From Octopus sinensis (Eukaryota), in contig NC_043016.1 in assembly GCF_006345805.1 (NCBI RefSeq), forward strand, positions 14,570,001 through 14,634,000: 64,000 nt of DNA. Reading direction: 5' to 3'. The position numbers and the translations under genes are program-made. Positions within the stretch are counted from its first letter, which is position 1, and the number at the start of each line of letters is the position of its first letter. Shown here in pieces: positions 1 to 64,000 of this stretch. Below the pieces are notes generated by a model. That model was not told the origin of the DNA and made no database searches. It saw only the letters and a program-made list of their open reading frames with translations.

Positions 1-403
1 GAGGATCACAGAAAAATAGCATAGGATATGAAATTAATGAAACTCAATTAAATCTAAAGTCAACATATAACATCTATAAGGTCTTCACCAAAAATTATCC
101 AGATATTTTATTACTTACCTCAATTACAACCAGGTCAAATTTGAAGAAAAATTTCTTGAAAATAGTACCTGTCACCTATGTTTCATACTCTCAACTTCAA
201 CAACCATGTAAACTATACTGACCAAATTTTACTCCCAAAGATGGTACCAAATGGGAGAAAATGACAAAATATCAGAAATCATTTATTTTGACAAAGTTAC
301 CAATTTTGCCCTACTTCCATATAGTAATGATAGAATGATGAAAAATATAGGAGAAAATTAGAAAGAAAAATGGTTTGATTTAATGAAAAACATTTGCATA
401 TAT

Positions 404-1590
404 AGAAACTCTATAAGATGCACCAAGTGTAAGCTATGGACACATAAGAGGTGCAGCAATGTCATAGGAAGGCTAACTTGGAAGATGGTTTTTGTATGTG
501 GCAGATGCTCGGGAGCATTAACCTCTGAAAATCTGCAGAAAACAACTTCCGTCACTTTCCAGGGGGAAAAACTAGAAGTAGTTGATAGCTTCCGTTATCT
601 TGGTGACCAAGTCAGTAGTGGGGGTGGGTGTGCTGAAAGTGTAACGGCTAGAGTAAGAATAGCCTGGGCAAAGTTTAGGGAGCTCTTACCTCTGTTGGTG
701 ACTAAAGGCCTCTCGCTCAGAGTAAAAGGCAGACTGTATGATGCATGTGTACGAACAGCCATGCTACATGGCAGTGAAACATGGGCCGTGACTGCTGAGG
801 ACATGCGTAAGCTCGCGAGAAATGAAGCTAGTATGCTCCGTTGGATGTGTAATGTCAGTGTTCATAGTCGACAGAGTGTAAGTACCTTGAGAGAAAAGTT
901 GGACCTAAGAGGAATCAGATGTTGTGTGCAAGAGAGACGATTGCGCTGGTATGGTCATGTGGTGAGAATGGATGAAGATAGGTTGTGTGAAAAAGTGCCA
1001 CACCCTGGCAGTTGAGGGGACCTGTGGAAGAGGTAGACCCAGGAAAACCTGGGTCGAGGTGGTGAAGCACGACCTTCGAACTCTAGGTCTCACCAAGGAA
1101 ATGACCAGAGACCGAGACCTATGGAAGTATGCTGTGCGTGAGAAGACCCGGCAAGACCAGTGAGAACAATCAAAATCAAATCATATATCAGAAAGCAGGG
1201 GTTAAGTGACCCATCCGTTCGTGTCCGCTGTCAGCCTCGTCTGGCACCCATGCCGGTGATACGTAAAAGCACCATTCGCTCATGGCCGTTTGCCAGCTCT
1301 GCCTGGCCCCGTGTCGGTGGCACGTAAAAGCACCATCCGTTCGTGTTCGTTGCCAGCCTCGCCTGGCCCTGTGCCGGTGACACGTAAAAGCACCGTCCGT
1401 TCGTGGCCGTTTGCCAGCTCTGTCTGGCCCCGTGTTGGTGGCACGTAAAAGCACCATCCGTTCGTGGCCGTTTGCCAGCTCTGTCTGGCCCCGTGTTGGT
1501 GGCACGTAAAAGCACCATCCGTGTCCGTTGCCAGCCTCGGCTGGCCCCCGTGCCGGTGACACGTAAAAGCACCGTCCGCTGACAAATCAA
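404..1590 (+). mobile_element. 5'-truncated RTE-like LINE (family P): RT C-terminal half plus 3' UTR
   Basis: ORFs 383-1015 and 972-1163 (frameshift): PHD-like C2-H-C3 half, LEVVDSFRYLG, LHGSETW, RRLRWYGHVVRM, GRGRPRKTW; followed by a tandem 3' UTR. Confidence 0.92.
1209..1580 (+). repeat. Tandem array of about six 59-62 bp units in the LINE 3' UTR
   Basis: Each unit ends GGTG(G/A)CACGTAAAAGCACC; two unit subtypes alternate roughly A-B-A-B-B-A. Confidence 0.95.
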
Positions 1591-2689
1591 TTCACATGGA
1601 TGATAAATATGTATCAAGGCTGTATTTTCAAGGGTAATTCAGATACATGTGTATCCAAAGTTACTGGGTTTGCTGTGTATATAAATATATTGCTTATTTC
1701 CTTTGGGGTTAGTCAAACGACTTACACATCTTTGATGAAACACCAATAAGGGTTGAAAACCAATTATGGCTGATCATAATTTTTTTCAGTCTATGGAGAA
1801 ATAGTTTTGAAGTCAACTATGTAGGTTTATACACACACACATGCACACATACACGCACGCATGCACGCACACATGCACACGCACACACATACACACACAC
1901 AAATTATGAAATGTCTTTTCAAAGAAAACGTTATAACCTTGAAGATATGTGACCCTATCAAGTGCAAATGGCTCCTTCTAACAACTGAAGTTGTTTTTTG
2001 CCTTTAATTAACAGAACCAATCAATTTCAATTCCACCGAATGATACGTCTTCATATGCCAACTATTTACAGTTAATTATTGTGATAAGATGAAAAAGCAA
2101 TATCCATTCCTGCAGCATTTGAACTCTTGATCGTAACAAAGGTAATGACACATCATAAGACATTTTGTTACCAGCAATATTATTTATTCCCCTAATAACT
2201 AACAGATATTGTTTCTAATTTAGACACAAGGATAGCAAATTTCTGGCAAGTATTAAGCAAATTACATTGATTAGACTGGTAGTTTTTATTTTATTGGCTC
2301 CTGAACGATGAAAGATAACATTGAACTTGGCAGGATTTAAACTCAAAGCAAGAACAAATACCATGAGATTTCTTTTTCTGATCCTTTGAAAATTCTTCAG
2401 GTCCATTGGTCTTAATTATAACTTACAGATAATGATATATTCTTAGGTTTTATCTTTATTTTCTGTCTTATATTGTGACTCAAGTGGACTCCTTTACTTG
2501 GGGTTTTTGTCATCTGTATTAATTGTTTGCCAGTAAGTTTCTTTGGGAAGTATTCTCCATTAATCAATAGCAACAGGCAATCATAAAATCCTTAATATAA
2601 TCCACTTGTTCTGTAAGTATTTTGCAGTATTTTAGGTGCAACCGTTAATGTTTTGTTAATAAATAAATAAATAAATAAATGTTTTATCT

Positions 2690-3365
2690 TTTATCTTTTA
2701 CTTCTTTGAGTCATTAGACTGTGGCCATGCTGGGGCACTGCCTTGAAGAAATTTTAGCTGAATGTATTGACCCCAGGACTTAGTTTATTTTTAAGCCTGA
2801 AGCTTACTCTATCAGAGTCTCTTGCTGAACTGCTGACTTATAGGGACATAAACACACCAACACCAATTGGTAAACGGTGGTGGGAACAAATACAGATGCA
2901 AAGACACAGCAAAGGCCAACCAAAGCCTTGTGAATGGATTTGGTAGACGGAAACTGAAAGAAGCCCGTTATATACATGTATATGTAAGTGTGTCTGTGTT
3001 TGTCCCCCCACCATCACTTGACAACCAATGTTGGTGTATTTATGCCTTGTAACTTAGTGGTTCGGCAAAAGAGACCGATAGAATGACTACTAGGCTTACA
3101 AAGAATAAGTCCTAGGGTCGATTTGTCGACTAAAGGTGGTGGTTCAGCATAGCCTTAGTCAAATGACTGAAACAAGAAAAAGAATAAAAGAATATATATA
3201 TATATATGATGGGCTTCTTTCAGTTTCTGTCTACCAAATCCACTCGCAAGGGTTTTGTTGGTCCGAGGCTACAGTAGAAGACACTTGACCAAGATGCCAT
3301 ACAGTGAGACTGAACTCACATCCATGCAGTAGGGAAGTAAACTTCTTACGACACAGCCACACCTG
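2690..3365. mobile_element. Cluster of three partial copies of tRNA-derived SINE family A (-, +, -)
   Basis: Shared family motifs ggatttggtagacggaaactgaaagaagc and cagtcaaatgactgaaacaag, and their reverse complements. Confidence 0.85.
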
Positions 3366-3944
3366 TACCTATTAATAAAAAAAAATAAATAAATAAAATT
3401 AATAAAACAAAAAAAAATGATAACATTAAAACTCATTAAGTTTTATCTTGATTGATAAGGTACAATAACTTGCTGTTAATAGGACACTGACTCACATATT
3501 ATACATCTAACCAGTGGACACTGCTGTTGGAATGCCTAAGAAGAGCAATCAATATAAACCATTTTGAATATTATTTTAACAAGTTTAAAGTAATTTCTTT
3601 TGTGCTATAAACAATTTGCCATTTCTGTGGTGCCTCACTTCTCTTGATGTGTGCGAAGCATGTACTTATTTTTCCAAATGGCTAATCTAGGTCCGGTGTT
3701 ATTCAATACATTAAACACAAAGGAAAGCATTTAATCTACAACGTGGGACCCTCTGATCTGCAGATATTTAATCTGAGTCTCAACTTATCATTCTGCCTTC
3801 TATCAACACTATCTTCAGTTCAATTCTAGAGTCTCTTACCTTTTAGTTCTTTCCATTGATAACTTTCTGTGTTTATATTGTATATGTGTATACACTGTGT
3901 ATATTATTATGTGATAATGTCAAATGGAAATTGTAGTTGTGATA

Positions 3945-4185
3945 CCTGTGCCGGGAACATGGCCGATGCCAGTGGCGCCTTGACTGGCTTCTGTGTCGGT
4001 GGCATGTAAAAAGCACCAACCGATCGTGGCCGCTGCCAGCCTCTCCTGACCCTTAGTTGGCATTAGGAAGGGCATCCAGCTGTAGAAACATTCCAGATCA
4101 GACTGGAACCTGGTGCAGTCTCCTGGCTTCCCAGACCCCGGTTGAACCGTCCAACCTGTGCTAGCATGGAAAACGGACGTTAAAC

Positions 4186-4225
<40 letters not shown>
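3945..4225 (+). mobile_element. 3' end of family P LINE with (GAT)n tail
   Basis: ggtggcatgtaaaaagcacc, ggcattaggaagggcatccagctgtagaaac, catggaaaacggacgttaaacgatgatgat. Confidence 0.85.
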
Positions 4226-4227
<2 letters not shown>

Positions 4228-4556
4228 TGTATCCTACCATGTCTTTGTGTTTGTACCTATATTTGTATCTTTGAATGTGAGTATACGTATAAATGCGGAT
4301 ATATTTTTCAAGTCTATTTACTTGTATGTGCCAAGTAATTAAACTGTCCTTATTTATGAATATTTGTAGATGTTTCAAACCGGAAATAGTTTTTCTAGGG
4401 GTCACTAACCTTTGTTTTCCACATCACTTTCTGCTCTTCGCTTCCTATCCTTAAACACATTTTTCTTTTGCCTTGCTCCAGACTTTCATTCTTTTTACCT
4501 TCCCTTTACCACTTCTAGCTTTCTCTTCCCAATCCATTGCCTCACTTCTCATACTC

Positions 4557-5017
4557 TCAAAGCTTCCTGTCGGCTGACCATTCCTTTGTTCCCTATTTCA
4601 CCTTCAAATCAGGCCTTCCTCAAGCTTCCTATTTCTTTGTCTGACCATTCCTTTGTTCCCTATTTCACCTTCAAATCAGGCCTTCCTCAAGCTTCCTATT
4701 TCTTTGTCTGACCATTCCTTTGTTCCCTATCACACCTTCAATCAGGCTTCCTCAAGCTTCCTATTTCTTTGTCTGACCATTCCTTTGTTCCCTATTTCAC
4801 CTTCAAATCAGGCCTTCCTCAAGCTTCCTATTTCTTTGTCTGACCATTCCTTTGTTCCCTATTTCACCTTCAAATCAGGCCTTCCTCAAGCTTCCTATTT
4901 CTTTGTCTGACCATTCCTTTGTTCCCTATTTCACCTTCAAATCAGGCCTTCCTCAAGCTTCCTATTTCTTTGTCTGACCATTCCTTTGTTCCCTATTTCA
5001 CCTTCAAATCACGCCTT
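4557..5017. repeat. 67-bp minisatellite, about 6.7 near-identical copies
   Basis: Unit tgaccattcctttgttccctatttcaccttcaaatcaggccttcctcaagcttcctatttctttgtc starts at 4575, 4642, 4709, 4774, 4841, 4908, 4975. Confidence 0.97.
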
Positions 5018-5123
5018 CTCTTTAACTTCTTATTAATTTATTTACTTACAGCCATTCACTCTCACCTTCTTTGTTAGATGAGAGCCAAGCATTCAAAATG
5101 TTAAGTTATTCACATATTTCATA

Positions 5124-5709
5124 GGCGCAGGAGTGGCTGTGTGGTAAGTAGCTTGCTAACAAACCACATGGTTCCAGGTGGCATCTTGGGCAAGTGTCTT
5201 CTGCTATGGCCCCGGGCCGACCAATGCCTTGTGAGTGGATTTGGTAGACGGAAACTGAAAGAAGCCTGTCGTATATATGTATATATATATATGTGTGTGT
5301 GTGTATGTTTGTGTGTCTGTGTTTGTCCCCCTAGCATTGCTTGACAACCAATGCTGGTGTGTTTACGGCCCCGTCACTTAGCGGTTCGGCAAAAGAGACC
5401 GATAGAATAAGTACTGGGTTTACAAAGAAGAAGTCCCGGAGTCGATTTGCTCGACTAAAGGCGGTGCTCCAGCATACAAAAACATATGCACATACATACA
5501 TAGACACACATGCATACATAAACTCACACACATATACATACATACATACATGCATACATACGAATACATACATTCACACACATATACATTCATACATACA
5601 TGATGGCTGCCCCCTCGTTATCGAGTATGGCCATTGCACGAAGCTTAACTGTTATTAGTGCTCCAGCATGGCCGCAGTCAAATGACTGAAACAAGTAAAA
5701 GAGTAAAAG
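5124..5709 (+). mobile_element. Full-length SINE family A copy, interrupted by a 182-bp insertion
   Basis: tRNA-like head ggcgcaggagtggctgtgtggtaag, CORE-like ggcatcttgggcaagtgtctt, tail aaacaagtaaaagagtaaaaga; split at gtgctccagcat. Confidence 0.9.
5476..5657 (-). mobile_element. Short copy of the 3' end plus tail of the neighbouring RTE-A LINE
   Basis: About 3 differences from 6757-6941; flanked by 12-bp direct repeat GTGCTCCAGCAT (5464-5475 and 5658-5669). Confidence 0.9.
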
Positions 5710-6744
5710 AGTCTGTGGAAGTTGGTCGGTGGGAACCAGTTTTGGCGAGAATACAAAGGTAATGAATGCTGCCCCAACGCTTGATTAATTCCATATTTGC
5801 TCTAAAAAAAGGCATTTTTGAAACAAATTGAAATTTACCTACAACTGGAAGTTGTCTTGTGTTTCTACTAAAGTAACAAAGCAAGAAACTTAAAGATGCC
5901 AATCTGTCTGTCTGTCTGTCTGTCTATCTGTTTAAGAAAGGAAGTGGCTTCTTACTTGCTGCTGTAAAATGCACCCTGAATTTTCAATTTTGTTGTGATC
6001 TGGTGGTAATGGGTACCACTCCAAGTGGTCCACTCCAATTTTGTGCTCTTCATATCAATTTTGATTAACATTAACTGTGCAAATAGGTGCTTTATTGTCC
6101 TGGAAGATTGTACCATCCACAGGGATGAACATAATCAACTAAAAACCTTAGCATTAACTCTTCCCTGTAGAACAACTAAAGGACCGAGAGAAGAATTCTG
6201 TGATATCGCAGGCCAAATTATTACAGAATCACCTCTATACTTCATGGTAGGAGGTCAAAGTTGAAGGCTTCATGGGGCTGTCTCCAGACAAACCCTCCAT
6301 GAAGTAAGCAAAAGGGTTACAGATGATTCATCAGAGACGACATTGTTCCATTGAGCCACTGACCCCTACTGGTTGTGTAGACACTATTCTTCCTGTTTAT
6401 CAAGGTTCATGGGCATTTTGGTGTATTCCCATGGTATCTGGCTTTATGGAACTCGTGATGAATGGTTTTAGTTGACACAGGGTTGGTAAAGTAGTGATTT
6501 ACCTCTGTAATCTGCAGTACCAACATGATTCTAGACAGTGTATCCTTTGAAACATTAAACTACCAAATAATTCTAGAGACTGAAACTCCAGCCATCTATG
6601 CTCCAACAATTTGTATTCTTTGGAGATTATGTAGGTCACACATTTTAACTTATTTAGATATAAATATCTGAAGGAAAATAAAAACAAAAAAAACAGAGGG
6701 CTGTATCGTTACATTGTGGAGTACAAAACATACATAATGCATAT

Positions 6745-9700
6745 GAATACATACATACATACAAAAACATATGCACATACATACATAGACACACATGCAT
6801 ACATACACTCACACACATATACATACATACATACATGCATACATATGAATACATACATTCACACACATATACATTCATACATACATGATGGCTGCCCCCT
6901 CATTATCGAGTATGGCCATTGCACGAAGCTTAACTGTTATTGATGCTGTGATCGAATGTGACTTTTTAGCCCAGCTACATATCTACAGTGTCTTGTACAC
7001 ATTTGGCAGCTAAAACCTTTACCAGTAATAGCCGGCTGTAGTTGTAACTGGGCTTAATGTACCTTTGCATGTTGTTTAAGTCCTCCTGCCGAATTACACT
7101 CTCTTCCACATGCCTGACAGATATGATTAGTATGGTGTATTACACCACCACCAGTGGCCAGGTTGTCACTCATCTGTCTCGCTTTATGACTACGAAGATG
7201 ACTCTTGAGTTCAGCTTTACTGAGGCAGGGTCTTGCACAGACACTGCATATCAGCGTCATAGGAAGACCCTTCCCATATGGAAGTGTAACAGCAATGCCC
7301 TTCCTGACATCCCTCCTTACTTCTCATGTGCAACTCGAGATTTCTCTCAAAGTAGCTGTCCCCTCATACACAATCCTTCTCCACCTGCTACGATCAATAG
7401 CTATGCCTTCCCATGTGTCAGGAGGGATGCAAGCATCTCTTAAAGAAGCNNNNNNNNNNNNNNNNNNNNNNNNNNNNNNNNNNNNNNNNNNNNNNNNNNN
7501 NNNNNNNNNNNNNNNNNNNNNNNNNNNNNNNNNNNNNNNNNNNNNNNNNATCTGAGCCTTTGCTTTAATACAAGAGCTTCTATACTTTCACACCGAGAGC
7601 CTTCTAGATATTTCAAGATCACTGATGCGGTCCTTCCACTTAATGCCATAGATCCGTCTGAGGCACATCTGATGGAAACGTTCCAGATGTTTAAGGTGGT
7701 ATCGATATGTGACCCACGTCTTGCAGGCATAGAGAAGAGAAGTGAGCACACATGCCTTGTACACCTTTATCTTTGTCTTTCTGCATATGTTTCGCCGACT
7801 CCAGAGGCGCCTTTCTAGCCTTTCGAAAGCATCACTTGGTTTCCTAATTCTGTATGGAATTTCATCATTCAAATTGCTACATCTATTAACAGTGCTTCCC
7901 AGGTAGACAAACTGATCAACTACATCAAGTCATTTACCATACACATAGATATTTGGTACACTATACTGCTTACCAGGGGCAGGTTGGTACATGACAACTG
8001 TTTTCGTGAGACTGACTGTCAATCCTAAGGCAGTGCAAGCATCAGAGAATGCATTCAAAATGTGTTGCATATCAATCGCTGTGTGCGCTACTAGATCACA
8101 ATCATCTGCATACAAAGGGTCTCTTATGATAGAGGTAAATACCTTTGTTTTTGCAGCAAAGCGCCTGATATTAAATATGCTGCCAGAGGTTTGATAATGG
8201 ATGTAAACACCATATCTGCAGTTTCTGAATGCAATACAGAAAACATCGCAAATATATGGCAAATAGGTCGATACCAGGATATCCTCTGTTTCACTCCATT
8301 TTTATATGAAATGGGCTCCGACTTTTCCCTCTAACATTAACCCTACTCTTCATGTCTTCATGAAAAGACCTAACCAAAGCAAGGAACTCTCAGGACACAC
8401 AAGTTTCTGGAGGACTTTCCACAATGCTTTTCTATTAACGGTAATCAAGGCTTTCATCAGATCGACAAAAACCTGATACAAGTCCAGACCCTGTCCCACA
8501 CACTTCTCCTGAAGCTGTCTAGCTGAAAGATCATATCAGCAGTGTCCACATCCCACATGAAGCCAGATTGACTTTCTGGAAGAACACAATCTGCAACGTT
8601 TTCAGCAGATGATCCAGAAGTACCCTCAAAACCTTTCCTATGACAGAAAGCAATGATACCCTATAATTACCACAATCATTCCTGTTGCCCTTTTCCTAAT
8701 ATCAGACCACCATTACTGTATCTCTCCAGTCCTCAGGTACAGATTCACTAGTCCATATCTTACCAAACAAAGAGTGAAGTTGCTGCAGAAGTTTCTCACC
8801 ACCATGCTGTAACAACTCCGCATGTATGCCATCCATACCCGGAGATTTCCCATTATTCATCCTTGAGACAGCCATTGCAACTTCCTTCAGCTTTGGTGGT
8901 TCTGCGAGTGCTGCCTTCACGGGTAATCCAAGGATGAGATTGAGAACGTCCTCACTAACTACAGACTGCTGATTCAAAAGTTCATCAAAGTGTTCTTGCC
9001 ACCTTCGCAGAATTCCTTGTGAATCATGAAGAAGTTCTTTACCATCCCTGCTTCGAAGTGGTGTCATCAGAGAAGATGTTGGTCCATAAACTTCTTGCAA
9101 GAGACCATACAACAGCTTTGTGTTATTGGAATCTGATGCCGCCTGTATCTCATCAGCCTTCTTACTCCACCACATATCCCTCATCTGAGAGAGCCTTTGC
9201 CTCACACGTGATTTTACATCCTTGAGTTCCCTATGCAACACTTCCCTTTCCTGTGGCTTTGCTGACAAATAGTGTGACAAAGTACATCTTTTATCAGCCA
9301 ATAAATCATCTATATGTTCATCATTTTCTTTAAACCAATTTTGAAGCTTTCTTTGTATCAATCCCAGAACTTTCTTGCCTATATCATAAACTGACTTTTT
9401 AAGGGTTGGCCAATCCTCCCCAATATCTGCAGCATTCATCTCCTCTCATAAAGTTCTCTTCACACTATTACACCTAAGACGATCAACATTCAGCCTTTTA
9501 GGCAGGGTAATCCCTGCAGTCCGGATTTTATGTTTTGTGACTAATTTCACTTTCACAAGTACTAGGCGGTGGTCAGTCCAACACCCAGCTCCACGAAGAA
9601 CATGAACACACTGCACATCCTGCCTCTCATGCACCCTAACAAGGATGTAATCCAGAATATGCCATTCTTTAGATGCAGAGTGCATCCATGTAGTCTTAAA

Positions 9701-11223
9701 CTTATTCTTTTGTTGAAACACGGTATTAGTAACACAGACACAGCTCCTCGTATTTCTGCAGCAAAAGCATGCCATTACTATTACACTTTCCCACCCCATT
9801 CTTTCCAATTACAGTCCATTTGTTAAAATCCCTACCCACTCTAGCATTAAAGTCACCCAGTACGATGACTTTGTTTGCCCGAGGGATAGTTCTTATAATG
9901 CCCTTCAAAGCATGGTAGAAAGAAAGTTTTTCGTCATCAGTATAGCACATAGTTGGAGCATACACACTCACCAAGGTCACTTAATTTCCTTTAACCAAAG
10001 GAATTCTCATGGACATAAGACGCTCGTTAATTCCGACTGGGAATTCTTCCAACTTGTCCACAAGAGTAGTCTTAACAGCAAATGCCACTCCAGCTTCTCC
10101 TCTAAACTCATCTCTCCCTTTCCAAAAGAATGTATATTTTCCACAAGATTCTGTAAGATGACCATCTCCAGGTTGTCTTGTCTCAGATAAAGCAACGATG
10201 TCAAGATCATAGCGTTGAAGCTCCTTCGCAACAAGCGCAGTCCTTCTTTCAGGACATTCAGAGGACTTGCGGTCAAGCAGTGTCCGTACATTCCAACAGC
10301 CAATATTCAATATTTTATTTGGTTCTATCACAGTAGCATGATGATGGCTGGGTTCAGACTGTGATGCTCTGGAGCCCCTGCCAGGCCAGACTATTTCATC
10401 TGATGTGGTTCCAGAGTCCTTACTGCCATTTATTTTTATACTGTTTTGGTACATCATTGAATTTTTTTGCTTTTTAAGGCTACAGCCAGCCATTCAGTTG
10501 AGACTCACAACGATCATGAATTAGTTAATCAATTTAATCAATCAATCAATGTTGTTATCATGCAATGCCTGTGCAAGTAGATTTTTTTTATAGTGAGGAT
10601 AGGCTGTGCACTGAGTCAATCCCACTCACTAAGCAACAGCAGCCATAATCCGAAAAGAAGAACAAGTCAACATCATCGGTAATCAATGAGCTGCAAGTTT
10701 TATGTTGGAGTTATCCCAGTTACCTGAGTTACCTTCTCCTAGAAGGATGCCCTAACAAAGGCTGGGAGTCCTTCACTCCCAATGGTTTAACCGTGTGATC
10801 GGGTATTCAGTCCGATTATTTCTATGTCCCTGCGCATGATACAGCCTGAAAAAAAAAAAGAAACATACGATATATATATATAAAAAAAAACATTGATATA
10901 CAAAATATACATAAAATATATGATGCGAAGTATATAAAAATTTAATAATGAGCAAGCTATAAAAATATACAATATATAAAAATTAGTGAGAAAAAGGCAG
11001 ATATACAGTAAATATATAATTACACATTTATTGGATGGCTGTTGACTCTCAAGAGTTCCTTCACCCTTTGACGGGTTTTGTTTTTCATCCTGCAGGGTGT
11101 CCAATAAACATCTTCCTCACCAAGCAAGCTTGGTGGGGTTGCCGGTTTAGTCGCTGACGGCCCAACCATGCAACAGGTTGTACTGGGTTACATGTTACCA
11201 GTAGCACTCAAAAGTGACCTGAC
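6745..11223 (-). mobile_element. Near full-length decayed RTE/BovB-like LINE (RTE-A)
   Basis: APE endonuclease (NIGCWNVRTLLD, ALSET, LGDFNARVG, DHRLV), RT (GKSPGMDGI, LYADDCDL, YLGS), C-terminal C2H2 fingers; many stops/frameshifts; (TGTA)n-like tail. Confidence 0.95.
7450..7549. other. Assembly gap (100 N) inside RTE-A
   Basis: Run of 100 N; RT sequence is colinear on both sides. Confidence 1.
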
Positions 11224-11397
11224 ACTACTTCATCATACATACATACATACATACATACAATAACAGTTTTGAAATTTGTCGTATTGACAATAAACAAAAC
11301 ATAGTTAAATAAAAAGTGTGTTTCCACTATTTTGCCCAACCCCTACATCTATCTATCTATTTGTCTGTCCATATGTCTATATATATATATGTGTATG

Positions 11398-11474
<77 letters not shown>

Positions 11475-11529
11475 GTGTTGTGGTGTGGTGTGTGTGTGTA
11501 TGTATGTACGTATGTATGTATGTATGTAT

Positions 11530-11729
11530 ATCTAGCTGTAGAAACACTGCTAGATCTGACTGGCCTGGTGCAGCCTTCGGGCTTCCCAGACCCCAGTTGA
11601 CTGTCCAACCCATGCTAGCATGGAAAGCGGACGTTAAACGATGATGATGATATATATTAATATATATACACACACACACACATACATATGTACATACATC
11701 ATACATACATACATACATGCAGTCATACA

Positions 11730-11773
<44 letters not shown>

Positions 11774-11802
11774 TGCATACATATATATATATACATGCAT
11801 AC

Positions 11803-11881
<79 letters not shown>

Positions 11882-12395
11882 CAGGGTGGCAAAGAGCACC
11901 GTACGAGTGTGATCATTGACAAACCGGCTAACCGGCTTCCATGCCAGTGGTACTTAAAAGGCACCATTCGAGCGTGATCGTTACCAGCGTCGCACTACTG
12001 GCACTCGAGCCTTGTGCTAGTAGGGTATTAAGAGTACCATCTGAGCGTGATCATTGCCAGAGTGGCTATATGGCCTCCGTGCTGGTGGCACGTAAAAAAC
12101 ACCATTCGAGCAGGATCATTACCAACGTCACTTCACTGGCACCTGTGCTGGTGGCACGTGTAAAAAGATTTGGGCGAGGTCGTTGCCAGTGCCACCTGAC
12201 TGGCCCCGTGCTGGTGGCACGTAAAAGCACCCACCACATTCTCAGAGTGGTTGGTATTAGGAAGGGCATCCCGCTGTAGAAACTGTCAGATCAGATTGGA
12301 GCTTGGTGCAGCCATCTGGTTTGCCAGACCTCAGTCAAAATCGTTCAACCCATGCTAGCATGGAAAGCGGACGTTAAATGAGGATGTTGATGATA
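11530..12395 (+). mobile_element. Two family P 3' ends (11530-11648 and 11885-12395) separated by (TA)n
   Basis: Repeat units with ggtggcacgtaaaa..cacc, the ggtattaggaagggcatcc tail and (GAT)n. Confidence 0.85.
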
Positions 12396-12396
12396 T

Positions 12397-12456
<60 letters not shown>

Positions 12457-12619
12457 GAGGGGTTACTACATGTGTTTGTGTCTCTTTCCTGCCTCTGCTT
12501 CTCCTTTTCCCTTTCTACCAAATCACTTGGCTTTCTCCCTCTCTTTTAAACTTTTCTCCTATTTTGCTTTTGTTGTTCATTTATTTCTCAATTTTATTCG
12601 TTTATTTATTTATTTATCA

Positions 12620-12985
12620 TTTATCTTTTACTTATTTCAGTCATTAGACTTTGGCCATGCTTGGGCATTCTCCTTGAGGAATTTTGAATGAACCAATCGA
12701 CCTCATTACTCACTTCTTTTAAGCCTGGTATGCATTCTGTCAGTCTCTTTTGCTGAACTGCTAAGTTTTGAGGAAATAAACACACCAGCATTAGTTGTGA
12801 AATGTTAGGGAACCAAGACACACATGCATGTATAGGCCAGGCTTCTTTCAGTTTCCATCTGCCAAATACACTTACAAGACTTTGGTTAGCCAAGGCTAAA
12901 GTAGAAGACACTTGCCCAAGATACCATGCAGTGGGACTGAACCCAACCCTCTATGGCTGGGAAGCAAACTTCTTATCACAACCAT

Positions 12986-13017
<32 letters not shown>

Positions 13018-13245
13018 TCTTTAATTTATCTTTCTTTTCTTTTATTTGCTTCAGTCATTTGACAGTGGCCATGCTGGGGCATCGCCTTTAGTTGAGCAAA
13101 TCGACCCCTGGACTTATTCTTTGTAAGCCTAGTGCTTATTCTATCGATCTCTTTTGCCAAACCGCTAAGTTATGGGGATGTAAACACACCAGCATCAGTT
13201 GTTAAGTGATGTTGGGGGGAACAAACACAGACACATGAACACATA
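12620..13245 (-). mobile_element. Two SINE family A copies
   Basis: Reverse complements of family A tail (tttcagtcatttgac..ggccatgctgg) and head (gcttctttcagtttcc..gacacttgcccaag). Confidence 0.85.
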
Positions 13246-13258
13246 CATACATACATAC

Positions 13259-13641
13259 AGTGGAAGCACTCCGTCGGTTACGACGACGAGGGTTCCAGTT
13301 GATCCGAATCAACGGAACAGCCTGCTCATGAAATTAACGTGTAAGTGGCTGAGCACTCCACAGACACGTGCACCCTTAACGTAGTTCTAGGGGATATTCA
13401 GCGTGACACAGAGAGTGACAAGGCCGGCCCCTTGAAATACAGGTGGAACAGAAACAGGAAGTAAGAGTGAGAGAAAGTTGTGAAAGAGTACAGCAGGGAT
13501 CACCACCATCCTCTGCCGGAGCCTCGTGGAGCTTTAGGTGTTTTCGCTCAATAAACACTCACAACGCCCGGTCTGGGAATCGAAACCGCGATCCTATGAT
13601 CGCAAGTCCGCTGCCCTTACCACTGGGCCATTGCGCTCCAC
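13259..13641 (-). mobile_element. tRNA-derived SINE family B, full length
   Basis: Head gagcgcaatggcccagtggtaaggg...ggtttcgattcccag (A/B-box-like); same body at 57016-57350 and 60885-61180. Confidence 0.9.
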
Positions 13642-13674
13642 ATACATACATACATACATACATACATACATACA

Positions 13675-13720
<46 letters not shown>

Positions 13721-13841
13721 GTACATATATATATATACACATATATATATGTATGTATAATATGTATATATATATGATATATATGTATATATATATGTAT
13801 ATATATATATGTATATTATATATATATATATATTATATATG

Positions 13842-13902
<61 letters not shown>

Positions 13903-13917
13903 TACATACATACATAT

Positions 13918-13959
<42 letters not shown>

Positions 13960-16189
13960 TATATATAATATATATATATAATATATTATATATATATATA
14001 TAATATATATACATATATATACATATATATATATATTAAATGGCGGTGCATCAGCATGGCCAGCCCTGAGCTGAAACTAGAGAAAAAAAGAACGTATGTA
14101 TGTATGTATGTATGTAGTATGTATGTATATGTATATAATTATATATATATATATATATTTATACGACAGGCTTCTTTCAGTTTCTATCTACTAAATTTAC
14201 TCACAAGAAAGACACTTGTCCAAGGTGCCATGCAGTGGAACTGAACCCGGGACCATGCGGTTGGTAAGCAAGCTTTATTTCTCAGTCTCACTTTCACTGA
14301 TCCCCCTTTTTTCTCACTGATAATCTTTTGATTCATAATTGCATAAACTTTCCATTGTATCTGTCTGTCTTTTCAATGTTATCCTCACCACTCATTTCAT
14401 GCTTTCCCAACTCCATTATCTTCCCTGAGACTTCTATTCATAATAGCAAGTAAAAGAACTTACAGATTTCGTGACACAACCTATTTCATTTTATCAAAAG
14501 TTGTTTGTTTGCTGAAACACGGTGTTCTTTTCCTTTTAGCCTTTTCTTTTTTTTTTTCTGTTGCTACTAGTCAAACCTGTTGTTCGGGCCGATGACTACA
14601 TTACTATCAAATAGCTGTTCTTCTTTGAAAATAAACAAAAACAACATAGTTCTAGCCTTAGCTTTTAAAAATAATTTCTAATCGGGCATCATATTTTAGA
14701 AGAATGGTTGTATAGATTTAATAACACAGTTACATAATTGAAATTAAATGACATTCTGCTAGAATTGAAGCTCGTTTGAAGACAGGACTGACTTGTATTT
14801 TCTTCTATTCAACAGGGTTCATAATAAAGATTAAATAATTTTTAAAAAATAATTTAGTCATAAGATATATTAAACTATATCTATTCAATGCTTGAGAGTT
14901 TGGATGTTTTGGGGATGTACCTTAGGCAACACTGATCACAAATCCATTCTGGTTGGGCTGCTAGTTCATGTCAAGGGCTTCAGTTATGGATCAAACTGTA
15001 GAAGACAGCCTTGTAGATAAGGCATACAGAACTTGTCGGAGGGCTGATCACTAGACATGTATTAGACAGACCCGATACAGTGTGGATAAACCTGTAAGTC
15101 ATGTAAACTAGTCCCCTGTTTAAGGATTAAATAAACCTGAAGCCTAAGCTAAATAAAGTAGGGAAATAGCTAGGCAAACTATAAACCAACAGAAGATAAC
15201 AAAAGCCATTGATGCATTTTTTTCAAGAAAACTCAAATTCGTATGTACAGGCATGGTTGTGTGGTAAGAAGTGCATTAACTGGATTTGACCCTGCATTTT
15301 GCCACATAGCAATCATAATTTGATTATGTGTGCAAATCTGATTGTTGTCCAATCAATGGCTGTTGACCACATGCTAGTTTGGTGGCATAACAAGAACCAT
15401 CTATGAACACAACCTACAAATACAGCTCAATTGAGCACCAAACCTCCAGTGTGATTCAGTTCCTGCTGGCCTTCACTCTCCATACATTGCTGTTTTTCAT
15501 AGCTACATATTCAACCTGGAGCAATTGAAGAAGAAAACAGATCATGGCAACAAGAATACATACTGATGTGCAAAAGTTATCCCAGATGTTGAATTTCTAA
15601 CAAGGATTTTGTGCACTTATCAGCTGAATATTCTTTTTCTTGTACTGTGAGAAAAACCTTCTATATTAATGTTTCGATAAATTATGTTCATAAACATAAA
15701 TCAGCCTTCCCATCTTTGCTACAGAAGCTTGCTTCCCAGTATATATAGTTGGGGTTTCAGTCCCAGTACTTGGCAGCTTGGGGAAGTGTCTTTCATTATA
15801 TCTTCAGGCTGACCAAAGCCTTGTGGATTTGGTAGGCAGAAACTGAAAGAAGCTCATCACTTGCTTGCGGGCATACATACATACATACATACATACATAC
15901 ATACATACATACATACATACATACATACATACATACATACAAACATGCATGCATGCATACATGCATACATACATACATACATACATACATACAAACATGC
16001 ATGCATAAATACATACATGCATGCATGCATACATGCATACATACATGCATACATACATACATACATACATACATACATGCATGCATACATTCGTATACAC
16101 ATACATACATACATACATACACACACTCACACACACACACATACCGGTCAATTGAAGCTTAGAATGTGTCACATGACAGTTACTCGGCA

Positions 16190-16560
16190 CTGGCTGCTGG
16201 AGCCTACCTGTGAGTATTTAGAGGAAAATTTGGCAGGGTGGCCATTTGCCTGCTGACATTTGCTCCTTCCATGTTCATCCTCCCTTTGTTGAAGCAGGTC
16301 TTCTTGGAGGCATGCAGTATCTCTGTTGAGATGACCTGCATATGTTGTGTTTGGATAACCTTCAAGTGTATGACCATGCTTTGGGACTCATAACAGTATG
16401 TCACTTGCCTTCCTTTGGGCACAGAGTCGGCTGATAGGGAACAGCCTGTAGATATACAGGTTAGTTGTGAATACTCAATCAGCTGTCCTGGACAAAGTCA
16501 TGACTTACCCTTTGACAAAGCATGGCATCCATCAGTCACACTGCAAGTGGAAATGCCACT
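16190..16560 (-). mobile_element. Old RTE-type RT C-terminal relic
   Basis: Degenerate PKHGHTLEGYPNTTYAGHLNRDT..LQEDL resembles RTE-type C-termini; many stops. Confidence 0.45.
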
Positions 16561-16740
16561 ATCATTGGACATGAGGATGGGTATAGGGAAGGGAATGCAA
16601 GACATAAAAAATGGTTTGTCTTTGGATTTCTTCCCACTTTACAGGACAAATTACCCTTTTGTGAAACTTGGTCTGAGAAATCTGTTAAATTTGACTGCAT
16701 TGCAATTGTCTCTCTCACTCTCTCTTTCTCTCTCACTTAT

Positions 16741-16780
<40 letters not shown>

Positions 16781-16880
16781 TAATATATTATTATATATAT
16801 ATATATCATCATCATTTAGCGTCCGTTCTCCATACTAGCATGGGTTGGACGGTTCAACTGGGGTCTGTGAAGCTGGAAGG

Positions 16881-16942
<62 letters not shown>

Positions 16943-16971
16943 GTATGTGTATATATATATATATATGTATG

Positions 16972-17435
16972 TACCTTATTAGAATGGAGGATAGAAGGAT
17001 TCCTAAGCAGATGCTCTATGGAGAACTTGTGAATGGAAGGAGACTCCGGCAGAAACCAAGGCTGCGATTTAAGGACTGTGTCAAGTCCTCATTAAAGGCT
17101 TTTGATATGCGGGACACTGACTGGGAGAACAATGCCTGTCATCGCCACAGATGGAGGAAGCAGGTTAAGGAGGGGATCGACACCTTTGAGAGAGCACGTA
17201 TCCACCATGAAGAACTTAAGTGAGCTGCGCGAAAGCGCACGGCTAGTATAGTGAATGGGGAAAGCTTGGTCTGCAATGTTTGCAGTCGTGTATGCTTGTT
17301 AAGAGCAGGGCTCATTAGCCACCAACGGAGCCGTAAATGCAAAATATAAGTTAGTCCTAGAGCGCACAATGTTCCTGAAGGGTCGGCAATGGTCTTCCTC
17401 GGTCACAAGTGGACGGCCATCATGTATGTATGTAT
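16972..17435 (+). mobile_element. 5'-truncated copy of RTE-B family 3' end
   Basis: IRMEDRRIPKQMLYGELVNGRR...; roughly 94% identical to 22640-23070 in opposite orientation; ends ggacggccatca(tgta)n. Confidence 0.93.
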
Positions 17436-18689
17436 AGTACTCAGAATACAGTTTAGATGCTACATTTTAAATTTCAAATCAAAACTTTAATTATAACTTA
17501 TATACATACGAGCATACCCGTGTCAGGAAAAAAGCCCACAGATTTATTAATGATAGAAAATAGCACATCAATACAATGGGGAGTCCATTAATATTAATAA
17601 ATGTCAGCAATTTAGTAAATAAACGTGCATTCGCAGAATTGAAGCACTTGCAAAATCAGATGTGATTGTAATGTTTCAATCAAAAATATCACCCACATAA
17701 TGTATGTTTGTGTATACACATACACACACACATACACATATGTACACATATACATATATATACACGCGCGGGCATGGCTGTGTGGTTAGGGAGCTTGCTT
17801 CCTAGCTACATGGTTTCGGGTTCAGTCCCACTGCGTGGTCCCGAGCCAACCGAAGCTTTGTGATTGAATTCGGTAGGCGGGAGTTACTGCCATGTGTGTA
17901 TGTGTGCGTATAGCTGCTAAGTGCCTCTCCGAAAGAGAGAGAGAGGGTCACATATATCTATACACCCTCCCGCACAAACACACACACAGATACTTATTTT
18001 ATCAACATATCAACATATCTTTTCTCCCTTGCTCTTTCTTTCTTTCTCTCTTTCTCTCTCTCTTTCTCTCTCTCTTGCTCTCTCTCTATATATATATATA
18101 TATATTCACATATATATATAATTGTTTCATTTGTTCATTCATGCATTAACCCCGTAATACTAACATGTACTATTCCTTAAAACATTACTTTTGTCGCCCT
18201 GTTTCATAATGTTTTCGTTATTGTTCTCCAGTAAAAATGGCCGTTGCTTGTCTATAATTCGCCCACCCTCTCCCACTCCCACCACCTATACCAGAAATCT
18301 ATCCTCAATACCAGAAAACTCCTATGGGACTCAGCCTAGCTTCTGTACCTGAAGACATGTATACCTTTGTCCATCCTCCCCCACCACCAGCAATCGCCCA
18401 CACTACTACTGCATGCACCAAAAGGTGATGTGTTACTTTGTAAAATATTAGTAAATTAACCACACACACACACACACACACACATATTATATATAATATA
18501 TAATATATATATATATATATATATGCTTACATTACACTCACCCCCAATAGGGACAACAATTTTAGCATGTTTGAAAGATGAAAGATTAAAGTGAGAACAA
18601 CTGATGTGATACGTCTGTTATGAAGCGACCACTGAAACCTTCTTTTCATGTGCTGAATACCATCACTCTTTCCCGTGTTCCCTTCTACA

Positions 18690-19198
18690 TCTCTTTCCTA
18701 GTTTTCAGAGTTGGCACTGTCAATGTAGACACATTGAACGGTATGTCTAGCAAGATTGTTAAGATGCTTGAATGGAGGTGTGTTGATGTATGCTGCATCC
18801 AAGAGGTAAGGTGGAGAGGGGCTTCAGCCAAGTTCCTCACAGGCAACACACATAGGTATAAAATCTTCTGGAAAGGTAACAGCGATGGGGTTGTTGGGTT
18901 GGGCATACTTCTTGCTGAGAAATGAGTGGATAAGGACATAGAGGTAGTCAGAGTGTGCAACAGAGTACTTAAGTTCAGGCTGGTCTTGCAGAATAGTATA
19001 GCTACAATTATCTCTGCCTACGCCCCACAAGCGGGCCTACCAAATGAACAGAGGGACCACTTTTATGGCATTCTTCAGCAGGCTACCTCAAAGATGAGTG
19101 ACAATGATCTCATCTTCATGGCTGGGGATGTCGGATGGCAGACTGGTATTCTCTATGGTGTCCATGGGGGCTATGGAATTGGTCCCTGAAATGAAGAG
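18690..19198 (+). mobile_element. APE endonuclease fragment of an RTE-like LINE
   Basis: RVGTVNVDTLNG...VDVCCIQEVRWRG...IISAYAPQAG...FMAGD. Confidence 0.85.
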
Positions 19199-19490
19199 GG
19201 ACTTTTTCCTCTTTCCAAAAATCAAATCCCGCTTGAAATGAAGATTTCAGGATGTCGAGGTAATCACAGTGAAAACGACAAGGCGCTGCTGATTATCTCA
19301 GAAAACGAGTTCCAGGAATTCTTCCATCAATGGAGACAGTGCTGGATTAAGTGTGTGGCTTCCGAAGAGGACTACTATTGAAGGAGATTAAATGCCAAAT
19401 TGGTACATGTTGTAGTTTTGATTTTATAGCAGCAGTCTGGATACTTATTGATCAGACCTCATAAATACATACATACACACATATATGTAT
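19199..19490 (+). mobile_element. Mariner transposase C-terminal fragment with right end
   Basis: DFFLFPKIKSRLK...EFQEFFHQWRQCWIKCV...EGD* and terminal gatcagacctcata. Confidence 0.75.
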
Positions 19491-19608
19491 GTATGTATGA
19501 ATGTATGTATGCATGTATATATATATATATATGACCATACCAGCACAGTTGTCTCTCTTACATACCACATCTGATGCTTCTTAGGTCCAGCCTTTCTCTC
19601 AAGGCACT

Positions 19609-20485
19609 CGACAGAGTGTTAGTGCTTTGAGAGAAAGGTTGGACCTAAGAAGCACCAGATGTGATGTGCAAGAAAGACGACTGCGCAGATATGGTCATTC
19701 AGCGAGAATGGATGTGGATAGCTGTGTGAAAAAGAGCCACACCCTAGCAGTTGAGGGAATCTGTGGAAGAGGTAGACTCAGGAAGACCTCAGATGAGTTG
19801 GTGAAGCACAACCTTCAAACATTGGGTCTCACTGAGGCAATGACCAGTGACTGGGACCTCTGGAAATATGCTGTGCTTGAGAAAACTGAGACCATAACCT
19901 TGTGGCCTATGCCAGCGGGGTAACCAGTTCACTTATGCGTGCCTTTCTTCATTGGACACTAAACTCTGCTTGCGAAAACTTGTTGAGGCAAGTGAAATCG
20001 AAATCAAAATCAAACTCGGTGACTGGCATCTGTTGCTAGTGAAGCGCTAAGAGTACCATACGAGTGAGATCGTTGCCAGAGCAACAAGCTAGCCTTCGTG
20101 CAGATGGCACATTAAAAACACCATTCGAGCATGATCATTACCTGCATTGCCTTACTAGCACTTGTGCTGGGTGGCACGGGAAAAAAAACATTTGAGCAAG
20201 ATTGTTGCCAGTGCTGCTGGACTGGCACCCGTGCAGGTGGCACATAAAAAGCACCATTTGAGTGTGGCCATTGCCAGTACCACCTAATTGGCCCATGTGT
20301 CGGTGGCTCGTAAAAGCACCCACTACACTCTCTTAGTGGTTGGTGTTAAGAAGGGCATCCAGCTGTAGAAACTCTGCCAGATCAGATTGGAGTCTGGTTT
20401 GCCAGACCTCAATCAAATCGACCAACCCATGCTAGCATAGAAAGTGAACAATGTTAAACAATGATGATGATGATGATGATGATGA
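19609..20485 (+). mobile_element. Family P LINE 3' part with repeat array and (GAT)n tail
   Basis: RERLDLRSTRCDVQERRLRRYGH...; four repeat units; aagaagggcatccagctgtagaaac tail. Confidence 0.9.
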
Positions 20486-20489
20486 TATA

Positions 20490-20945
20490 TATATATATAT
20501 ATGTATATAACTAATGTAGGATAAAATTTTTTTTGGGGAAAAAATTTTTATCAATAGCCAGCATATCAAAAAATACCTTTAAAGGTTGAATTTATAAAAT
20601 AATTTACAAAATAAGGGCAAAAGAAAAATTCTAATGCCAAATATGCCGAGAAAAAGACAAAAATTGTTAATAACCATTATAATTTATGTCTCGAAACAAA
20701 CCGATAGAAATTTCTAAAAAATCTGTTATTACCGTATTGGTCCCAATTTCGGGGTTAATTCATAAGAATTTTCCCCTCTTCAGCGATAAATACGTGAGAT
20801 ATAAGTTAAATACTTACTCATACCCATGGAAAAAGCAAGCCCTAAGTCCTGAGCAGACCTAAGTACCCCAAATATATCCAAAATAGAAAATTTTCGGCAC
20901 ATCTCGAGACACGTGTGATTCAAACTAGAAACTTTCACAGAGTGT
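20490..20945 (-). mobile_element. Hammerhead-bearing non-coding element (Penelope-like pLTR or retrozyme-like)
   Basis: About 450 bp non-coding unit bounded by (CA)n and (TA)n microsatellites and containing the hammerhead; class assignment is inference. Confidence 0.5.
20721..20800 (-). ncRNA. Type I hammerhead ribozyme
   Basis: Minus strand: stem I TTATCG / CGGTAA; core CTGAAGA (20783-20777); stem II GGGG..AATTC-TTAT-GAATT..CCCC; GAAA (20750-20747); stem III ATTG/CAAT; cleavage triplet AUA (cut between 20735 and 20734). Folded by hand. Confidence 0.85.
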
Positions 20946-20966
20946 GTATGTATATACTCACATGTG

Positions 20967-21048
<82 letters not shown>

Positions 21049-21129
21049 ATGTGTACACTGACACACACTGACACACACATAGAAAGTGAGCCAGGTGGAA
21101 GAGGGGCTATAGTCGTTCTACTTTTATAC

Positions 21130-21800
21130 TTACCATGAAAAGAAAAATCTGTGGAAATTTTAAAGTTTAGTGAAAATATTAAAATTTGGTGTATTGATGT
21201 ATTTTCCATGCTGAATCTCAGGGGATAATTCACTTTTTCCTGAAATAAAAAAAAAAAAAAGCTATAGCGGTTTAAAATTTGATCATTTTTACCCTGTAGA
21301 AAACAGAATTTGGAAGCTGTCATTTTGTGTGTGACAGCATATGTTGTCAAATGTAAACAAGTGAAACATTGGTGGAATTCTGTTCTATGCATGCCATATA
21401 ATCCCTCATTGTAAATTTATATTCTACACATAGGAATGTATACAATTATGCAAAAAGCAAACAGAAAAACAATTTTGGTGCTTGATTTAAGGCCTATTTA
21501 GCTGTTACTTTTATGACTACCTCTTATGTGTTTTAGCATTTAATAAGTGAAAAATGACAACATGGATAAGCAACTTCATAACAGCCTGACTTTTTATTAT
21601 AGAAATAGGTACCTATATTTTGTCTGTAGCTTTCAATTGGCTAAAGTTACTCAAAATTTGTAAACTTTAAGAGCTATTAACTATATATTTATTGATTTAT
21701 GGCAAAAATGAATTCCCTGTCAATGATTACCAAACAAAACTATACCAATATGCCAAATATGAAATCACTTGGAAGAAAACTGAAGAAATTGAAAAGTGAG
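21130..21800 (+). repeat. Interspersed AT-rich repeat (probable non-autonomous DNA transposon); inverted homolog at about 46620-47350
   Basis: Shared blocks aaagtt.agtgaaaat..aaatttgg, ggtttaaa.tttgatcatttt, aaacagaatttgg.agctgtca, atttaaggcctatttagctgtta. Confidence 0.65.
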
Positions 21801-22624
21801 AGCCAAACAGAAAAGAGTTGCCCCCATTGCTTTCTTGTTTTTGTTTGCCAAAACTTTATTGTGACTTTATTATGAATTCCCATGTTCTTTTGTGCTTTAA
21901 TCCAAAATTGAAATGAACACTGATTTTTCTATGTGATTGGCTTGAAGAATTGCTGAGATATTTTTTTAAACATGAAACCAATGGCAGCAACAATACACAA
22001 ATAAAGAATCTTTATCCATCAATGCAGTGTTGAACACTCATTGTTTGAATTTATGTGCGCGCACACACACACACACAATGTACTGTTCCATGAGAGATAA
22101 GTATTATTTATTTAAAGGACACAATACATGTCTTTAAGTGCTACTAATAGTTTCATGTGTCGAGGAATATCTGAAACATATTCTTTAGGCATAAACCACA
22201 TATCAGAATAAACTAAAAAAAATTGAATAAGAGAAGAAACATGAAAAAAAACTGAGAAGGCAACATATAGAAAATGTGGAAGTTTAAAAACAGAAAACGA
22301 AAACATAAAAACTAAATTGTAAACAGTAAAAAGGTAAAAGAGTTATATACATAAGTAGGAAAACAGACAAATCATAAATAAGAGGTGCAGCTGTATCTTG
22401 TGAAGATTAACAGATAAAGTAGTCTTTACATGTTGCAAGTACATTAAACACCAGGAAAGTACAGAAAATAGACTCCCTTAAGTGTCAGGAGTCCTTAGAA
22501 GTTGTAAACAGTTTCCATTACTTAGGTGACCAAGTTAGTAGTGGTGGGGGATGCTCTGAAAGCATAGCTGCTAGAATATGAATAGGTTAGGCAAAGTTCA
22601 AAGAGCTAATACTTCTATAAGATG

Positions 22625-25600
22625 TACCAGATGTATGTATAAGCAAGGAAGACCATTGCCAACCTTCAGGAACATTGTGCGCTCTAGGACTAACTTATAT
22701 TTTGCATTTGCAGCTCCGTTGGTGGCTAATGAGCCCTGCTCTTGACAAACATACACGACTGCAAACATTGCAGACCAAGCTTTCCTCATTCACTATACCA
22801 GCCGTGCGCTTTCGCGCAACTTGCTTAAGTTCTTCATGCTGGATACGTGTTCTCTCAAAAGTGTCGGTCCTCTCCTTAACCTGCTTTCTCCATCTGTGGC
22901 GATGACAGGCATTGTTCTCCCAGTCAGTGTCCTGCATATGAAAAGCCTTTAATGAGGACTTGACACAGTCCTTAAATCGCAGCCTTGGTTTCTGCCGGAG
23001 TCTCCTTCCATTCACAAGTTCTCCATAGAGCATCTGCTTAGGAATCCTGCTTTCCTTCATTCTTATAAGGTGTCCAGTCCAACATAACCGGTGCTTGTGC
23101 ACCATCGCCTCAATACTCAAGATATCAGCTGTCCTCAGGATCTGTGTATCTGGAATTTTTGAGGTCCAGCCAACATTGAGAATGTGTCTGAGACATCTCT
23201 GATGAAAACGTTCATGGACCCTTACCTGACGTTTGTACAGAGTCCATGTCTCAAATGAGTAGAGGAGCGATGTCGGTACACATGCATGGTACACAGCAAC
23301 TTTTGTTCACCTTGCGATGCCATGTTGGGACCAGAAGGAATTAGTTGCTCTCTGCAACCTGAAAGATATTTCCTCATCCAAGAACGGCTGAGTGTGCTGC
23401 CCAGGTACAAACTTGTCTACTACCTTCAGAATTGTTCCTTCAACCAAAGTAGCTGGTTCCATATATGGATTTCCTGGTGCAGGCTGGAACATTACAACAG
23501 TCTTGTCCAGGCTAATACTGAGTCCAAATGCCCTGCAAGAAGCAGAAATGCAATTCATGAGTATTTGCATGTCATCCACTGTATGAGTGATTAAGTCACA
23601 GTCATCTGCATAAAGGAGGTCATGAATAATAGACTGGGAAACCTTTGAATTGGCAGCAAATCGGTGAAGATTAAAGAAGCGGCCAGAAGATCGATATCTA
23701 ACATATATTCCCAGAGAGCTAACCTTAGCAAAAGCATGAGTAAAAGCAGCAGCAAAGTACAAAGAAAAGAGAGTTGGGGCAAGGATGTCACCCTGCTTGA
23801 CACCATTCTCTACAGGAATGGGTCCTGCCATGGTACCACCAACATTGACTCAAGCCTCCATTCCATCATGAAATGATTTAATTATAGATACAAAGTGATC
23901 TGGACATCCAAGTTTGCCAAGTATTTTCCATTTTACAGTATCAAAGGCCTTTGTTAAATCAATGAATACCTGGACAAGATCCATATTCTGCTCATAGCAC
24001 TTCTCCTGCATCTGTCTTGCTGTGAAAATTATATCCATTGTCCCTCTACTAGATTGGAAGCCACATTGAGATTCAGATAGGACATCATTTACGAGACACC
24101 CATTCAGACGGGTAAGAAGAATATTTGCCAGAACCTTGCCAGCAGCTGATAGTAGAGCAATACCTCTGTAGTTACCACACATTGTTCTGGGTCCTTTTCC
24201 TTTATATAGAGCAAGAATAATTGCATCCTTCCAGTCCTTAGGGATTGCACCATTCCTCCAGACTGTACTAATAAGTTCATGAAGGGACTGTGTGATGTAA
24301 TTACCACCAAATCACAAGACCTCAGCACAAATTCCATCCTTTCCAGGTGCCCTACCAAGATTCAATTTACTTATTGATGTCATTACTTCATCTATTGAGG
24401 GCAGGGAGTCTAAGGAGCCAATGATAGGTCTTTGTTTCATCACTGTTTCATCCACAACTGACTCATGGTTTAGGAGTTGAGAGAAGTGTTCGATCCAGCG
24501 ACCTGTGATTTGTGATTGATTTAGTAAACAGAGTGGAAGACTCCTTGGAAAGCAAGGAGCTGATGTGGAGCTTAGGTCCATAAGCTCGCTTCATAAGATG
24601 GTAACGCTTCTTGCTGTCATTTGCATCAGCAGCAGCCTGAACATCATGAGCAAGATCCTCCCACCAAGTGTTCTGCATCTTCCTGAGAGATCGCTGCAGT
24701 AGTGATTTTACACCGTTATAATGGGCAAGTGCTAGACTTTGCTGCACAGTAGACAGTTCTCTGTGCAGCAACACACTGTGGGCATGACGCTTTACCACTA
24801 ATAGTCACTGAATATCAGCATCATTCTCATCAAACCAGTCTCTGTGTCTGGCAGTAACATACCCCAGTGTTTCGGCTGCACATTGAACAACCTGATCTCG
24901 AAAATCTTCCCATGCTGCAGCAGTTTCAATGCTGTCAAAGCGAGTCTGAAGCTCTTTCCTAACCACAACATCATATACCTTGTGGGCATTTAGACAGCGA
25001 GGAATGCTGACTGGTCCTCTTCTCTCTTTCGCCCTAATCACCATTCGGAACTTTGCTCGCACCAGACTGTGGTCTGTCCAGCATTCTGATCCATGCAAGG
25101 ACTTGACATTACAGATGTCATAAATGTCACGCTTGCGGATGATGACATAATCCAGAAAGTGCCAAACTTTGGACCTTGGATGCATCCATGTTGTTGTGTG
25201 ATCACCTTTGTGCACAAAATGAGAGCATGCAATGTAAAGTTCATGTTCTTCGCAAAGCTCCAGTAGCATGAGACCATTGCTATTCATTTTCCCTACTCCA
25301 AAACGTCCTAGAGAGTTCCATGTTTGCCAGTTTGTTCCAACCCTGGCATTAAAATCCCCCAGTAGAATGACTTTACCAGAATTGGCTCTCAGCTGGGTAT
25401 AAAAGATTGTTTTATCTTCATCGCAGCTAGTCAAAGTAGGTGCATAGGCACTTATTAGAGTAGCAAACCGTTTACCTTTCAAGTGCAACCATAGTGTCAT
25501 TATACGTTTATTTATAGAAACAGGAAGCTCTTCCAACTTCTTAAGGATATCAGATCGGACCGCAAAACCAACACCAGCCTCTCTGCGCTCCTCCTTCTGC

Positions 25601-26700
25601 CTTCCTTTCCAAAAAAAGGTGTATCCACCTCCTACTTCCTCAAGCTGACCATCACCTTCTATATGAGTCTCTGAGAGTGCAGCTATATCAATTTTATAAC
25701 GGTTCAGTTCACGAGCAACAAGTGCAGTGTGTCTTTTAGGCCTGCAATCACTCTTGTTGTCCAACAGAGTGTGCACATTCCAACATAAAATGTTTAAGTT
25801 CCGTCCAGATTTTATAGATAAAAGACTCTTTGTTTTTTGAGTGCAGGTTGGACACCCGTCAGTTGCGCTAAACTGACCAGATATGGAAAGACAGGCAATT
25901 TTTGGTTCACCTTTTCTTGAACCTCCCTGGTCTCTGGATGAGCAGTGCCCTCTCCAAAGGAGACGACTTTATATATATAGCATGGGCTGCCTACATGCAG
26001 GTCGCTGACTACATGCTTCCAACCCATTAGATCTGCATGCTTCACCACCTTCCCATCGCTGCAGGACTTCCGAATAAAAAAAATTAAAACATATACTAAA
26101 AATGAAGAAAATATATACTAAAAATAAGATAAATATATACCAAAAAAAAATGCACATATCGAGCAGAGGTCTGCAATGCCTGTGCAGAGTTTTAGGTCCA
26201 ATAAGGCTTGCACAACACCTCATAGACCCTCTCCACTTTATTGATAATATCCAGAGACAAGCCAGAGCAAAATGTCTGGTGCCAATATGAGTCACAGGCT
26301 CAGGAATGTGGGAGCGCCGTGATCTCTAGCACAAACCAAAGATCCCCAAAGTGTCCAATGCCATTCCCTGCATATCTGGTTTTATATCAGAGTGACCTTC
26401 TCCTAGAGACATGCTTTAACAAAAGCTGAGGGGCACCTCACTCCCAGTGGTCTTTCAACACGCTGGACACCACCCCGGAATTTCTGCGTATCCGTGCTAA
26501 CATTTATTGGATGGCCGTTGACTCTCAAGAGGTCCTCCGCCCTTAGACAGGTTTTGTTTTTTCATCCAGCAGGGTGTCCAATAAACACCCTCCTCACCAA
26601 GCAAGCTTGGTGGGGTTGCCGGTTTAGTCGCCGACGACCCCACCATGCAACAGGTTGTACTGGGTTACATGCTACCAGTAGCACTCGAAAGTGACCTGAC
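22625..26700 (-). mobile_element. Near full-length decayed RTE/BovB-like LINE (RTE-B)
   Basis: ORFs 24805-25776 (APE), 23850-24182 and 23307-23831 (RT: YRGIALLS, IDLTKAFDTV, GVKQG, LYADD), 22695-23294 (C-terminus, single zinc finger). Confidence 0.96.
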
Positions 26701-26717
26701 ATATATATATGTATATA

Positions 26718-27115
26718 AATTAGAAAGAACCACCTTTTATCAATTCAAAATGAACAATTAAATTACACCAATAGAAAATTACATATAATAGAAATATTAA
26801 AATTAAAATAACAATAATATACCAATGATTAAGTAAATTGCAAAAAAATAATAAAAACGTATATAATTGGTATATACAAATTATATACGGTTTTATTCTT
26901 TTGTCTGTCCTAGTTTGTCCTCTCTATGTTAGCCCTTGAGGGAAATAAAGAAATATATAAATATAAATGTATGGTTTTATTATTTTTTTTGCAATTTACT
27001 TAATCATTGGTATATTATTGTTATTTTAATTTTAATATTTCTATTATATGTAATTTTCTAGATGGTGTAATTTAATTGTTCATTTTGAATTGATAAAAGG
27101 TGGTTCTTTCTAATT
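26718..27115. mobile_element. Foldback MITE-like element in (TA)n
   Basis: About 140-bp near-perfect inverted arms (26718-26858 and 26974-27115) around a spacer holding a SINE tail fragment. Confidence 0.85.
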
Positions 27116-27118
27116 ATA

Positions 27119-27163
<45 letters not shown>

Positions 27164-27165
<2 letters not shown>

Positions 27166-27505
27166 GGGTTCAGTCCCACTGCGTGGCATCTTGGGCAAGT
27201 GTCTTCTGCTATAGCCCCGGGCCGACCAATGCCTTGTGAGTGGATTTGGTAGATGGAAACTGAAAGAAGCCTGTCGTATATATGTATATATATATATAAG
27301 TGTGTGTGTCTGTGTTTGTGCCCCTAGCATTGCTTGACAACCGATGCTGGTTGTCCCCGTCAATTAGCGGTTCGGCAAAAGAGACCGATAGAATAAGTAC
27401 TGGGCTTACAAAGAATAAGTCCTGGGGTCGACTTGCTCGACTAAAGGCGGTGCTCCAGCATGGCTGCAGTCAAATGACTGAAACAAGTAAAAGAGTAAAA
27501 GAGAA
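27164..27505 (+). mobile_element. SINE family A copy (5'-truncated) just upstream of SLC5A
   Basis: gggttcagtcccactgcgtggcatcttgggcaag ... gaaacaagtaaaagagtaaaagag. Confidence 0.9.
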
Positions 27506-27579
27506 TATACATATATATATATATTATATTGTTATCATATATATATACATATATATATACACATACACACACACACACA

Positions 27580-27743
27580 TTCTCCCCACTCTCTCTCTTT
27601 CTCCCTCTCTTCCCCTCTCTCAACCTGTTACTCACAAAGCAATTGACCAATGATTTCAAGGTATTTTACCTGATAAACGAGCTTAAACAGAGCTACTCAA
27701 ATTACTCGAAGAAACATAAACAAGAGCAAAGAAAGAGACAGCA
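27580..27743 (+). promoter_or_regulatory. Putative proximal promoter/5' UTR of the SLC5A gene
   Basis: Unique sequence directly before the ATG with CCAAT (27647) and TGATAA GATA motif (27671). The upstream (CT)-rich tract could instead be a polypyrimidine tract, implying a further upstream non-coding exon. Confidence 0.3.
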
Positions 27744-27839
27744 ATGGCAGAGAATACAATCCAGGGAACTCAGCTTCACTGGGGCGACATTGTCGTTATC
27801 GTCGTTTATTTTGTCATCGTCATCGTAGCTGGGATTCTT
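27744..27839 (+). CDS. SLC5A: Sodium/glucose cotransporter (SSS family, SGLT-like), coding exon 1
   Basis: ATG at 27744; MAENTIQGTQLHWGDIVVIVVYFVIVIVAGIL matches the SGLT N-terminal helix (DI..IV.YF); phase-0 donor GTAAGT at 27840. Family is clear; exact paralog is not. Confidence 0.9.
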
Positions 27840-28114
27840 GTAAGTATATCTGTTTTTACTTCCTTTTTCTACGATCGAATTCGATTTCGCGTCTTCACCT
27901 TTAACAAGCATTTGCCACTTTTAACTAGCAATAGGGTTCAAATTTCCAGCTGACGAAATCTTAAACTAATCCCAAGCAATGACAATTTAACATACGAAAC
28001 ATTATAGAGATGTTTTAGAATTATCCTACACATTTGCATAAACTCACCTAAAAAAATCCGTTAAGGTATATTCATTTAGATTATGCTATGCAAGGTGTGC
28101 CTAACGTGTACACG

Positions 28115-28151
<37 letters not shown>

Positions 28152-28186
28152 GTACATGCATCTATACATACACCCGTGTGTATATA

Positions 28187-28900
28187 CTGGGTCGTCCTAA
28201 AGTGATACGGTTTTATTTATACTTTTTTTATTCCTCAAAATTAAGATAAATAAACTTCCTTTTTAATCTAAAATATACTCTCCTTTATTTTCTACAATTT
28301 TCTTCCCTCTATCTGGTAGACTTGCAAGACCCCTCTTCCAAAATTCACTTGTGCATGACGAAAAATACCTCTCCAGTACTGTTCTGACTTCATCTACAGA
28401 ATTCATATTTTTTCCATCCAAATGATTTTGAAAATTGCGGAAAAACTGATAATCAGATGGGGCAATGTCTGGTGAATATGGTGAGTGGGGCATCGTTTCC
28501 CATACAAACTGCTCCAGCATTTGGAATGTCATTCTTGCTGTATGTGGCCCAGTATTATCCTGGTGGAAGACCACCTTTTGTTTTGAAACCAAAGATGATC
28601 GTTTTTCTTCTGGTGCTGGTGTCGATGAATGGTTGAATGACCAAATTCAAGTTTCTCTGCTAGTTCCTCAACAGTTACGATAGGATTTTTTTCCACCAGG
28701 GTCTGCAGGGCTTCCTTGTCGAGCTCTGCAGGTCTTCTAGGATGAGACTCGTCTTCTAGGCTGTAGTTTCTGGTTCGGAATTTCTGGAATCACCGTTGAC
28801 ACTGGCTTACTCTTATTGTCCAATCTCCATATACTGTATCAATATTCGTCGCACTTTCCGTTGCGTTGTTGTCTTTATTGAACTCACACAGTGTTTGTAT
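28187..28900 (-). mobile_element. Internally deleted mariner
   Basis: HTH part (CQRWFQKF..SLED) joined to catalytic part (HQDNTGPH, YSPDIAPSDY); TA then ctgggtcgtcc terminus at 28187. Confidence 0.88.
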
Positions 28901-29249
28901 AAACGTACGTATGCATTCATGCATGCATACAAGTATGTATGTATGTATGGAGGGAGGGAGGGAGGGAGAGATGGTTGTTTAGGCATACCAACACGAGTGT
29001 ACCTCACCAAATTCTCTCCTCACGACTTTTTAAAAAATGGGTATTTTTAAACGAAATTTTCTACAAATACCTTTAAGATGGTGTAAATTACTATTATAAC
29101 ACAATTTAATATGGGGAAAAAATTAATGGGTGCACATGCTTCTCAATTCCATGGTTCTGGGTTCGGTGCCACTGCATGGCACTCAGGCTGACTAAAATTT
29201 TCTTTTAGACAGAAACTGAAAGAATCCCATTGTGTGTGCGTATACACAC

Positions 29250-29585
29250 ACACATACACACACCCACACCCAAATACCCACATACTATGGACTCTCCCAT
29301 AGTTAGACGATATATGAGGGTTTGACAATTTCTTGCCAAACAACCACACAAATGATTTGTTTATAGTGATCAGATGTTTGTGTAGACATAACCTCACTCC
29401 CTGCATCAACTCGACATTACCTGCACAGGTGCAAAGGGTGCTACATGTCAGATGATGAAATGATCGCAGAGCAACATGAAATGAAGTGCTTTGCACGTGA
29501 ACACAACGCATTGCTTGGTTTGGGAATCAAAACTATGATCTCATAGTCGTGAGTGCAACACCCTAACCACAGAGCCATGTGCTAC
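29250..29585 (-). mobile_element. tRNA-derived SINE, family C
   Basis: Minus head gcacatggctctgtggttagggtgttgcactcac...ttttgattccc (A/B-box-like). Confidence 0.6.
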
Positions 29586-30032
29586 CACACACACACTTTG
29601 TCTTTGAGTTTATGTTTGTCCTCCACCACTGCTTGACAACTGGTGTTGATGTTTTTATTTCTCTTTAACTTGGTGGTTTGACAAAAGAAACTGATAGAAT
29701 AAATGCTAGTTAATTCAAAACAACAGAGAAAAAACAAAGAAAAAGAAAAAACAAATAAACTTGAGGACATGGCACAAGTAATGTATTAATGTGATGCTTG
29801 GAGAAAGAAGGGAGTTGTTGTTTTACGTTTCAAGCATAGCTCTTCATCGGAATCAGGAAAAACAGGGAAGTCCAAAGGGAAAGAAGGAAGAAGGATGGAA
29901 AATCACCAACTGTCCACATGCAGTCACATTTCTGAAGTTACTGGAAGTAGAAGGAGGAAGAGAAAGTGCTTTCTGGGATGGGAGAGAATGGAGATGGTTG
30001 GTGTGTGTGTAGTAGGACTGTATATATGTATT

Positions 30033-30069
<37 letters not shown>

Positions 30070-30079
30070 GTCTTGCTCT

Positions 30080-32435
30080 GTCCCTCTGACTGGGTAACCA
30101 TATATCTCCTCTACAGTAAGATACCTGTTTCTATCCCTCTATCACGTTCTAATCTTTCATCACCTGGCACAAGGCCACCTCCTCCAATGCCCCTCCCCTT
30201 ACAAAGGATCTTTGTCGTGCACATTGTTTGTTGACCTCGCCAGTGTTGGTGTATCCAGTCTACACTGTAAAGTCCTTGGGTGTTTGGAAGGGCATCCAGC
30301 AGTAAAAACCATACCAAAACAGGCCCCACCAGTCCTGGTGCAATGTAAAAAACACTCATTCTACTCTGTAAAGTGGTTGGTGTTATGAAGGGCCGTAAAA
30401 ACCCTGCCAGAACAGACAGTGGATCCTAGCTCAGCCTTCTGCCTTACCAGCTCCTGACAAACTGTCCAACCCATGCCAGCATGGAAAATGGGCATTAAAT
30501 GATAATGACGATGATGGTGATGATGATGATGATGACATATATATATATATGTATATATATATATTATATTAATTTTATTTCTATGTTTTGGTTTATGTTT
30601 TTCACTGTTTGATTTGCCTAATAGTGGTTTTATCTCTAATTTTATATATATATATATATAAACATACGTATCTATACATACAGACATGCATACATAATGG
30701 ACTGAGATGTGGTAATATGAGGTTCTAGAGAAGACCTTCCTGAGTTCCTGAGGTGTTGTGTCCCACCCACACATGACAATAAGACTTTCCCACACCCTAC
30801 TCCAACAGACCAAACTCCATCCCTCCCTTCCCAAACTGTTTCTCTTCATACAATTATGCTTATCTCCCACTCTCCCTTCCAGTCCTGCCCTACCCTGCTC
30901 ACCGTATTGTTGCTTCTCCCATCCCCTCCCTCCACCAGTCCCACTCCTTACTCACAACTTCTTAACAATACCCTGCCAGTACCTTCCACCTTTCATCTCT
31001 CTCTATCTTCCTTACTCTACCATCCCATCTATGCCCTGATCTCTATTCCTTGTAAGTATACTCTGCCATTTGCTGCCATCCCTCTCCTGTTCATGCTGTC
31101 TCCTACTCTCTCTCTCTCTCTCTCTCTCTCCCTTGCTCTCCCCTCTGGTTGAATAATCATGCATCTCTTCTACAGCAACAAACCCCTTTCTTAACTGTCC
31201 CTCCTCTTCAGCAGCACACCAGTTTCTACTTTCATTCTTGTTAACTTTCATCCTCTTTCCCTCTCTTCCTCTCCCTCTCTTTCTCTCCCTCTCCCTCTTT
31301 CTCCCCCTCTCTCTTTGGCCAGGTAACCATGTACCTCCTCTACAGCAACATATCTGTTTCTGTCTCTCTGTCACACTCTAACCTTTCCTCATATGACCCA
31401 AGATCACTTCCTCCAGTGCCACCTCCCCTCTCAAAATTCCTTGTCTTGCAGGTTACTTGGTGACCCACTCAGTGAAGCAGTGCAGGTGCCATTTAAAAAG
31501 CACCAGTTCACAAAGTGGTTGGCATTTGGAAGGGCATCCAGCTGCAAAAACCATGTCAAAATTGACCACGCCTGTGCTAGTGCCATGTAAAGAACACTGA
31601 GTCCCCTCTGCAAAGTGGTTGGTGTTAGGAAGGGCATCCAGCTGTAAAAACCCTGCAAAAACAGACACAGTAGCCTGGAGTAGTCTACTACCCGGTGCCA
31701 GCTTCTGTCAAGCTGTCCGACCCATGTCAGCAAGGAAAGAGGATGTGAAACGATGATGAGAATGAGGATGATACTATACACACATACACGCATATAAAAT
31801 ATATATGTATCTAATGTATACCTCTTTCATCTTTTATCTCGTACTTGTTTCAGTCGTTAGAATGTGACAATCCTGGAGCACTGCTTTGAAGGATTTCTAG
31901 TCGAATGATCCGACCCCTGTACTTATATCTGCTTTAAGCCAGCTACTTATTCTATCAGTTGCTTTGCTGAACCACTAAGTTAGAGGGATGTAAACACACC
32001 AATACCATTTACCAAGCTGTGTGGGGGACAAGCACAGACATGCACATGCAGATACACACACACACACACATACACAGACACATACATGCATACACATACT
32101 TACACACACACACATATATATAGTTTACTGTTCTGTTAGGGTACTCCATCCAGTGAGAGATAAATATCTTTTAATATACACAGTATAAAGATAAACTCTT
32201 AATGGCAGGAAATGTGTCTTAATAGCAAGAAACTACCAATAGCTCTTATTTTAATAGTGTACATTAAATGACACACACACATGCACACACACACACATGC
32301 ACACACACACACACATTCATATATCTGTACACATATAAGTAAGTAGATATTTCTATACATCCATATGTATATGTATACTCTTTTACTCTTTCTTGTTTCA
32401 GTCATTTGACTGCGGCCATGCTGGAGCACCGCCTT

Positions 32436-32472
<37 letters not shown>

Positions 32473-33550
32473 ATATATATCATCATCATCATCATCATCG
32501 TTAACGTCTGCCTTCCATACTGGCATGGGTGGTAGAATGGTTTGACAGGAGCTGGCCAGACAGAAGCCTGCACTAGACTTCTGTAACTGTTTTGGCCAGG
32601 GATTTTTGGAGCTGAATGCCCTTCCAACATCAGCCACCACTCAGCAATGGACCTGGTGCTTTTTATGTGAGATCAGTTTTGCAAGGTATTTTTTTACAGC
32701 TGGATGCCCTTCCTAATGCCAACCTTTTTACAGTGTGGACTTGGATGCTTGCACTGATATGGTTTCCAAGTACCTTGCAAAACAAACATCTTTTTGTAAA
32801 GGGAGGTGATCTTGTGTCAGATGAAAGGTTATAGTGAGACAAAGAGACAGAAATAGGTGTGCTGCCACAAAGGAGATACATGGTTACCAAACCTGAGGGA
32901 AGTGAAGGAGAAGGAGAGAGAAAGTGGGAGACAACAGGATAGAGATGGTTGCAAAGTGCTGGGTGTACTCACAAGGGACAGGGATCAAAATATAAATGAG
33001 GTGGTTGAGTAAAAGCAGAGAGAGATATAGATGGTGGCAAGTGCCTGGGCATACCCTTGAGGTTCGAAGGTCATAATATAAATGGCAGGATATTGTGAAA
33101 GAAGCAGGATTAGAGAGTGTGGAGAGTTGGGGAAGTGAGAGGTGAAAACCTGGGTTTATATAGAGTGGTGGTGGTGGTGGTGGTGGTGGTGGTGGGCTAC
33201 CGCATGGCAATGATACAGAGAAACAGGGCCCGAGAGGACAGGATTGGGGAGTGAGAGATAGGCATAGTGAATGAAGGAGGAAATGTGAGGAAGAGATGAG
33301 AAGTGGAAATGTAGATTGGTTTGTTGAGTAGGGTGAGTGAAAAGTTTTCTTGTTACGTGTGGGTGGAACACACAGGTCAGGGGTTAGTGGAGAGCAATGA
33401 TACAGTGGCCTAGGGACAAGAGGACAGGATTGGGGAGTGGGAGGTAAGCATAGTGCATGAAGTAGTAATGAGAGGAAGAGAAGAGATGTAGTTTGGTTTG
33501 TTGTTGTAGAGTGTGTGAGGAGTTTTCTTTTTAAGTGTGGGTGGGGCACC
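30080..33550. mobile_element. Three copies of a pyrimidine-rich retroelement 3' region (family Q): 30080-30535 +, 30720-31760 +, 32480-33550 -
   Basis: All share ggtaaccat(g/a)ta.ctcct...acaag..cac.tcc and end in the same ggaagggcatccagc tail plus (GAT)n as family P. Confidence 0.75.
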
Positions 33551-34113
33551 CAGTGATTCTAGAACTCAGTTTTGCTGATGTGGGCGGGTCTTCTCAAGAA
33601 CTTCATATCACCAGACATCTCAGTCTATTGCCATTTCCTCCATGATGCCTAACATCCTGAGATTGGTCCTTACCACTTCATCCCACATCTTCAATGATTG
33701 ACACTTCTTTATGCAGCTGTCCTCGTTCATATGTATATATTATAAAACAAATGCTAAAAGCAGAAAATAAGATGCATGGGAAACTTTATTGCTGACAACA
33801 ATTGTTTCAATGCATCCTGCATTAACCTTCATGGGTTGGAAACAAGTTGTGGTGCATCTCTTGGTGCAGAAGTGTCTCATCAGGTGATGTAATAAGAGGT
33901 ATTTCGTTTTTAGTGACCGTAGACTTAAACCATTGAGCAGAAATGTTTTATATTCAAAGTACACTTAGGAATCTTTGAGGTAGATCCAGCAAGTATTGTA
34001 TAATTACCATGGATAATGTCAGGTAGTCATAAGCAGTAAATGTGCTTTATTGGTGTACTACTAGGAACATAACTAACACTTAAATACATATATTTTATAT
34101 ATATATATATATA

Positions 34114-34665
34114 TGCCTCACTGAGGCAATGACTAGTGACCGGGACCTTTGGAAATATGCTGTGCTTGAGAAGACTTGGCAAGCCAAATGAGACCATAAC
34201 CTCGTGGCCTATGCTAGTGGAGCACTAAGAGTACAATACAAGTATGATCATTGCCAGAGCAACAACCTGGCCTCTGTGCCAGTGGCATGTAAAAAGCACC
34301 ATTCGAGCATGATCGTTGCCTGTGTCACCTTAATGGCACTTGTGCTGGTGGCACATGAAAAAACATTCGAGCAAGGTCGTTGCCAGTGCCACTGGACTGG
34401 CTCCTGTGCAGGTAGCACATAAAAAGGGACCATTTGAGTGTGGCCGTTGCCAGTATCGCCTGAGTGGCCCTCATGCCGGTGGCACGTAAAAGCACCCACT
34501 ACACTCTCAGAGTGGTTGGTGTTAGGAAGGGCATCCAGCTGTGGAAACTCTGCCAGATCAGACTGGAGTCTGGTGCAGCCATCTGGTTTGCCAGACCTCA
34601 GTCAAATCATCCAACCCATGCTAGCATGGAAAGTGGACGTTAAACAATGATGATGATGATGATGA
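34114..34665 (+). mobile_element. Family P LINE 3' end
   Basis: ORF2 end (gaggcaatgactagtgac..gacctttggaaatatgctgtg), four repeat units, tail, (GAT)n. Confidence 0.9.
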
Positions 34666-36169
34666 TATATGTATATAAAGAAGCATTCATTATAGAACAA
34701 ACATCAAATTTGAGTCAACACCACCCCTTTGATGTTTTTTCTATAACCAATGCTTTTTATCTTTCTCTCATTTATATTTGAGCACTTCTTTTGCAGTCCT
34801 ATAAACCCTTTTGTTTCTATAAAAAGAGACAAATATTATTTCTGGTTGCATATATATACGCTCCTTGAAGAAGGAGCTGGCTTTTAACAAAGAAATAAAA
34901 CTCTATTGCAGGAACATGATATGTTGTATGCTGAATTTTAGAAAAGTGCTGCATATTTGCACTATTCTGCTTACAGATTGTATTTGTAAAGTTATTGCTT
35001 GCTGATTGCTTTCCTTCCTTGAAAACACTGGGTTTTGGAGATTGCTAGATAAAAATTGACTTACATAAACAGTATACCTAATAATTACTGGTATAAATGA
35101 GAATTTATAATTAATGTGATGTTATGAACTGAGAAAGCCTTTGAAAGAGGTAAGAGAGATATCAACCATGTGTAGGGGTTCCTTCTTTTTTCTTTTCTCC
35201 TGGGAACAAGAGTTACCAGTGAATGCCAGTTGTGAGGGCAATGAGTGAGTGCAAAGATGGTCACCTTGTATAGCAGATTTCCATTTAGATAGTAGATTGG
35301 AGTCAATCTATCTCTAGGTTCACATGGTTGGAGAGTCGTGTAAATACAAAGTGGTGAAGTACAGAGGTAAGAAGACATAGAGATCGACCATTATAGGATT
35401 CCGACGGAACTCTGCACTGAACATCATGGCTACAACCCTTGGTATGCGTACAAGGGGCAGATGTGTTAGTGTGTGAATTATATGCGTAATGATATGAACT
35501 GAAAGAGAAGGTAAAGAGATGTGGGAACAGAGGTGATGGTAGCCATGTAAGGAAATCCTTCTGTCTTTTGCCAGCAACAGGTGTCACCAATGAATGCCAG
35601 CTGAGAAGAGAACAAGGAACAGTCTCCACAAGCAAAAGACTTCCTCCTCCTTCCTTTTGCATGGTGCCTCTTCTTTCTCCTGTGCCAATGATGAAGTGTT
35701 TATCCTTTTTTTTCCCTAATCCCTTTTACAATCATATATTATATACATGCTGTAGGTTTCATATCAGTTGTCTCTAAATATTTTCCTTCTGACTGATTTT
35801 AAAAGAATTGATCTTGTCTACAGAGCAGCTGATCTCAATCACTACATGTTATTTTTTATTCTGTTCCAAACAAGTATTGTGTGTTATGTCTGCATTTGGT
35901 ATACATTTGACAGGAATATTCCAGCAATATTTTTTAGTGATACTATATGACATTCAAATCCTGTATGCACTGACCTTAAGCCTCTCACTCTTTTCTTTGG
36001 AAACAGAGCCTAATAATATAATTATTTTCTGGAGAAACTCCTGGATGTTGTCAAAATCTACCAGATGTCAATATCAATGGATCAGATTACCTCTATACAT
36101 AGTCAAATGTCCTAAATGTTATTTTGAAAATGGGAGTATAAATACATTGTTGAATTTTGTTTGTGGATG

Positions 36170-36525
36170 AAGCCAGTGCCATATAACTGGCTTATGTGCC
36201 ACCATGCTGGTGGCACATAAGAAGCACCATTGAGGCAGTGTCAGGTGACTGAGACCTTTGGTGACATACCATGCTTGTGTAGACCTGTCAAGCCAAGTGA
36301 GACGTAGTCATGGCCAATGCTGATGTCAGGGCAATGGCACCTGTATCAGTGGCATGTAAAAAGATTCTACTACACTCTTGGAGTGGTTGGCATTAGGAAG
36401 GGCATCCAACCATAGAAACATTGCCAAATGAGATTGGAACCCAGTGCAGCTCCCTGGCCTACCAGTTTTCAGTCAAACCATCTGACCCATGCCAGCTTGG
36501 AAAGTTGGCATTAAATGATGATGAT
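36170..36525 (+). mobile_element. 3' end of a family P-related LINE (long-unit subfamily)
   Basis: catgctggtggcacataagaagcacc; ggcattaggaagggcatcc tail; (GAT)n. Confidence 0.8.
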
Positions 36526-36893
36526 GTAAGAGGAAAACTCTCAAGAATATTTTTATAAAATCTTATTTATAACACTTTGTAGGCCAGGGAGCTGCACTGG
36601 GTATTTTTTAGTCATCCTACATTTGTTCATAGCACCTTTGTATATATTTTCATTAGTACTTTTCATTAGTCTTTGTGTGAAACAAGCAAGACAGAGATTA
36701 TGAATGTAAAGATTTGGAGTTTGGGAAACAGTTTTTTTTTACCAGTGTTCAGCTAACAAATATGGATATTTCTTTTGCTCAAATTCCAACCTTGTACCAA
36801 CAGAAAATATTGCTGTTAAAGTTAACTATTTCTCTGTATTCTAAATATTTCATGGATAGATCTTTGGATTGTTCTCAAAAAATGATGGGTTAC

Positions 36894-37053
36894 CAGGGGT
36901 GGACCCTAGGGGGTGGGGCTGAAGGGCACGTTCCCCACTCAAGAAAAGAAGTGTACCCTTCTAAATAATGTTATTATGCCCTTTTCTCCTGGAATTGTAT
37001 TCCCTTCTGTCCTTGTGCCCTCCCCCTTCGAAAAATTCCTAGGATCACGCCTG
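36894..37053. mobile_element. Small MITE with imperfect TIRs
   Basis: CAGGGGTGGACCCTAGG ... CCTAGGATCACGCCTG; no clean TSD seen. Confidence 0.55.
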
Positions 37054-38232
37054 TTTACACTGATGCTTCTTGCTACTTGTCCTGTAGCACATAACCGCCC
37101 TAATTTTATAAAATACCTGGTTGTGAATTTAGTAACAAAACAAACAGAAACAGACAGACTGTCTCCTGGAAATATTCCCTTTGAAATATTTACAACATCA
37201 GAAACAGTAGTTTGGCTTTCAGTTACAAGTGTAAGAATTGTTGATTAGGTCTTTGTTAGTCTTTCAATGAAAGCAACTAAGATTGCAGATACTTTTGTTG
37301 AGAGCATTGACTTTAATAACAATGGATGAAAAGTAGTATCAAAGACAATTTCTCTGAACAAACTATGTCACCTGGATTCTATGCTGTGTTCTTATTTCAG
37401 ACACTATAGCTTTATGAAAAGTAGTTTAGTATATGCTAACAACTTTTTTGAAATATCCTGTTTAAGGTTTAAGGTAAACACCTCGCCCCGTGCATTCAAA
37501 AATGATGGCTAATTTGTAGTATTTTATAAATAAATAAGGTACAAAACCAAGTTTTTAGTTTAATAATTCTTTTATTACCAAATTTATGATATACCTTTCA
37601 ACTGCAATTTTGTATTCTTGATACACTCAGGCAATAATTATTTTCTCTGAGTTTGTATATGTATATGCTTGTGTGATTGTGATTGTAATAATTATTTGTA
37701 ATAAAACAGATAGAATATGGATGGTAAATCAAATTAATACATTTGTCAATGTTATCTTCTGGTTGTCTTTTGAGATGTGATATCAATCATCGTTTGTTAC
37801 TGAAAGAATGCTGGTTCACACATACATTCACACACTTCCTTTGTATACACACACAGAGTTGGAACACTATTTGAATTTTCCTTTCAGTATTGAATGTTCA
37901 CCATCCCACTTCGATTGCACACAAACACACACATACACACACACATAAACATTCACACACCTCCCTTTTACATACACACACATATACTCACACAGAGTTG
38001 AAACGCTGTTTGATTTTTTCAATGTAGAATTTTCATCATCCCACTACCATCACCCCTTCCTTTCTCACTCATATGTTGTGATGGAGAAAAAGCAGAGGAG
38101 TATTATTATAGTAGATGTTTAGGCAAGCAATGATCTACTGTATTTTCATTTATATGTACGTACACATATATATAAATATATACACACATACATGCATACA
38201 CACACACAGCATGGCACACACCATATATATAT

Positions 38233-38344
<112 letters not shown>

Positions 38345-38595
38345 ATATAAGCATGTGTGAAAGGCTTGCTTCGCAATCCTTTTGTTCTGGGTTCGATCCC
38401 ACTGTGAGGCACCTTGAGCACATGTCTTCTACTATAGCCCCATCCAACTAAGATTTGTGAGTGGATTTGATAGAAGCCTGTTGTATGTGTGTGAGTTCAA
38501 CTTTGTAACTGTGTTTTCCCCCTTGACAACCAGTATTAGTGTATTTATGTCCCCATAACTTAGGAGTTCAGCAAAGGAGATCAATAGAAACAGTT

Positions 38596-39600
38596 TTTGT
38601 GTGTGGAAGGAGCACAGGCACAATGAACACTAAAAACATACAAGAAATAGACTCCATCAAATGCCAGTGGGGAAAACTAGAAGTAGTTGGTAGCTTTCAT
38701 TATCTACGTGAAGAAGTCAGTAGCAGAGGTGGATGCTCCAAGAGCGTAGTTGCAAGAATTAGAATAGGCTGGGTAAAGTTCAGAGAGCTCCTACCTCTGT
38801 TCACAGCAAAGGGCTTCTCCCTCAAAGTGAAGGGCAGACTGCATGCATGATGCCTGTGTGTGAACAGCTATGCTACATGGCAGTGAAACATGGACTGTGA
38901 CCATCGAGGACTTGCATAGGCTTGAAAGAAATGAAGTTAGTATGCTTCATTGGATGTGCAATGTCTGTACATGTTCAACAGAGTGTAAGCATCTTGAGAG
39001 AAAAGTTGGGTATAAGAGGCATCAGATGTGGAATGCAAGAGAGATATGATGTGTATGGATGAGGATAGCTGTGTGAAGAAGTGCCAATCTCTAACTGTGG
39101 AGGAACCTGAAGACATGGGACAAGAGAGCTAAGCATGATTTTTGAATGTTGGGCCTCACAGAGGTAATGACTAGTGACCAAGATCCCTAGCGATATACTG
39201 TGCTTGAGAAGACCCATCAAGCCAAGTTAAATCATAGTTGTGGCCAATGCTGGTGTCACTTAATTTGCACCCATGCTGGTGGCATGTAAAAAGCACCTTT
39301 CAAGCATTGGGCCTCATGGAGGCAATGACAAATGCCTGAGACCTATATGCCGTAACCTACATGCCATGCTTGAGCAGAAGACGATCAAGTCAAGTGAAAC
39401 TGTAGTTGTGGCAGATACTGGTATCATACAAGTGGCACCCATGCTGGTGGCACGTAAACACACTCATTACACTCTCAGAGTGGTTGGTGTTAGGAATGGC
39501 ATTCCGCTGAAAAAGCCATATCAAATCAGATTGGAGCATGACGCAGCCCCCTCAGCTTGCAAGCCCTGGTGAAACAGTCCAACCCATGGGCAACAGATGT
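38596..39600 (+). mobile_element. Family P-related LINE: RT C-terminus and duplicated 3' UTR
   Basis: VFVCGR..., LEVVGSFHYL, FRELLPLF, LKVKGRL, then two long 3' units and tail. Confidence 0.88.
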
Positions 39601-39991
39601 TAAATTGTTGTGGTGAGAGTCATTGACACTCATTGCAGATTGGAGAATGGACTAGCCAAACTCTTATAAAGAGGAGAGAGGTCAGTGGTAGTGAGAGAGA
39701 GTGTTTTGGTGGTAAGGTGAGGTCTTGAAAAACCATAAAATTTTTTTTTTGAATTTTTACACAATATCAGCCTTTTCACATAGTACCAGTCTGGAGTTTG
39801 AAAACTGGAATTTTTATTTATTTTTTACATTGTTACTTTTATATCCTGACAACTCGTTGCCCGATGTTGTAACATAATTGTTACCCAACTCTTCGGTAGT
39901 ATTGTTTGTTTGATTTTTGCACACAGCACTCTTTTTTTTTTTTGTACTAAGCACTCTTGTTAGCTCTCTTGTTTTTTGCTGTGTATGTGCA

Positions 39992-40035
<44 letters not shown>

Positions 40036-40169
40036 CATACATACACACATACATATGCATGAATACATACTCACACACACACACATACACACAATGTTGT
40101 TCTGGGTTAGATTTTCTGGATTTTTATATTTGTGAGAAATAGAGAAAGTAAAACTATAAATGCAGTCAT

Positions 40170-40530
40170 ATCCCTACATACATACATACATACATACATA
40201 CATACATGCATATACATACATACATACATGCATACATACATACATACATACATACATACATACATACATGCATATACATACATGCATACATACATGCATA
40301 CATACATACATATATACATATATACATACGTATGCACATACATACATACATGCATATACATGCATACATACATGCATATACATACATACATACATGCATA
40401 TACATACATACATACATGCATACATACACATAAATACATACATATGCACATACATGCGTACATACGTACATACATGTGTACATACATGTGTTCAAGCATG
40501 TATGCATGCATACATACATACATGCATACA
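40170..40530. repeat. Complex (CATA)n microsatellite
   Basis: Direct inspection; source of HTYI-type artefact ORFs. Confidence 0.95.
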
Positions 40531-41164
40531 TACTTGATGAGAGCCATTGCATATTACCGTGGGAGATTTATCATTCAATATGAGATAAATACCTCCTACA
40601 ACACTGGAACCATAAATTTTGACCTTGTTAAAAACTGGTTATCGTTCAGTTGCCCAACAGGTATTAACAATGTAAAAGGAGGACAAGAAAAAAGAAAAAC
40701 AAAATCTGTGCTGAACCATTAAGATATCTTCAATTATTCCATTTAGATTATAACTCAAGTTTCTTACCAACTGGAGCATCTGGTTACGTGACTTAATACC
40801 ACTCTTGGTATGCTGGGTTTCACAAATAAAAAAAAAATGCTTAACATGCATGACCAAAAGAATATGGCTATAAGCTAACAAAGACACTGTCAAAATATGT
40901 AAGACATTCAAAAAGTTTAGCATGTAATAGGATTTGTATATGCAATGTTGTCAATGCCTGCACACATGTTTCCATGCATATATGTAAATATGTATAAGCA
41001 TATTGTATCATGCATACAAACATAACATACATAATACATACATACATACATACATATATACATACATATTTATAGTGTATATATATAGATTTTTTTTTCA
41101 AAATGTAACCACGTGTGTATTGTTGGTGATTTTCTTTCTCCGTCTTCCTTCCTTTGACTTTCCT

Positions 41165-41200
41165 CTACTTCTGAAGAAGAGCTTTGCTCGAAACGTTAAA
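41165..41200 (+). ncRNA. Minimal hammerhead-like motif (Penelope-type)
   Basis: CTGAAGA-A-GAGC-TTT-GCTC-GAAA-CGT-T: core and stem II intact, one extra A, palindromic ACGT stem III, only 2-bp stem I. Confidence 0.5.
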
Positions 41201-41294
41201 TCCTCTTCCCTTCTTTTCCTGAGCATCTGATAATACAGTACTTGTACCACGTCCTCGCATTGTTGTTTTCATGTTTGTTCTTCTTGTTTTGGAT

Positions 41295-41299
<5 letters not shown>

Positions 41300-41337
<38 letters not shown>

Positions 41338-41761
41338 TATTATATATATATTATATATTATATATATATGTAATATAATATAAATATATATATTAATATA
41401 TATATAATATATATATATATGTAAATATATATATATATATATATATATAGATATATCTATATATATGTAAATATATATATATATAATATATATATATATA
41501 GATATATATATATATTTTATTATTATATATATATTATTATATATATTATATATATATGTAACTTATATATATTATATATATTATATATATATGTAAATAT
41601 ATATCTATATATATATATATATAGTATAATATATTATTATATATATATTATATATATATGTAAATATATATATATATAATATATAATATATATAGTATAT
41701 ATATATATTATATATATATGTAAATATATATATATAGATATATATAATATATATGTGAAAA

Positions 41762-41795
<34 letters not shown>

Positions 41796-42920
41796 CTGGA
41801 AATATATATATATATATATAATATATTATATATATATGTAAATATATATATATATATATATGTAAAATATATATATATAGTATATATATATATATATATA
41901 TATATAGTAAATATATATTTATATATATATTATATATATATCTTATATATATATATATATGTAAATATATATATCTATATATATATATATATATATATTA
42001 TATAGGTGTGTATATATATTGTGTGTATATATATATGTGTGTATATATAATATATATTAGATTATATATATATATATGTATATATGGTATATCTAGGTAT
42101 ATATATGTATATATATGTGTATATATATGTGTATATATATGTATATATAGTGTATATATATGTGTATATATATGTATATATATATATGTGATATATATAT
42201 GATATATATATGATATATATATGATATATATGTGTATATATGTATATATATGTATATATATATATTATAATATATGATATATATGTATATATGGATATAT
42301 ATGTATAAGTATATGTATATATATGTGTATATATGTATATATATGTATATATTATATATTATGTATATATATATGTATATATATGTGTATTATATGTATA
42401 TTATTGTTATATATATATATATGATATATTATATATATGTAATATTATATATATATGTATATATATATGTATATATGTATATATAGTGTATATATATAAT
42501 TATTGTATATATATATATATGTATGTATATAATATATGTATATTATATATATGTAATTATATATATATGTATATATATATGTATATATATGTGTATATAT
42601 ATGTGTATATATATATGTATATATATGTATATTATATATATATGTATATATATGTGTATTATATGTGTATATATGTATAGATATGTGTATATATAATATA
42701 TATGTATAGATATGTTATATATATGTGTATATATATATATATATGTATATATGTATATATATGTATATATATAATATATGTATATATATTATTATATGTA
42801 TATATATGTGTATATATATATATATTATGTATATATATGTATATATATATTATAATATATATATCTGTATGTATGTATATGTATGTATGTATATGTATGT
42901 ATACATTCATATATGCACGT
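41300..42920. repeat. 1.6-kb degenerate (TA)n/(TATG)n microsatellite block
   Basis: Direct inspection. Confidence 0.97.
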
Positions 42921-43559
42921 ACTTGATTACTGTTTATATTTCAATGAAAGAGTTGTTTCTAGATTAGAAAGAAGTTTCTTTTTTCCGTTGAGAGATTTGA
43001 AAAATGGGTAAATAAATAAACCAGAACAAACAAGTAAGCAAGCATTCAAACAAGTTTGTCAAAACTTCTATGAAATAAGACAATAATAAGATCAGACATT
43101 CATGTTTTCTCTTTCCCAGATCAGATCTGAGACAAAGGAAAGTAAGTGAAATCAGTTGCCCAGCACAGATTAACATAATGGTAAAAAGTTAGTGAAAAAA
43201 GAGAACTGACAAGAAATCTGTGGTTACTTCATCTGGACTTTAAATTTAGATTTCCACTAGCTGCCAAAATACCGATCTTGAGAAACTGGGATTCACAAAA
43301 CCAAAGAGAACATGGCTAATTGAGAAATATATTAATCAAAGAAACTGTCAAAATAGATAAAAACATTCAAGAAATGTAGCATGTTGTGAGTACATATTTG
43401 CACATGTAGACATGCAAATGCACACATGTGCACCTAAATCAAAACATACAGCTTGACATATGTAATGACATTTACACCTGGTCCCATGTATGTATGTGCA
43501 CATACTCATGCATACGCAACATCATCTTCATCATCATCATCATCATCATCATTATTTAT

Positions 43560-43850
43560 GTTGTGGCGAGAGTCATTGACACCCCTGGTGGATTGGAGAA
43601 CGGACTACCCAAACTCTTATAAGGAGTAGAGGTCGTTAGTAGTTAGAGAGAACATTTTGGTAGTAAGCTCTGGTTACTCTTGGGTGCTACTGGTAACATG
43701 CAACCCAGTACAACCCTTCGCACAAAGTCAGACCAATCTTAGACGCCACTGGTATGGTGTAACCCAATACAACCTGTCGCACTGGTCAGGTTGCTTTTTG
43801 AGCGCTACTGTTAACATGTAACCCAGTACAACCTGTTGCATGCATGGGGA
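43560..43850 (+). repeat. Tandem 58-59 bp units homologous to the 5' terminus of RTE-A/B, preceded by a block shared with 39607-39730
   Basis: Three copies of GCTACTGGTAACATGTAACCCAGTACAACC-like sequence; ttgtgg.gagagtcattgacac...aaactcttataa also at 39607. Confidence 0.85.
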
Positions 43851-44541
43851 CATCGAGAAATTGGTGAAGCTGGTAGCAGTTGCATGCTCAACAGCGAAAG
43901 TACTACCAGTAAAATACCTGTCATGTTCCGTGAAAAGGCAGCAAGTTGGCAGAAGTCATTGAAGAGTTTTGCTAGAGGCTGGTAAGAGTTGGTGTGTCGG
44001 TTCCGCATTGGACTCACACTGAACACGTAAGTTGCTGTAACGGTAGTTATTCAAATTATGGTGTGTTGGTCCCATTGCTAGAATGTAGCAAGGGTTCGAT
44101 TCCCCTGCTCACAATATATCGGCGTGCAGTGTTCAGCTCATACACATGTGAGTTATAACCTGAGCGGAAAGCTAGTGTGACTATGTGGGGTTTCAAATCA
44201 GAGGACCAACTCAAAGCAATACTAAAAGTCACTGGAAATGATTGTAAATCGTTTGAAACACAAGTCTGAGACTGTACCAAGTGGTTGTGTTCCATCATCA
44301 TTCGAACCAAAAACTTTGAAGCTACCAGAAGAGGAAAGGAAGAAATCAAATGACAGAAGAGAAAGGCTTGACAAAATCAACCTTGTCCTCCACCAACATT
44401 GCCATGCAGTCAATGCCATTGACCCTTCTTTGCAAGAATTGGTCTCCAGAGTCATCAATAGCATCACCATAAAGGAAGTGTTCAGCAAAGAAGAAAATAA
44501 ATACCCAGGTGTGAGATAAAGCCACTGCCAATTTATATATA

Positions 44542-44770
44542 CAGTAATCCCTCAGCTATCATGGGTGTTATGTTCCAAAACCCCACACAACAGGTGAAAA
44601 TCTGCAAAGCAGAAACAGTATTGTACTATATATCTTTAAAAATTATTTTTATAATTTGTATATATTTATTTTATTATAAATGCAAAACAACACCACGGAG
44701 GAATCGATGTAAGCTTAAATAATAAACTGCGATAGGTGAACTGCAATAGGTGGGCCGCAATAAGATCTGG
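44542..44770 (+). mobile_element. Tigger/pogo-like MITE (partial)
   Basis: TA-CAGTAATCCCTC start, internal ggtgaaaatc.gc.aag; right TIR not found. Confidence 0.55.
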
Positions 44771-45134
44771 CATTTCAACCTTATTGTGAAATAATCTACA
44801 TAACAATTATTGCATAACATACCAATATTCACTAGAAATACGTGTAAGATTTTGTAATTCATGATGTTGTAATGAAATTTCTTAGACAAACTCCCTTATT
44901 TTATTCTGCTCATAAGTATCTATGTGCATGTGTCTGGATGTATAGCACTAGCGTATCTAGAGTACGTGCTGCCCGGGGCAGCCCTTCCATTTGCTTCCCC
45001 CAGACCCCACAGAAAAACTCACATTGCCTACAGCAGACCGAAAAGTGCCGCTCGGAGCAGACCATCCCTACCGCCCACCCCATTAACTCTGCTACTGATG
45101 TATAATCATTACCAATAATCATTACTCAATAAGC

Positions 45135-45760
45135 GTTGTCATATTTTGTATGTTTTTCTGCTGAAGCAGTTTGGTATGAAGCACAAGTGGAAAGAAGCAT
45201 ACCATTTGTATTTTCATTCCCAATTCCATGACTGACTATATTTTCGTTCCATGTGATATGATTGACCCAACTCTGACATTGAAATGACCAAGATGAGAAA
45301 AGATGAAAAAAATGTGATCAGCTGATTGTATCTTTTCAGGTATTTTGTGAAGCTCATCGCAGAAGATGCTGCTCTCTGTGTGATCTGCTACAAGTGTTGG
45401 CCTATGCACGCTAAATAATGTCATTCGTCATTCCACCAAAAATAAATAACAACGTAATTGTTGGATTGAAGTTATGGGATAGTTCCACAATATGCTGAAT
45501 CCAAATGTTCCATACAGCAAAATCAACTCCATGTCTATGTGGTTGATCACCTTGACAAACTGACCAGGAGAAAAAGTAACCATTTCCTTGAATACTGAAC
45601 ACCTCACACAGTCTTGCTTCACTCACAGCAACAATATTGATATCTAGTCGTGATGACATTTTGGCTGTTACAGCTGTTTGACGTTCAAGGTGGTTTGTCT
45701 CATTCTGTAGTGTATGAACATTCCATGATGCAGTGTTCAGTATTAAATTGATGCTTGAAG
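45135..45760 (-). mobile_element. Old RTE APE-domain relic
   Basis: NTASWNVHTL...VAVSEAR...HFNVRVG...GIGNENTNGMLL. Confidence 0.8.
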
Positions 45761-45879
45761 TCAAAACGTCCACAAAAAGAAGCAAGTTTAAGTCGACACT
45801 GGGTGGGGGGAATATATGTGAAGCTTCTTGGAAAGAAAAATCTGGTGATTTGTGAGAATCTTTTGCCACAAATGGTATG

Positions 45880-46090
45880 AAATCCTATTATAATGGTCTA
45901 AACAGTTTATGAAGCACAACATACGTCAATGGGCCATTTGTGGTCTCAGAATGGAACTCCAATACTCACAGACCCATCTGATTTGTTGAAACGAATGACT
46001 GAATATTTTAACAATATTTTGAAAGTCAACATTTAATGAAGATGTCATTGAAAATCTGGGACAATATCCAATAAATGAAGGATTGCTAAC
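45880..46090 (+). mobile_element. Old RTE APE-RT linker relic
   Basis: GHLWSQNGTPILTDPSDLLKRMTEYFNNIL resembles the RTE linker (L.S.DG..LTD..IL.RW.EHF..LL). Confidence 0.6.
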
Positions 46091-47385
46091 AGCAAACCCG
46101 AATCTTTTCTGTTTGGCTGTTAGCATCAATTTCTGTTCAAGTTGATTTCATATTCAGTGTAATGTTACACTTTTATAGACTAAGCAATACCATAAAAATG
46201 AATTTTGCCATAAATCGATAAAGAGTTAGTATCTATTAAACTTTGAAAATTTTGGGTAATTTTAGCTAATCGCAAACCAGACACATTCATGCCTGTTTCC
46301 AAGCCGAACATAAGAACTTTTTTGTCTGTGAGAAAGCACATGTTGACTAATATGTTCCAGTCATTGAGAAGGTTGTCATATGTGCTAAAAATAGCAGCCA
46401 AATAGGCCTTAAATCAAAGAAACATTTTATGAGTACAAGAAAATGTAGTGGGAATATGTATTGACAATGTTTGTGCCAAGGATGCATGGAGTCTGTGTAA
46501 GTGAGGAAAGATAGATGGTTTGGAGGTGGTGCCCTTCCTCTTAGGACTGTAGTACTTTTCTTTTTCTAATGGGTTAAGGAATTGACTTCAGTCCAGTTTT
46601 GTTTTGAAAAACTGGGGATGAGCCATTGCACAGCTGTTGATTATAACAGCTATGTTATGGAAATATGTGCAGAGGACTTGCTGTTATCCAGTTAAGGCTG
46701 GTGATCCTGGGAAGAGTGAGATATTTGTTTTTTAAAAATATTTTATTTGATATGTGCTGTTTTGCTTTTGGATAAATCCTAGAAGTTTGTGTTATGATTT
46801 TCTTATTTTGAGAAATATTAAATTTGTAATGTGCTGTTTATTGCATTAAATGCATATTGAATGCTTAAAGCTATAAAATACATTGTTTACTTGTTTTTTT
46901 GTCAATGAGGTGGTTGTGAGGTGTGCTAAAAATAACAGCTAAATAGGCCTTAAATGATGCGCCCCCACAATTTCTTTGTTTATTTTTACATAATCATATG
47001 AAGTCCCATGTGTAGAAAACAAATTCACAAAAATTTTCTGGAAGTTCCAAAAAATAAAAGAGTTATGAGGGGCTATGTGTCGTGTGTAATTCATTTGTTT
47101 ACAGTTTCATATAAAAACACAAGTGCTGTTTTCAGGATGTTGACACAATGTGCAGTTATGCACTACTGACAGCTCCCAAATTCTGTTTCCTGATTGGGTG
47201 AAAATGATCAAACTTTAAACCTCTATAACTTTTTAAAATCATATTCATGGAAATGTTAAATAACTCCAGCAATTCAGTTTGGAAAACTACATTAATGTGC
47301 CAAATTTTGAAATTTTCACTGAACTTTAATTTTTGAAGTTTGGCTGGCAGCCAAACAGAAAAAATTTACAAAGCCTCTTATTAAT

Positions 47386-47447
<62 letters not shown>

Positions 47448-47968
47448 TGATCTTCTGCCTCACTGGAATTGTTGACCTCACATCTCCATTCAAATAATTT
47501 CACTGACTACACCATCAGCAAAACTTTTTGAATGGAGATGTATGGTCCATTGTGATTCTCAACTTTATTATTGCACTGGGTGGGCATTTAAATACGATTG
47601 GCACAGTCAGTCGGTTTATGCTTGACTATATTCAGATATAACGATCAACAAAAAGCCAAAGAGCATGATACCTGTGATAGAAACTAGGAAACAGCACAAA
47701 CAAAGTGGGTGGTAGGGGGATTTAACTGGTTTTAGAAGTGGTGCTATTTTTGTTGAAACTCAAAATCTTTCCTAAGAAAACTTTCTATTCTTTGTCGACA
47801 ACTTTATCATTTAAACTTTGTCAAAGCTTATTTAAAAGAAAAAGGTAAACACATTCTTTTTCTTTCGTGTATTTAAGCAACTTTCACAATGCAACATAAA
47901 TAGCTCTTTCGATCATTATATATCCTTAAAGATTTAGACAAACTTCTGTATTTACAGTGAGCTTTTAA

Positions 47969-48130
47969 CCCTTTAGTGTTTAAACCGGCTATATCCGGCT
48001 CAAATATTCTACTCATTTTATGCTCAAACTGGCCAGAACCAGTATCTCACACCTACCCTGCAATGTCATTCTAAAAATAAACAATTACATCTTTCAAATC
48101 TTGAAGCTACAAGATAATACCAGATTAATT
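47969..48130 (+). mobile_element. piggyBac-type MITE left end
   Basis: TTAA followed by CCCTTTAG..aaaccggc.atatccggc; right end not found. Confidence 0.5.
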
Positions 48131-50930
48131 AATATACCAATCTTATAACTAAATTTTTTTCCTAAATCAAGCTTCTCTGGAGCTTCAGTTTCACTGACTC
48201 CCTAACGGAGACTCATTTAGATTCTTGTTCGTTAAATATCAACATCTTTAATGATTTGACTCTCATGACAATACATTATTGAAATAATTCTTTCTTTGTT
48301 GAAATTCTAAGAAAGACGATCAAATAAAGAGATTGCATAGTTTTTATCTAAAACATTCAACATTAACTTCTGCAGCATTCCAAACAAGTTAACTCATGTC
48401 AAGTGTTGACAATTTAATTTTTTCATGATCAAGTTTGTATCAATGTTTCTATAGCAATAAAAATGTGATGACCATTTTTAATTATGATAAATATATATTT
48501 TACCATGTGATTTACAATTTGAAAAGCAACATTAGTGCACAACTGACCCAAAGCCCTACCATTCAGCATAGCTATTATAGTACCAATCCAGAAACTTTTA
48601 AAACTCTATTGAAAACATAAATACCTCCATAATACAAATACTTAAAATATTTAACACAAGTTCACAGGCATGGCTGTGTGGTAAAAAGTTTGTTTCCTGA
48701 CCACATGATTCCAGGTTCAGTCCCACTTCATGGAACCTTGAGTAGGTGTCTTCTGCTACAGCCTTTGTCTGACCAAAACCTTGTTAATAGAAACTGAAAG
48801 AAGCCCATTGTATGTATGTATGTATGTATGTATGTATGTATGTATGTATGTGTGTGTGTGTATGTATGACTGTATGACTGTAAGTATGTATGTATGTATG
48901 TGTGTGTGTGTGTATGTGTGTATGTATGCATGCATGATGGATAGATAGATTAATAGGTTTGTCTAAGTGGGTGTGGTGTATTTACCGGTACAGATGAGGT
49001 ATCACTGTTGATATCTTAACGCAAAATAATTGGCTTAATGGAGATCAGTGTCATCAAAGCTATTATCTACAATAATATCCGGTTATGAAATCGTATTCAA
49101 TCTTCTAATTTTATCTTTGCCTTTGCCTTGTCTTCTGACATTTAGAAGTACTTCAGCTTTGGTTGTAATATATACAAGTCTGTAATCCATTGTTTGTATT
49201 TACCCATTTTTTGGGCAAGAGGTCAGAGTGTTTGCAATTTTGTAGATAACCTCTGAGAACTTGCTTGTTAGCAGAGATATCTAAGAACAAATAAGATGTA
49301 TGAACATTCTTGAAATGACAACTTTCTTGCATTCAAAATTTTAACAGGAACACAATTAGTATGATATATATATATATATATAGTTAATTCCATTGCCACC
49401 AAGCATACAAGGATGTAGTTCCGTTGATATACCTGTCTTTGATCCAGTTGAACCAAAAAGCCAAAGAAGCGGTTCATTGATATCTCATTGTATCTCTTTA
49501 AAAATAAACCCCTCCTCACTCTTAACTTCTATTGTATTTATTTTATAAACTTTAGTAAGCTTACAACTATTCATGGCTTTTTATGAAGGCCTGCTTATTT
49601 TACCTATAAAATAAACATGTGAAGGGACGAGCTATAATACCGGGGAACTAGTTTGTGAGATATTTCAGACAGTTGATCCATTTTTAGCCCTGTGTGTTTA
49701 CTAAAATCTTAAATCAGTTACACAAATATTACATCAATTATGTCTAATTTGTTTCCACATAAATTTCAAATGATCATTCCACAACCAAAATGTAGTCAAT
49801 TATTTTTTGTGTCAAAGAAAGATTGAAATGTTGGTCTTATCGTATGAGTGTTGATGGATCAATATAACCAGAATTTTTGTAGACAGTGCCTTCATTAATC
49901 AAATTGCAAAAAAAAAATAAAAATAGATAACTAGTGCTGGTGCCACAAAAAGGTGCCAAGTGAACACTATAAAGTGGTTGACATTAGGGAATACATCCAG
50001 CCACAGAAAGTATGCCAAAGTAGATAGTGGGAGAGGATGCAGTCATTCAACTCATCAGATGCTTGTGAAAGTCTCCTACCTGTGCCAGTATAGAACAAGT
50101 ATGTTACTGCATTGCTTACAAGCTAATAGAAAATCTTCTTGCTCACTTTATTTCTCTTAGTATAAAAAAACAGTTCTTTTAGCACGTCTAAAAGATGTTT
50201 TACTGTGAAATACTTTCACAGTTTTCTTCAACTATGTTTGTCATTAGCGTGTACCCAGGAGCCGTTGTGTTCCAGCTTTTCTTCTTAGCTTTTATTATAT
50301 TGTGAATTTATCCTTCATTTCCAAACTGTCAGTTTGCTTATAGAGTCTTTAGAATTTTCTCTCTAATTATTTTTGTCAATGTCTTCACGTGTTGCAATTT
50401 TTTGTGTCCAAATGTATTTGAATACCTTTCTTTGTCTTTACTTTTAAAAGTTAATTAAACTAAATTGTTTCATCTAAAAAGAATGATAAAGATATATGTG
50501 ATCAGACACATAGCTAGTGTTTGCCTAAAATTTGAAAGTGGGACTTGTTATTTCTTATCAAAAGATTTTCTATAAATAGCTGAACTCTTCAAGTTGACAT
50601 CATCAAAAAGCAGATCCCTAAAGTACATATATAAGCTTGACTGACTGACAACAGCAAAAAAGCTGACCATTAAGATTTGTGAGATACACCCTAAATTAGT
50701 TGATGACATCAGCATTAAACTAACCTATCAGGGATTGTTGATTGTGAGTCATTCATCAAGGCAGAAAAGAGAAGAAGCAAAGACATAAGAAGATAAGATA
50801 AGTGATCTCAGCCAAATAACCACATCCTGTTGGACAATGGAATTTTTCAAAATAATCTCAACACCTACTAACTTTAATTGGATAAAAATGTTGCCTATGA
50901 CATAATTCTTCCTTTTTCTCCTGCTCTCTG

Positions 50931-50968
<38 letters not shown>

Positions 50969-51297
50969 ATTCTCTCTCCCCCTCTCTCTCCACCCTCTCT
51001 CTCTCACCTGTTCATATTGTCACAACTTAGTTACAGAATCAACCAAGAACTACCTTACTTTCTGAAAAGAACTTTGATTCCTTTTCTCTGATTCTCTATG
51101 AGAACATCAAGTCATATAATCTTAATAAACATATGAATACAAATCATGACTCCTCTCATTCATTTGGCTTTCTAATAATTTCATTACCATAAACCATTTG
51201 AAACTTCCAAAGAAATTTATTTATGTCTTACTTTCTGCTATGATTTTTGTAATACACTGAATGAAAGTAACAAATATTGCTATTTCGTTTATTTCAG

Positions 51298-51366
51298 GCC
51301 TCATGTCGAAACAGAGGAAGTATCAGAGGTTATTTCTTAGCAGGTCGGAATATGCACTGGATCCCG
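51298..51366 (+). CDS. SLC5A: SGLT-like cotransporter, coding exon 2
   Basis: tttcAG acceptor; ASCRNRGSIRGYFLAGRNMHWIP contains the SSS signature GYFLAGR.M.W.P; donor GTAATT at 51367; phase 0/0. Confidence 0.95.
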
Positions 51367-51569
51367 GTAATTAAATCCCTTTTTATTTTATTGGACTAAT
51401 GCTAGTGTTCCATGTGATAGCAGGGTACATTGGTATGGACAACTTTCAACTATCAAGTGTTCCCACCAATTCATTCCTTTGCAGGTACAAATGGATTCCA
51501 AGGATCTCTTCTTTTCTCATTGCCAGATGCAAAACTCCAGAGTTTCTACCATCAATGGAATTTTATAAA

Positions 51570-54560
51570 TTTAAGTCAGATTTGTTTTCCAATATCTTGA
51601 CAGACATCGACTGCAGTACTGTGAGCTGGATAATGTTATGCTACTGAGAAAGGATGTCAACAAAGTTGATGTTGTAAACGATTTTTGGCCCTTAACTCTT
51701 CTTAACACTGAGTTTAAGATTTTTCCCAAGATGTTAGTAAAAAAGCTGGTGCTTTTGATTGGCGGTCTGGTGAAGAAGCGCAAATGTGCATGTCCCGACT
51801 AGGTCCATCCACAACAACCTCAACCATATGCAATACATTATAGAGAAGTTTGGGAACAAAGCTGGCTTTGGCAAGGTCCTGATTGATTTGGATTAGTTGA
51901 AAGCTTTTCATTGGGGTTGACCATGGTTACTTATAGGCCATCTTGAAAGTGGTTGGGTTTAGACATGTTTTTCGATGTTTGGTCACAGTAATGCACAGTA
52001 GCCACCTCTTAGAACCGTTTTACATTGCATACTCAGTCTGTCTCTTGAGAGATGGATCAGGAGCCTCTGCTGTTGTAAGATTTTGAACATTTTAGGGATA
52101 TTCCTATGGAGTTAGGAACCAAGAGGGCCACGTCAGCGTATGCAAAGATGTGACCCTATGATGTTGGAAGACATCAAAGCAGAGGTGGTTGGTACCATTC
52201 TAAAAAAAATACGAAATGGTTGCAGGAGTAAAAGTCAAAGCAGCCAAGTTGGTGGTGGGGGGGGGGGTGCAAATTGGCACCTGAGAAGTCAGAAGACAAC
52301 TTTGTAGGATGCTGGATTAATGGAACAATTAATGCTCAGGATTTGGTTGACAGGCACTGCAGCATGTTAAAGAATGGGGTAGTCAATGTCATCCAGAAAC
52401 CAGCTAATAAGAAGCTGTTTTTGAAAATTAAGCATAGATGGTAAATTCCTACATCGTTTCCGTTATTTTCCACAATTTGACCATTGTGCTTTATTCCAAT
52501 CACCACCAGTTATTCAGTTTCTTTTGGAAAGAATACTTTCTATCATCAGGTTGTGCATCTGCTGCCAGCACTCCCTGCATGGCAGCTTAGGCATGATCTG
52601 GCTGTTTGATATGCAGATTTGAACTGAGGTTCTGCTACTCTGCTACCCACAAGTATTCCTACATGCTGAATGGGTAAGTTGATCAGCATTCGTGGGGCAT
52701 GTCTTTCTAGAGCTTGTTTCCTTGATGAGTGAAGTTAGAATTGAGATTGGATGTCTGAAATCTTGAAAGGCATTTGGTACTTACCGGTCTCTACAAGTCA
52801 AGCGATTGGATAGGCGGATGTTACACTCTAAAGATTTCTAGAGGATTAGTGGTGGAGAAGAGAAGCAATGATCTGGGGCATTCTATGGGCTTCAATGAAT
52901 GAAAAAAAACTGGCTACAAGAAGTGTTCATTAAAGATTTACCCTGACCCACTTCCAAAGGACTGGGATAAACGAAACTTGGCATAATTATTAGTCCTTCT
53001 CTCCATAGCCACCACCAATGGTGACAAACTTCTCTCATTGCTTTATGCAGCTGTGAAGACCTCATCTGTAGAAGTCGGTAAGTTGCATCTGGAGCCAAGA
53101 CTTTACCTCAGAAATAAGTTCATCATCATCTGAAAAGTGCTTCCCTTCAAAAAAAGACTTCATGTTTGGAAAGAGGTGGAAGTCAGATGGTGTAAGGTCA
53201 GGAGGGTAAGGGGGATGAAGAAGTATTTCATAGCTGCAGGAGTGTGCATTCATCTGGGCAATATGCACATTGTGAACTGGGGCATAGTCTTGGAGGAGGC
53301 GGACTCCTTTGGTCAGCATTCCACACCTCTTTGCTTTGATGGCATCCTGCAATTTCTGCAGCAGAGAAGCATAATATGCCCCATTAATTGTGGTGCCCTT
53401 TGCCAGAAAATCCATCATCACTACTCTGCACTGGTCCTCAAAAACCTGTGAGCATCACCTTGCCTGTTAAGGGTTGAACAGGAGCCTTCTTTGGAAGTGG
53501 TGAGTTATCATGCTTCCATTGCTTTAATGTAGTGATGGACCCATATTTCATCTTCTGTGATAAGTCTGCCAAAATAGTCCTCCTTATTTTCTTGGCACAT
53601 TGTCAAAAGAGCCTAGGAGCAATTGACTCATTCCTGCTTCTGAAAAGTTGTGAGATTCCAGGGAATCCATTATGCAGACAACTTCCACATGTGAAAATGG
53701 TCATGAATGATTTTTTTCCCACGAGCCCTACACTTATCTTCACTTCTTGGGCTAGTTTCCGAATAGTTATGAGGTGATCCGCTAAAATGGTGACTTCCAC
53801 TTTATGGAGAGTGTTGTCATCAATGGTGGAATGTGGCCATTAAAGAATAGGAGAAGTTTCCACTGATGTCCAACCACATTTGAACTGGCAATGGCAGTGC
53901 TTGACTACATCGTATGGCAAATGGATACTAGAGGAAAATTGCAATTTACAATGTGACATGTAAGGATGTGTACGATTATACCTGTACAAGTTCTGTTTCA
54001 TGCAAAAACCGGAAGTGGGAAGGGGAAATCTTTAATGAACACCCCTCGTAGTCTGTTCTGGAAAGCTTTTTTTTATTAGGGTCTGTTCTGAATAACTTCC
54101 AGTTGTTCTTGACTTGGTGGTGCTACCAAGGGGCTCTACTACCTTGGGATAAGCCCTAGCTCTGCCTGAGATGTGCTCGGAGTGACTAAACTATTCTCTT
54201 CACACTCATTCAGTGTCCAGGTATTGTTGACTTAGGCAGTCATATCAAACAGCTTGTGTCATATGCGAGATGGATCTGGCGTTCAGTGAAATCCATCTTT
54301 ATGATTGCTCCACTATCTTTAATCAGAGAGGAAGCCAGTTTTCCTTTTTGCTGGAGGCTATAGCAAAAAACAAAAAAAAAGAAAGGTTTTGTGGTCGACA
54401 AAGTTGAAATGTCCCAGGACAGAGACATACTTCTTTGGAAGAGCCTTCAGTGACTTTTTTTTAAAGTTTAACTTGGAAGGTAAGGTTGGAGAAGATGGTG
54501 CTATTGTTGATTGAATTTATTGAAAGGTGAGTGGGAATAGCAAAAATAATAAGAGTGGAT
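51570..54560 (+). mobile_element. Decayed L1/Tx1-type LINE in intron 2
   Basis: FWPLTLLNTEFKIF..RSIHNNL..IDLD.LKAF..VDHGYL; SAYA.DVT; LASLFW..NNFQ..WWCY. Confidence 0.8.
52917..54048 (-). mobile_element. Near full-length decayed mariner
   Basis: TIRs CAAGAAGTGTTCATTAAAGATTT / CGAGGGGTGTTCATTAAAGATTT, TA on both sides; transposase LLQDYAPVH, PYPPDLTPSDFHLF. Confidence 0.93.
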
Positions 54561-54834
54561 AAGATTGCTCTAAGTATGAACCTGTAAGCTGGAGAATGAC
54601 AGTTGGAGAAGGCATATGCTCATTCATGGTGTGCAGGTTGGTCACGGATTTGTGAGTTCTTCATCTGGTCCTCCTAGATGGAGGGCCTTCTGTATCAGCA
54701 GGCTTGCAACATCATCTTTCATTATTTGTATACCATGTTTTTTTTTTACCCTCATTCAATTTTTCTAAGTAATACCCTACACTTCTTGTAGAAATTTGTG
54801 ATCGTTGCCCTCAAACTTTACCTTGGTGGCGAAG

Positions 54835-55616
54835 AGTGGCGAGAATGGATGAAGATTGCTGTGTGAAAAAGTGCCACACCCTAGCAGTTGAGGGAACCTG
54901 TGGAAGAGGTAGACCCAGGAAAACCTGGGATGAGATGGTGAAGCACCACCTTCAAACATTAGGCCTCACCAAGGCAATGACTAGTGACTGAGACCTTTGG
55001 AAATATGCTGTGCATGAGAAGACCCGGCAGGACAAGTGAGACCATAACCAGGGATGTAGCCAGCTAACTTATGCATACCTTTCCTTCTTTGGACACACAA
55101 CTCTGCTTGCGAAGACCTGTTGGGGCAAGTGAAATTGAAACTGAACCAAATTTGATGACTGGCACCTGTGCCTGTGGAGCGCTAACAGCTCCATCCGAGC
55201 AGGATCACAGCCAAAGCAGCTGTCTGGCTTCCGTGCCGGTGGCACATAAAAAGCACCATTTGAGCGTGATTGTTACCTGCGTCGCCTTACTGGCACTTGT
55301 GCTGGTGGCACGTGAAAAAACATTCGAGCGAAGTCATTGCCAGTGCTGCTGGCCTGACTCCTGTGCAGGTGGCACATAAAAAACACCATTTTCGAGCGTG
55401 GCCGTTGCCAGTACCGCCAGACTGGCTCTCGTGCCAGTGGCACGTAAAATCACCTACTACACTCTCGGAGTGGTTGGTGTTAGGAAGGGCATCCAGCTGT
55501 AGAAACTTTGCTAGATCAGATTGGAGCCTGGTGCAGCCATCTGATTCGCCAGTCCTCAGTCAATTTGTCCAACCCATGCTAGCATGGAATGCGGACATTA
55601 AACGATGATGATGATG
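54835..55616 (+). mobile_element. Family P LINE 3' end
   Basis: RMDEDCCVKKCHTLAVEGTCGRGRPRKTW, five repeat units, tail, (GAT)n. Confidence 0.92.
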
Positions 55617-55944
55617 TTTGGATTTTGCTTTGTGTTTATACAAATAACTCCAAGTCTTAACCAGAGACTTCAAAAGACAACAAGTTAGAAGTTCAAGTTG
55701 GTATTATGACTAAGGTGGCTGATAATTGCCATGTTTTTAGATTTGTACAAAGTATTGCTCCAGAGAATGTCTGTCGAAAAATAAGAAAATCAAAATTTGT
55801 TTTAAAAGTAATTTGATGATAAGATGATAGTGTGAGCTTAAGATTAAGGGAGTTTGCTATTATGTACATTTAAAAGTTTGCTATTATGTACATTTAAAAG
55901 TACTTTTATTATGTTTGTAGATTAAAATGTCTTTGGAATTACCT

Positions 55945-55987
55945 ATTATTATTGTTGTTGTTATTGTTGTTATTGTTGCTGTTGTTG

Positions 55988-56018
<31 letters not shown>

Positions 56019-56072
56019 ATTATTATTATTATTATTATTGTTGTTGTTGTTGTTGTTATTATTGCTGTTGTT
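55945..56072. repeat. (ATT)n/(GTT)n microsatellite abutting the exon 3 acceptor
   Basis: Direct inspection. Confidence 0.95.
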
Positions 56073-56088
56073 ATCTCTTGGTTATTAG

Positions 56089-56193
56089 GTAGGGGCTTCA
56101 CTTTTTGCAAGTAATATTGGAAGTGGACATTTTGTTGGACTTGCTGGCTCCGGAGCGGCAACAGGGATAGGAATTGCTGCATTTGAATTAAAC
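56089..56193 (+). CDS. SLC5A: SGLT-like cotransporter, coding exon 3
   Basis: ttattAG acceptor; [35 protein letters not shown] (105 nt), nearly identical to SGLT1/2 TM1; donor GTAAGT at 56194. Exon 4 not found before 64000. Confidence 0.97.
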
Positions 56194-57015
56194 GTAAGTA
56201 TCGCAACATTTATCGATGAGAGCAAAGAGGAAATGGCAATTTCCTTGCTAAGTAAATGAAGAAACAATGTCTTTATTTCTTCAATTCCTTAACTGTAAAT
56301 CTGGCCAATTACAGGAATGTAACAATCCTCACTCACATCTTCCTAAAAATCAACGGAACTGATCATTCACTGACAGTTCTACATACTACCTTGTGTGTAA
56401 GGTAGATAAATGTTTGTTACAACATTATATTACATCTGGTACACACACATACGTATATATTTAAAGAAAGATTTTTTTTAAAGTTATAAACAATTTTTTT
56501 AAATATGTAAAAACAAATGTCACAAACTTGGGGAAGAAGTTTTCATGTAGTGAGTATTTTGTGTGGAGGTGCTTTCATTGCTCAACTTTTCAAAATTGTT
56601 TTGTGTTTATGGTGCATCATCCTTTTATACAGTTCAGTGTAAAATTCCTCTCATAATTTCCATTATGTTCACAATTAAGGCCCTAATCAGCAAAAAAACT
56701 TGCGGCCCTTCCAGCATAAGTACCAACCATTTAGTAATATTTTTTACTGTCAAAGTGTAATTTGTGAAATTTCTGTATTCTCATCTATATTCTCTGCTTA
56801 CTCTTGTTCTAAAAAGTATCAGTTCCTCATTAGATAAACTTTCTCTGTGGAATGTTAACAACTCACCTACAACAAATCCTATGATTTGCCTGAAAGCTTT
56901 TCTCAGATAATATGCCTTGAATTTAGCAACCACACCTCGATCCATTGATTAAAGTAAAGAAGCTGCATTGTTGGTAAAATACTTGAATCTCTTGACAATA
57001 TATTCTACTCTCACT

Positions 57016-57351
57016 TTTTTCGATTCCCAGACCGGGCGTTGTGAGTGTTTATTGAGCGAAAACACCTAAAGCTCCACGAGGCTCCGGCAGGGGATGGTGG
57101 TGATCCCTGCTGTACTCTTTCACCACAACTTTCTCTCACTCTTACTTCCTGTTTCTGTTGTACCTGTATTTCAAAGGGGCCGGCCTTATCACTCTCTGTG
57201 TCACGCTGAATATCCCCGAGAACTACGTTAAGGGTACACGTGTCTGTGGAGTGCTCAGCCACTTACACGTTAATTTCATGAGTAGGCTGTTCCGTTGATT
57301 CGGACCAACCGGAACCCTCATCGTCGTAACCGACAGAGTGCTTCCACAGCC
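57016..57351 (+). mobile_element. SINE family B, 5'-truncated, with 11-bp TSD
   Basis: ACTCTCACTTT at 57007-57017 and 57352-57362. Confidence 0.9.
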
Positions 57352-58329
57352 ACTCTCACTTTACACAGAAAGCTTGTTTAAGATCCCTGAATGGCTTGTT
57401 GCACTGTCAAAGAGGAGCTATGCATTGTTGGAAACATCATGCTTGACATTGTATCTTTCTATTGTAGGACAAAAAAACTTTTGTAATCCACATTTCAAAA
57501 AAGCTCTTAGTCATCCATTCCTTATTATTTGAATCCAAAATCAGAAGCAAACTAAACTTCGCATAAACAAGTGGAATTCCCTCTAGAAGAATCATTAAAT
57601 GATTTTTGGAAACTTTAAATTCTCATGTGATTTTTTTTTTCTCCGAGAAATAAAAATTCTAGCAAGTATGTGCCTCTAGAAAAGAGCAGTTTCATCAATA
57701 TTGAATATTTGCTTTGGGATGGAGCTCCCATTCAGCAATAATTTTTTACTGCAACTCAGAATAATTAGTAATAGCCTCTGTGTCTGCACTGGCAGCATTG
57801 CCTGTCGTTTTTATGTTGTGCAAATTCAAGCATTTCTTAAACATTTCAAACCATTCATTAGAAATTTTACCTTCCTTTTGTTTTTCTGCAATTCACCATA
57901 CAAACTTTGCACAATGTATCAAGTCTGATCATCAGTCCATACATCCAAAAGCCATCTTATTTAAAGCATCACATCAGATCTATGAAAAAATAAGTTCCAA
58001 GCAGTTAATGAAGTAACTTCTGAAACACTTGACTTAATTTTCTCTCTGTTGTAATGTATTGTTCCTTCTACTGATGTTGCAAGGTTAAGTGTTTTGGCAA
58101 TGTGGCTGATTTGTATCTCCTGCATCAAGTTTAATATCCACTGTAATCCTTTTTGTAGCTTCACTTTGAACTACAGCCTGCAGTCCCACTTGATGGTTCC
58201 TTTGCACAAATCTTGAATTGTAGGCAAATCCAACAGCTGCAGCAATCAATGAATATCCACAACAAATAGATAGCAAAAATAAGAGCAGAAAATTGTCTTC
58301 TAGTTCGCATGGATATAGAACTGAAATGT

Positions 58330-58630
58330 GAAGGCATATGGCTTAGTGGTAAGGGTATTCACCTCATGGTCGTATGTTCATGAATTCAATTCCTGGCAAC
58401 ACATTGGGTCCTTGAGCAAGACACTTTATTTCACCTTGCTCCAGTTCACTCAGCTGGCAAAAATGAGTTTTACCTGTAATTTAAAGGGCCAGCCTTGTCA
58501 CGCGCTGTGTCACGCTGAATCTCTCAGAGAATTACATTAAGGTTACACATGTCTGTGGAGTGCTCAGCCACATGCACGTTAATTTCACGATCAGGCTTTT
58601 CCATTGATCGGATCAGTTGGAACCCTCACC
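58330..58630 (+). mobile_element. SINE with different head/central domain but family B 3' half
   Basis: gtccttgagcaagacacttt central block, then aaagggccagccttgtcac...caacggagtgcc as in family B. Confidence 0.7.
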
Positions 58631-58689
58631 GTCATAACCAACGGAGTGCCATAGAGAGATTAGAACTGCAATGAAAGAGTGAAGTGAGA

Positions 58690-59345
58690 TGGATGGATGG
58701 GTGGGTGGACGGATGGGTGGGTGGATAGGTGGATGGATGGGTAAATGGAAAGATAGATGGATGAATGGATGGAGGGATGGATGGATTAGTGGGTGGGTGG
58801 GTGGATGAATGGATGGGTGGATGGATGGGTGAGTGGGCGGAAGGGTGAATGGACGGCTGAATGGATGGATGGGTGGGTGGGTTGATGGATAAATGGAAGG
58901 ATGAATGGATGGGTGAATGAAAGGATGGATGGATGGATGGGTGGGTGGGTGGACGGATAGATGGGTGAATGGAAGGCTAGATGGATGAATGGAAGGCTAG
59001 ATAGATGGATGGATGGATGGGTGGGTGGGTGGATGGATGGGTGGGTGAATGGATGGATGAATGGGTGAATGGGTGGATGGATGGACGGTCAGGTGAATGA
59101 GTGGACAGATGAATGGAGGGAGATACAGATGGACAGATAGGTGGATGGGTGGTTGGATGACTGAGAAGATGGATGGATGGATGGATGGTTGGATGGATGG
59201 ATGGTTGGATGGATGGACAAGTGGGTGGTGGAGGGACGGGTGTGTGTGTGTACGGGTAGATGGATGAATGGATGGATTGATGGGTAGGTAGGTGTGTGGT
59301 TAGGTGTGTGTATGAGTGTTTGGGTAGGTGTGTTGATGGATAGAT
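58690..59345. repeat. (GGAT)n/(GGGT)n tetranucleotide array
   Basis: Direct inspection. Confidence 0.95.
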
Positions 59346-60884
59346 GGACAGAGAGACAGACGGATGGAGGGAGGGACACACTGAGTGATAAATAGATAAA
59401 AAGACTGACACTCATTTGACCAAAAGAAATATTGGTCAAATATTCAGTGTGAAAAATTCTACTTCTCACTCCATAATGCTTATAGTGATGCATACACAAC
59501 ACACACACACACACACACACTCATTCACCCCCACTCATTCACCCCCACTCACACATGTATCTATGTATCATGATTATAATTGTCCAAAATGTTAACTATT
59601 TTGATCTCATCTAAAATTCCTTTAGGCTGAAAAGAAAGTTTGTTTTTTAAATTCTTTAAATTTATCTGAGTTTCCATAATGGTGAAATGGCAGACCATAT
59701 CTCATAATTAGCAGTTATACTTTACAATTTTCATATGTGTGAAATCCTGTTAGCTGAGGAAGCCATTACTGTAGGGGTGGAGGGAACACTTATAATTATA
59801 AAATGTGCTGCTCATGCATAAAAATGTTGTGTCATAAATTTTAATTAAATTTTGTAATTATGAGTGAAACAACTGTTCAATATCAGACAGGTTGTGTGGC
59901 AAAACTGATGTGAACCACTCTACCCTTTTGCCTGAGAAATATATCCAAGAAATGACACAGAAAAAGATCATGTATTTGGGTATACTGTAAGGTGGGAAGC
60001 GAAGGCTGATGGCTTAGTGGTTAGGTTGTTGCACTTGTGATCAGAAGATTATGAGTTCGATACCTTGACCAAGTGATGCATTGTGTTGTTGAGCTAAAAA
60101 CTTGGTTTCACATTGTCCCTGTTTTCTCAGCTGGTAAAAATAAGGAATCCCATGACGGACCAGCATCCCATTCAGGAAGGAATATATACATCGGAGAAAC
60201 TGGGAAACCAGTTCTATGTTCCTTGTGGCATAATGTAGATTAACCAACCATTAAATGGTAAAGGTTTTCAGTTGTCCTCAAAACAGTAGTTAGATGATAC
60301 TCTGTCTGATAGTTGGGTAATGGTTTCTCCTACACAACAACGGCCATAAAAATGAGGTACTCAAGTCTGAATTGAAGTGACAACACAATGAAGACTCTGT
60401 GGTGTCGGTTTACATATGCAAGTGAAAGAAAGAAAGAGAGAGAGACAGAGAGAGTAAGTATTTATGTGTCTGTATGTATACATTTGACTGTTTCATTTTT
60501 CTGTTGAAAAGTTATATTTTTATTATATGCGTGAGAATTAATGTTGCAAGTATAAAGGTGTGCATTGACAACAGACATTTTATTGTATCTTGTACAAACA
60601 TGAAGAAAAGGAAGTTTAATGAACTAATGCACCATTAGTGAAGTTTTATGCAGCATTGTGTCAGTGGAACCAGTTTAGACTCGGTGCTGTTGGCTTATGT
60701 ATACGAGTGAGGGAAAGAGAGAGTGAGTGAAAGAGAGAGTGAGGGAAAGAGAGAGTGAGTGAAAGAGAGAGTGAGTGAAAGAGAGAGTGAGGGAAAGAGA
60801 GAGTGAGGGAAAGAGAGAGTGAGGGAAAGAGAGAGTGAGTGAAAGAGAGTGTAAGCATTTATGTATATGTATTTATACATTTGG

Positions 60885-61180
60885 TTGAGACACAATGGCC
60901 CAGTGGTTAGGGTAGTGGACTCGCGGTTTCGGTTCCCAGACCGGGCATTATGAGTGTTTATTGAGCGAAAACACCTAAAGCTCCACGAGGCTCCGGCAGA
61001 AGGTGGTGGCGAACCCTGCTGTACTCTTTCACCACAACTTTCTCTCACTCTTACTTCCTGTTTCTGTTGTACCTGTATTTCAAAGGGCCAGCCTTGTCAC
61101 ACTCCGTGTCATGCTGAATCTCCCCAAGATTAAGGGTACACGTGTCTGTAGAGTGCTCAGCCACTTGTACGTTAATAGAT
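60885..61180 (+). mobile_element. SINE family B copy
   Basis: gacacaatggcccagtggttaggg...ttcccagaccggg...gagtgctcagccac. Confidence 0.88.
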
Positions 61181-61421
61181 GAGCTGCAACATCACTGGTG
61201 CCGAGCTGTATCGGTCTTTGTCTTTCCCTTGGATAGCATTGGTGGCGTGGAGAGGGGAGGCTGGTATGCATGGGCGACTGCTGGTCTTCCATAAACAACC
61301 TTGCCCAGGGTAACTTTCTAGGTGCAATCCCCTGGTCATTCATGACCAGGGGGCGGGGGGCACAACAATTTATACATTTGACTGTACCTGTGTTTGTGTG
61401 TGTGGAGTGCAATAAGCTTAA

Positions 61422-62471
61422 CCCTTTCGTTACTATATTTCTGACCAAAATACAACCCTTATGTGTTTCAATCAATTTCTAACATAATCATAAATTTAGT
61501 CTGGTTTCATTAACAACTATAACTTTTTTATTTATCAATATATTAACGTGAATTTTGGAAGAAAATTTATGAATGTTCTCAACCAATTCTATACTATAAT
61601 TTTTGTCACAAAGTGACTCTAATTGCAGGTAGATACAGGTAAATTCCACAAAATATAAAATTATTAAAATTTTGTTCAAACATCGCTATAGAAAATGGGT
61701 TATTAGCTATATTCAATGGGTATACAACAAAATTTTACGATAGAATTTGTTATTCTGGGTAACTTTCTGATACCCATAATAATATTTATGGCAAAATAGT
61801 CTTAATTTCATTTAAGGTTGTGGGAAACCACTTTCTTTTGTTTAGCGTAACGGTTCGTTTCCACCGTAATGATTTCAAATAGGCTCATTTGAAAAAGTAA
61901 AAAGAAATAGTCTAAGGCTTTACTCTCCTGGGAAAGTCTGTGGCTTGGTCCAGTTTCTTCAGAAAAATCACCGAAAGAAACAGTTTTTAAATTTTCACTC
62001 CATTCAGGTGCCAATTCATTTTCTTTATCACTGTCGGAGCTCTCGGATTCACTGTTTTCACTTTCGGAAAATGAAACATCAGATTCATTATCAAATACCA
62101 CATGCTTTTTTTTTTCAGTCATAGAGTTAGATTTATGAAGGTCTTCAGTAGAAAATCCTTCGAATTCTGACTCGCTGCTTGATATAATGAAATTCGTATC
62201 CATTTTTCGTCAGAATTACAAATTTTGAAAACACAATAGGAACAAATTTCGGAAAAAAATCTCCCAAAATTCACAGAATTAAAATACACTTCGATTTTTG
62301 TACAAAACTGTAGTTGAACTCTTTACGAAGTATAATACGTATTTTCACGAATGTACTAAAGAGATTTGCTCTGATATTCTCATTTAAATATGAATAGGTA
62401 AATTCGGGCGGCTTTGGGCGGTTTGGTCACATTAACCAAAATTTTTTTTGGCCGGTTTGGTAATGAAAGGG
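61422..62471 (-). mobile_element. Internally deleted piggyBac transposon
   Basis: TTAA on both sides (61418-61421, 62472-62475); TIR CCCTTTC(G/A)TTAC; ORF 61808-62203 = acidic N-terminus plus W..F..GP..LDYF.LLF..LF..I..ETNRYA.Q. Confidence 0.92.
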
Positions 62472-63134
62472 TTAATGTAACTTTACACCAATTTAGTAGA
62501 ATTACATTTTGTTAATGGGTGTAATGTAGTTTTCTTCAAAAGGAAAATACAATTGTGTCGGCAGTTGGTATAATTTGTATGGTGTGGGGTATGTTCTTGG
62601 AAACAGAAACACATTTCTCTAATATTCAGACTAGCATTTTCTATTTATAAATATTTTTCCTGAAAGAATCCATTCTACATTTTGAAAATTACATTGTACC
62701 ACAGATTATAATATAAGAAAAATTATGCTGGCAGTTTGCAAAACAACTGAGAAAGATTGTGAAATAGAAGTGGGTCAGAGAATAAATGGCTCACCTATAT
62801 TTTAAGAAAAATACTCTGTATGTCTTATTTAACAAGGATATAATTCAAGAAAGCCAAAATATTGCTGTATTTGTCTTGAGAAAGCATCTTGTAAAGACGT
62901 TTAGTGCTAAAGAGAACAGAGATATATCAGTAGCAGATGGAAGATGTCAGCAACAACAGCAGTGGGGGCTGCTCAATCATGGGATTTCTGAATGTTTGTG
63001 CATCATCAGTGGCAAGTATCTACTATCAACACCACTTAAACACATTTCCTCTCTTACTGATACTTCACTGCTTTTTAGCACTATTCACCCAGATGAGATG
63101 CTTTTCATGGTGAATACCACAAGGATGTAGCTTT

Positions 63135-63358
63135 ATTTCTTTAAAGGGCTAAACATAGAGGAGACAAACAAGGACAGACAAAGGGATTAAGTCGATTACA
63201 TCAACCCCAGTGTGTAACTGGTACTTAATTTATCGACCCTGAAAGGATGAATTGCAAAGTTGACCTTGGCAGAATTTGAACTCAGAACATAATGGCAGAC
63301 AAAATACCGCGAAGCATTTCGCCCGGCATGCTAACGATTCTACCAGCTTGCTGCCTTC
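63135..63358 (-). mobile_element. MetaSINE-type tRNA SINE with 15-bp TSD
   Basis: Central gcaattcatcctttcagggtcgataaattaagtaccag (Meta-domain-like); CAAGGATGTAGCTTT at 63120-63134 and 63359-63373. Confidence 0.85.
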
Positions 63359-63554
63359 CAAGGATGTAGCTTTCTTTTAGTCATCCATGTCATATAAAAT
63401 ACAGATATTACCTTTCAGTACTGATACTGCTTTTGTTGCTAGTAACTAAATTTTTATAGGTTTTATTGTTATATTGAAAATAGAGTCAGAAAGTTTGGGG
63501 ATCTTCAGGTTGGAGTTTTTTTAATGACTGTATTATAAAAGAGTGAAGTGAAAC

Positions 63555-63880
63555 TATAGTTGTGGCCAATGTTGGTGTCATGTAACCGGCACGTAAAAAG
63601 CACCTTTTGAGCATTGGGCGTCACAGAGGCAAAGTGGATGATGCTGGTGGCACATGGAAAGCTCCTTTCAAGTCTTTCGTAAAGACAATGACAAATGACC
63701 AAGACCTTGGCATTATGTCATGCTTGAGAAGAAGACCCATCAAGCCAAGTAAAATCGTAGGCATGACAGATACTGGTGTCATGCAAATAGCACCCATACT
63801 GGTGACATGTAAAAGTACCCATTACACTCTCAGAGTGGTTGGCATTAGGAAGGGCATCCAGCCATAGCAAACCATGCCAT
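63555..63880 (+). mobile_element. 3' end of family P-related LINE (long-unit subfamily)
   Basis: ggcacgtaaaaagcacc..., actctcagagtggttggcattaggaagggcatccagcc. Confidence 0.8.
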
Positions 63881-64000
63881 AAAACTGGATGTTATAACTT
63901 CATTTTTGCAGTTAATCAAATCAACATAATCCTGTGTTTTAAAATTAATTTTGCTAGGTAGTTTGAAATTTCTTAATTATTAACGAGGTATTCAGGGAAA

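What the first reader, a model, noticed from the sequence alone, without database searches (positions are those of the whole stretch)
1209..1580. Tandem array of compact H-type RNA pseudoknots in LINE 3' UTRs
Seen: every unit has (C)GTGC-N-GGTG-GCAC(G)-TAAAA(A)R-CACC, which folds as S1 CGTGC/GCACG, 1-nt L1, S2 GGTG/CACC and an A-rich 7-8 nt L3. L1 varies freely (C, T, A at 20231, 34407, 55364), as expected for a loop but not for a simple hairpin. Units also carry a GCCAG/CTGGC hairpin with a variable loop. The motif closes each unit both in the about 62-bp subfamily (1.2, 12, 20, 34, 55 kb) and in the about 165-bp subfamily (36, 39, 63 kb). Known: this geometry resembles luteoviral-type frameshift pseudoknots. 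Inference: a multimerised RNA element (RT-binding site, exonuclease block or transcript stabiliser) selected in an active LINE family. Caveat: the CATGC/GCATG variant at 39271 looks like covariation but could be double CpG decay, and several copies carry stem mismatches.
Basis: partly seen in the sequence, partly recalled or inferred. Interest (0 to 1): 0.7.

Follow-up and report, generated by a model that had tools for sequence, protein, structure and literature searches.

The report
Repeated RNA motif in octopus LINE tails
The 3' untranslated tails of an octopus LINE retrotransposon family carry tandem copies of a conserved 24-25-base motif that certainly can form a small hairpin and may form a tiny pseudoknot, but the pseudoknot itself and any function remain unproven.

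Summary
Window 1211-1578 is a 61-bp x 6 tandem array directly after the stop codon of a 5'-truncated LINE ORF (endonuclease, reverse transcriptase and PHD-finger type; octopus genome). The core YGTGY-N-GGTG-RCACR-TAAAA(A)N-CACC occurs 34 times on the + strand, against 0 in shuffles. It sits in at least 10 LINE or LINE-derived 3' ends.

The core also appears in a LINE lineage only about 70% identical in protein (L047), where the sequence between cores has largely changed. So it looks selected, not a fresh minisatellite.

Stem S1 (CGUGC/GCACG) is predicted by RNAalifold. It shows more kept pairs and double changes than column shuffles. Most of these changes sit in CpG sites, and the one non-CpG pair shows no association.

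Stem S2 (GGUG/CACC), which makes the fold a pseudoknot, is nearly invariant, so it is untestable by covariation here. One unit of the 64-68-bp subfamily has no CACC in all four copies. Nested-fold z-scores are near 0. A rough pseudoknot energy is no better than the nested alternatives.

The ancestral reverse-transcriptase recognition site is more likely the terminal hairpin plus (GAT)n, which is shared even with a Hydractinia LINE.

Verdict: a conserved, reiterated cis motif; S1 hairpin likely; pseudoknot plausible (about 0.35-0.4); function inferred only.

The parts
383..1163 (+). 3' part of a 5'-truncated, frameshifted LINE ORF (reverse transcriptase C-terminal region with a PHD-like finger; ...LRWYGHVVRMDED...GRGRPRKTW...). 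The stop is TGA at 1161-1163.
   Evidence: ORF list; weak PHD hits; homologues are Octopus reverse transcriptase/PHD proteins at 70-93% identity.
1211..1578 (+). Tandem array of 6 units (57-61 nt) in the 3' UTR. Each unit is a linker, a GCCAG/CTGGC hairpin and the core motif. Stops occur in all three frames.
   Evidence: TRF period 61 x 6.1; sequence; translation.
1250..1273 (+). Core 1: ATGC-C-GGTG-ATAC-G-TAAAAG-CACC. S1 has two mismatches.
1311..1334 (+). Core 2: GTGT-C-GGTG-GCAC-G-TAAAAG-CACC. The top pair is U.G.
1371..1394 (+). Core 3: GTGC-C-GGTG-ACAC-G-TAAAAG-CACC. The top position is a C.A mismatch.
1432..1455 (+). Core 4: GTGT-T-GGTG-GCAC-G-TAAAAG-CACC.
1493..1516 (+). Core 5, identical to core 4.
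1550..1573 (+). Core 6: GTGC-C-GGTG-ACAC-G-TAAAAG-CACC.
1292..1307 (+). Example of the unit's GCCAG-loop-CTGGC hairpin (H3). One is present in each unit.
3920..4225 (+). 5'-truncated LINE 3' UTR copy with one core (3993-4017), the tail and a long (GAT)n.
11881..12392 (+). LINE 3' UTR fragment: an array variant with extra 5' units (cores 11941, 12079, 12145, 12208), then the tail at 12233-12392.
19608..20472 (+). LINE ORF end, spacer, array (units u0-u4; cores 20098, 20166, 20231, 20297), tail and (GAT)n.
34117..34658 (+). Truncated LINE end with an array (cores 34276, 34342, 34406, 34473) and the tail.
54836..55616 (+). Best-preserved copy. ORF end (stop at about 55038), spacer, array at about 55160-55454 (cores 55233, 55299, 55363, 55431), conserved tail domain, terminal hairpin 55569-55587 and (GAT)n 55604-55616.
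36204..36526 (+). Copy of the long-unit subfamily: core at 36204-36228, a degenerate core at about 36342, and the tail.
38593..39588 (+). Long-unit subfamily. ORF end plus two units of about 160-168 bp, each carrying a copy of the ORF's last codons and a 26-nt doubled core (39247-39297, 39441-39464), then the tail.
63540..63870 (+). Long-unit subfamily copy. Cores at 63580, 63641 and 63770/63796 (26-nt tandem pair), plus the start of the tail.
30200..30530 (+). Short SINE-like element: head, half of the tail domain, a core variant (30332-30356), the tail and (GAT)n.
31400..31770 (+). Same short element type with two core variants (31480, 31574). GGTGC...GCACC gives a 5-bp S2, and S1 is weak.
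32487..32800 (-). Same short element type on the minus strand, with a decayed core.

Best explanation
The array is the sense-strand 3' UTR of an octopus LINE family of endonuclease, reverse transcriptase and PHD-finger type. Each 57-68-nt unit encodes a small RNA module. The module is a GCCAG/CUGGC hairpin with a free loop, 3-4 nt of linker, and then a 24-25-nt core: YGUGY-N-GGUG-RCACR-UAAAA(A)N-CACC.

The core's 5-bp S1 hairpin very probably forms. Its GGUG loop is placed to pair with the CACC 6-8 nt downstream. That would give a minimal H-type pseudoknot with a 1-nt L1, no L2 and an A-rich L3 lying along the S1 minor groove.

I commit to this reading of function. The reiterated module is an accessory cis element of the retrotransposon RNA. 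It acts as a multivalent platform for the element's own proteins, or as a shield for the 3' end. It sits upstream of the ancestral terminal hairpin plus (GAT)n, which is the primary reverse-transcriptase recognition and priming site.

Shown: the motif, its repetition, its position, its conservation across lineages, and the complementarity of S1 and S2.
Inferred: that S2 actually pairs, the base triples, and the function.
For: 1. Non-random, strand-specific motif: 34 + strand instances against 0 in shuffles.
2. The array always lies between the LINE stop codon and the tail. In the copies that keep the standard tail, the last core directly abuts it.
3. Conservation. Locus L047 carries a LINE whose protein is 71% identical to the Octopus vulgaris copy. 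Its ORF is 63-72% identical in DNA and its tail about 75%, but its cores match the octopus core at 21 of 24 positions. Its short units (52-53 nt) have lost the linker and carry a different preceding hairpin.
4. Among four copies of the 64-68-bp subfamily, non-CpG differences are 4.7% in S1+S2+L3 against 10.5% elsewhere in the unit (p=0.006). Against the linker alone the figure is 8.2% (p=0.13).
5. RNAalifold on 25 whole units predicts S1.
6. S1 is 85.8% paired against 81.6% in shuffles (0/500). It has 17 double-change cells against 10 expected (2/500).
7. U.G cells outnumber C.A cells 24 to 15 in S1, the direction expected for a sense-strand RNA helix.
8. S2 is complementary in 90% of cells. 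L3 is never shorter than 5 nt. L1 is A or G in units u3 and in L047, where the competing extended hairpin cannot form.
9. Two units that have lost S1 keep or extend S2: w31480 has GGUGC/GCACC and L047 1665 has CCAGUG/CACUGG.
10. Short non-autonomous elements keep one core next to the tail.
11. Precedent: avian R2 protein recognises a small pseudoknot with base triples, followed by an A-rich tract, in its 3' UTR (PMC12222951).
Against: - S2 shows no covariation: 90.0% paired against 89.4% in shuffles (113/500), with one A-U double change.
- Unit 2 of the 64-68-bp subfamily lacks CACC in all four copies yet keeps GGUG.
- Unit 1 of the L001/L048 subfamily has AACC, which leaves S2 at 3 bp.
- The S1 double changes are mostly at CpG sites. 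The p0-q0 and p1-q1 tables have odds ratios near 4 by my arithmetic from the counts, with no test run and non-independent units. The non-CpG pair p4-q4 shows no association: CG 23, UG 11, CA 4, UA 2.
- Three of the six units in the flagged array have a C.A mismatch at the top of S1.
- The long-unit subfamily consensus has an A.C mismatch inside S1.
- Nested-fold z-scores are +0.23 for the array and -0.6 to +1.2 for single cores.
- A rough pseudoknot energy (-6 to -7 kcal/mol, using a generic penalty recalled from memory) is no better than nested folds (-5.3 to -8.7).
- GGUG has alternative partners. One is an upstream CACC in CUGGCACC. The other is L1, when it is C or U, pairing with G4 of GGUG.
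- There is no functional evidence of any kind.
Confidence: 0.37

Rival explanations
1. The array is made of hairpins only. S1, together with the GCCAG/CUGGC hairpin, forms. GGUG is a sequence-specific loop, and UAAAA..CACC is a single-stranded flank read directly by a protein. No pseudoknot forms.
For: - S1 is the only helix in the core with any comparative signal.
- S2 is invariant, as a protein-read sequence would be.
- Unit 2 keeps GGUG without CACC.
- When L1 is C or U (36 of 45 units), a 6-bp hairpin with a triloop is the nested minimum-energy fold.
Against: - It does not explain why the loop is exactly complementary to a conserved tetramer at a sterically suitable distance in four lineages.
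- It does not explain the units that lose S1 but keep or extend S2.
- The spacing between GCAC and CACC varies over 6-8 nt. That suits a loop better than a rigid linear protein site.
Confidence: 0.28
2. The array is a neutral minisatellite. The units are slippage or unequal-exchange products of a GC-rich, partly palindromic 3' UTR segment. The apparent conservation reflects recent common ancestry and array homogenisation.
For: - Copy number varies from 1 to 6 between copies and subfamilies.
- A higher-order 121-bp period, and mismatched unit types, were amplified within the 1.2-kb array.
- Whole octopus units, not only the core, are fairly similar to one another.
- Fold energies are unremarkable.
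Against: - The core is kept at 21 of 24 positions in L047 units whose remaining sequence has been replaced.
- The core has a lower non-CpG substitution rate than the rest of the unit.
- At least one core is retained beside the tail in every tail-bearing lineage seen, and in the short non-autonomous elements.
Confidence: 0.17
3. The motif works at the DNA level. The inverted repeat GTGCC-GGT-GGCAC, with CACGT(G)-like half sites, is a protein-binding site in DNA, for example a regulatory site carried by the element.
For: - The sequence is palindromic.
- CACGTG is present in some units: unit 2 of the 64-68-bp subfamily and the L047 5' arm.
Against: - The asymmetric parts of the motif (UAAAA, CACC) are as conserved as the palindrome.
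- All copies share the sense orientation relative to the ORF.
- Wobble changes favour U.G over C.A on the sense strand.
- CpG decay in inserted copies shows no constraint after insertion.
Confidence: 0.05

Closest known systems
Pseudoknotted 3' UTR element of avian R2 (R2Tg) recognised by the R2 protein to start target-primed reverse transcription (PMC12222951)
   Same: Both are small RNA elements in a non-LTR retrotransposon 3' UTR. Both are proposed or shown to be pseudoknots with base triples, followed by an A-rich tract. R2Tg's is a cis element for the element's own protein.
   Different: - The R2 element is single-copy and lies within the last 67 nt of the 3' UTR. It is experimentally and structurally proven.
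- The octopus core is reiterated 1-6 times and lies 150-170 nt upstream of the 3' end.
- There is no sequence or Rfam similarity.
- The octopus core is unproven.
Luteovirid-type minimal H-type frameshift pseudoknots (BWYV, PEMV, ScYLV type), recalled from memory
   Same: The geometry is similar: S1 of about 5 bp, a very short L1, S2 of 3-4 bp, and an A-rich loop of about 6-8 nt able to lie in the S1 minor groove.
   Different: - The octopus core is not inside an ORF overlap, and no slippery site was looked for because the arrays lie 45-170 nt past the stop, so it is not a recoding signal.
- L1 is 1 nt here, against 2 nt in those viruses.
- No junction nucleotide is present.
- There is no structural data.
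3' terminal stem-loop plus short tandem repeat of stringent-type LINEs and their SINE partners (UnaL2, ZfL2, SART1; summarised in PMC5135761)
   Same: This LINE family ends in a conserved hairpin (CCCAUGCUAGCAUGG) followed by (GAT)n, and shares that tail with short non-autonomous elements.
   Different: That description fits the terminal hairpin, not the repeated core. The core lies upstream, is reiterated, and has no counterpart in the relatives checked (L002, L003, L050, L051), which end right after the ORF.
Tandem repeats and minisatellites in LINE UTRs in general
   Same: Variable copy number, head-to-tail units, and a location in a UTR.
   Different: Here a 24-nt core inside the unit is conserved across LINE lineages whose inter-core sequence has turned over.

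Membership tests
H-type RNA pseudoknot | The loop of hairpin 1 is complementary to a segment 3' of the hairpin. | tested here: met
   GGUG/CACC form standard pairs in 90% of 180 cells over 45 units.
H-type RNA pseudoknot | Loop lengths are able to span the grooves (short L1 across S2, L3 of at least about 5 nt along a 5-bp S1). | tested here: met
   L1 is 1 nt, L2 is 0, and L3 is 5-8 nt in all aligned units. The steric rule itself is taken from general knowledge.
H-type RNA pseudoknot | Comparative support (compensatory change) for stem 1. | tested here: inconclusive
   More pairs and double changes than shuffles. However, they are mostly at CpG sites, and the non-CpG pair shows no association.
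H-type RNA pseudoknot | Comparative support for stem 2. | tested here: inconclusive
   S2 is nearly invariant, with one A-U double change, and is not above shuffles. Unit 2 lacks the 3' strand.
H-type RNA pseudoknot | The pseudoknot is more stable than competing nested folds. | tested here: inconclusive
   The rough estimate is -6 to -7 kcal/mol against -5.3 to -8.7 for nested folds. No pseudoknot-capable predictor was available.
H-type RNA pseudoknot | Both stems are formed in solution (chemical probing, NMR). | not testable with these tools
   Needs wet-lab probing.
Programmed -1 frameshift stimulator | Lies a few nt downstream of a slippery heptamer inside an ORF overlap. | tested here: not met
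   The arrays start 45-170 nt after the stop codon. Units are 57-68 nt (not multiples of 3), and all three frames carry stops.
LINE (non-LTR retrotransposon) 3' UTR | Directly downstream of the reverse-transcriptase ORF stop, on the sense strand. | tested here: met
LINE (non-LTR retrotransposon) 3' UTR | Followed by the element's 3' terminus (tail plus microsatellite); many 5'-truncated genomic copies. | tested here: met
   Met at 12, 20, 34 and 55 kb and in L001, L047 and L048. Not met for the 1.2-kb array itself, which lacks the standard tail.
Stringent-type LINE reverse-transcriptase recognition stem-loop | Sits at the extreme 3' end next to the terminal short repeat. | tested here: not met
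   The cores end about 150-165 nt before (GAT)n. The terminal hairpin at 55569-55587 fits this feature instead.
Stringent-type LINE reverse-transcriptase recognition stem-loop | Match to a curated model (Rfam UnaL2, R2 and similar families). | tested here: not met
   No Rfam hit at gathering score, and nothing relevant at E up to 10.
Exoribonuclease-resistant RNA (xrRNA) | Match to known xrRNA families, or a ring-like fold around the 5' end. | tested here: not met
   No Rfam match. The ring topology cannot be tested here.
tRNA-derived repeat | A tRNA-like cloverleaf is detectable. | tested here: not met
   ARAGORN finds no tRNA in the window.

The most novel reading that the evidence does not exclude
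A cephalopod-specific, multimerised minimal H-type pseudoknot with an A-minor triplex was inserted between the ORF end and the ancient terminal hairpin of a LINE. It is required in cis for mobilising both the LINE and its short partner elements, either as a second valency-tunable protein docking site or as an exonuclease-resistant guard of the priming end.
Probability: 0.18. Interest if true: 0.65.

Novelty: new variant of a known kind. Interest (0 to 1): 0.4.

Why it matters
If the fold and a cis role were confirmed, this would be a second, independent case of a non-LTR retrotransposon using a small pseudoknot in its 3' UTR; the first is R2. Here the element is reiterated and shared with non-autonomous partners.

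It occurs in a lineage, the octopus, whose genome expansion is dominated by such elements. It would give a compact, testable handle on how a "stringent" LINE marks its own RNA, and on why copy number of the module varies between subfamilies.

If it is only a conserved hairpin or a minisatellite, it is an ordinary feature of repeat annotation.

Tried and rejected
- Rfam. No hit at gathering score on the whole window. In E-value mode on two 3' UTRs, only chance-level hits appeared, for example TLS-PK2 at E 5-9.
- tRNA origin. ARAGORN found nothing.
- Coding repeat. Rejected: unit lengths are not multiples of 3, and all three frames carry stops.
- Frameshift signal. Rejected by position.
- Public scans. 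The viral scans for the tail and for the core gave only chance hits. The genome-contig scans for the core and for the tail gave 0 hits.
- Metagenome scan. The tail pattern gave 17 contigs from other organisms, none with the core upstream. This was useful only to show that the tail domain is widespread and the core is not part of it.
- Protein-guided loci. L002, L003, L050 and L051 (45-58% relatives) have no long 3' UTR. L052 and L053 were uninformative. P0064 is not on record. No closer relatives of L047 were available.
- Alignment A1. MAFFT on short windows put all gaps at the ends and misaligned CACC. It was replaced by A2.
- Literature. Sequence and keyword searches found no description of this motif.
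- LINE clade. I could not name it from the tools.
Full report
WHAT IS THERE

The window is animal DNA: 38% G+C, CpG observed/expected 0.37, and dense microsatellites.

TRF reports an array at 1211-1578 with period 61, 6.1 copies and 83% matches. It also shows a 121-bp higher-order period. The array starts 48 nt after the TGA (1161-1163) that ends a 5'-truncated, frameshifted LINE ORF at 383-1163. That ORF reads ...LRWYGHVVRMDED...GRGRPRKTW....

The ORF's closest proteins are Octopus bimaculoides and O. vulgaris reverse transcriptase/PHD-finger proteins at 70-93% identity. Relatives at 45-58% occur in oysters, Hydractinia and amphioxus. Full-length relatives carry endonuclease, RVT_1 and PHD domains. 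I could not assign the LINE clade with these tools.

IS IT MORE THAN CHANCE?

At up to 6 mismatches there are 34 + strand hits and 2 weak - strand hits, against 0 in shuffles. The hits lie in at least 10 LINE or LINE-derived 3' ends in the window.

ANATOMY OF THE 3' UTR

An alignment of four window copies (12, 20, 34, 55 kb) with the O. vulgaris locus L001 shows this order:
- the stop codon;
- a spacer of about 110-170 nt;
- 4-5 units of 64-68 nt;
- a tail of about 160 nt;
- (GAT)n.

The tail begins CACUACACUCUCAGAGUGGUUGGYRUUAGGAAGGGCAUCC. It ends with the hairpin CCCAUGCUAGCAUGG, 16 nt of linker and then (GAT)n. A second octopus-like contig (L048) has 5 units of 62-67 nt.

Each unit is a linker (AUYCGAGCGUGRYCGUU), a GCCAG-loop-CUGGC hairpin, 3-4 nt, and then the core YGUGY-N-GGUG-RCACR-UAAAA(A)N-CACC. 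In the copies that keep the standard tail, the last core directly abuts it.

A long-unit subfamily (36, 39, 63 kb) repeats about 160-168 bp. That repeat includes the ORF's last codons and a 26-nt doubled core (TRF period 26 at 63770-63822).

Short SINE-like elements at 30.2, 31.4 and 32.7(-) kb carry a distinct head, a half copy of the tail domain, one core variant and the tail. The element at 3920-4225 is a 5'-truncated LINE 3' UTR.

WHERE THE ARRAY CAME FROM

More distant relatives have no such UTR. L002 and L003 end in (GTAA)n or (GAA)n right after the stop.

In the Hydractinia LINE (L050), the sequence GTCCAACCCATGCTAGCATGGAA is identical over 23 nt to the octopus terminal hairpin. There it forms the last codons of the ORF, followed by the stop and then, 9 nt later, a GAT/ATG trinucleotide repeat.

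So the terminal hairpin plus repeat is ancestral. It is the natural candidate for the 3' recognition and priming site of a "stringent" LINE (background: PMC5135761). The spacer, the array and the tail domain are later insertions between the ORF end and that hairpin.

The tail-domain 23-mer occurs in 17 metagenome contigs from other organisms. None of them has the core upstream. The core is therefore not part of that widespread domain.

IS THE CORE SELECTED?

Locus L047 carries a LINE whose protein is 71% identical to the O. vulgaris copy. Its last 300 ORF bases are 63-72% identical to the octopus copies, its tail is about 75% identical, and its spacer is essentially unalignable.

Its four good cores read GUGU-R-GGUG-RCAC-R-UAAAA(A)W-CACC, which matches the octopus core at 21 of 24 positions. 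Two of its units are only 52-53 nt. They have lost the linker and carry a different hairpin (GUGUCA/UGGCAC) in place of GCCAG/CUGGC.

Among the four copies of the 64-68-bp subfamily, non-CpG differences from the unit consensus are as follows:
- 4.7% in S1+S2+L3;
- 8.2% in the linker (p=0.13);
- 9.6% in linker plus spacer (p=0.027);
- 10.5% in everything else (p=0.006).

These results point to purifying selection on the core in the active lineages. The sample is small.

STEM S1

RNAalifold on 25 whole units predicts the 5-bp S1 and part of the GCCAG/CUGGC stem.

On the 45-unit alignment A2, S1 is 85.8% paired against 81.6% in column shuffles (0/500). It has 17 double-change cells against 10.0 expected (2/500). 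Slid controls give 5-70% paired.

The tables behind this are sobering:
- p0-q0: CG 16, UG 8, UA 8, CA 4.
- p1-q1: GC 28, AC 7, GU 5, AU 5.
- p4-q4: CG 23, UG 11, CA 4, UA 2.

The first two pairs both lie in CpG dinucleotides. Their odds ratios are about 4 by my arithmetic from these counts. No test was run on them, and many units are duplicates or orthologues. The only non-CpG pair, p4-q4, shows no association.

U.G cells outnumber C.A cells 24 to 15, the direction expected for a sense-strand RNA helix, but the excess is weak.

My conclusion is that S1 is a conserved inverted repeat that very likely folds.

STEM S2, THE PSEUDOKNOT

GGUG/CACC is complementary in 90% of cells. That equals the shuffled expectation of 89.4% (113/500), because both strands are almost invariant. 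There is one A-U double change, at w31574.

For pairing:
- L3 is 5-8 nt and never shorter.
- There is no L2, apart from a 7-nt insertion in the single decayed copy L049.
- L1 takes all four bases across lineages.
- Two units that have lost S1 keep or extend S2: w31480 has GGUGC/GCACC, and L047 1665 has CCAGUG/CACUGG. Both of the latter's changes are CpG-type.

Against pairing:
- Unit 2 of the 64-68-bp subfamily has no CACC in all four copies but keeps GGUG.
- Unit 1 of the L001/L048 subfamily has AACC.
- In 36 of 45 units L1 is C or U. It can then pair with the last G of GGUG to give a 6-bp hairpin with a GGU triloop, which ViennaRNA prefers as the nested fold.
- In many units an upstream CACC (in CUGGCACC) competes for GGUG.

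ENERGETICS

The S1 hairpin is -3.7 to -6.1 kcal/mol. S2 alone as a hairpin is -3.8 to -4.9, and the S2 stacks contribute about -7.5.

With a generic pseudoknot penalty recalled from memory (Dirks-Pierce type), the pseudoknot comes out at -6 to -7 kcal/mol. Nested folds are -5.3 to -8.7. That is a toss-up, and it ignores coaxial stacking and triplex bonuses.

Nested-fold z-scores are +0.23 for the 1.2-kb array, -2.0 for the whole 55-kb 3' UTR, and -0.6 to +1.2 for single cores. Thermodynamics neither supports nor refutes the pseudoknot.

THE FLAGGED ARRAY ITSELF

None of its six cores is ideal. Three have a U.G top pair, two have C.A, and one has two mismatches. The two unit types alternate as a 121-bp dimer, so they spread by local array expansion.

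This copy also lacks the long spacer and the standard tail. After the last core comes GTCCGCTGACAAATCAATTCACATGGATGAT, and then unrelated sequence. It is thus an atypical, probably rearranged member of the family. The best exemplars are at 55160-55616 and in L048 and L047.

FUNCTION

Nothing here tests function directly. Two facts argue for a cis role in the element's RNA life cycle rather than in translation:
- at least one core is retained next to the tail in every tail-bearing LINE lineage seen;
- the short non-autonomous elements also keep a core.

The terminal hairpin plus (GAT)n is ancestral, so I place the cores as an accessory. They would act as a reiterated docking or protective module, not as the primary recognition site.

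The closest proven analogue is the small pseudoknot with base triples and an A-rich tract in the avian R2 3' UTR, which is necessary and sufficient for priming (PMC12222951). There is no sequence or Rfam similarity to it or to any curated family.

The cores are not frameshift signals, tRNA-derived, or coding.

NOVELTY AND VERDICT

Keyword and literal-sequence searches of the paper library found no description of this motif. The library is incomplete, and repeat databases could not be queried.

I rate it a new variant of a known kind: a structured cis element in a LINE 3' UTR. My probabilities are:
- about 0.7 that the core is a selected cis motif;
- about 0.75 that S1 forms;
- about 0.35-0.4 that the pseudoknot forms and matters.

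Interest is 0.4.

Noticed in passing
L050:3875-3930 versus window 55566-55616: The 23-nt sequence GTCCAACCCATGCTAGCATGGAA, with the same kind of trinucleotide-repeat tail following, is identical between a Hydractinia (cnidarian) LINE and the octopus LINE. In Hydractinia it encodes the last codons of the ORF. In octopus it is non-coding, about 550 nt past the stop. This is either extreme conservation of a probable reverse-transcriptase recognition hairpin or horizontal transfer.
   Followed up: partly
window, whole; tails listed: Eleven of the 13 detectable tails of this element family are on the + strand. This is an orientation bias, such as is seen inside a gene transcribed from the opposite strand. 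No host gene was identified.
   Followed up: no
window 55470-55500 and loci L030-L046: The tail domain GGTTGGYRTTWGGAAGGGCATCC(A/G)GC..TAAAA occurs in 17 metagenome contigs from other organisms. It looks like one of the widely conserved SINE central domains. From memory I think it is Nin-DC/Deu, but this was not verified.
   Followed up: partly
window 39247-39297 and 63770-63822: In the long-unit subfamily the core itself is tandemly doubled with a 26-nt period. This suggests the 61-68-nt unit was built up from a smaller repeat.
   Followed up: partly
window 1574-1604: The flagged array is followed by GTCCGCTGACAAATCAATTCACATGGATGAT rather than the standard tail. This resembles the pre-array spacer of L048 (…AACATCAATGGAATTT), as if the array and spacer order were swapped or the copy rearranged.
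   Followed up: no
window 8702-10493 (-), 22695-25776 (-), 16900-17223 (+), 45411-45869 (-): Fragments of a second, unrelated LINE family are present (endonuclease plus reverse transcriptase; C-terminus ...RLRQKPRLRFKDCVKSSL...). Their 3' ends were not examined for similar motifs.
   Followed up: no
window 4574-5018: A 67-bp tandem repeat with 6.7 copies at 97% identity lies just downstream of the truncated LINE tail at 3920-4225. It is unrelated in sequence to the core motif.
   Followed up: no
window 41299-42914; 58689-59299; 7450-7549: There is a 1.6-kb (TA)n tract, a 600-bp GATG-based 24-nt minisatellite, and a run of 100 N (an assembly gap).
   Followed up: no
L048:1156-1193 and other units with CTGGCACC: An upstream CACC, the 3' end of the preceding hairpin plus 2 nt, can pair with the same GGUG loop. 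It is chosen in the nested minimum-energy fold of some units. This alternative partner complicates any probing experiment.
   Followed up: partly
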